The notes beneath the pieces were generated by a model. The model was given only the letters and a program-made list of their open reading frames with translations, was not told the DNA's origin and made no database searches. A DNA stretch of 62,064 bases, filler included, from Dugesia japonica (taxonomy: Eukaryota), in the NCBI GenBank assembly GCA_001938525.1. It is 6 parts of 6 records of this genome, joined end to end, with 100 filler letters (N's around TTAATTAATTAA, not from the genome) between each part and the next. Parts side by side here need not be neighbours in the genome. Positions count along the whole stretch, not along the records: positions 1 to 10,415 come from MQRL01589592.1; 5 more parts are not named here. One strand, given 5' to 3'. The position numbers and the translations under genes were made by a program. Of this stretch, positions 1 through 62,064 are shown piece by piece. Each line of letters starts with the position of its first letter. The first letter of the stretch is position 1.

Positions 1-53
<53 letters not shown>

Positions 54-70
54 TTAATAATAATAATAAT
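1..70. repeat. (TAA)n microsatellite
   Basis: Direct TAA run, degenerating to about position 150. Confidence 0.95.
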
Positions 71-1585
71 ACTGGTAATAATAGTGATAGTAATAATGAT
101 AATAGTGGTGGTAGTAATATATTAGTAATAATAATAGTAACGATAATGAGGATAATATTCTTAAATACGGGTAGAAATACTATTAATTGAGACCATAAGG
201 TTGATAATAATCGTGTACTAATTATAATAAGAATGGCACTACTAATTAATGTCAAGGGTGATAGTAGCCAATAGGAATATTAGTAAAAATAACTAAAAAT
301 AATAATAATAATAATAATATTAATGAAATAAGTTAAGAAAACATTTTACAAATGTTGAAATTGAAACTAATAAAATTTACAAATGATATAACCTACTATT
401 GTCTGATAACTGCGGCTGGTTCAATAAAAATTCTTCGATGGAATTAAGATTTGCTAGAAGTTTCAGGATATAATTGACCTCGACTTAGCTTTGAACGATT
501 GAAAATATCGCAAAGAATGAATGATTTGTCTTTATTACAATCTGCTTTATATAAGGTTTGATTGAACAGATTAGGCGGCTGTTGTGAATACCCGATAGAT
601 AATAGCCAGAGAGTTTCAAAATGTTGGGGTCAAAATCGTTTTTCCAAAGGACAATTGCTGCAAATGGCTTGGGACTATCTTCGTTCTTCTGTTGCTCGTA
701 TTCGGAAAACCGTTGTCTATAATTACCGCTAAAATTTCTGAATTTAATTGTTTGATGTTTTTGTTGAGAAGAATACGGCAATCCAATCGAGTAATTGAAG
801 TAATTATCAAAAAGGATTGGCTTCAAATTCGCCAATTGCCGCAATTATTTGAGAAATTGAAGTTTCTAGTCGACTAAATGTCGTAATTATTGAAAATTTG
901 GATTGAGTGTAATTATGGCTAGTTGATTCAATGAAATAGTTGAGATGGTTTTTTCTTTTTAGGAAATTTAAATATATCGCACAAATGTTTTTCTCAAAAT
1001 TAAAGGATAAATTTGTATAACGTTGCAGCCCCTTTTATAACTTTACTTCAGTCTTGATCAATTACCGATTGATGGATTAATGTGATTTAATTAGGTCATT
1101 TTTTGATATTTTGATTCTAGAATTTTTGAATTTATTTCTTTTTCCGATTAATTTCCCTTCATTTTCTAAAATATAATTGGTAATTTAAATTTTCCTTCTT
1201 TATCCGGAACATTTTGAGGGTTTTTGTTAGAAACTTGTAGAAATTTCCTTAATACTAACTTGATGTATTAAATAATAAATTATATTTTTTCGGTAACTTT
1301 TATTCATTAATCGGTTTCTCTTAGTTATTGATGATGATAAACGTAGGATGAGTAATCCAAATAGATTATACCGGAGCCCGTTCAGATTCGGCCCCTGATA
1401 CGATGTGAATAAATTTCCTTATGTTGGGATTTGGATTGAATTGCATTGATTTGAATTAACTTGGATCTTGAACGCAGTTATCAGATAAAAATAATAAAAA
1501 TGTACACTATTATTATTATAACTAGACATAAAGATTTCATAAATACAAGATAACTTAATGTTACATAGTTTTTTCAACGAAACTT

Positions 1586-2155
1586 TCAGACGAATGTTTC
1601 TTCATAGCCTAGATAGTAGCTACATAGGTCGACTGGGATTTGACAAATGGGTGGATTGGATTGATGCTGTTGGAGGAAGGCTTGATGGGTACTATCATGC
1701 AAATATTCTAAGTAACGTATTTCTTCTTTCTCTTCTAACTTCCTCTCGAATTCAGATTGTAGCTCTGTTCCTTTTTAAGTAAGCTCCTTCACTTCTGCTC
1801 GTAGTCTTTCGATATCCTTTTTTTTCTTTTCATCCCATTCTTTTGCAACTCGTAACTCCCTATTGCTTACGATATATTTCCTCAGATTTTTGGTTGCTCG
1901 TTGCATAATTTGCTGGGCCAATCTGGCATCCAATCTATCATTTTCTTTATTTGCTGCTATCAGCCTACTTTGTAGGTTCATTTCAGACCACATTTCTGAT
2001 ATTTGATGTTTCGCATTGGTTAATTTATCTGCATTTGATTTTAATCTGCTTAGTTTTCTATGAGCCGCCTTTAGCTTGGTTTAGTCTTCCACATTATCCT
2101 TTCTCTTGTCGGTAGTCACAACTTTGTTTTTATTGTAACCCCTGAGTAAAGACAT
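1586..2155 (-). pseudogene. Decayed 190-codon coiled-coil ORF of unknown family
   Basis: CAG|ATG at 2158-2153. One frame MSLLRGYNKNK...MWSEMNLQSRL...KGTELQSEFERKLEEKEE...EETFV* with two in-frame TAA (2083-2081, 1777-1775). Charged heptad-like composition. Confidence 0.55.
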
Positions 2156-4049
2156 CTGTTTACTAAACGATGAAAAGACAGAAATTAATCATAGTCCTAT
2201 CATTGCATATTTCTTTAGTACACTCTTGGGCCTTTTAATTTTCCTAGTGATCTCAATCATTTTCACATTCAAACATTCAGTTTATCCCATTTATACGTTA
2301 GATCATTATCTCTTTCATACAATTTTCTGCTATTTTTGCATTAGTGGGTTGTCAAATCAGCACTTATTTGATTTCATTCATAAGATTTCTTTTTAGTTCA
2401 GATTTCTTTTACAATCAGGTTTCATTTACTTTTAGTTATCAAATTGGATTCATTTTTTTATTTCATTGAAAGTTATTTTACTCATATATTTTATTTTATT
2501 ATATATTTTTTTGTTTGTTTCGTGCACTCCGACTTCAAATCATTAGAAGTAAGATTGATCATATTAGGTTGAGAGTTATTTTATTCATTTATCATTTTTA
2601 TGGCATTATCTTTTTTATCTGTACGTCTTAACTCCAAAATAAAACATAATTATATTTCATCGTATTACTTTAATCATATTTAAGATTACTTAGTCCAAAA
2701 AAATAAAATAAAAAGATTTAAAATTACTTCTTCCCTGTTTTGAGTTAGCTTATATCTCCGATAATGTTCAGATTTCTCCGATTCTCGAAATAATTTTTCC
2801 TTTTACCTGATTCTCGATATAATAATTATAATGATAATAATAATTTTGGGGTGAAACACCTGGTACGAAAAATAAAAACGGCGGTAGGTAAAGCCGAAAG
2901 TGAAAAGATAGTCACCAAATGGGGAAAGAAGGAATCCAGACAAACAAAAGTCACAATTCATGGAAGGAGAGAATAATTTAAAAAAAAAACTAAGGTTGGT
3001 TACAGCAAGAAACAACTCAGAAATAAGAAAGCCAAAAGGAAGAAAAGAAGTAATAGAAGCTATCAGCCAGATAAAGAAAATAATGAATAACAATTAGTTC
3101 ATTAGGCAAAACTAAGAAAACCATATTGAACAAAAATTGGAGAAAGAGAAAATTAATTAAAGGAATTAATTAATGAAAGAAAAACGAAATTAAGTTTAGA
3201 TCAGAAAAACAAAGAAATGAACATATAATTAAATTTATGAAGAAAATAAAATAATTTATTTAATAAAATAAATCATATGAATAAATCATATTTGTCAAAA
3301 ACAAGAAAAATGAAAGTTTCCGCTTGAGTTAAAATTGGCAGTTAAGAAAATTATGGATAAGAAAAAATCGGNNNNNNNNNNNNNNNNNNNNNNNNNNNNN
3401 NNNNNNNNNNNNNNNNNNNNNNNNNNNNNNNNNNNNNNNNNNNNNNNNNNNNNNNNNNNNNNNNNNNNNNNNNNNNNNNNNNNNNNNNNNNNNNNNNNNN
3501 NNNNNNNNNNNNNNNNNNNNNNNNNNNNNNNNNNNNNNNNNNNNNNNNNNNNNNNNNNNNNNNNNNNNNNNNNNNNNNNNNNNNNNNNNNNNNNNNNNNN
3601 NNNNNNNNNNNNNNNNNNNNNNNNNNNNNNNNNNNNNNNNNNNNNNNNNNNNNNTACTCGTCAACAAATTTAATACTGGATCGCAATTTATCGCAAGAAG
3701 TAATGATTGGTTTTTAAAAAATGTGTTATCCAACAGTTTCCGACCTCAAACCTTATGGAAAATTCATAAAGGTTAAAAAACCAATAATGTTGGGGTTCCA
3801 CCTGAGCTGATGATGGAGAGAAAAACTGGCCGTGGAAAAAACGGCCCCATCAAGAATTTAGATCTAATGTCCCCAAATTATATATTCAGTGTAGAGCGGT
3901 TGACCTTCAACTTCATGTGAGGTTCACACTCGTACACCTATGGTTTGGGTCCGTAGTTATTTCCCTATCATTTTAAAGTATCAAAAAATAAACACAGATT
4001 GCTAATAAATTGTATTGTTTCTATACTACATTTCATCTAGAGCTCCCGG

Positions 4050-4385
4050 GTCTANCCACGGGGTGGCTCTTCGGGTATGAAATCGAATACTAAATGGTCA
4101 TCCTCATCGTTCCTGTTGAGACACGATTCATTGCCTAATTGGTGGGACAGTTCGGCAATATACCGTTTCAAAAATTCGACCTTGTGTTGCAGGAGTTGTT
4201 TTGCCTGCTCGGCTATGTCGTTCTGCTTTTGACTATTACATCTAATTTCTTAATCAGCTTATTCCTTTGAGCCAAGTGTTTTAAAAGAGCACTCTCGGTT
4301 TGAAGTTTGAGATATCTTTCCACAAGTAATCTTTGGATGATTCGATGGCAACGACTTAACCTACTTGGAAGTCTGATGCGGGACA
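4050..4385 (-). pseudogene. Small unknown ORF with one frameshift (cassette gene D)
   Basis: TTTCAG|TG TCC CGC gives SRIRLPSRLSRCHRIIQRLLVERYLKLQTESALLKHLAQRNKLIKKL, then a frameshift to KQNDIAEQAKQLLQHKVEFLKRYIAELSHQLG...FIPEEPPRG. Confidence 0.45.
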
Positions 4386-4550
4386 CTGAAACAATGGGAA
4401 TATTAAGGAAAAATTATCATTATATTAGGCCTAAGGATGAATATCCAATATTTATCATTATAACAAAAATAAAAGAAGATTAGTAAACAGAGATAACTCT
4501 CGATACATGAACGATATTTATTTANGAAGATGGGATATTACAACCATAAT

Positions 4551-4912
4551 TAGTGACGCGCCGTTTGGGTACCTTTATCAATCATGAGAGGCTCCAAAGG
4601 CATTTTTTCTTTAAGGAGTAAGATGTCATTGACCAGTATATATATATTCTCGGTCATGGTCGGACCGGATCATTTCTGCGAAGGATTCAACCTGCGACTT
4701 TCAAACTCTCTCTTGAGCGTGCGAAGCCTCAATTTCCTTTCGAATGTGGACACATTTGGCCCGGTACCGCTTCACTTTGGCATTAGCGGTAGCTATCTCT
4801 GACTCAAATTGCCGTTTGGCTAATCGGTACAATGCCCAAGACATCTCAATGTCTTCACTGGATTCCCTTACTTTCTTCTTAGGGGCTGGGGGTTTATTTA
4901 ACGATGAGTGCA
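4551..4912 (-). pseudogene. Small unknown ORF, EMSWxLYRL family (cassette gene C)
   Basis: TTCCAG|TG CAC start; HSSLNKPPAPKKKVRESSEDIEMSWALYRLAKRQFE...; in-frame TGA at 4703-4701; frameshift in an (AT)n run; ends MIDKGTQTARH*; AATAAA downstream. Paralogue at about 8556-8758. Confidence 0.55.
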
Positions 4913-5096
4913 CTGGAATAAAGATATTATGACTATTAAAATACCTTCAAACTAAAACATTAAAATCCTCAAAAATTTCAACTCTTATTTGATTATTTTT
5001 AATAATACCCGTCAACAACAGATTTAAAAAGTACGTAACTAAGTTAATTTTTACACAGAATTTATTATCATTAATAAAACAAGAGTCTATTTGAAA

Positions 5097-5516
5097 CTAT
5101 GGATTTTCGTTGAGTAGATAAGGCGCATTATTTTCCGCCGACCCACCAATTGCACTATTCCGCAAGTCCCAAAGAGTGTTGCTTATCTCTCCACTCAATC
5201 TCATGCGGGGTGGCACGTGTGCGGCCGATATAGGAATAAATTCAGGCCCGTCACGCCACACGGTCGTAACCTGCCTGGTTTTCGGATCGGAGACGGTGAC
5301 GCGGTGCAAAACTTCGTGGGTCCGGTCGAGACCTCTTCATTTGTAAAAGGCCTGGCGTTCGGACGCAGCCCATTCTCTTTTATTTTCCGCGTCGAAGGAA
5401 GTCATGTTGGAGTAATCGGTAAGGACCCCCGCATTACGATCATGAGGATTCCAATACCGTTTAAAAGTTACCCTATTGGTTCGACGATCGAATAGCGTTT
5501 CCCAATAATATTCCAT
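5097..5516 (-). pseudogene. 139-codon unknown ORF, RxxFxRxWNP family (cassette gene A)
   Basis: ORF-track entries 5337-5534 and 5097-5309 share a frame, split by one TGA at 5339-5337. ATG at 5516 lies one base after acceptor TTTGTAG. AATAAA downstream. GC well above flanks. Confidence 0.6.
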
Positions 5517-7708
5517 TCTACAAATAATAAACAAAATTTTTGGTTTAATTTACGGTATTTACTTGGCTTCCTAATAAATATAGCAATCAAAGTACATTTT
5601 CCTCCATTTAAAACAAAATCAATTATCTATTTAGTTTACCCCTTTCTGATTTAAAGTTCAGCTAGCGAAAACAAAAAAAAATCAGTGACGTGGCTTATTA
5701 TTGGGTTTATTCTATTTCGTCAATAACATTGTAATCAGCGCATAGTAGGAGGGTTATTTTATCTATCGAATTAGTTGAAAATTAAATCACTTGCAAGAAA
5801 TCAATTCATTGAAAAAAATTGTCTAATAGAAAATATTTTTTCATTTGGGTTCAAATGATGATAAACATTACTGATGATAGTATTACTATTAATAAATGTT
5901 AATAGGAATCATATGTGCTTAGGATGAGGCAAGGAACATTTCACTTGTTGTAATAGTAATATTTATCGTAATAACACTGCTACCGGTACTAATAAATACC
6001 CGATTGTTGTCGTCGTTAAGGTTGATAAAGAAAAATTCACTTTTATGAACAACGACGTTGGAATAAGCTAGTGATAATTGGTATAGAAGGGTGAACTGTA
6101 TTGTTAATTTGTTCGAAATTAATTACGATTATATATCTAGTTCCTGTTTTAATTTACCGCTCTTGAGTGTTGCTTAGTTACCCAAACACAACTTCTATCA
6201 CGTACAACCTGCTGCATACATATCGACAATAATGATGCGATAATGCAAGTGGGCAAGAGAATTAGCCATGTGTGTATCGGTGACAGCATTTTGATACATG
6301 TCTTATTAGTGTATGACAGTCTGAGTAACGCCGATTTTGCTTGATATTGATGCATACATTCATTTCAAGGTTTAATGCAACACGACAGTCGCTAAACAGA
6401 CGGTTAAGCATACCTATGAAAATTTTATCTCGAAGATTGTGTTATCAAATTTACGACCGGTTTCTATATTCAGTTATTCATGGATGTAAAGGCAGGTATG
6501 GCACGATTTCCTCATTTTGCCGTCGCAATAAAGCAGAAAATTGGGTATGCATTGATCAGAACCAGCATGTCCATTTGAGGCTGAGATTTTTAGGCTACTG
6601 AATAATAGGGTCGTAACAAAGATTTTAGCGCGTAATATTTATGAAAATAATGACACATTCACTTTGAACATTTATTAGTTAACATCTATGAAATTATTTC
6701 GATAAAAAAAAATTTCTTATTAGAAAAATTATAAACTCGTTGCTTACTAATAGATTGGGCTATGATTCTGGCAACGGGTTGAACACTGACAAATTGGCAT
6801 TTCAGAATTGAGAATAATGGATTGATTTTGATTTGGTTCTCCTTTTAAATATAGTAATTAATCACAAATAATTTTCTTTTTNAGTTTACTTTGGTCTCGT
6901 GCTCGGTTTCCAATAACGATAGTTTACTTCTTTTATTTCTTTCTTTAAACTGATAATATAGCGTAATATGTCTTTCACTCTCGTAATTAAATCGAAGAAA
7001 AATGGTTGTTTTATAGAATAATTTTTTATGGACTTATGTAGCATACCAAATGCAACTCGATATCATTGCTATTGGTTGTCTAATTTTAATTAAAATTTCT
7101 TCGATTCTATTGGTGTAGCCTTGGATTTTTACAAATTTTTGACTATTTTCCGTTTCGCCATTGGCGTCTATTTTTGGAGTGACATGTGATTGTCATTCCT
7201 TTGTTTTATTTTTATTTTCAGATCTCTTATTGGCCCAATCTTCAAATNCCTGTGGAAACTTTCTGGATGGTGGTAAGATTTTCTTTCATCCAATTCTTCT
7301 CTGATTTTCTTACCAGAGGTCGCTGTGATTATGCAGAGTAGAGGTAATCACCGAAAACCAATTTTCGACCAATTTCAATTTATTTTTCTTTTAAATTAAT
7401 TAATTTTTCTACAATTAATAATTATTTACTGACATTAATTTCTTCTGCCGTTTATTATTATTTTGATAATTCCCTTTAATTATTGGCCTTGGTGTGAGCT
7501 AACTTATTTCACCCAAGATCTTCATACTCATCTTCTTTTTCTTTTGGCCTTTTATCATGTATTTTAGCATATTCTGTCCATGATTGATTATTCGTAGTTG
7601 ATTATTATAATATGACTACTGTTCTTCATGAGTTTTCTTTGCTAGTAGCCTTCCGCTTATGATTTGGGCCCTTGGCATTGCTTTCTTTTTAATCGGGTGT
7701 TTCACCCC

Positions 7709-7763
<55 letters not shown>

Positions 7764-7813
7764 NNNNNNNNNNNNNNNNNNNNNNNNNNNNNNNNNNNNN
7801 NNNNNNNNNNNNN

Positions 7814-7866
<53 letters not shown>

Positions 7867-7870
7867 TTAA
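7709..7870. repeat. (TAA)n microsatellite spanning a gap
   Basis: Direct repeat either side of an N run. Confidence 0.95.
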
Positions 7871-8555
7871 TAATATTAAGGACAATATAATATGAGGGAG
7901 ATTAATATTAATCACGAGTAGCACTAATAATTGAAATTCTACTATGTATTAATAGTACGAAATTTACGTGTAATATTGGATCACACGTTGATGTAGGTAA
8001 TTCTGAGCGTTAATTAACAGACCAGCATCTAGATGAGCATGGTATAATTACCTAATTACTCCGTCGGCGTGTTGGGTGCGGAACTTTACTTAATAATAGT
8101 GCCGATAGAAACTGAAATCTCTTTTGATAGCTTTAACATTAACAACCATAGCACATATAAACCCAAGGTGGAATAATAATAATGTGGCTTGTTAACTTCC
8201 TGATTTTTTTCCCTGACGATTTCTGAGCGTTCTGAGCAAATTTATTTCCTTTTTTCAGATATTCTTCCTTATTAATTCCCTTTTGTCAGATTAATTAATT
8301 AATTTTCTTTATTAATCTCAATTTTTTTTTGATATTTTAAATAATTTAATTATAATTTATGATTTCTCTTAATTGTGGGGGCCTAACTGCTATCTTCCTT
8401 AATATCTTTTATTATTTTCTTGTTATTTTCTGTTTTTCTTTTATATTCTTCTTATTTCCTAATAATTTACTTCCCTTTTCTTGAATTAAATTTGTTATTA
8501 ATTGTTGACTGACCAGTTGCCGACGGGGCCACGTGATATTATTTCTTCACTTTGA

Positions 8556-8758
8556 TTATGATTTTTTCTTATAGCTTTTATACTTGGCCTTTTCTGTAGC
8601 ATTCTGAGTCTCCCAGTTTCTTTTTGAGAGCCGGTATAATTCCCAGGACATCTCCTGGTCATCACTATCTTTGGAAATTCATTGAGACGCTTACGTGTGA
8701 GATTTGAAGAAAATTTAGCTCGGTTGTTATTCATTGTCAATGATTTATTTATTTCATA
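8556..8758 (-). pseudogene. Paralogue of cassette gene C
   Basis: A frame not shown in the ORF track reads DSDDQEMSWELYRLSKRNWETQNATEKAKYKSYKKK, matching SSEDIEMSWALYRLAKRQFESEIATANAKVKRYRAK. Acceptor TTTCAG ends at 8759. Confidence 0.6.
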
Positions 8759-8908
8759 CTGAAATACTATTTAGAGTGAAATATTAGGTTAAAAATATTT
8801 CCATTTAAGCGACAATCATTAGGAGTGTTTAATTAAGACACAACTTCTAAATTAGGAATGACAGCTTTTTTTCTAATTGGTGCTCTTAGCCAGTAGTTAT
8901 ATTCATAC

Positions 8909-9078
8909 CTTTTTAAACGGTCTACACATCATTGGAAGACGCGGTTCTTGGGGGGAGGAAATTCTGGTGGTCCACCAGGATGCCAACGTCCCAGCGGAAC
9001 GGGTTCTATACCCTTTGAAAAACGATACGTCCATTCATGAGCGAGTAAAGAAACCATCTGTAATCTCGATTGATTTTG
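8909..9078 (-). pseudogene. Paralogue of cassette gene A
   Basis: KINRDYRWFLYSLMNGRIVFQRV*NPFRWDVGILVDHQN aligns with EYYWETLFDRRTNRVTFKRYWNPHDRNAGVLTDYSN. Acceptor TTTTAG ends at 9079, donor GTATGA at 8908. Confidence 0.55.
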
Positions 9079-10166
9079 CTAAAATTAACAATACGTGAGT
9101 CATAAAAATGATGAGAGTAGCCACATGATAATAAGCATAGCCATAATCACAACTTTAATGATGAAAATAAGAATTGTACGATATCAAAACGAAAATTAGA
9201 GCAGGAGTGGAAGTAATAGTATTAATAATAATAATGATGAATATGATGACAGTAATAATAATACTAATGGTCGCTATATTGATTTTAATAGTATTAATAA
9301 AAAATGAGTAATAATTATATCAATAATGACGACAAAGATGATACTAATAAGATTAATAAATAATAATATTGGTTATCAAAATAATGATAATAATAATAAT
9401 GATCTTAGTCAGGGGGAGGCTCTATATATAATGCCGCTTATGATGTTTATGAGAACACAAAATCAATCCAGTTCTCTGACCAACGAAGAGTCTAATAAAT
9501 ATTCATAATCGCAGTCATAAGCCGTCTAGTGGATTATTTAGTAATTTTAACCACAGTAGTCTCACATCCCCAGTAGGCATGCAAATAAACCTAATTTAAG
9601 TTAAAAAATATATTCGATTAAATTAAAATTAATGGTTTATAATAATTACTGTAAATGTGCAAAAGTGGTAAAACAAAGTCTCCTATTCTAACTTACTTCT
9701 GCTTTTATAGCAGATTCTGCTGCTTTTGTGTCCCTCTATTCCTCTCTGCGAGTGAATCGTTTTAAGATTTTCCATTTATGATTCACTCGTGGACTTTTGG
9801 AGCTTTCTTAATGGCTCTCCGAGCATCATCTTATTTAATTATTGCTTGGGTTTTCTACAATAATTTTAAAGGTCTCAGCCGGTTATTCAGCAGTCTTATT
9901 TATTTTCTGAGTCGACTGACTCTTGTAATTAACAAGTATATATGATTAATATTTTAATATTAATACTTATAGCTTGTAAATTTCATTCTTTATAATTCTT
10001 GTCAACTTTATACTTCGAATAATTCTTAAAATTTATACAAGGTTGAACAATTTTTTTAACTATTTTAACAATTTTTTAAGTGGAATTTTATGTATTTATT
10101 TTTTATAAAAACTTAAGGATAATAATTTTGATGAGATAATAAATGAAATGAAAAAATTGTATGATT

Positions 10167-10331
10167 TAATAAATATTTAGTCTGCGCAGCAGGCTTGATT
10201 AAACTTAATCTAGGAATAAGATGTAAGTGTGCCATCTCCAATATGATTTCACAATGGATATGGCACATTAACATCTAAATATTAATATTTGAGATTTAAC
10301 AAAGCCTGTCCACAGGCTAATTATTTATTAT
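10167..10331. repeat. About 165-bp imperfect palindrome (foldback/MITE-like)
   Basis: agatgtaagtgtgccatctcca pairs with tggatatggcacattaacatct; caggcttgattaaa with tttaacaaagcctg; outer arms also complementary. Confidence 0.75.
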
Positions 10332-10415
10332 AAAAGATAGCAAGAATGAATAAATTTGGTCAAACGAAAAAAAAATTAAATTCAAAAGAAATATTAAAAA
10401 AAGTTGATGCTAAAC

Positions 10416-10515
10416 NNNNNNNNNNNNNNNNNNNNNNNNNNNNNNNNNNNNNNNNNNNNTTAATTAATTAANNNNNNNNNNNNNNNNNNNNNNNNNNNNN
10501 NNNNNNNNNNNNNNN
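10416..10515. other. Assembly spacer N44-TTAATTAATTAA-N44 (12-mer also at 23157-23168, 34539-34550, 43155-43166, 52819-52830)
   Basis: Identical six-frame-stop 12-mer centred in 100-nt gaps five times. Confidence 0.95.
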
Positions 10516-10529
10516 AATAAAAAATGTCT

Positions 10530-11065
10530 AACAATATGAATTCTGATTTTCAAAATGAATCAACAATTGAAGATTTACCTAACAATGAAAATTTCCAAAA
10601 TTTAGAAAAGAATAATACAATTAGAAAATTTAATATTGGTGCAAAGATTTAATTTTTAAAAGAGTAAGTCCTCATAAAAATGAAAACAGATATAAATCAC
10701 CAGCAATAATTGTAGAGGAAATACACGATAGAAGTTTTTAATTAGAACTTATTAATGGTAAAACAATAAGAAATATTGAATGGCTAAAACACTTTAAAAG
10801 GATGGAATGTGAGATATGACTAAGAATATTATAATATTTGCATATTGACCTTTATATAAGTAAATTGACATGTGTATGTCATAATAGGTGAATGCGTGAT
10901 TGACTGTTAGAATGTGTGCATGATTTTAGTTCTCTGACATTAATACATAACTGGTTCCTCAAAAGCTATATATATATTTATATTTATATATTTATATTTG
11001 TAACAGCGTCATTTTGTGCTTTAAATATATATTTTATGCATAATACTATTCTCAAGTCTAACACC
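10530..11065 (+). mobile_element. Ty3/Gypsy 3' remnant: integrase C-terminus, polypurine tract, probable LTR
   Basis: RKFNIG...ENRYKSPAIIVEEIHDRSF*LELINGKTIRNIEWLKHFK, then aaaaggatggaa and TG-start at about 10808. Confidence 0.6.
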
Positions 11066-12340
11066 TACAATTCAAAAATAAATATATTACGAACGGAAAA
11101 AATGTTTTTATAAAACAATTGTATAGTATTGTAATAGCTACAATATTTTTAAAATGTTTTCATTTTGGTAGAAGAGCTGCGAGACTGCAGATCTTATGGA
11201 CGAGCCACCACACAATAGAAAGTCCTACACACATTCACGATGAAAAGAACGTTTTTCACCAGCATTCTAATTGTTGCATACCAAACCATATATAGTAAGA
11301 CGTGAAAAATTTTAATCTAATTAGATTGAATAATATCAAACCACTTTTTTTATAACCCGAAGGGTCTTGGTGCCATGCTGATGTATCCACCTACACTCGT
11401 TACTTGTGTAAATGTCGAGAAAGAAGAATTTTTCAAGTTTAATCCTTTAAGTAATTTATAGACAATTTTGATTTCGAGTAGAATAAAACTAAATTCAAAA
11501 AAAATTCGCAAATTGAAAATTTCATTAAATTTTTCATTATTAAATTTTTCAAAAATAATAAAATAATTTATCTTCAAAAAAAGTCAAAACAACATAAATT
11601 GTCAAAAGCATTTTGTGTTTGAATCTTTAAAGTAAAAAAATTATGCATTACTTATCACTAATTCTTAAATTAAATTAATTAAAAGGGAAATAAGAAACAT
11701 TAAAAAATCTAGATAAAGTAAAATTCATTTACTTAAAATTTGTAATCATCAATTATTTTGTTTAACAAAAATACTAGAAAATTAAAAGCAAAAACACTTA
11801 CAAAATTTCATTTTCTTTGGATTTTATTTCTGATTTCAATTGAAAAATATTTTGTTGCAATTTCTTAATATTGATATAATTGTTAACTGAAGAATCCCGA
11901 ATAGATTTTTGATTCTCAAAGCACTTAAAATAATTGTTACAATTAAAAGTGTAAATATGACAAAGAAATAAAAAAAATTAATACCAACCTCAAACAAGGA
12001 ATAGTAAAAAATTAAAATAAAAATTGGATAACGAGAAAAAGAAATCAAATGGTAAAGTATAAGCAAAATATTAGATGGAATTGAGCTAAAATCAAGAAAA
12101 GGAGGATAACAACAGATATAGATGGTGGCAAAAAGTAGAAAACAGTAAAACGATGGCAATTGTAAGAAATAATAATGCCAGAGAAGTACGGTGAAATTGT
12201 GAAAGTGTTAACCAAAACAATATTTATTAAATTACACAGATAATTTAATATTTAAATTTTAAAAAATCTCTTTAAAAAATTAAAAACTTTATTAAAAATC
12301 TTTTTTTATTCAATCTAAATATTTAAACAAATCCCTTTCT

Positions 12341-12518
12341 AGATTTCATTAAAATAAGATAAGGCTTCGATCAAAACAAAACAAAATTTATTTGTAAAAA
12401 AAAGTTCAAATTTNNNNNNNNNNNNNNNNNNNNNNNNNNNNNNNNNNNNNNNNNNNNNNNNNNACAAATAAATTTTGTTTTGTTTTGATCGAAGCCTTAT
12501 CTTATTTTAATGAAATCT
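12341..12518. repeat. About 55-bp perfect inverted repeat around a gap (MITE or assembly mirror)
   Basis: agatttcattaaaataagataaggcttcgatcaaaacaaaacaaaatttatttgt and its exact reverse complement. Confidence 0.7.
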
Positions 12519-12579
12519 CAAATCCGATCAATGGAAATCTCAAGTCCAACAATTATTCTCACAATAATTGTAATTATAA

Positions 12580-13830
12580 AATCCCTTTCTAATTTAATTA
12601 TTTTATAACATACCTTTTTACATCATTCGAATTTCTAAAATCTTGTTGGTTTNTTTTTCTCTTTAGGAATCTTTCTCTTGTAGGATTTCTTTTTCCTTGT
12701 CACCTCTAGTTAATTATTCCGGTTTGATTATTGAACTCCTTTTTGATTAGCTTATTACTGTTGTGCTCATTAAGACTGTTTTCTCCTTTCTCCTCTAACT
12801 TTCTAATTGTATTTTTTTTATTTGATTCACATTACGAATTATCGATTTTCCTTTGTAGTTCATTCCTATATTATCGTATGTTAGTATTTCTGTATTTCTG
12901 ACATGGTCCTTTATATCCTTTCTTTTCTTTTCCGATTTAAACATTACTATATCGCCAATTCTTATTGGATAGTTATCGTTAATGATTACATTCCCTTTTG
13001 CTTTTAAATTTTGATTTATTCTTTCTAAATTCATTCTTATTCGTTCAAATTGACTTGTTCGTTATTTGAATAAGCTTGAAATTGTTTAACAAAGGCTATT
13101 TCAAAAGAAGTTGTTTTATTTTTTGTTATTCTCATATCCATTTTCGATAAAGCCATTTAATAAATGGCTTCTATCCAACATGTTATAAAATTCTAGCTGA
13201 TGTTATAAATTCTATCTTTCGTAGTTCTAAAAATTGTTTCTACCAACCTGTTTCCTTGATGATAGTATGGGCTAGCAAAGGATTGATTTTTTTAAAAAAC
13301 TTTACAAAATTCTCCCATAAATTTGTTTTTAAACTGACTTCCTTTATCGGAGTGAATAATTTTTGACATTCCAAAATTAGCGATTAATCTTTTAAATAAT
13401 TGATTCATTACTTCTTTCAATCTGATGCTTTTAGGAGGAATTAACATGTTATATCTTGAAAAGACGTATATTACTACTAAAATATATCTGCATCCTTGAA
13501 ATTTTAATATTAGTCCCGTGATATCTATTTATATTTTTTCAAACGCCCCATAAGCTACAAAATGTTTCTGAGGAATGTAGTTTGAAATCATTCTATTATT
13601 TCAATTTATGCATGGAATGCACTTTTTAATAAAGGCTTTTATTTTTTTACTAACATTCCTCCAGTTATAATAGTCATGAATTAATTCTTTAGTCTTTGTA
13701 AATCATGAATGACCCATGTTGTTATGATAATATTCAATTATTTTCTTTTTTCTTTGAAGCAAAAAATCATTTTTTAAATACGAATAATTTGTTTCGCATT
13801 ACTTTCTTTTTCGATCAGTTTTACATTAAT
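12580..13830 (-). mobile_element. Decayed Ty3/Gypsy integrase
   Basis: YHNNMGH...YYNW...IKKCIPC (HHCC), FEKI*IDITG, YILVV..FSRY, FGMSKIIHSDKGSQF (DDE core), C-terminal IRIGDIVMFK; many stops. Confidence 0.85.
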
Positions 13831-13999
13831 TGTTTCATTATGTCTAAGTTCCCATCGTTCACATTCCGGCCGGCTCCGTAAAAACGGAAAATATTAAATT
13901 CTTAAATTTTATTAGTATCTAATTTTAAAAAACTAAAATAAACATTTTTCATTCATTTATTTTATATTTTATTTTATTTAAAGTATTTATTATATAATG

Positions 14000-14226
14000 T
14001 ATGATTTTTAAAGATCTCATTATTAAATGCTCTATGATGTTTACATGTTCCATAATTATATGGTCAATGATATTTAAAGGTTCCATTATAATACAATCTA
14101 TGATTTTTAAAGATCTAATTATTGAATGGTCTATGATGTTTAAAGGTTCCGTAATTATATGGTCAATGATATTTAAAGGTTCTATTTTTATATGGTGTAT
14201 GATATTTAAAGGTTTCATTATTATGG
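14000..14226. repeat. 33-bp minisatellite, about 7 copies
   Basis: Unit approx. tatgatatttaaaggttccattattatatggtc; explains the repetitive ORFs 13949-14242 and 14001-14252. Confidence 0.9.
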
Positions 14227-15240
14227 TAAAAAAATGTCCCAAAGATGATTAATATGTGTTAAATAATATAAAATATGACATGTATTGAATAAGTAACAGT
14301 TCCATTAGAATTCTCTATCGTTTTGTGGAGCTGAGTCTAGTAAATTATTGACGATAATGACTGATTGTTTTTAAACAATTGAACTGGTGTTCAATTTATG
14401 TCCGGATGTGAATGGATAGTATAGTAGATGCACATACAGAGATGCACATACTATAAATCGAGCTTTGCTAGTTAAAACTACGCGAGCTGGTCGATAAGTT
14501 CAATTATGAAAGGAAACGATCATGTGCTATCTGACCTTAATGGATTCATTCTGCTGGACTGTTGTATGACGGAGGAGGTAATGTTATGGAAGGAAAACAA
14601 GACTTTTACTGTAGCAATACATGAAAATAATTAATAATTATTAATAATTTATTGATTTAAAAAAAAACTTAATAAAAATTTATTAAATGATTTATTTCAT
14701 ATTTTAAAGCTCATAAACCTTAAAAATATACTTGAAACTGATTTTTTGCAATACAAAAGCTGCATTCATGCAACACAATCATTTTAGCGCAAAGTTACCT
14801 TTGACAACCTATAGACCAATTTTTATAGCAAANNNNNNNNNNNNNNNNNNNNNNNNNNNNNNNNNNNNNNNNNNNNNNNNNNNNNNNNNNNNNNNNNNNN
14901 AAAAAAATACATTTTCACACACACAAGCACCGTCACATAATATACTAAACCTTTTCACAATCACTTGTTCCCAGTGTTCCTCTTTCAATCAAAGCAAAAA
15001 TCATTCAAATCCATCAAAAAATCGCTACATTGGAACCTATTAACTGAAATCCGAAAACATGTTACTGTAACCAACAGGAACATCAATAATTATCAATCTG
15101 GATGGGGGAAGGGGATGAAGCAAAATTGACCAATCAAAATGATGAGGTCATGCTTACCAATCTACCTACTGTAGTGATAATTTGTTCATAAGTGACTACA
15201 ACTTGTGCATAGATGTCAGTAAATTACCCTAAAGAATGAC

Positions 15241-18200
15241 TATTGTTTATAGATTTATATCTAATGGTACAAATTAAGCATATTCAATGGATCAAGTTNN
15301 NNNNNNNNNNNNNNNNNNNNNNNNNNNNNNNNNNNNNNNNNNNNNNNNNNNTAATATGTAAGTCAAATACGTAAAGAAATTGAATTTATAGGTTTAATGA
15401 ATGTATCTGGTGCATTGAATATACTAGATTCATTTACTGTACTGGATTAATGAATGCATCGGATTTAATGATTTGTATTGATATAAGATATAAAAGTGTT
15501 GACACATTTTCCTTTCCACAATTTCTGAATAAAAAATTTTCGAAATTTGAAAAGATTATATTTATTGCAAACAATGAATTAAACAAAATATATTTAAAAT
15601 GTTAATATAATTAATTAATAATTTAAATTAAAATTATTTAAAATNNNNNNNNNNNNNNNNNNNNNNNNNNNNNNNNNNNNNNNNNNNNNNNNNNNNNNNN
15701 NNNNNNNNNNNNNNNNNNNNNNNNNNNNNNNNNNNNNNNNNNNNNNNNNNNNATTTATTAATCTAAAGGAAGACAAGCTCATGATTACAATGGAAATTCT
15801 TGGACATAGTTAAATAGAGTATCAAATACTTTATCAACGTATAAAAATTCATGAATTCTGTATTATTTTTATTAAATTTCACTTACTGCTTGAAAATTTG
15901 AATTAACTTACATGACTTCTCGGAAACTTTGAATTATTTTTCTACACTTCTCTGAAAGTATTCATAAATTTTAAACACATCTCAGAAATAATTCAATTAT
16001 TTTCACATTATTTTACAAAGGTTTTGAGAATCTTCCAAGACTTCTCTATAGCTTTTGGATACTCAATGGTTTTCTAAGTATTTATAGCATTTTAGAGTTT
16101 TCTATGGTTTTATGAGTTGTATAGGGTTGTATTTGATACACTGTTTTCATTGAATATGATATGTTTAACTAATTTATTAAGAGTTTCATATAGAAAAATA
16201 CATTAAGTTTATTTACTTACACCGATAGCATATAAATAATAGCAACTTGAATAAATCATACAACAATTTCAATTTTTATTGACTTAATATACACAGTCTT
16301 TAGACAGCAATTTCTTCAAAGTATAATCATATTTCAAAGAAATAAACTGATTTTCATTAAAACATACTAACTTTCATTAATTCATAACAAATCAGTTAAA
16401 TTTAAGCAGTAATACACTAGATTCAATACAGCATACACTAATGACTTATACCAATAAAATATGTATTAAGTACTAGTGTTAAGTACTATTAAATACTACT
16501 ATTATTCATACACTAGTGTTATTTAGTACTTTATCAATTTCATATAAATTTCATATGAAACACACTGAAGAAAATATACATACCTTGTATAAATATAGAC
16601 AGATCTCATAATGACAAAGACCAAAACCTATTAAAATTATTATTATCAAGACGTATTATTATCAAATTTATATTACCTAATAGGTAATATACATTTAGGT
16701 GTGTATACATGTATTAATTGGATTGGGTAATGTAAGTATAAAATGATTGATTGAATCTTTAATTAAATGGCTTTAATTTTAATAATTATGTCATTAAAAT
16801 GGAAGCCATCGTATTGAATTTTTATAACATGAAGACAGAAAACAACGAGATGGAGAAAGAACAGTGGCCATCATACGATGAAGATACATGAGGGGAGTGA
16901 CTACACAGAGAATAAGTGCATATAAGGAGAAGATCATGGACCATTTTCATGAATAAATATTTTCAATAATATGTTTTGTGTTTTATTATTTGTTGTGTTT
17001 TATTTTCTGTTATATGTTTATTGATAAGTATTTTAATTTTCAAAAGTAATATGTCAATAGACTATACACAGATTTCGTAGGTAAAGTGTATCACCCTTTT
17101 TATTGAATTAAGCATTATTTTCAATAGGATATATACTCGTTTTATGTAATTCTTAATAAGTCTACTCAAACTTATATACTAATATCATATGTATACAGTA
17201 CTTTCATACATATATAATCCGATATTTGATACAATTAACCATCATACATTTAATTTATTTAATACTTATACTATACAAGTCCATTAAACACTATAAAACT
17301 AAATACAATCCATAAACCAATTGTTGAAAATTTTAAGTAAAGTATGTCTCGGCCTTAGGATTTTATTCATATTAGTCATAAATCCATAGAAATGAAGGAA
17401 ATCTTTCTTAAAATTAATACAAGTAATTTTAATTAATTTGTTTTTAATTTTCAGAAGAAAGAAGGAATGGAAAAAGCAGAGGTGCAAGCAGTAGGGCAAA
17501 CGAGTTGTATTCAGAGGGGCACTCAGAAATGTAGGCGGATGGTGATGATGAACGATAAATTACTATAATATTTTAGAAGTGTTGGAAAATTATACAGAGT
17601 TTCCATGAATTGTTAGAATATTATAAAATACTTCAGAGAAGTGTTAGAAATTAATGAAGAATTTAAGAGAAATGTTGGAAAATTCTCAAAACCTCTATAA
17701 AAAAATGGGAAAATAATTGAATTATTTCCGAGATGTGTTGAAATTTATGAAGAATTTCGATTTATTTAATCATTAAGAGCAAGCAGGATTGCCAATGAGC
17801 AAACAAAGAAGCAGAAGAATAATCAGTTGATTAAAATATACTGAAATGGTTATATTATTTTAAATAAGAAGCATGTCATATCAGCTCTTACTCACCATCA
17901 CTCAGTATTAATTTATCATTTTATCTTTAAATTTTACTCATTAAAGATAGAAATTAGAGGAAAATGTAGATAAATATAGCTAAAAAAGGTAAATAACGGG
18001 AAATGATGAGAAAACAATAATATATTATTTCGAGAACCATACATTTATCAATAGTAGTTTATTAAGTAATAAACTACTTAATTACTTAAGTAAAGTGTTT
18101 TTAATTCTGAATTGAGTAGTATAAAAATATTTTTAAAAATCATTATTATTTTGATTATAATTATAATTTATAATTAATTATATTATATATTATTTCGAGA

Positions 18201-19842
18201 ACCACGCGTTTTTCTACAGTAAACTCTATGTGAAATATGTTCAGATTTTAATTCTGAGTTGAATAGTATGAAAACATTTTGAAATTTATTATTATTTTGA
18301 TTATAAATATAATTTATAATTAATTATATAATTATATATTATCACTTGAACGAAGGAATTTTATACTCTAAAGTTTATATGAAATATGTTCAGTTTTTTA
18401 TTCTGAGTTCATCGATATCAAATTTGTTTGCTTATCATAAGTATTTCCAGAGTAAATAATTTATTTTAATTAATAATTGAGTTACTTTTGTATTTTTTCG
18501 AAAAAGTTATGAAATCCGGGAGGACAGCTGTATATCTTCGTTAGGAAGCATTTTTGCCGAGACGATATTTTAACTTTGCATATCCACTTTTTCCTCCTGA
18601 GTAAAATGACATCAAATTTGAGCACATAACAGTTCTCTGCGNACAGAGGTCAGTGCGCTAAACTCTGAAATTTGAGATTTTTTCACCACAAAACTTCATT
18701 TATTTAATCAAGTTTTGACTTAAGCGATTTTAGGTTAACATATTTGGAATCCGCGAAAACTTTTCTATCGAATAGACACTTTGCTGACATATTTGAGAAG
18801 GAAAAAATTTCCGAAAAATTTTTATTTGTGAGAAATGATTACCGTAAAATTCTCAACAGTTTGGTATTAAAATCTTTGAAATCTGAGATAAAGAACATAT
18901 TTTTCAAAAATTTAGACTGTTCACCCGACTCCCAAAAACTTTTTTCCACCTAAAAAGCCTAAAAAATATTACCGCTTAAAAAACCTAGAAAACTTTCCCA
19001 ACTAAATACCCAGGGAAAAATGCAAAACACTTACCGCCTAAAAAGCCTAAAAATTTTCCCAGCTAAATACATTGGAAAAATTTAAAAACAGTTGCGTAAT
19101 AATGTCGCAACGAAATTAATTACATTATGTAATGCACACAAATGTATGCCTCCGCCTATTTACATTAGAAAAATACAAAAACACTTATGTAATAATGCGA
19201 TTACGCCAACGGGGGATACCAAATGTGTGCTGTTCATGTGCGCTACTATCTATCTACTTACGTTGATAAAATATTTCATACTCTATTTACCTAGGTCCAA
19301 GGATTTCCATTATAATCATGAGTTTGTCTTCCTTTAGATTAATAAATGTTGCTGCATATATTTGTTTGATTGATATAAATCATTGAGTTTTAACATTAGA
19401 ATACTTAAAACTTGAATGTTATTTAATCATATTTCGAAACATAGGTCTACTATAGATTTTAAANNNNNNNNNNNNNNNNNNNNNNNNNNNNNNNNNNNNN
19501 NNNNNNNNNNNNNNNNNNNNNNNNNNNNNNNNNNNNNNNNNNNNNNNNNNNNNNNNNNNNNNNNNNNNNNNNNNNNNNNNNNNNNNNNNNNNNNNNNNNN
19601 NNNNNNNNNNNNNNNNNNNNNNNNNNNNNNNNNNNNNNNNNNNNNNNNNNNNNNNNNNNTATTCAATGCACCAGATACATTCATTAAACCTATAAATTCA
19701 ATTTCTTTACGTATTTGACTTACATATTATATTTAATGCTTTCATTTATCTTAATCTAATAATTCAAGTTAATCAATACAGCAACTTGATCCATTGAATA
19801 TGCTTAATGTGTTCCATTAGACATAAATCTATAAACAATAGT
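15241..19842. repeat. Nested inverted repeats: 15241-15421 with 19660-19842, and about 15950-16050 with about 17660-17760
   Basis: taatatgtaagtcaaatacgtaaagaaattgaatttataggtttaatgaatgtatctggtgcattgaata is reverse-complemented at 19660. acacatctcagaaataattcaattatt pairs with aataattgaattatttccgagatgtgt. Confidence 0.8.
18020..18420. repeat. About 165-bp degenerate tandem repeat (about 2.5 units; related unit near 21080-21240)
   Basis: Recurring tattatttcgagaacca...ttaattctgagttg...attattattttgattataa blocks. Confidence 0.7.
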
Positions 19843-20344
19843 TACTATTTTTATAAAAAATAATCACTAAACTGAGTCTAAAGTTTACTGAGGGTTAACA
19901 TGATTTTATAGTCATAATTCATTTCATCTTACATCTAATGATACAGTTAATCAATTTAAATAATTATTCATTAAGTGATCTAACAATTTTGTCAAGGTAA
20001 ATACACTAATTAGCCAATGAGTACAGTGTGATATAGTGAGCAAGTGAGTACAGAAACCCATTGATATTTAAACGAATGGATAGAGTAAGCAAATCAGTAT
20101 AATAAATCAATTCAATACAGTAAACCAATATTTTACAGTAAACTAATGTGAACAGTGAAACCGAATATCACAGTAAACCATATGTGTTACAGTAAAACTA
20201 GTGAAAAATAAAAAAGTCAATGAAATCCCCACATAGTAGCTGATCGAATCAAATTTTTAAAATAAATTATTTGACTTATTACTATTTCTCTAATCAATCT
20301 ATAATTATCAATTCATCAAGTTTAATTATTCATACATTAAGTGA

Positions 20345-20610
20345 TGTGTAAATTGTAACTACCTATACATAAATTAACGTCACCTATGTGTAAATTGTAT
20401 ACACATATAAGCAAATTACCACCAACTATGTGTTAATTGTAACCATCATTGTACAAATTACAACAACCTATGAATAAATTGTAGACATCTATAAGCAAAT
20501 TATCATCACCTATGTGTAAAATATAGAGAACTATGTACAAATTGTTGAAAGCTATGATTAAATTGTAACCGACTATGTTTAAATTACAATCACCTACGTA
20601 TCAATTGTGA
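20345..20610. repeat. About 21-bp degenerate minisatellite
   Basis: Recurring acctatgtgtaaattgta / tataagcaaatta units. Confidence 0.75.
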
Positions 20611-21682
20611 CATTAGTTTGAAATTTTTAAGTATAAATTTAATTTGTATAACTTGATTTTTATAACTTTCTATAGATATACACAAAATATATACTAAGTC
20701 CATAAGTAATTCCATTAAAATGTATAGGCCGGTAATTAAAATATAGACTAATTTTATTAAGATTTATTGAATTTCCATTAATGTCAGTAAAATTAATTAA
20801 ATTTAATTAATTTCACTAAATTTCATGGAATATAATAGGTTTAATGGATTTATAGTATTCATTGGATGTATTATATTGTTTTTGTTTCGTAGAGTTCAAC
20901 AGTTGTATTTAAACAGTAAACCAGTGATTATAGTAAAATAGTAGAAAACAATGTAATAATATAGACATATTTTATTAAGATTTATTAAATTTCCATTAAT
21001 TTCTTCAATTTATCTAAGTTTTATAAATTTCACAGAGTTTAGCAACAGAAAGCCAGTATTTACAGAAAATTATAGAGATTTTATTTTGAGTTGAATGGTT
21101 TAATTATATTTTAAAAAAGTATTATTATTCGAATTTATATTTATAATTAATTATATATTATTTCCTCAGTGAAGCATTTTTCAGTATAAGTCCTTAGACA
21201 ATATATAGGTAACCTTTTATTCTGCGTCCAATGGCATCAAAATGATCACCACACAACTATTACTGACCAAGAAATTTCTAAACCAATTTCAAAGTTTTTT
21301 TGCGTGCTAGTACGTTTATCTCGGAACCAAAATGTTTCGTCAAAAGTAACGTGAAATCTATATCGACAATTTAATGCTGAGTTCAACGATACCAAATTTG
21401 AAACCTTACGATAAAAATTCGCCAAAAAAAATTACAAGCCAAAATTTCGAAATTCGATCTTTATGAGCCAAAATTCGACTAAAACAATTCGAAATAGAAA
21501 AATTTTGGATCCTAAATATTCGACCAATTAAAATCCAAAAATTCTAAATGATAAAATCAAACCAAAAAAACAAACCACTTTGCCGGCAGAGGGAGGGGCA
21601 TGTGGTTTAGTAGGTTTTCTAATATTACATGAAAAATAATATTAACAAATATTAAAAATTGAGTCCGTATTACAAGACTTAC

Positions 21683-22655
21683 ATTTAAAACTTCAGTTAA
21701 TTCTTTGTCCTTAAATAAAAAAATTAATACTGCATTGTATATATAGCTCATACCTTTTTGATCAACATTTCATCAGTTTTCCGTAACTTACATTTGAGAA
21801 TTTCATTTTCTCCCTTTAACGCAACAATATCCTAAATATTCATAGATACATGTAGTTATGAGTTTTAAATTCCAGTCTAACAATAACATGCTATAATATA
21901 ATTATACATTCTTAAAAAATTGTAGATCTGAAAAATTTTTGTGATGTAAAATTGGAAGAATTTTAAATTTATAAGTCTTATTCTGGATAGAATTTAATTT
22001 AAAAAAAATATTTTTTTAATCTTGAAAATAGTTATTTTGAAATTAAATACAAAAACGTCTATATTCCTCTCAACCTAATCGCAAAATCTTAACAAGAAAT
22101 AATTTGATGATTTTCTAAAACTGTACAATATTTTACTTTTTTCATCAAGACGGCATTAACCACTCTTTAACTACCAATTAAAAAATCTGAAAATTGCGGT
22201 TTTCCCAAAGTACTATTTTCAGCTTAACATTAAATACAAAAACACATGAAAATATTATTCTCGTTTTAACTTTATTGAAATAAATATAAACAATTCAAAG
22301 TTGCAAAGATTTTAAGTTGTAATTTTTTAAAAACATAGTAGTGAAAGTTAATTATTACAATCTTAAAATTTATTAATTTTATTTATCAAATTTAATGAGT
22401 AATGTTAATTACAAACTTAAGTGGGTGAAATATCAAATATGCTAATTTACATAAGTATTTAAGAAGTTAGAAAAAATCATTTATTTAAAACCTTTTTAAT
22501 CAAAATTATTTCATCGAAGTACTCTTCTTGACTTTTATAATGTGAAGTTTTTGGATTATGTACGGTTTTCATAAGATCAGAATTATCTGTACACAATTTA
22601 ACACTGTCACTCTGTTTTATATTTCGAATTTGTGGATTATTTGAACCAATTGAAG
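21683..22655 (-). CDS. IQCE: IQ domain-containing protein E-like, partial (exons 22655-22492, 21831-21754, 21709-21683; possible upstream exon 23738-23616)
   Basis: Phase-consistent GT-AG splicing gives YKSQEEYFDEIILIKK|DIVALKGENEILKCKLRKTDEMLIKK|DKELTEVLN, matching my recollection of human IQCE YREKEDMYDEIIELKKSLHVQKSDVDLMRTKLRRLEEENSRKDRQIEQLLD. Confidence 0.75.
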
Positions 22656-23344
22656 CTATAAAAATTCATTATAAATGAAGGATTATTCAAATTCAATACA
22701 TCTTTGATTTAATATTTCTAACCATAACATATAACTAGATTTTTCAGATTTACTCATTGAACTTAAAACTAAAGTCTTTGGTTTTACAAAAACAATTCTT
22801 TAAAAATTATACAAAATCTTAGGAACAAGTAATGATTAGATGAATTTCTAAAATTGTACAATGTTATACTATTTTTATCAGAATGACATTATTAGATTAT
22901 TAATAGTAATATTGAAAATTAATAAAAAGAATTAAAATTTGACTTGATTAATTAAACAGTATATTGAAAAGAAATTCTGAATAAATAATTATAATTACAT
23001 AATAATGAAATATTTAAGTTAATTTTAATTTAAGAAAATTTTAAAACGTTGAAAGTTAATTAGTGATCAGCTATTAACTATAGAGACAGTATCAACATGA
23101 TTTTTAAATAATNNNNNNNNNNNNNNNNNNNNNNNNNNNNNNNNNNNNNNNNNNNNTTAATTAATTAANNNNNNNNNNNNNNNNNNNNNNNNNNNNNNNN
23201 NNNNNNNNNNNNCAGCTAAATATGTTTAATTCTGAAAACGAAAATCTATAATTAATTAAGACTCAACTGACTGATAAAATCAAAATTCATTGAAACTGAT
23301 GTTAAACGGAAATCTAATAAATTAATGATAAGTAGGATTTAAAT

Positions 23345-23500
23345 CAGGCGAGTATCATGTGAAACGAACCCGAACCAAAGGGGTGCGAGTCTGTACTCGA
23401 GCTACGATTAAACGGCTTCATCCTGAAGATCTGGATTTTTGGGGACACCAGGTTCAAATTCATCGCGGCGTTTTACCAGGTCAGTTACCCTAGACTTAAT
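23345..23500 (+). repeat. Dispersed repeat of about 150 bp (second copy about 53050-53180)
   Basis: ccgaaccaaag..cgagtctg.actcga...atctggattttt..gaca.cag...cgcgg.gttttac...accctagacttaa shared between copies. Confidence 0.8.
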
Positions 23501-24655
23501 TTTATATAAAGTTCGACCCCCCTAGATTTGAATCAAACAAGAATTCAACCCACCTATGGTAAAACCCCAACAAAAGCACTACTATTGTTGGTCTGAAAAG
23601 TTAAATTATCTTTACCATATGGGCCACTTTCAATATCCGGTAATTTAGCATCTTCATAATACAGTTCATCATTTTCTATATCAGAACATCCAACAGTAAT
23701 GCCATTTATTTTCCAAATATTATAGCACTTTACTTCAGCTTATCAATTTTATAGGATTAATGCTAAAATAAATTATGAAAATAATAAACTCTAACTAAAC
23801 AACTGATAAAACTATCAGTGATAATCGATAAAAATGGTAATTTTTATATTTCTTATATCAATTAATAGGGTAGAAATTTCAATGCACAATGTAGCAAAAA
23901 AATTATCAAACTATTATATATGTACGAGTATAAACGTATGACTAAATTTTCTTTGATTCACAGAATCAGCTAATATAAATATCATAAAGCTATTTATCTT
24001 TATTGTCACATCCCGTTTTGATATTAGAATCAGCCATTTTGACTGATGTCGCAATAAATAGTAAATAGTCGGCATATCAGTATTATTTTACTTAGTATTA
24101 AATTTGAAAAAAGAATTATTCATAATATTAATTACTTACAAATATGTATAAAAGGTTTTTAAGAATATGTATTTGTTATGGAAATTCATAAAGCATTGGA
24201 CAATTAAAGCTAAATTTTTTAATAGTTATGCGTTAGCCAAAGTAATAAAAGCTAGATAAGACAGGCGAACTCAATGTAATTTTGCAAAGTCTGAAGGCTT
24301 TAATTTTAATATTTCGTATTTTAAAGGATTGTTTTAGACACCGATGCTTCTTTCGACAATACATGAAAATTGTCATCACAGAAAGTAAGTCATGACAGGG
24401 GAACAAATTGATTACGGATCACATGCGACGATGACTCACGAGAAGGGTGTATTGTGAGTATTACTAAAAATCAAACGTTTAGACTGGAATACGCTGTCTC
24501 GGCTTAAACATAACGTAACGGCTATCAATTCAGCTTATTCAATGGTGCACTAACGGCGACTAGTTTGGATGTGTCTAAAACGTTTTCAAAAAACAAATAA
24601 TAACGTCGGTTCCAACGTCCTAACATAAAGCAAATTCCAAAATCAATTTATTTTA

Positions 24656-27600
24656 CTAAATTACATGATTTAAATTAGTACATAAACTCTTCAAATCAAT
24701 ATGTCTCAGTTTAATAAATCCATCTGCGCTACAGTTTATTATTTTATTGTCACCAATAATATCTAAACTTTTGACAGCAAGATCACCTTTACTAAAAACT
24801 GAAGATTTAATCGGTTCACTTCGAAAGGTTTCAAAAAGTTCTTGATTATGTAATTGCCAAATCTTCAACAAATAAAATATAAATAAATTCATTTTAAAAT
24901 TTACTTTTATATGACCATCAGCGGCCGAGGATACAAAATAATATTGCAATGGGTCCAATTTTATTGCAGTTATACAAGAGTCATGGGCTTGAAAGATATT
25001 TTGGATTTTGTTTTGCCTAATATCAATTAATGCAATTTCTCCTTTTCTCGTACCTGCTAGAATTAACTCATAGCGTGATACATAACACAATGCAACAACT
25101 CCAATTGCTAATTGTGGATCAGATAAATCTAAATAAATTATAAAACGAATCAGAATGGAACAACAAATTACTTCGAACTTGATTTCTTCCTGAAGGTAAT
25201 AAAACGTCCCACATTGAAATATTTACAGAATTTGTATCAAAATTCCCACTACCAACTGCATGTAATTGATTAACTGAAGATAACCCGTGCAATGTTGAAC
25301 CTCCGGCGGTTGCAACTAATGAGGAAGAATTTATAAAACAGAAGTCCAAAACTCCTTTATGTGGACATCGAGTTTGCTACAATAATAAAGTAACATATGC
25401 ATACATAACTTGATTTCTTACAAAATATTGAGCCCGAGAATTATCAGCATATGAAAAATGAAATAATGAAAAATTTCCTTCTGAGTCACCCATTCCAAAC
25501 TAAATTAATAAATTCAAAATAATATTTTATTATATTACGAACTACACGTTTCATTACGCCGAGTTAAACATAAGCTGTCTTACAAACCTAGAAAATCCTC
25601 TCCAAGACACTGAGTACTTGGATTGGCCAGCAAATAGCTGTAAAAGAACATAAAAGGAAAAATAAGAAAATAGTATGTATGACCTATCTTCATTTAAGGG
25701 GACACTCTAAAAATAGCTATTCACAATAATGTTCAAATCATCCAACTCACTCTACGTGTTGATTCACTTATTACCAGGTTTTGTACCTTCACTGAATATA
25801 GTTATGTAAGGTACCTCGGTTGGCTTCAATGCCAGTTGCGGGATAACAATGGAGCGCTTCGTAGCAAACTGAGAAGATATGTTGTTACACCTTGCTTAAG
25901 GCTAGAAACTCACAAAGTACTATCAAGCACGTAAGCTATCAAACACCAAGGCAGATATCAAAAACCAAGTAAGTTTTCATATTTTACAGAAATTACTTAA
26001 GGAGTTTTGGGGTTCTATGAAAAAGAAAAAATACCATAATAGTAAGATAAAAATATATTTACAGAGAAAAATGGTGATCATTACATTACACAAAATTAAG
26101 GTTGATGGAAAAATATTCAATCCATTCAACATAAATATTCTTGTTTCTCCATANTCTTCCTTTAACAAAATACTTCTTTAGATCATGGATGCTCAACCCG
26201 CAGTAACACGTTTTAGATTTACATATTTTGAAGTGTGGAAAGTTATTAATTATACCTTGTCAATTAATTAAATAAAAATAATACTTTATTTCCATTCGCA
26301 TCAAAATTTAAAGAAGTAATTTTTCCTTTTTGTATAGGTGAGTAAGTTTTAACAACAGCTGCATCAATAGACCATTCAAAAACACCAACTTGGCCATTAG
26401 TGTTTCCAGTTATATCTTAAATAAATTAAATTTTTTATAATTTATAAAAAAAACTTACAGTAAGGTAACAATGGGTGAGATTTTATAATTTGTATACCGT
26501 GTATTGGTCTCTTGAGAATCTAAATTTTAATTAAAACACAAATGATGAAAGACAAAATATTTCAGTAGAAACGAATTAATAAAATAGAACTGTATATATT
26601 ATAAAAGTTCAAATTGTTAAAAATCCTTCAATATAAAAATACACGATAGCTTCAATAAATTTATTGTACATGCTTCAATAAATTGTTAAAATTACAAATG
26701 CTAATATACAAGGTGGTCTATAAGTAACCGAACAATAATTATTATGTAATAAACAACACCGATTATCGACTACTCGTCACTCTTAATATAAAACTTGGGC
26801 TACAAACGATGTACATTTTAATTGGAAGAACATGATCATGCTAAAAATTATTATTTGTCACTTTTAACAATAAATAGGGTTCGAATACTTCTGGACGACT
26901 TTCTCATATTTTGAATGCTATATTAGACATAGTGAAAATATTGAATTGTTTCAAAAGCCTTCACAGAGTCGTTCAAAACATGTATAGGTTGGTTTGAACT
27001 TTGAAGCCTGACATTTAGCTGATTAAGATGCATCATCATATTCGACAAAGAAAGGAGGACTTTTAGCAAGGAGGGAGGTTAGTAGTTGCCATGGTAACTG
27101 TGACTTAATATTTACTTGATTGTTTTGTAGCTATTACAAAATCATTATGTAATCACTGGTAGTCATCGCGTAATACATTTTATATTACGCAGCCATTACA
27201 TAATAGTTCCACAATCATTCGAAAACCATATCCAGATTACACAATTATTACAAAATCATTCGGGAGCGGGTTTCTGGTAACGCGATAGTTATGTAATAAT
27301 TACGAAATAATAGCTCTTGTGGTTACCATGGAAGCTTATGAAATCCATTGCAAAAAGTAATGTTTGTAAAAGCATTTCTTTTCCTCGAACTTTGTCATGT
27401 TACACATCATTCGACACAGAATTTACGCCGATCAAGAATATCAAGTTAAAATCGTTGGAACGTACACACAACAAATTAAATGAGAAATAAAAATGATTCT
27501 TCAGCAAACAAGTACATACAATGCGAATACACAGTTAAGTGACTGATGACTGCACTTTGTGCCCTCACAGAGGATTAAAGTGTGTATTTTGCGGAACGTT

Positions 27601-30600
27601 CGCACAAAGTGTCTACACTGAGACAAATTTCCGACATACATTAGAATACTCCATGGACAATATTACCATTAAAATATTTTCCAGGTGGACAACAACATTT
27701 AAATACTCTCAGAGTTAGATTTTAATATATTTAATAAATAATTTTAAATATTTAAAAATAATTCGAATGTTCTGAAATTATAGTATGTAATCAAAAAACA
27801 TGAATGATTCATGAACTTTATCATATTATATAATCGATACATATTTTATACTATATACACACATGCATTAAAGTAACTATTACTATATAAACCAAATCTT
27901 GCAGCTATTATTTATTATTTAAAAATGAAATCTACTACACTTACAAAGTAAAATGCGTCTTCACTTGATATCAAATGTGGAAAATCTCAAAACTAATACA
28001 AATACGAAATGGTTTTATAAATTTAAATGGAAGATAACAATATCTATGATATTTCAGACAGACATATGATTACAGTGGAAATCATCGGCTACAAGAAACT
28101 TGAAAACAATGTTGAACCTATTAGGAAATTGAAAAGTATTTAAAAGATGGATTAAAATTGTTATCATTATATTATTTGTCTTATTACTTAATATTATATG
28201 CGTAAATAAATTCATTTAGAAAAACGTCTTGTAGGCTCTAGGTTGGCCACCCTGTCTGAGTTGATTTTAAAAGTAATATTCATATAATATTTAAAATTTA
28301 AAAAAATAAAATCTTTAAAATAAATGTTCATTAACTAAAAAATTTTATAATACTAATCAATTAAATTTTGACTTAGAGCCTTTACTCTTATTGAGTAAAT
28401 ACAAATTTTAAAATAATACAAATTTATTCGGACAACGTTGAAATTTTACTTAATTTACCGTTTTAATTGCTTTACGACTCATGTCTAAAGCCAAATCAGA
28501 TGATAACTCCGATAAATATGTCGCATTATAATTTAACTGTATAATTATAAAATATATGTAGTTTATAATACCGTCAATTTTAATAAAACTAACCACATTA
28601 GAATTAGAATAATCTTGTGATGGTAAATTTATAGTTGATCCGAATGTTGGTGAAATTAATAAAAAATCACTAGTAAGACATTTTTCAGAATTTTTATTTT
28701 TTTCTGTTCTATACATAAAAAAATAAGAGAATCGTAAATTTTATAAATTACTCTTTAATTGTATTTAGCAAATAATCATAATCATGTTGATACCAATTTT
28801 CTGAGTCAGCAAAATGATTAACACTTAATTCAATAATTTCTTTGGATGTTGATGTAACCAATAAAGAATTATCGACCTAGAAATGTAAAATTATTATTTT
28901 ATAAAAATGTTTAACTTGATTAATAGCCATGGAAAATAAACTCTCGTGCTCCTTGTGAATAATACGAATATTTTTATAAATTTCGGAATTATATGAATTC
29001 AACAATGTATCACTTTGATCCGTATCTTTTTCCTCGAATAAAAAGAAAATAAGAATAAAATTAATAAATAATAAACTGTTTGATAATGTTTTGAAACCAA
29101 GAAATGTTGAACAAATATTGGCTGTAACTTCTTTTTTCTAATCAAACTGAACCATAGGCGTTTCATTGATAAAGAAATATTAGTACGATTCCTATAGAAA
29201 ATAAGAATAAAATTTTAACCAAACAAATTAACACATAACTCCAAATATATGACTAATCATAATATGACGGTAAAAAAATCTGAAAANNNNNNNNNNNNNN
29301 NNNNNNNNNNNNNNNNNNNNNNNNNNNNNNNNNNNNNNNNNNNNNNNNNNNNNNNNNNNNNNNNNNNNNNNNNNNNNNNNNNNNNNNNNATTTTAGTTAA
29401 GTTTTTAAAAAGTTCTAGAATTACATTTCTAAAATGGCTATTTATAAATAAAGATTAAGCCAAAAATTTGAAAAATGTATCATCCATATTTTAAAATTTT
29501 CTGACGCTTCTGATGCTCCGTCAATGCATTATGTAAACTTATTACAGCTTTTTCAAGATCACTATTAAGTTTTATTCCAACACATATGAAGAATAGTTAC
29601 GAGTTTGTTAAACGAATTTGGTTTATTTGATATAACAAATCGATATGGATAAACTTCCATTGACGTACCTGAAAATGTCATCAAAGATATAAAGAACATA
29701 CAGATATTCCAGANNNNNCCAACAATGATTCCAAATATCTCATCAATTTGTGCCTTTTCTCTGATAGCATTTTTATCGAAGAACAATTTGTTAAAAAAGG
29801 TGGTTTTTCGTCTCCCATTCTAGCTATAATTTTTATGAACTTCATTGCAAGTCAAATAATTCTCAAAGAAAATGCGTCTATGGTTTAGATACATAGAAGA
29901 TATTTTCTTTGTTACTAATTCTCCTTCAGAAAATATTTTGGAATTAGCCAATAGTATTAATGATAACATCAAATTCACTTTAGAGAAGTGAATTCGTTTT
30001 CTAGACACCTTAATCCAAAAGAAATCTTGTGAAATATGAATTACCCGATTATATATGAAACCATTTTACAGTAGACATATATTTCCCTGGAATAATAATA
30101 CTACCAAACAGCTTTAGGAAAAATCAAGGTTGAAAGAATTAGAGACTATCTTCAAATGAAGAAATGAAATTGACTCCCCTCACGTTGATTAAAAATAAAT
30201 TCCTATAATTCTTATAATAATTAAAATAAACTGTAATATAAAAATATCCAATAAAAGGCGAAAAATTTGGCAAAATTTTCTAATTATCTGGAATTCTAAT
30301 CAATCGAAAAGTTAAATTCCTGAAGAATAATAATCGAAAATTCGGATAACTAACAAAAAAAGAAATAAAAAGATACATTTTGATCGAAGCTTTTAATTTA
30401 ATGAAAATTCAAATGAAATCTAATATTTTCTATTGAAAAAATCATTAGGCCTCTCGTTTTTTTGTTAATGAAATCGGTTTAAATAGAATGAACACTATTA
30501 TGAAAATTTCTTGATACTTTTTTTACATTTCAAATTGAGTTCATGTTTATTAAATAAAATCATTAAATTATTTTTATTGATTACATGTTGATGAAAATAG

Positions 30601-31448
30601 AAAATGTGTACAGTATCTAACTATCTTTAAACTATTGAAGTAATTTCTTTTCAGGATTATTAAGAAATAAATAAGTGGACATATATATTCAGTTGAATTT
30701 TAAGTATGTATTCTAGCCTGAGAATTAAAAATATCATCAAAGTATAACTAATTAGAAAATCCCCTGAAAATATTCAAATCATTTAATACAAATTTCTAAA
30801 ATAATAAAAATTATTGAGACGGTATTATAAAAAATATAAGTTTCAATTGTGATTTAAGTAAAAAATCAATTTTTTTATTCTTTTCCAAAAATGAGCATCA
30901 AAATTCTTTGATGCTTTTCAAAATTCTTTTATCAAGCAAAAGTAAAAATATTGAAACCTACTTAAAAGGACTGTTTTCATAGTTGCCAAAACTTTTGCAT
31001 AAATTAATCAAGCGAGTAGATACATGATCGTTTTTAGATGACTGTTGACAATCTTTAAAAAATTCTAAATATGATTCGGGAATTGAAGAGTAATTATTCA
31101 AATGAATCTTGCATTGATTTTGCCACTCAGAAATACAATTCACAATGGTATATATATTTGGACAAAAAATGGCTAGTTCTATAAAATAAAAAAATTAAAA
31201 TTAAAAAAATTAATTATATAACTCTTACCTCCATTTTCAATCTGAAGAATTTTTAAAAGTTCTTTAATCTCAAAATACACAGAATGTAAGATTATCCACC
31301 TTAATAAAGCCCAAGTATAAGATTTATAATTGGTGCATTCTTTGTCCGAATAAAGATCTTCATTTTCTATAAATGAATCAAGATTTTCATCTAATTCCTC
31401 CACGTCAGAGTCATAAATAAATTCAATGGATTTTGAATTGATTGCTGG
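24656..31448 (-). CDS. DMXL: DmX-like protein / rabconnectin-3 alpha, C-terminal 630 aa (exons 31448-31229, 31178-30962, 29191-29077, 29032-28916, 28876-28752, 28708-28594, 28536-28459, 26519-26459, 26415-26285, 25499-25422, 25376-25172, 25128-24905, 24862-24656)
   Basis: All 12 introns are GT-AG and phase-consistent (1893 nt in total). Motifs IYDSD, SYTWALL, ENSPFK, KRLWFSL, IIHKE, KSHPLLPYYITG, DFCFINSSSLVATAG, FQAHDS, ADGHIKIW, CSADGFIK match the DMXL1/2 C-terminal WD40 region in order. Confidence 0.93.
27089..27332. mobile_element. Putative MITE in DMXL intron
   Basis: Inverted ends ccatggtaac...gttaccatgg with internal complementary segments (gctatt/aatagc). Confidence 0.45.
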
Positions 31449-31534
31449 CTGATTATAAAATTAATGAATTTTGCAATCAAAAAAATGCTATTTGTTAATG
31501 TAAGAGTAATTAATAGATGATGCATATCTGGGAG

Positions 31535-33256
31535 TAGAGTTTCTTCTCGAGAAATTTTCAATTTAAAAATTCTCATTTCTCGAGAAATTTTAACTCAGGA
31601 AATCGCGAAATTTGAGAAAGTCAGAAAACAAAATTTTCTTGAAATATTTCTAATATTCTAATGAGTTACAGTGCTTTCCAATATAATTTTAAATTTTTCT
31701 TAGCCCACGAACTATAAAGAGGCTTATTATAATGAATAATTTTTAAAATTTGTATCATATTAGTCTTTACAATTTTACCCTATATATAANNNNNNNNNNN
31801 NNNNNNNNNNNNNNNNNNNNNNNNNNNNNNNNNNNNNNNNNNNNNNNNNNNNNNNNNNNNNNNNNNNNNNNNNNNNNNNNNNNNNNNNNNNNNNNNNNNN
31901 NNNNNNNNNNNNNNNNNNGTAGTTGCTGTAACAAGTGATGGCTCAGTGGTAATGGAGAAATTCGGAAAATTATCTCCTTCCATTCAACAACTGTGTTATA
32001 ATCATGTAATCCATCTTGCGATTATAAAAGTTTTTTATACTAGAAAAGCCAACATTGAATCATGTTCTAACGATGAAGATTATGATAAAATTGAAAGTGA
32101 TTCTATATACGATAGTGAAGAAGATGTCGTTGAGTCAGATGCAGAACTAGTTTTAGCAAAAAATGTTCGTGAAACCATTAATGCTGTCCGGAAAATTGAA
32201 AGATTATTATTCAAAAACTCACCAGTGAGAAATTCTATTCTTCATAAAAGAAGTTGTTGTTGTTGAAATAAGAGAACTGCAGTTAATTCTCGATTGTAAG
32301 ACTCGCTGGAATAGCTTAATAAATAAGGTTGTCCGATTTATGAAGCTTGAAGAACCTATCATTAAAGCCTTAAATGAAATAAACTGTATTTCTGGGAAAA
32401 AGAATATACAAAAGTTTGTAAAGAAATTGTAAATGTGTTGGAATTAGTTAAGTTTGCTTTGGAGGAGCTCAGCAAAAAATTTAATGCAAATCTATTGATC
32501 AGCGAAGGTATACTTAATTTTTTGTTTAATAATTTAAAAAATCAAAATAGAAACATGACCAATGAGTATTTAGATGAATTGAAAGCTTATATATTTAAAC
32601 ATTGTAACATACCACTAGTTTCACTAATAAAGTTCTTAAGCAATCCAAAATTAACTCAAGAAAATGATGATTTTTTTTAAATCATCAAATAAATCAGAAA
32701 TGTTAAAACTAGCAAAATTACTAATGATAAGACTTTTTAGTAATCAAATTAACGATGGTGTTGATAACGTTGAATTAGAATTTATACCTCAAGTGGAGAC
32801 TGGAAATGCTATTGTAAAAACTTTAAATGACCAATTACAAAGTTCAATATCCATGTATACAGACACGATAAATCCTCACGAAACTAGTGAAGCATTTTGC
32901 TCATTGACAAAAGAATTTAACATTTACGAATGTACTGGAAATATTACTCAAAATTTGCAACAATTATTTGATGCACTACTAACAATAAGATCTACCTCAA
33001 CACCAAATAAACGTAATTTTTCAACTTCTGGAACGTTTATTACGAAACTTCAAACTCGGTTATCAGATATTATGTTTTTATATATATAAAAATATATGTT
33101 TTTTGAAATATCATTAAGAAAAAAAATATTTAAAAATATTCAAACAAATTGACTTGTATTTATTTTCGGGAATAATTACGAAATTCTCGAGAATTAAAAT
33201 ACTTCAAGAAATTAGAAGTATTAGTATTAGAAGTAAAAGTATTAGAAGAAACCCTA
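31535..33256 (+). mobile_element. hAT DNA transposon with frameshifted transposase
   Basis: TIRs TAGAGTTTCTTCT and AGAAGAAACCCTA; 8-bp TSD TCTGGGAG (31527-31534, 33257-33264). Motifs VTSDG, CYNHVIHL, LDCKTRWNSL, TSTPNKRNFSTSG (hAT dimerisation-like). Confidence 0.93.
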
Positions 33257-34914
33257 TCTGGGAGAACATTTGAATTTAAATAATTTTATATATATTATAT
33301 AGGATTATATTAAAATTAATTCTTGAAATATTTTTAAAAATTAATTAGAATATATAATTTAAAAAAAGTATTAGAGATTTTTCAGATATAAAATTTTTTG
33401 TCAAAAGTTTTGAAAATTTGATTTGGTTATATATATATAGTATATAAAAATTATTTTATTTTATCTTATATTATCTTTAAAATTATAGTAGAAATATTTT
33501 TTGAAATATTTATAGTAACAAAAATATTACTGATTTTTTAAAATATTAAAAATTATTTTGAAAGATTATTGAAATGTATATTATTACAAAATAACAATGT
33601 CACCAAACTTTTTAATGTCTGAAACACTTATGTTTATACATTTATATATATTTCAAATCATGCTATTAAATAAAATAGAAAATTCGTTACTTATATTATT
33701 TATAATATAATATTAATTATTAATGATAGATGAATTAATTTTCTTACTTAATAGTTTAATTGTTTTACATATAAAGTTAAATAAAAAGTAGTCATTGTGC
33801 TCCTTATATATCGGCATTAGAGAAGACAATTCATTAATACAATTTAAATAAGTATTGAAGCTGCTCTTGTTGAGAGCTTTTTCTATTTGTAGCAGCAGGT
33901 TAATTTTATCTTGAGAGTTTTTAGTTAACATGATGTTAAGTAAACTATATACAAAAGATATATTTAATTAAAATTTCTAAGCGTGTTCTCGAATTTAAGG
34001 GTAGAACTGAAAAATGAAAAATCTTTTATTATCATCTTTACATTTAATAACTATATCTACAAACGTAGTCATGGGTTAAAGATATATTGATTTAACTTAA
34101 AAATATTTTTAACTTTAATAAAACAATTTTGATAGTGAATAAAAATTATGGATAATTGTGAAGTTCTCGATTTAACTAATATCTCATTCGAAATATAGTA
34201 AAATTAGAATATCTTGATTTTATAAAAAAAATAAATTATAATAAAAATATAGATAGAATTTTTGAAAATATTACGGTCCTTCAGAATTTAAGTAAAAATA
34301 CAAATGCAGTAAAACTATTTACTAATTTTGAATTAGGGCATATGTTTGAATGGTGACCAGTCAAAATAGCCTCATCAAAAATTTCATTAATATATTATTT
34401 CATGATATTATATTTTATACTAAAGCTTTATTATATTTTATTTTATTATATCAAATTTTATTAATAATTTTATTAATATATATAAATATATTATNNNNNN
34501 NNNNNNNNNNNNNNNNNNNNNNNNNNNNNNNNNNNNNNTTAATTAATTAANNNNNNNNNNNNNNNNNNNNNNNNNNNNNNNNNNNNNNNNNNNNATTGTT
34601 AAATACAAAACTTTGTTGCATCTTCATCATATTGCCATTCGATTAAAAATAACAAATACATGCATTTGTTTACATATTTTTATTGATTTATTTTGTGTTA
34701 CGACAACATTTATTAAATTAAAAACATGAATGATTTTAGTATAAGTGCACAGTAAAAATATTTACCAATACATAAAAATGCTGTTACTCATTGGGAACTA
34801 ATGTACCGGTTCATTTACACGAATTGCACTTCATATGATAATCAATAAATACGCTATTAATGAATTTCATTAAATAAATTATTTATTAAATATATTATTA
34901 TTATTAATACTATC

Positions 34915-34916
<2 letters not shown>

Positions 34917-34981
<65 letters not shown>

Positions 34982-35031
34982 NNNNNNNNNNNNNNNNNNN
35001 NNNNNNNNNNNNNNNNNNNNNNNNNNNNNNN

Positions 35032-35077
<46 letters not shown>

Positions 35078-35095
35078 CATTATTATTATTATCAT
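34917..35095. repeat. (TTA)n microsatellite spanning a gap
   Basis: Direct repeat. Confidence 0.95.
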
Positions 35096-36043
35096 TATAA
35101 TTATTTATAATAACAATTATTTAAATGATTTAAAAGAATTTATATAGTTATATATCTGTTTTTGTAGAAAAGTATAAATCATATTTACAATTTTCAAGAA
35201 ATGTGTTTGATTTATCAAAATGAACTGAAAAGAAAATTACATTGGTAAACTGTAGTGACAATTATGTAAGTGGTTGTCATACTAAATAACGATAATTATT
35301 CATCAAATTTAAGGTGGAAATATTTGTAAAATATTACGCTTTTTTTTATGAATTATTTAACTAAATCCCATAAAATTCTGAAATTCGAAACTATAAATCA
35401 ATACAATCAGATATCTGATTGTATGACTTCATCTGAAGATGCCTCACAATTCATAATTGATAATGAAAATAATTAAATAAGATTTATTTAAACACATTTA
35501 GGGCATGTAATAATTGAATTTTTAATTTTTCTTCGCATGATAATGGAATGTATAATTAGATATTTTGATTCAATCAATTAACCAATCAAATGATAGAATC
35601 TTGTCGGTTAATATGTTTCCATTGCTCACATTGATTTTCCAGATTAGAATTAAAAGAGAATATTTAAATTGTTTCAAGACGAAAACCGTCATAAAGACGA
35701 TACTAAGCAACAAATACGATTTTTCAAATTAATGATTTCATATTCTGATAATATTCATTAAGAAGAAAAAATGTTAAAATGAAAATATTAAGTACAACAA
35801 CTTTTGTTCAATAGGGTTACAAATACTCAAGACAATATAAATTACATAATCCACAAAGATCCATTAATTGGAATGCAGAAATAACTTGGAAAAAAAATTG
35901 TCCGATAAATCTTTATAATAATTATTTATTATTTTATTAAATTATTTTATTATTAAATTAAATTATTATTAAATTAAAATTAAATTATTTTATTTATTTA
36001 AATTAAATAAGTTTTATTATTTAGTTATTAGTATTATTATTAA

Positions 36044-36084
<41 letters not shown>

Positions 36085-38070
36085 NNNNNNNNNNNNNNNN
36101 NNNNNNNNNNNNNNNNNNNNNNNNNNNNNNNNNNNNNNNNNNNNNNNNNNNNNNNNNNNNNNNNNNNNNNNNNNNNNNNNNNNNNNNNNNNNNNNNNNNN
36201 NNNNNNNNNNNNNNNNNNNNNNNNNNNNNNNNNNNNNNNNNNNNNNNNNNNNNNNNNNNNNNNNNNNNNNNNNNNNNNNNNNNNNNNNNNNNNNNNNNNN
36301 NNNNNNNNNNNNNNNNNNNNNNNNNNNNNNNNNNNNNNNNNNNNNNNNNNNNNNNNNNNNNNNNNNNNNNNNNNNNNNNNNNNNNNNNNNNNNNNNNNNN
36401 NNNNNNNNNNGATATTTTATCCTAAAGTCTAACTTAAATCATAACTCTATTACTAATAAAAAATAATAATATTAAAAATTCTCAAAAAATCAAAATTTTT
36501 CAATAACTCTCCTAAANTTATTAATTAAAAAAAGTTTAAACTACTTACAATTGATTGAAATGATGGTAAAAAAAGTTAACACGTGAAAATTCTCTAATTA
36601 AAATTGTCAGAAGAAAGTAAATTTAGAAAGATCAACAAACAACATGGGAAATTAAACGTGTGGAAAAATACAAATTTTGTAAATATTTCATAGAAATGCT
36701 CTTGAGATAAGCAAAGTAACGTTGTTTTTTATTAATAAATATGAAAATAGCTGTCTATTAATTAAAAGAAATCATTAAAGTTCCAGTGGATATTTATTAA
36801 GAGATGAAAATAATTTCACTTATAAATAAAAACGAAACAAAAAAGATCAATCAAAAACAATGACTAAATAATTAATAATTTTTAATAATTCTAAATAACT
36901 GGAAATATATTTGCGAAATTTGTCTCAAAATACATTTTAAGTATTAGTATATTACTTCCTACACCCACGCTAGAAATTGTTTTGTGACATTAATAATGCA
37001 ATTTGATTGGTCGAAAACCTAGGTGTGTGATTACGTAATTGTGACAATAATACTGCAATTTGAATGGTCAATGGTAATGATTTTCTTTAATGATAACTTT
37101 CGTAATGATTTTATTTTAAGTTATTTTAACTAATTTTGAAATTAATAATTTCTTTTTAGTAATTAATTTGATTTTCAGATAATTATTGTAAAAGTTATGA
37201 ATTCTTATTATGAATTAGGATTGAAGTTATTAGAAATATGACAGTTTATCATGGATTATGATTACAGTTTTTCGGAAATATGAAAAATTATCATGAAAAA
37301 TTTATCACCTTCGTGAGATCTGGTGGCAAATTATATACAAATTTATATATGCTATTAGTACGTTTGTACAGCGCCGATTACATAAGAGTTAAACATGTTG
37401 TGAGGATATTTTTAAATTTAATATTATTTGTAGAATTTCTAATAATCTGAAAATACAAAACTAAAATCGATTATTTTTGAATTTAACTGTAATCTCTAAA
37501 AATTACAATATTTTATAATTTTCCACTCTAATTGTGATGATCGATTGATAATACAACATTGATTGTTTGATGTCGCATGTTCAAATAAAAGATTACCAAG
37601 ATTACTGATGCCAATTAAAATAGAAGACATTAAATATCTAGAAAATGTTTAGAAAATGGTTGCCGACCATTTTCCATAATTCACTTTTCCCAGAAGAATA
37701 TTAATAAATGAAAATAGTTAAATGAATACCAATATTCTATGTGACCGTGAGTCTTAGCAAACACCTGGAATTTGTCAAATCCTACTGTAAAAATAAATTC
37801 GATATACCTATACAAACTGGAAAAGGGTCTCTAAACATATTCAATTCAATAGTATTGATTTTGTCAAACTATTTAATATCAATATATTAATAACACAAGG
37901 CATCGTCTCTAAAATTGAAATTTAGTATGGAAGAGTTAGACAAAACAAATATATTGAATAATTTATATTCTTAACAAAAACTTTCAATAAACCTNATTTC
38001 AACAAGNGACAAAAACCTTTCTGTTATAATTTACAAAGATTTATAGTAATATAAATTGAGAATTTCATAC

Positions 38071-38174
38071 TTCTTTTTGACATTTCTGTTTCAATGATTG
38101 TTAGCGTTTCATTACCCTCACAAATATCATAAGGCATGTTCCCATCAGCATTGATCGCCAAAAAATCTGCTCCG
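38071..38174 (-). CDS. PPP1R16: Single exon of a PP1 regulatory subunit 16 (MYPT3/TIMAP/MYPT-75D)-like ankyrin protein
   Basis: TTTTCAG|...|GTATGA exon encoding GADFLAINADGNMPYDICEGNETLTIIETEMSKR; compare the family motif [31 protein letters not shown]. Confidence 0.85.
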
Positions 38175-38236
38175 CTGAAAAGATAAATTACCAAATATAT
38201 TTATTTGCATTATATAGTCATATAAATAATATTTCA

Positions 38237-38720
38237 TTAGGCTGGAACATAATTAATGACGCACGACATTCTTTGTTTCATAAAATTTTGTAGAAAGCTG
38301 TGGTTGCAGCCTAGAACAGTTGGAGAATCAGTACTATAACGCGAAATCAATAGAAAGAAGCAAGTTTTGTGTTTTTACTGGTGAAAAGACTGTCCCTTGT
38401 ACTAGGAATTACTAAACCCGTCGACATTTCAAACAGCGATGTGTATTGCACGCAATATGACCTGCGTTAAGCAGAAGTACAGCGAAAGGAAGCCTCTAGA
38501 GAGCAAATTGGGCCTATTAAGCTATTGAAAGACAACACAAGACCGCATAGGTGTAAAAGATCAGCAAGCTACATCAAAGATGTGCTCACCTGGGAACTAA
38601 TTATAACATTTTACTGTCTTTAAAAAACTTCTTTTTCATAAAATAGAATGTAGTCAAACCGACATTTGTGAGTATTTAGAGTCGAAAAATCGTGATTTCT
38701 TGGAAACATGAGTAAGAAGA
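38237..38720 (+). mobile_element. mariner transposase remnant
   Basis: TIR-like ttaggctggaacataattaatg; NSDVYCTQ...LLKDNTRPH...LTWELI (mariner HDNARPH motif). Confidence 0.75.
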
Positions 38721-38721
38721 T

Positions 38722-51816: not shown

Positions 51817-53229
51817 GTAAGCTTTTATTGAGTTGATTCTTTAGTTGTCAAACTGAAAACATATTTTACTTATTATGGTAACAATTTATTTTACAGAAGT
51901 CATAAAACAATTAAATCGATTTGTTTATTTCTTTTGGTGACAAGTTCTTCGCTTTGTCGAGATTAATTTTGATATCCATTAAATTGGACGTATTTAACGT
52001 TTCCTTTGAAAATTCAAATGATTTCTAAAGAATTACAAATAGACAAATTGATTTCTGTTTTCGTCTAAGAATTGATAATTAATCTCTAAAAAATATTATA
52101 ATTATTAAAAAATAATAATTTTTTTAAATATATCTAAAGAAATTTGTTCAACGGTAGTCTTGAAATTTTGACGGATCGCTTCTCACATGGATAATTGTAT
52201 GTTGCGTGTTCTAGATTCAGCAAACCAAGCAATCTTTATATCTACACAAATAATAGAACAACAAAACATATTGAATATCCACAAGCATTGTAAAATTAAA
52301 TATATTAGAAACATATTCATTCTCTTTTCATTTCTGTTTCATTCAACCAAACTGAGTCACAGCAACGCGTGGCCGAGTATAGCTAGTTATTAATGTAAAA
52401 TATTGATTAAAATAATTTTTAATTGTTTTTGAAATGAAATTGTTTTTATAAGACTTCTGGTTTTGTCTTCTGATTTTCTGGGAAACAATGTTTATTTTTT
52501 TAAAAATATTATTTAATTCAATTTAAAGGATTTGTTCTTGCAAACAGAAAATAACCCATTAATTTTTAACATTACAAAGTATTCAATATCAAACAAACAT
52601 TTATTGATTTATAAAACCAGACGATTTCCTAACTGTATATTAGCAAAATCCAACTAAGTAATGCTTACTATTAAGTAAAACTTGATGAAAAAACGCAAGA
52701 AAAACAGCTTTTACAATGGAGAATGAATAATACGTTTCCACTAGAATGCCGTTAAAATTTGCGACTGCACCAAGNNNNNNNNNNNNNNNNNNNNNNNNNN
52801 NNNNNNNNNNNNNNNNNNTTAATTAATTAANNNNNNNNNNNNNNNNNNNNNNNNNNNNNNNNNNNNNNNNNNNNTATCTGTAATATATTTTTCACTTATA
52901 AATTCTGTTGTTTTTTAATAATTAATCTCATAACTATTAAAATCATAATTAATTAAGGTTAACCAGATTAATAAACACTCCATAAACCGGAAATTTATAA
53001 GCTAATAATAAATATGTCTGGTAAGTCGAGCAAATGTCACGGAAGATAAAACCGAACCAAAGAGATACGAGTCTGCACTCGAATTCCGAGTCAACGACTC
53101 AATCCAAATATCTGGATTTTTTGNGACATCAGATTAAATTCTTCGCGGGGTTTTACTATGCCAACCACCCTAGACTTAATTATAAAAAATCGACTCACCT
53201 AAAAAAACCCCCAACAGTACTTTAAAAAG

Positions 53230-53520
53230 AAGAGACTAAAGTTCATTATTTTGGGAAAAATAAACAAAACGAGATAATAGATCTGCTGCATCAAAATGTA
53301 AAGTCACATATTATTGACGAAATAAAAGAAATCCAATTTTTTCCAATACTTTTAGACTATACTACTGACATTAGAAAGGTAGAGGAAAGGACTCTTGTAA
53401 TCAAATAGGTTTCAATCAATAAATTTGATGCTGATGTTAAAATTAAAATTAATGCAAATTTTTATATTCTTACCAGTCGAAAGATTCACAAGAAAACAAA
53501 TGTTTGATATTATATTTGGA
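53230..53520 (+). mobile_element. hAT (Tip100/ZMYM1-like) transposase fragment
   Basis: HYFGKNKQNEIIDLL...IIDEIKEIQFFPILLDYTTDIRKVEERTLVIK*V matches the QNE...FSI.LD.T.D.S..EQ...RYV motif. Confidence 0.75.
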
Positions 53521-53538
53521 GAACCTAATGACTTGCGT

Positions 53539-54165
53539 TTAAATTTCTATTTTATTAATAGATTGATTATATTTAGAAATTATGATCGATAAATTATTTT
53601 GACGTTCAAATTCTGCAATGAGTTTCTTTAACATCTTCATCTCATCATATATTGATTCATTTAGAAAACTGTTAATTTTTTTAGGCCTCCGTCGAATATC
53701 TTTAATTAAATCGTAATTAAGCACCACGAAGATGCTATATATGAAACGTTTGTTGTCCTTATTATGAACATTAACTATAGCCTTTAATTGATTTATTACT
53801 GTAGAACTCTGAATGGATGATTGAGCAGATAGATAAATTACTGGGACATATTTCGTCAAAATAAATCGTAGCTCTAATATTCTTTCAAGCTTCTATTCAC
53901 TTCTTAGTTCTGAATATATTGAAATCTCAGCATTTGCTTTTTCTGTTATTTTATCCATAAATCATCTGAGTCTTACATAACCTTGTGTGACCACGACTAT
54001 TCTTTAATTTCTTCCTCACCATCATTCTTTTCAAATTCTACACGGATTCCAAATTGCACCATACAATGTTTGAATTTCTTGACCTCATCTTCAACCGGAT
54101 TTCTTGCATTTTCTGGAATTTGAACCGATTTTAATTCGAAATTCTTTACCTTAAATTGGAGACTG
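53539..54165 (-). pseudogene. Polinton-type pPolB N-terminal remnant
   Basis: LERILELRFILTKYVP...KAIVNVHNKDNKRFIYSIF...IAEFERQNNLSI parallels 60939-61469 (VNVQNKDKYCFIYSVL...IPKFEKLN). Confidence 0.7.
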
Positions 54166-54681
54166 ATATATGATTTATTTTAATCAAATTTGCGAATATA
54201 ATCATTGTTATACTTATTCTCTTGTTATTTCCATAATTTTCAGAAGTAATCTTCCTTTTCATGTATTCATTCATAAAATATTCATTCTAAAAATAAATAA
54301 ATTAAAACATATTAACTACTTCATTAATTTCCCTCTTCATTTGATTCATATTGTTGTTACTATTATCGCTGTTATTTTTACTAGACATTATCTAAGTGAA
54401 AAATTTTAAAAATATTAATAAATTTGAAAAATGTAACTTACTTTCTTAGTTTTCAAATTATGACGAAACACTGAATGTACTTTGTTTATATACCAAATTA
54501 TCAATACACACTTGATTTTTGAATAAATTGTTGCAATTAAACAAAATAAATATTACTAATATTATTATTATTTAAATTTTTACACGTGGAATCTGTTTAT
54601 TATTATCTTAATGTGCACGTTTAATATTAATTTTTTAATTATAATAATTATTATTAGAAACTTAAAGAGAGATATTTAAAG

Positions 54682-55119
54682 TAGAGGCGTAGCTAGGGGG
54701 GGCAGGGTGGGACAAATGTCCCTTAGCGCCAAACCAGGGGGGGCGCTAAAATGGAGTTTGAAATATTTGTATTGTATCGTTTTAATATGCTATCTAACAA
54801 GATTGAAGGTTTGTCACTCTCTTGCAATCAACTTTTTGTTATGCATTATCAATTTTATTGTGTGAATTTAATATTGCTAAACCTAGTATATAGACTACAG
54901 ATTTCGTAACCTATGACCAGAAATATACATCTTATTTGGATACAGTATTTCGTTTGTATTACTTCTTGCATGACTAATCACATGTTTCGTCTGCATCAGT
55001 TTCTTCTTTAGTCTTTACTTTAGTAGCTGTTACATTGGATGATTCTTATTTTTCAGTGGGGGTGGTGCGCAAAAAATGAATCTTGTCCCCGGGCGCCAAA
55101 CGCACTAGCTACGCCTCTG
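54682..55119. mobile_element. 438-bp non-autonomous hAT-type MITE
   Basis: TIRs TAGAGGCGTAGCTAG and CTAGCTACGCCTCTG; 8-bp TSD ATTTAAAG (54674-54681, 55120-55127). Confidence 0.92.
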
Positions 55120-56449
55120 ATTTAAAGGGAAACCATATAAAATAATATTCTTTAAAAATCAGTTAAATCTAAACCTTATTCATATAAATTATTAAATCAA
55201 TTATTAAACCTAAAATTTATTAATATAATTAAATTAAACATAACAAATTAAACACTAGTCTTAACAATTAAATCAAAACTTCAATAATGAAATGCATTAT
55301 TAAATGTAAATATTAAATAATTCAACTATTATTTCTAAAAATTGCAATATCATGAAAATTATTACACTTAATTATGAAATTAAGTTAAATTTATTACAAT
55401 AAAGTTAAAAATATTATTATTCCAAAATAATTACATTTAAAAACTAAAAATAACTAACCTGTTTTTAAATTCATTACATTATTATTTTGCATAAAATTGT
55501 CATAGTTCATAATATCAGCACTGACTTTTTGGTTTGTCATGAAATTAATTATTCATAATATGTTCATTGATTCTAACGTTTTCATTTTTCTAAAAATACC
55601 AAATAAAATTAAATCAATGAAACATCTAGAATACTTTATTGTTTTTTCTCTTCATTTGGTTCATTATCATATTAATATTCTAAAAGAAATTTGAAAATGT
55701 TTAAAACATTTTTCAGATGAAATTTACTCTCCGTTTTAAATTATAATGAAACACTAAACGTATTTTGTTTATATCTTAAATTATATTTATACCTTAAATT
55801 AAAACCCATATAAAACAATGTAAACCGATTTTAAAATCATATAAAACTTATAAAATATCCTTATAAAACCCCTATAAAACTCCTATAAAACTCCTATAAG
55901 ACTCTTAAAATTCATGAAGACCTCATAAATTCATAAACATTCATGAAACATTTGATAAAGTCCTTAAAACCTGTATAAAATCCCTAAAAAACAACGTAAA
56001 ACCCATTATAACATCATATAAAATACCATCATAAACCAATATAAAACCTCTATAAAAACCTTAGTATTCACACACACCCAATAAATCCTTTAAAATTCAT
56101 GAATAAATCTCATAAATGGATTAAATTTCACGAAAACCTTATAAATCCTTTATATTTAATATAAACCATATATAAAACCATTAAAAATGCAAATAAACAT
56201 TGAATTAANNNNNNNNNNNNNNNNNNNNNNNNNNNNNNNNNAACGTTACAAATCAGTGAATTTTCATTTACTATTACTATGATAATATTTCGAAACAATT
56301 CAACTCAAAATTAAAAACTGCCTATTGCCTAAACAACTAGTACCTAAAAACGCTTGCTTCACGGTTAAAAATGTGAGCTTCCTCACAGTAAGTAAATAGT
56401 AACGCAATGGTAACGCAATAGTAACAACACATGCTACACATAATAACAA

Positions 56450-57770
56450 CACATGATAAGATATTCATAATTGAAAAGAATTGATTAAATCTTAATATTG
56501 AACTTAATCACTTTCTATTGGCTAAAATTATTAAATAATAATTATTTCTTTATAAACTCCTTCTTAAGAAACTTCTAAGTTTTCCACATTTCTTTCTAAT
56601 CGCTGTCCATTTTCTCCTTGTAATACATACAAGTTTTCGTGAATTTTCTCAATTATTCGATGAGGTCCTTCAAATCTGTCTTTAATTTTATTTCTTGTTT
56701 CTACCTTGATGAGTTTAAAATTGCCCCCTTTGAATTATCTGTTAATAATGACGTCTGAAGTGTTTTCTTTAGTTCTATCTGAAACATCTAACTCATACAA
56801 CGTTTCTCTCATAATTTTCTTTTCAAATACGATCTTAGCTGAGCTCTTTCCAGTCGTCTTCTGCTTTTTTGCGTTCATTGTAAATTCTATTTTCGATAAA
56901 AGATCTGCTCAGTCTGTTATCTTTCTTTCCTGAAGTGCTGCATTAATTAAATTTTGAATTGTTCTGAACTGTCTTTCAATTTGTCTGTGCATTATAATGA
57001 TAGGGACTCGAAAAGCAAAGTTTAATATCTAGCTTCAGTGCAAACTCTCCAATAACTGTCTATTCAAAAGCTTTTCCACAATCTAGTTTTATCTCTCTTG
57101 CTCATTCAAATCTCAATATCCACTTTTCTAAAATAGCTCTTTGTATTGTTGAATTGTCTTGTCTAGGCAATGGTATAAGAACCAGATATTTACTGTACTG
57201 GTCAATTATTTCAATAATGTATTTTTTCGTCCTTTTGTTTCCCCCATTGGTCTACATATATCTGTGAAAATGACTTCAAACCAATTGGTTAATATTGTCA
57301 TTACTTTGGTCTTCTGACAAATTTCGCAACTACTAACTATCTTCTGTATTTGGCTCCGCAAATTCTTCACAATGTATTTGTTTCTCATATATTCGTACAC
57401 CTTTTTAGCTCCTGCGTGAAATAATAATTTATGTATTTCTTCTATTGTTTCATGTATTTTGACATACGAAATTTTTATTTTCTTGATTAAATCTGTTTCC
57501 TCAGAAAAGTTTAAATGCTCTTCTTTTTCCTTTGCATCTACGTTCAGTATTCTCGTTTTAATCTTCCCTTTCTTGGCATCTTTATGTGATATTTGACATT
57601 TTACACATACTTCAAATCTTGGTCTAGATAACATATCTGCATTACCATGTTGAATTCCTTTTCTATATTCCAAAACCATGTCTAGACTACTCAGATAATT
57701 AATCCATGTCTGGAATTCTGACGTAGTTGGTTTCTTCGTCGTCATCATAAAAGTTAGAGCTTCGTGATCC
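56450..57770 (-). mobile_element. Ty3/Gypsy RNase H-integrase remnant with PPT and LTR start
   Basis: DHEALTFM, YRKGIQHGNADMLSR, IHKLLFHAG...CEICQK, FEVIFTDIC, KDRFEGPHRI (GPY/F), PPT aagaaggag. Confidence 0.9.
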
Positions 57771-57982
57771 AGCCCCAAAGACCTGCAATCACTTCTGAAC
57801 CAAATATTCATGGGGATAAGGTCAAGTGTAATTATAAATTTCAAGCTGCTACCACCTAGTGAAACAATAACCACGAATGTGGATTGTGCTCTTTTTGGAG
57901 AGATTAAAAGATGAAATTGAAAAAAAGTGGCCAGCTTTAACAAACAGAAATGGAGTCATTATTCATTAGGATAAAGCATGGC
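57771..57982 (+). mobile_element. mariner transposase fragment
   Basis: KLLPPSETITTNVDCALLERLKDEIEKKWPALTNRNGVIIH*DKA; compare mariner ELLP.G.TI...YC.QL.RL...I..KRP.L.NRKGV.FHQDNARP. Confidence 0.85.
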
Positions 57983-60900
57983 AGTAGTAGGATAGAACCG
58001 CACAAAATCCCCCTTCCCTCTGTTTGCAAAAAGTGGTTTGAAAATTCGTAATGTAAATAGGCTGCGGCACACATTTAACTGGCCCATAATTTTTCTAATG
58101 TAAAAAGTCGACTAGCAAAATTTATGTGCGATTGCATAACTTTTGCTCGTACTTTTTGTGTTCAGTTCGATTTTTTTTGAAATTTTCAGATGTTTTCAAT
58201 TTTTGAAAAGTTTACCGATTTTTTAGGAAATTTTAAATTTTACGCGTAATTTTTCTATTTAAAAAATTAGATTGGATTAAATTTTTATTCAATTAATTTT
58301 CACCGGTTTATTTAAGAATTTTTCTCCTGTGATATTTAATATTGTATATAAGATTTTGCATAGATTCATTTAAGAATTAATTTAAATTTTTTGTATATGA
58401 ATTTTACCCGGTAGTATTTTTTCATAGATTTATTCTTGAATTTTTTCCAGTGGTATTTAATTTTTTATTCGATTGATTTTCAGCCGGTTATATTTTTACA
58501 ATTGATTTTAATTAGATTAATTTTTATTTTATTTTTGTATATAAGATTTTAACATAAGTTGTTCTTAAAAGTTTTGCCTCTGATTAAATTTAAATCTTAC
58601 CTTGGTACTATTTTAGTGTTTTGCCCCTGTTCAATTTTTAAATGTTTGACTTAGTTAATATTTTTTCCTGGTTTATAACTATTTCAATTTTCGAGTTCAT
58701 TTGTTACATTACGGTTCAATGTATGTATTTGGTATAGAATCTGATTGATTTAATTAATTTATGAATTAAGTAGGTTAACTGAATTAAGCATATAGATTGG
58801 ATATAATTAATTGTATTTGATGAAAACATTAAATTAATTAATTATGGTGAATAGTAAAATGGATACAATGTATTAGCTTTATGAGTGTATTATAGTTTGG
58901 TCTGTTTGGATTTTTAAGTGTTTTTTAGTTTAATAAGTTTATTTGACTTAGATTATAATATGCATTATGCTTGCCGTATTCGTTAGCGTTATAACTGTAT
59001 TGAATAGAGTAATCAAATAATCCTGATAAAATAAATAGGTCGAATGTATTGAATGCTTTTATATAATTACTTAAATTTGATGAATCAATACATTATATTG
59101 AATGTATTAAGTACATTGAGTATATTATAGGTTTTAATTGTATCAAATAATTGAATGTGTTAATGTTTTTTTGAATGTAACAAGTTAATATTAACAAGTT
59201 GGTTTCGAATTTTTATGTTAGATTATAATTTTTCATGTGATTTATGTAACTTTTATATTTGGGTTAATATCTTCTATGATGAATTTCAAATTTTTACATG
59301 TTAGATTACAATTTAGTGTGCCAGATTCGAATTTTTATGTTTGGATAATATTTTCTTTGTCAGATTTTGAATTTTTATGTTAGATTCGTGTGACGTAGTC
59401 TAATTTTTTTGTTAGATTCGTGTGACGTAGTCTAATTTTTTATGTTGAGATAATATTTTCTATATCAGATTTTGATATTTTTTATGTTAGATTACAATGT
59501 AGTGTTATGGATTCTAATTTTTAATTTTTACACGTTAAGCATTAATTTCTGGGTTCGATTACAATTTTAGTGTATTGGTTTTGACTTTTTATGTATTGGT
59601 TTCGATTTTTGTATGATGGACTATAATTGTATTGTATTGGCTTAAAATATTTGTATGATTGGTTAAAATTTTAAAAGTTTAATTGTAAATTTTGTGTAAT
59701 GGTTTTGAATTTTATCACGATAAGTTATATTTTAATTTATTGATTTTGAATTTTTATGAGTTGTCCTGAAATTAAAGAGTATTGGTTTCAAATTTTAACA
59801 TATTGGTTTAGATATTTGTATGATGGATTATAAATTTAATGTTATTGTTACGATTTTTATTGTGTTGACGTGAAATTTTATAGTGTTGGTTTAAAATATT
59901 TGTATTATGGATCAAAATTTTATAAGTTTGGTTTTGAATTTTTATGTATTAGTTAAGATTTATGTATGATGGGTTATAAACCAATTAATTATAATACCCA
60001 TTTTTATTGTACAAGTAGAGAACATAATACTAAATTCATGATGTTATAAAGCTATACTATGGTGTTGTTAATCAAAAGGCAAAATATTTCATATGTTCTA
60101 CATGTGACAAACTTTATCTTGGTGATTATGATAATTTTTATAATAACCAATATCATCATTTAAATTTATTTAAATCTAAAAAGAAAATTTTATTTGATAA
60201 ACTTATCAATGGCGTTGTTGTTCCTTCTAAGAAAATAAAATTAGAACCTTTGCATATTGTCATCAGTGATGATGATGATGATGAAGTTGAAATTAAAGTT
60301 GAAAGTTTAGTAGTTTCTGTTGACGAACCAAATGTTGTTTCTTCTATAAATCTTGTTGCTTCAGTTGAGGATCCAGTTATCGATCTTAATGATCCGAATG
60401 TTGATCCAATTGGTAATTCTTTGGTTATGGATGATGAAATACGAAGTTTTAAGGTGATTGATGAATGGTCTGANGATGTTCCTTTAAATAATTTTGATAA
60501 TGAAAACGGTGATGAAGACTATGTTTTAAATGAGTTTTTAGAAAAGGAAACACAGAATGGTGGTTCTCTTAGTGTTGTTTTTGACGAACCAGTTATTGAG
60601 ACTGATCCTTAAAATAATTACCAAACCGTAATATTAGACGTATCTAAATATAATATGAAAGAAATATTTTTACCTAAAACATTGTTAGAGAACTTNNNNN
60701 NNNNNNNNNNNNNNNNNNNNNNNNNNNNNNNNNNNNNNNNNNNNNNNNNNNNNNNNNNNNNNNNNNNNNNNNNNNNNNNNNNNNNNNNNNNNNNNNNNNN
60801 NNNNNNNNNTTTTTAGATGAAGGTATAAAATCTCTTAATGAAAAAATTGTAATTAGGAGCGAATTTGGAAATAGTTGGATCTTAAATAGATTACTAGAAA

Positions 60901-62064
60901 ATAATTTTAAAATAACTAAATTTTCCGATATTAGTAGGTTGTCAGGAAGTAGAGTAATCGAAACTCCTAAAAACTTGAAAAATAAACATGTAAATGTTAA
61001 CGTTCAAAATAAGGATAAATATTGTTTCATTTATAGTGTTCTTGCTATACTTAAAAAGGATGATATTCCAGATGAAAGAGATAGATATAATGTATCTCAA
61101 TATAAACCTTTCATGCATGAATTAAATTATGATGAAAAAGATATGCCTATGACATTGGAAAATATACCTAAGTTTGAAAAATTAAACAGTGTTCTTTCAA
61201 TAAATTTTTTTTCTTGGAATTCTTTTAATACTGATGATATTGATGATGACGATGTATACATGAAACATTCTAATCTAGGTATAATTCATAGGAGTAAGGC
61301 TCCAGGAACTACAAAAATTAATCTTTTATTACTTGAGAAAGGAGATAAATTTCATTACACAGCAATAATGAGTTTGAACCGTCTTATGAATTGGGATTCA
61401 AAAGGTAAAATAACGAAAATTCGCTCTATATGGTGTGAAAATTGTTTGAATGGTTTCAGGGATCAATAATCTTTAGACACTCATATTCCTCTTTGTAGTA
61501 GAATTCAAACTGGAACCACTCTATATACAATGCCATTGGATCCTGCTTTAGTGTTTAAAGATTTTTCTAAAACTCTAACAACACCTTATGTTATTTACGC
61601 TGACTTTGAGTCTATTCTAGAGATGGATGAAAAATACCTTCATAAACACTTACCTATTTCTGCTGGACTTTTACAAGTTAATAACTTCACTAATGAATTC
61701 AATTATAAACAGTTTATAGGTTTAAATTGTGTATTTGAATTNTTGAAAGCTGTTGAGGAAATAAGTAAGTCTGTTGCTAATTATTATAAACTGAATGGAA
61801 ATAAGAAAATTATAATCACCCCATCACAAGTAATTCATTTCAAAGCTTCTTAAATTTGTTATCTGTGTAAAAAGGATTTAAAAGACCCGGTTCGTGATCA
61901 TGATGATTTCTTCCATCAATTTAGACAAAGATCTATAGCTCATAATGGTCTTGAACCGCTTACTTTCTTTGGAATTCCAGATATGTCATCGGCTTCTGCC
62001 TTGATGACTTTAACTGATCCAATTCAGTTATTGACTGATAATGACATGTATACTTTCTTTGAAG
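57983..62064 (+). mobile_element. Polinton/Maverick left end (runs off the window)
   Basis: AGTAGTAG terminus at an abrupt break in the mariner sequence; about 2 kb of non-coding, minisatellite-rich subterminal DNA; then pPolB. Confidence 0.8.
60034..62064 (+). pseudogene. Protein-primed family B DNA polymerase (Polinton pPolB), disrupted
   Basis: N-terminal CSTC and acidic region; SGSRVIETPKNLKNK..VNVQNKDKYCFIYSVLA; CENCL..H...C; PYVIYADFESIL (Exo I); CYLC...VRDH; LLTDNDMYTFFE. Stops at 60610, 61467, 61851. Confidence 0.9.

What the first reader, a model, noticed from the sequence alone, without database searches (positions are those of the whole stretch)
4050..9080. Duplicated cassette of unrecognised small genes: two paralogue pairs in conserved order
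Seen: gene A (5516-5097; EYYWETLFDRRTNRVTFKRYWNPHDRNAGVLTDYSN) has a diverged counterpart at 9078-8909 (DYRWFLYSLMNGRIVFQRV*NPFRWDVGILVDHQN). The next gene C (4912-4551; EDIEMSWALYRLAKRQFESEIATANAKVKRY) has a counterpart at 8758-8556 (DDQEMSWELYRLSKRNWETQNATEKAKYKSY). A weaker third match links gene D (TESALLKHLAQRNKLIKKL) to about 8260-8190 (KEINLLRTLRNRQ/KIRKL). All are on the same strand and in the same order, offset by 3.6-3.9 kb. The paralogue frames are absent from the ORF track. Clear peptide-level similarity suggests past protein-level selection. I recognise neither family. Inference: a gene module of an undescribed large mobile element or endogenous virus. Polinton accessory genes and Terminon-like co-oriented coiled-coil ORF arrays are comparators, but no replicase or integrase is visible here.
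Basis: partly seen in the sequence, partly recalled or inferred. Interest (0 to 1): 0.85.

Follow-up and report, generated by a model that had tools for sequence, protein, structure and literature searches.

The report
Leader-spliced gene row in giant LTR
A decayed, many-copy piece of mobile DNA in an AT-rich animal genome carries a row of small genes of unnamed families, each beginning at a predicted splice site, and another sequenced copy lacks exactly the intron between a short leader and the first gene, so one promoter likely served the whole row, probably from inside a giant retrotransposon terminal repeat.

Summary
Two of the three claimed paralogue pairs are real (C/C', A/A'); D/D' is chance. 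The genes belong to a dispersed, diverged repeat family, are broken here and gave no full-length poly(A) reads in two runs. New: A, C, D, A' and C' each start at a strong minus-strand splice acceptor (ranks 3, 1, 4, 20, 13 of 509), and one contig of a probable DNA run joins 6748 to 5517, removing a 1,230-nt GT-AG intron exactly. The leader ends in A; C and D start with TG, so splicing would build their start codons. A and C end in their own stop and AATAAA. A, C, D lie in a 4,863-bp unit with TG...CA ends and a perfect 14-nt inverted repeat; A' and C' lie outside it. Best reading: a gene-bearing solo LTR of a planarian-type giant Gypsy element (Burro/GLT kind) set into or beside a diverged relative. 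Only the leader-to-A splice was seen; no gag, polymerase or integrase is linked, the scaffold is 10 kb, and the arms resemble a LINE fragment, which is unexplained. Only one outside homologue (94 aa, metagenome) was found.

The parts
2847..7709 (.). 4,863-bp unit (287 N inside) with TG...CA ends, set in a (TAA)n tract; candidate solo LTR
   Evidence: all 30 bins of 3655-7700 are covered by diverged contigs
2847..2860 (+). left 14-nt terminal inverted repeat
   Evidence: 2 exact matches in the window, inverted; 3 of 300 local shuffles give a pair of 14 nt or more
7696..7709 (-). right 14-nt terminal inverted repeat
6844..6853 (-). TATA-like word 105 nt upstream of the leader donor (promoter inferred)
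   Evidence: one of 12 such words on this strand of 1-10415, so weak alone
6748..6825 (-). short leader exon ending in A at a GTAAG donor (3' end shown by the joint; 5' end inferred)
   Evidence: tables 5 and 5c, resolved; one of 6 GTAAG donors on this strand
5518..6747 (-). 1,230-nt GT-AG intron, absent from one contig of run X3; holds an unassigned GC-richer block H (about 6100-6600)
5097..5517 (-). gene A: acceptor at 5517, ATG at 5516, 139 codons, one in-frame stop at codon 60, own stop, AATAAA at 5066; beta-hairpin plus helix family
   Evidence: homologue P0005, E 6e-9, 27 of 58 identical
4550..4912 (-). gene C: exon starts TG, basic N-terminal patch, conserved EMSWxLYRLxKR helix; broken by a stop near 4703 and a frame break near 4640; stop at the GC boundary, AATAAA at 4522
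4052..4385 (-). gene D: exon starts TG, coiled-coil-like, acidic tail; frame break near 4245
   Evidence: heptad periodicity 6 of 1000 shuffles for the second piece, 46 of 1000 for the first
8909..9078 (-). A': diverged relative of A, acceptor at 9078, three stops, ends at a top-scoring donor (8908)
8500..8758 (-). C': diverged relative of C, acceptor at 8758, frame break near 8685
1575..2162 (-). gene E, outside the unit: acceptor at 2162 (rank 36 of 509), ATG 7 nt on, long coiled coil; possibly the outer element's counterpart of D (weak)
   Evidence: 0 of 1000 shuffles for periodicity; D vs E 20 of 1000; long helices, mean pLDDT 83
2861..3371 (+). left arm, A-rich, similar to 42941-42648 on another scaffold; nature unresolved
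   Evidence: score 131, 0 of 100 local shuffles
6860..7695 (-). right arm, A-rich, similar to 43055-42830; holds the highest read depth of the laid stretch (7165-7299); nature unresolved
   Evidence: score 104, 0 of 100 local shuffles

Best explanation
A, C and D are the broken exons of one likely transcription unit of a many-copy mobile element: a short leader ending at 6748 is joined to A in a sequenced copy and would be spliced in turn to C or D, and the unit probably lies inside a giant solo LTR of a Gypsy-type retrotransposon. Shown: multi-copy family, strong acceptors at every block start, the exact leader-to-A joint, TG...CA ends with a 14-nt inverted repeat. Inferred: a promoter near 6853; leader-to-C and leader-to-D splices, where the leader's last A and the exons' first TG give the start codon; choice of acceptor and poly(A) site giving several small proteins from one promoter; reverse transcription of spliced element RNA giving the intron-less copy; accessory (host-facing, probably nuclear and oligomeric) roles for the proteins, from the basic patch of C and the coiled coils of D and E. 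A' and C' (with E) would be the same unit of an older, diverged family member into or beside which the unit inserted at a TAA tract.
For: Run X3: 2,089 contigs laid on 3655-7700, 141/370/725/853 at 99+/95-99/90-95/under 90% alike, depth in 30 of 30 bins. Joint 5517 to 6758 with nine 'between' letters equal to window 6748-6756, so the skipped part is CT..AC, a GT-AG intron on the minus strand; such ends arise in 0.25% of random cuts; 1 of the 15 listed joints (5 more not shown) has them. Acceptor ranks 1, 3, 4, 13, 20 of 509; 3 of 3 GC change points found without a splice model have a site scoring 4.5 or more within 20 nt, against 2% of random windows and 0 of 5 matched AT-to-GC edges on the other strand. 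AG|TG occurs at 25 of 509 AG sites but at both C and D. GC boundaries fall at the stops of A (5092-5136) and C (4552). TG...CA unit. Burro elements exceed 30 kb with internal parts up to 25 kb and carry accessory ORFs (PMC6431247 section 7). The published probe of the planarian transposon GLT2, read by eye, has the same build: AT-rich spacer, acceptor, exon starting TG, 80 open codons of coiled-coil type (PMC8532177 Table S1).
Against: The splice rests on one contig with 30 letters on its shorter side, in a run whose DNA status is the tool's guess; no joint to C or D was listed. The acceptor score is hand-made and was written after I had seen the C and D sites (the A and A' sites emerged from it). 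A' ends at the best donor of the scaffold, which suits a fused A'-C' gene better than separate ORFs. No clean target duplication (left AATTT, right ATAAT, in a microsatellite). No gag, RT or integrase on the scaffold. Both arms match the 5' part of an R2/NeSL-like LINE fragment on another scaffold, which an LTR does not explain. My by-hand BLOSUM62 sums for GLT2 against E and D (about 25-30) are at chance level, so that link is architecture only. The organism is inferred from composition and repeat content, not tested. Two poly(A) runs gave only partial reads (166 of 166, 122 of 122).
Confidence: 0.45

Rival explanations
1. Same leader-spliced gene row, but on a DNA element: a non-autonomous inverted-repeat element with integrase-type ends (Ginger-like) or a piece of a Polinton-like virus using adenovirus-style late splicing; the intron-less copy was made in trans by a LINE.
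For: Both arms resemble one third sequence in the inward direction, as long decayed inverted repeats would; leader-to-many-acceptor splicing is the adenovirus pattern (established knowledge); Polinton-like fragments occur in this genome (60.0-61.9 kb, recognised from memory, not named by Pfam).
Against: The arms do not match each other beyond shuffles (171 of 300 local shuffles); no PolB, integrase, ATPase, protease or capsid on the scaffold; 4.9 kb against 15-25 kb for Polintons; the Polinton-like fragments are on an unlinked scaffold.
Confidence: 0.25
2. A, C and D are consecutive exons of one spliced transposon gene of about 345 codons, and A'-C' is its diverged paralogue.
For: A' ends at the top donor (rank 1 of 396, tied at the top score); a phase-compatible donor exists in A at 5146 (rank 31) and in C at 4572 (rank 83), and C and D both start in phase 1.
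Against: The GC-rich part of A runs past 5146 to its stop, A and C have stop plus AATAAA at their GC boundaries; other contigs stay alike to 5118-5125, inside the would-be intron; A has its own ATG at the same place as P0005's first residue. The two models can coexist as alternative splicing.
Confidence: 0.17
3. The ends are not element ends: two head-to-head fragments of an R2/NeSL-type LINE bracket an orphan transcription unit of unknown origin.
For: Arms match 43055-42650, which runs into a CCHC plus restriction-like endonuclease frame whose top 2 of 6 PDB hits are R2 proteins (E 0.19, 0.24); NeSL-clade LINEs are known in planarians (PMC4640811).
Against: Both would lack their 3' ends and start at the same 14-nt TG word; RT identity of the arms was not shown (searches found nothing; the parts further in do not beat shuffles).
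Confidence: 0.1
4. Decayed copies of an ordinary host gene family.
For: Spliceosomal signals and protein-level constraint.
Against: Over two thousand diverged contigs, stops and frame breaks, no full-length poly(A) read in two runs, no named homologue.
Confidence: 0.03

Closest known systems
Burro / GYPSM1 giant Gypsy LTR retrotransposons of dugesiid planarians (PMC6431247, section 7 read; Grohme 2018 and Lee 2026 not held)
   Same: AT-rich animal host with thousands of decayed copies; multi-kilobase LTRs follow from the sizes given; accessory ORFs and coiled-coil (Smc-like) motifs; TG...CA ends fit an LTR.
   Different: No gag, pol, env, BIR, BCL2 or MATH domain here; the passages read place the accessory content in the internal region and do not mention spliced ORFs in the LTR; no sequence comparison was possible.
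GLT2 planarian transposon (probe in PMC8532177 Table S1, first 400 of 485 nt seen)
   Same: By eye: AT-rich spacer, acceptor, exon starting TG, open coiled-coil-type frame.
   Different: No significant sequence match shown; the paper passages read do not give its class or structure; GLT2 is transcribed on loss of SMEDWI-2, expression of this element is not shown.
LTR-encoded accessory genes of complex retroviruses (MMTV sag, foamy virus tas/bet with internal promoter, HIV nef; recalled)
   Same: Small regulatory ORFs in or next to U3, made from spliced RNAs, in part from an internal promoter.
   Different: Those are one or two ORFs; here at least three with separate stops and a predicted split start codon; no homology.
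Adenovirus major late unit and Polintons/Mavericks (PMC6431247 passages; adenovirus splicing recalled)
   Same: One leader spliced to several acceptors with separate poly(A) sites; rows of small ORFs.
   Different: No Polinton core gene or size; an intron-less copy in a probable DNA run suggests reverse transcription.
Terminons of bdelloid rotifers (PMC6431247 passages)
   Same: Co-oriented coiled-coil ORFs.
   Different: No hammerhead, no telomeric repeat, no linked Penelope-type RT shown.

Membership tests
Gypsy/Burro-type LTR | TG...CA termini with a short inverted repeat | tested here: met
   14-nt perfect inverted repeat, 3 of 300 shuffles
Gypsy/Burro-type LTR | 4-6 bp target site duplication | tested here: inconclusive
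   flanks AATTT and ATAAT inside a TAA tract
Gypsy/Burro-type LTR | occurs as a direct pair around gag-pol with primer site and polypurine tract | not testable with these tools
   no genome held; scaffold ends at 10415; both flanks here are microsatellite, as for a solo LTR
Gypsy/Burro-type LTR | sequence similarity to Burro, GYPSM1 or GLT terminal repeats | not testable with these tools
   no repeat library; the terminal word is absent from the visible probe text of PMC8532177 Table S1
Gypsy/Burro-type LTR | passes through an RNA intermediate | tested here: inconclusive
   one exactly intron-less contig in a run guessed to be DNA
Polinton/Maverick | protein-primed PolB, integrase, ATPase, protease, capsid genes | tested here: not met
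   no such Pfam family in 18 read-through frames covering 60-10415; holds for this 10-kb scaffold only
Polinton/Maverick | 15-25 kb between terminal inverted repeats | tested here: not met
   bounded unit is 4,863 bp; size range
Terminon | hammerhead ribozyme motifs | tested here: not met
   Rfam to E 5 on 1-10415: 2 chance snoRNA hits only
Terminon | telomeric repeats at junctions | tested here: not met
   0 matches to two TTAGGG units with 1 mismatch
Terminon | co-oriented coiled-coil ORFs | tested here: met
   D and E
R2/NeSL-type LINE (arms only) | RT followed by CCHC and restriction-like endonuclease | tested here: inconclusive
   arms match the fragment at 43055-42650 but no RT hit and no endonuclease frame on this scaffold
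Host gene | low copy, intact, expressed | tested here: not met

The most novel reading that the evidence does not exclude
Giant planarian-type LTRs are themselves small genomes: each holds an internal promoter and an adenovirus-like leader that is spliced to a row of acceptors, completes split start codons and yields several proteins of unnamed, anciently diverged families, so that every solo LTR scatters a complete accessory-gene unit through the host genome.
Probability: 0.3. Interest if true: 0.82.

Novelty: new variant of a known kind. Interest (0 to 1): 0.6.

Why it matters
Giant planarian retroelements are abundant, held down by piRNAs in a tissue-specific way (PMC8532177 passages) and, for Burro1, reported to help stem cells survive (cited in PMC13465017; the paper itself was not held). 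Their multi-kilobase terminal repeats are usually treated as regulatory DNA. If they carry a spliced multi-gene unit, solo LTRs would be protein-coding, their genes would be missed by ORF finders (two lack a contiguous ATG), and gene families A and C, conserved across saturated synonymous divergence and, for A, in an unrelated metagenome contig, become testable candidates for element-host interaction. If the carrier is a DNA element instead, the leader-splicing design is still undescribed in the papers I could search.

Tried and rejected
No named relatives: word-indexed protein searches for A, C and the A alignment (near lengths only, so fused forms were not searched); full HMMER scan with a 620-residue frame covering A and most of C gave 1 hit, P0005, an unnamed singleton on a 512-bp ENA contig, and none for C; D, E, A' and C' were not in that query. 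Pfam (only coiled-coil noise such as Mod_r), PHROGs, phage tblastn, viral contigs, metagenome contigs, prokaryote genomes (its one locus L001 is the antisense of a flavoprotein-type ORF), ESM Atlas for C and P0005 (blank shows nothing), PDB sequences (best E 0.077). AlphaFold of P0005 was poor (pLDDT 49; three strands then two helices) and found nothing in BFVD or PDB; a WW-like look of the first hairpin is recalled, not tested. No RNA holder was listed. High-depth zones do not fold better than shuffles (z -0.9 to 0.1, 6 of 6). Long direct similarity of the two arms: not significant. No matching ends or leader were found for the outer element. A BEN-like reading of 880-460 got no Pfam support. 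Flatworm spliced-leader AUG (recalled) would put C and D out of frame, so I rejected it. Ten paper searches found no description of these genes or of this splicing design; Grohme 2018, Arkhipova 2017, Lee 2026 and Repbase entries were not available and may already cover them.
Full report
Setting. The window is AT-rich and holds animal-type genes and Gypsy, hAT and LINE debris; I take it for a planarian-like genome from composition and repeat content only. Five gaps of 100 bases carry the linker TTAATTAATTAA (10460, 23157, 34539, 43155, 52819), so the window is a string of unlinked scaffolds and the finding lies on a piece that ends at 10415.

Observation. C/C' and A/A' beat residue shuffles (0 of 500 each) and real background blocks (0 of 72 each); A/A' does so narrowly (58 against a maximum of 57). 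They are the top 2 of 105 pairs in a frameshift-aware comparison. Synonymous sites are near saturation while replacement sites are not (pS/pN 0.80/0.33 and 1.03/0.47). D/D' is chance. A has one outside homologue among 1.84 billion proteins, P0005 (E 6e-9, 27 of 58 identical, unnamed, one 512-bp contig), sharing nine invariant residues with A and A'. Nothing names either family (see Tried and rejected).

Copy number and expression. On 3655-7700, run X3 (guessed DNA) laid 2,089 contigs, most under 95% alike, with depth in 30 of 30 bins (40 to 6,474 summed; listed single contigs 5-16); the tool warns that this is no copy number, but it shows a dispersed, diverged family. Two poly(A) runs, about a quarter read, gave only partial matches (166 of 166 and 122 of 122 reads), none 95% alike or better. 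Only 4 of the 24 listed runs were laid, and A', C' and E were outside the stretch laid.

Splice anatomy. The genes are GC-richer blocks between spacers of about 22% GC. With a simple hand-made score, the AG sites at the starts of C (4912), A (5517), D (4385), C' (8758) and A' (9078) rank 1, 3, 4, 13 and 20 of 509 on the minus strand; E (2162) ranks 36. GC change points found without a splice model have a site of 4.5 or more within 20 nt in 3 of 3 cases, against 2% of random windows and 0 of 5 matched edges on the other strand. The score was written after I had seen the C and D sites. Independent support came from the lay: one X3 contig (depth 16.8, 30 letters on the shorter side) jumps from 5517 to 6758 with nine letters between that equal window 6748-6756; the true joint is therefore 5517|6748 with one base unaccounted for, and the skipped 1,230 nt are a GT-AG intron from a GTAAG donor to A's acceptor. 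Such ends arise in 0.25% of random cuts; 1 of 15 listed joints has them. The leader ends in A. A's exon brings its own ATG one base in; C and D have no ATG near their starts but begin with TG (25 of 509 AG sites do), in the open frame. A and C end in a stop at their GC boundary followed by AATAAA 31 and about 27 nt on. A TATA-like word lies 105 nt above the donor. I infer one promoter, one leader and a choice of acceptor and poly(A) site. Against this, A' ends at a top-scoring donor and usable donors exist in A and C, so fused A-C-D products are possible, and no joint to C or D was listed.

Ends. An exact 14-nt inverted repeat at 2847-2860 and 7696-7709 gives TG...CA ends to a 4,863-bp unit set in a (TAA)n tract (3 of 300 shuffles). 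It holds the leader, A, C and D; A', C' (right) and E (left) are outside. A clean target duplication is not seen. TG...CA ends, the size, microsatellite on both sides and an intron-less copy in a probable DNA run fit a solo LTR whose U3 intron was lost from spliced element RNA. Burro elements exceed 30 kb with up to 25 kb internal sequence and carry accessory ORFs (PMC6431247, section 7 read whole). The visible 400 nt of the GLT2 probe (PMC8532177 Table S1), read by eye, show the same build; my by-hand similarity sums to D and E are at chance level. Unexplained: both arms match 43055-42650 on another scaffold (0 of 100 local shuffles each), which continues into an R2/NeSL-like endonuclease frame, yet the arms do not match each other beyond shuffles and no RT hit was obtained.

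Proteins. E is predicted as long helices and E and D show heptad periodicity; C does not (628 of 1000) but has a basic N-terminal patch that looks like a nuclear signal (recalled). P0005 folds poorly. An accessory, host-facing role is inference from position and from the Burro precedent.

Verdict. The leader-spliced architecture is fairly well supported (about 0.75); the carrier is less sure (giant LTR 0.45 overall, DNA element 0.25, single gene 0.17, LINE-bracketed orphan 0.10, host gene 0.03). Papers seen: PMC6431247 (section 7 and passages), PMC8532177 (passages, table rows), PMC10954484 (one passage, table rows), PMC11410931, PMC13238120, PMC5035012, PMC4640811, PMC10175614, PMC13465017, PMC10558129 (passages). 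Ten searches found no account of these genes, but the key Burro papers, their supplements and Repbase were not available, so the element itself may be catalogued.

Noticed in passing
window 10416-10515, 23113-23212, 34495-34594, 43111-43210, 52775-52874: 100-base gaps with a TTAATTAATTAA linker: unlinked scaffolds joined artificially; neighbourhood across them means nothing.
   Followed up: yes
window 41300-43110, minus: Decayed R2/NeSL-like LINE fragment with CCHC and restriction-like endonuclease frame (41984-41613); its first 460 bp resemble both arms of the unit.
   Followed up: partly
window 6748-6800, minus: An ATG in the leader opens 17 Cys-rich codons; splicing to A would close them with a stop directly before A's ATG.
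   Followed up: no
window 3790-3924, 4600-4734, 7165-7299: Read depth ten to a hundred times that of the rest of the unit in run X3; no unusual RNA fold in the pieces tested; probably parts shared with a larger family.
   Followed up: partly
window 6100-6600: GC-richer block H inside the leader intron with its own possible splice sites (6413, 6391, 6157); strand and frame unresolved.
   Followed up: no
window 330-1300, minus: By eye the decayed 3' end of a CR1/L2-type LINE ending at a TAA tract; no tool support.
   Followed up: no
window 9697-9950, minus: Decayed purine-rich block F ending at a GTAAGT donor (9696) with an A before it; possible upstream exon for A' or C'.
   Followed up: partly
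window 5200-5340, minus: Gene A holds a second hairpin-like repeat (D-x-x-T-x-x-V-T) that P0005 lacks.
   Followed up: no
window 15090-15115: A purine tract of 17 nt identical to a stretch of the published GLT2 probe (by eye), followed by TG; perhaps a polypurine tract and LTR start on another scaffold.
   Followed up: no
window 60034-61850 and 53542-53892: Frames that look like Polinton polymerase N-terminal parts (recalled; Pfam gave no name).
   Followed up: no
window 43763-47865, 57209-57955, 31919-33086, 24659-25222: Gypsy gag/RT/integrase fragments, a hAT fragment and a WD40 host-gene exon on other scaffolds.
   Followed up: no
window 10219-10276: 28-nt hairpin near the scaffold end.
   Followed up: no

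Follow-up and report, generated by a model that had tools for sequence, protein, structure and literature searches.

A minus-strand cluster in planarian DNA appears to be built as a set of small ORFs, each headed by a splice acceptor, behind one short leader. The window in which it lies, that is the whole stretch of Dugesia japonica DNA that was analysed (62,064 nucleotides), is AT-rich animal DNA with a G+C content of about 26%, a planarian-type composition (>70% A/T in the available text of PMC11410931). The cluster consists of ORFs A, B and C, a stretch E and a further ORF D, all short and G+C-richer than their surroundings. The reading that we favour, and credit with slightly better than an even chance, is that these small acceptor-headed ORFs, D perhaps among them, are served by one upstream promoter and a short, ATG-free spliced leader, the last base of which completes the A|TG start codon of B and C. 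Splice-like motifs of high rank stand at the fronts of A, B and C, the frames behind them are open, A and B are each trailed by AATAAA, and sequencing data contain many diverged copies. The architecture is real and probably non-random, within a repeat that has decayed. Stops or frameshifts break every ORF of the cluster (A, B, C, E and D) and, judged from its sequence, the A-C unit belongs, in decayed form, to a multi-copy family without a named relative.

As we picture its expression, a single promoter upstream of 5661 would give a pre-mRNA with an ATG-free leader ending at 5563. This pre-mRNA would either be cleaved behind A or B, at the poly(A) signal there, or run on, and the 5563 donor would then be spliced to whichever retained cassette comes last, so that each mRNA would yield one protein. 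For B and C the join itself would make the AUG, and codon 1 could not be translated from the unspliced form. More tentatively, copies may gain, lose or exchange cassettes, and a large mobile element may carry the array as its accessory module. First exons common to several proteins are known already. In an array whose start codons took a single base from such an exon, translation would be strictly tied to the choice of acceptor, cassettes would be portable between copies, and the ORFs would be invisible to ATG-based gene calling, which may explain the near-absence of relatives in databases.

Leader exons, acceptors and reading frames

The donor GAAGCCAA|GTAAAT at 5563/5562, preceded by TTTATTAG, is where the first-pass annotation had placed it, and delimits a candidate 8-nt leader micro-exon (5563..5570, minus strand) ending in A. 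The acceptor AGs annotated at 5518, 4913, 4386 and 2156 are likewise all present. When the 94 AG sites between 5570 and 3900 were ranked by a rough score of our own (T-richness plus YAG), the best four were those at 5517, 5570, 4912 and 4385, at the heads of A, of the 8-nt exon, of B and of C, respectively; the site before the 8-nt exon ranks second, and on a similarly rough score of our own the 5562 donor ties for first among 97 GT sites. The terminal A of this exon adds little, because A precedes GT in five of seven donors of a host WD40 gene in the window. From this donor to A the candidate intron (5518..5562, minus strand) measures 45 nt, which had been called a typical size; this is borne out by the WD40 gene, in which six of seven resolved introns measure 39-57 nt (ten junctions were tried, and two of the seven resolved ones have a second solution).

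The leader probably has at least one further exon upstream. An acceptor at 5661, absent from the first-pass annotation, scores 0.97, the best value in 5900-5571, and opens a candidate 22-nt exon (5640..5661, minus strand) that would end at a weaker donor GT at 5639-5638. Both candidate exons are ATG-free, and the sole two ATGs between 5661 and 5563 fall in the candidate 69-nt intron between them (5571..5639, minus strand). The TGACGTGG site reported upstream of the leader is in place at 5686..5693, but on the plus strand, the strand of the genes reading CCACGTCA; we take it to be a putative CRE/G-box-like motif. On the minus strand TGACTCACGT at 9093-9102, just upstream of a paralog of A (A'), echoes the CACGT motif upstream of the leader. 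Apart from this echo and AT-rich 7-9-mers, the regions upstream of A and A' show no similarity.

ORF A (5097..5516, minus strand; 139 codons, with an in-frame stop at codon 60) has its own ATG and belongs to a family without a name. ORF B (4550..4912, minus strand; about 120 codons, with a stop near 4702 and a frameshift near 4640) and ORF C (about 4036 to 4385, minus strand; with a frameshift near 4225 and stops near its end) both start AG|TG. As had been proposed, the A of the leader joined to this TG is in frame with B, giving 69 further open codons, and with C, giving 56. The first in-frame Met of B is codon 24, and there is no Met among the 56 open codons of C. Residues 16-23 of B, ahead of Met 24, include three identities with its paralog B', and a basic patch lies further up. 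We rejected a 7-nt exon at 4951-4945 followed by a 32-nt intron before B, as the intron is below the first-choice host lengths and the join would yield GTG.

Successive ORFs A, B and C are separated by T-rich spacers of 155 and 184 nt, and G+C rises from 22-28% to 37-45% across each acceptor. The spacer of C has no strong donor nearer than 4541. AATAAA had been placed after A, C and D. It does follow the ORF at 5516 (5061..5066, minus strand, 31 nt past the stop of A), but none occurs in 4060-3900 behind the ORF at 4385, and that nearest to D is 282 nt off; a signal also lies 28 nt past the stop of B (4517..4522, minus strand). From the signals after A and B to the next acceptor there are 136 and 153 nt.

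The chance level of the start arrangement was estimated on both strands of the whole window, where 190 acceptor sites score 0.75 or more, ten of them being followed by TG and eight by 50 open codons in the corresponding phase. Only B and C have a strong acceptor, TG and 50 open codons, two cases against 0.42 expected window-wide at a cut-off that was picked post hoc, B and C having scored 0.77. The excess shrinks at looser cut-offs, to 5 against 1.2 at 0.65 and to 15 against 13 at 0.5 with 30 codons.

Behind C lies stretch E (3770..3964, minus strand), which is decayed, coding-like, headed by an acceptor and present in high copy; its depth of 119-172 in runs X1 and X2 is above that of every other part, and it has no match in Pfam. 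The gap of 62-65 nt between C and E is bounded by GT and AG like an ordinary intron, and E may be a second exon of C. ORF D (1586..2155, minus strand; 189 codons, two in-frame stops, own ATG at its acceptor) is separated from the A-C unit by an assembly gap and a further insertion. The annotated acceptor AACAG|ATG of D (2156) exists but ranks seventh of 65, with a better one, the first of the 65, 7 nt upstream at 2162. Upstream of D at 2200-2840 on the minus strand is a decayed, A-rich, coding-like stretch with 37-39-nt GT-AG gaps, and from its layout D could be the last exon of this stretch and not a part of the A-C unit.

ORF A has a G+C content of 50%, compared with about 26% for the window, and a CpG observed/expected ratio of 1.36. 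A HMMER search with A against 1.84 billion representatives gave three matches, of which P0005 is the sole credible one, P0004 and P0006 being rejected as repeat proteins. P0005, a stand-alone protein of 94 residues, matches residues 1-65 of A at 45% and has its Met start at the same place; its predicted fold has a pLDDT of 53 and it had no usable match in Atlas. None of seven homolog candidates for A, and neither of two for B, was upheld. Searches of the cluster frames against Pfam gave no match above the cut-off, and scans for relatives gave 0/40 and 0/12 in viral contigs (for B and D) and 0/599 and 0/170 in metagenomes. Within the window, a diverged pair of paralogs lies at 9057-8559 on the minus strand. 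Its first member, A' (8833..9057, minus strand), is a distant paralog of A that starts AG|ATG and matches P0005 at 9035-8928 (39%, E 1e-4), and its second, B' (8559..8734, minus strand), matches B at 50% over 40 residues.

ORF B has a basic N-terminal patch, a likely coiled coil and, near its end, DKGTQT. This last motif, at 4562-4579 on the minus strand, fits by its letters the (K/R)xTQT dynein light chain motif; PMC7182775, in its available part, describes many viral proteins as binding dynein light chain through a KxTQT-type motif. With their basic N-terminal patch, coiled coils and KxTQT, the predicted proteins look like regulators of host cells.

Other copies and RNA evidence

Other copies of the cluster are known from the alignment of sequencing runs and contigs to 3700-6800 and 3900-5800. 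The runs aligned were eight of the 24 listed; X1 and X2 look like DNA-type libraries, and X5, X6, X8 and X9 have depths of 1-30. Contigs of six runs contain many copies, which are 5-20% diverged. In X1, where depth is mostly that of other copies, five variant sites lie within 50 nt of the B acceptor (4863-4894), with other-letter shares of 0.68-0.92. Among the variant rows listed for this run, the lowest share being 0.62, none falls at 4913 or 4386, suggesting that within these rows the G of CAG|TG is mostly kept at B and C, as the first-pass annotation had asked of the copies.

The copies may also differ by whole cassettes. A contig of X1 joins 5560 to 4959 (depth 15.9, with 30 letters on the short side); if nothing lies between, this copy would consist of the leader, a 50-nt GTATGT...CAG intron and B, with no A. 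Elsewhere, other copies cease to match near 5557-5560 and 5056-5060, which are the edges of cassette A, and these breaks suggest a modular array. Some copies match through the 45-nt intron as far as 5557-5559. For A, B and C, anatomy and other copies favour the earlier proposal of a shared leader with alternative acceptors. Of the genes, A and B alone have a poly(A) signal close behind them.

None of the eight runs showed a GT-AG junction, whether 5563>5517, 5563>4912, 5563>4385 or any other. The 8-nt exon is too short to align as one side of a junction, which makes this absence weak evidence. Raw RNA runs X11 (6% read) and X12 (25% read) gave seven and five partial reads, respectively, and no junction. 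Two contig records, in runs whose RNA nature is a guess, hint at use of the A acceptor. Record 22 of X8 and record 7 of X5 belong to one subfamily, with five shared variants, 73+17=90 letters at a shared joint and the same internal replacement. The X5 record continues through the 45-nt intron to 5557, and the match of the X8 record stops at 5519 and is followed by 27 unmatched letters. Spliced (X8, likely RNA) and unspliced (X5) forms of a single subfamily would be expected to differ in this way. An end at 5519 is at least as compatible with a partner exon terminating in AG as with one terminating in AA, and the former would create no ATG at B or C. Record 23 of X8 ends at 5639 (depth 2), where spliced and unspliced paths from the 22-nt exon would part, and is a weak hint of that exon.

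Alternative readings of the cluster

The alternative that survives best, although we judge it unlikely, is an operon, in which a polycistronic transcript would be resolved by spliced-leader trans-splicing at each acceptor, a type known from flatworms and nematodes. Flatworm operons of this kind, as presented in the available text of PMC12582326, comprise same-strand genes less than 300 bp apart with an acceptor before each, and the T-rich spacers of the cluster are likewise within this threshold. The 5661 acceptor has no strong donor upstream and could serve as a trans-splice site; an AUG ahead of the 8-nt exon would fall into the frame of A, and one ahead of the 22-nt exon alone into that of B and C. 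However, the flatworm leaders are supplied in trans and end in AUG according to the same text, whereas here there is a cis donor, and an AUG placed directly on the acceptors is out of frame with A, B and C and opens only 14, 4 and 9 codons, respectively. B and C have no AUG of their own at the front, and the TG found there is left unexplained by an operon. An AUG-ended leader also predicts that the match of X8 record 22 should end at 5518, and it was seen to end at 5519.

Rather less probable still is that A, B and C are separate genes, the genomic ATGs of B and C having decayed to GTG in this copy, or the proteins starting at GTG or a later Met, with the acceptors a by-product of T-rich 5' regions. 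B' has CA-ATG where B has CA-GTG, decay is general in the cluster, and another AG|TG look-alike, at 44616, results from a chance join in a broken gag, all of which this explanation can draw on. The ATG of B' (8734) lies 24 nt past an acceptor and its frame differs from that of the conserved block. Decay would need the same change twice at the same codon position, each time yielding a top-ranked YAG. It is made unlikely by the other copies, which mostly seem to keep G at B and C, no majority variant being found at 4913 or 4386 among the X1 rows listed, with depth mostly from other copies. The spacers would also seem short for one promoter each.

The least probable of the three, to which we give little credence, is that a single larger protein is spread over the ORFs as its successive exons, B and C each being preceded by a phase-1 intron: a phase-1 GT at 4572 would join B to C in frame and the C-E gap resembles an ordinary intron, but A and B have stops followed by AATAAA, copies in X5, X6 and X8 continue past the stop of A into the 3' region, P0005 stands alone as a protein, and the 4572 GT is outside the top 18 of 97 donors and within the codons of DKGTQT, where a copy in run X2 matches B up to 4563 before diverging. 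The donor at 8908, a good match inside the complete A-like ORF A', had been held to make such a protein plausible; against this, a splice from 8908 to either of the acceptors nearby runs into a stop within four codons. One-protein splicing is plausible for C and E alone. Anatomy and other copies argue against both cases that the first-pass annotation had named as contrary to a shared leader, namely an ATG decayed to GTG and a single protein with A and B among its exons. The probability that remains falls to chance or to another arrangement.

Known systems and neighbouring elements

By analogy, the cluster works like two known arrangements and is a member of neither. In C. elegans unc-60 (UNC-60A/B) and the cholinergic ChAT/VAChT locus, different proteins share just a first exon (available text of PMC3469465), and the shared-leader reading likewise proposes one locus with different proteins behind one first exon. 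Those are single-copy host genes with two products, whereas the cluster has at least three unrelated small ORFs, belongs to a multi-copy family and would draw one base of the start codon from its shared exon. An own stop and a candidate poly(A) signal per unit, as in unc-60-type loci, would fit A and B; C has no AATAAA and the signal of D is distant.

The adenovirus major late unit, to which the cluster had been compared, splices an AUG-free multi-exon leader to a choice of mRNA bodies, which fall into groups according to their poly(A) site (PMC7851563, available part). Both ATG-free candidate leader exons match the first of these features in their predicted use. The viral unit differs in its size of 28 kb and its 201-nt leader, and the available part of that source describes no start codon made by a join. 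The likeness holds as an analogy, but nothing viral has been shown: Pfam and the viral-contig scans for B and D gave no adenovirus late proteins or viral genes. A thin literature search, which included the available text of PMC2291067 and PMC8722394, found no precedent for several ORFs that owe part of their start codon to a common leader.

The accessory ORFs of Burro retroelements are a possible home for the cluster. Burro elements are giant Ty3/gypsy retroelements present in high copy in AT-rich planarian genomes, with accessory ORFs (PMC6431247, available part). The comparison is one of description; beside the A-C unit, LTRs, gag, pol and known Burro domains are all missing. Neither a mobile-element hallmark gene next to this unit nor an LTR, gag or pol within 1-10000 was found, and the unit is interrupted by gaps and insertions. 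Going further, we consider it conceivable, though on balance doubtful, that the cluster represents an undescribed family of animal mobile elements, in which swappable, promoterless and partly start-less cassettes would sit behind one micro-exon leader, be translated only if their acceptor is chosen, and allow new cassettes to be plugged in.

The window also carries ATT microsatellites, within which lie decayed insertions at 7708 downwards (minus strand), 2845-3370 (plus strand) and about 9650-10000 (minus strand). All three begin with GGGGTGAAACAC and presumably resemble R4/Dong non-LTR elements; on the frames tried they gave no match in Pfam. Two Ty3-type gag remnants, 80% identical and with zinc knuckles, occur at 43255-48100 and 57209-57955 on the minus strand, together with a zinc-binding domain of an integrase. 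Where the gag copy at 44616 abuts unrelated sequence, it has the look of an AG|TG start. ORF fragments at 60034-62064 (plus strand), which had no Pfam match above the cut-off, we take to resemble the protein-primed polymerase region of Maverick/Polinton elements. The 3' part of the host WD40 gene, which we assume to be DmX-like, lies at 24659-29200 on the minus strand and has one relative at 72%.
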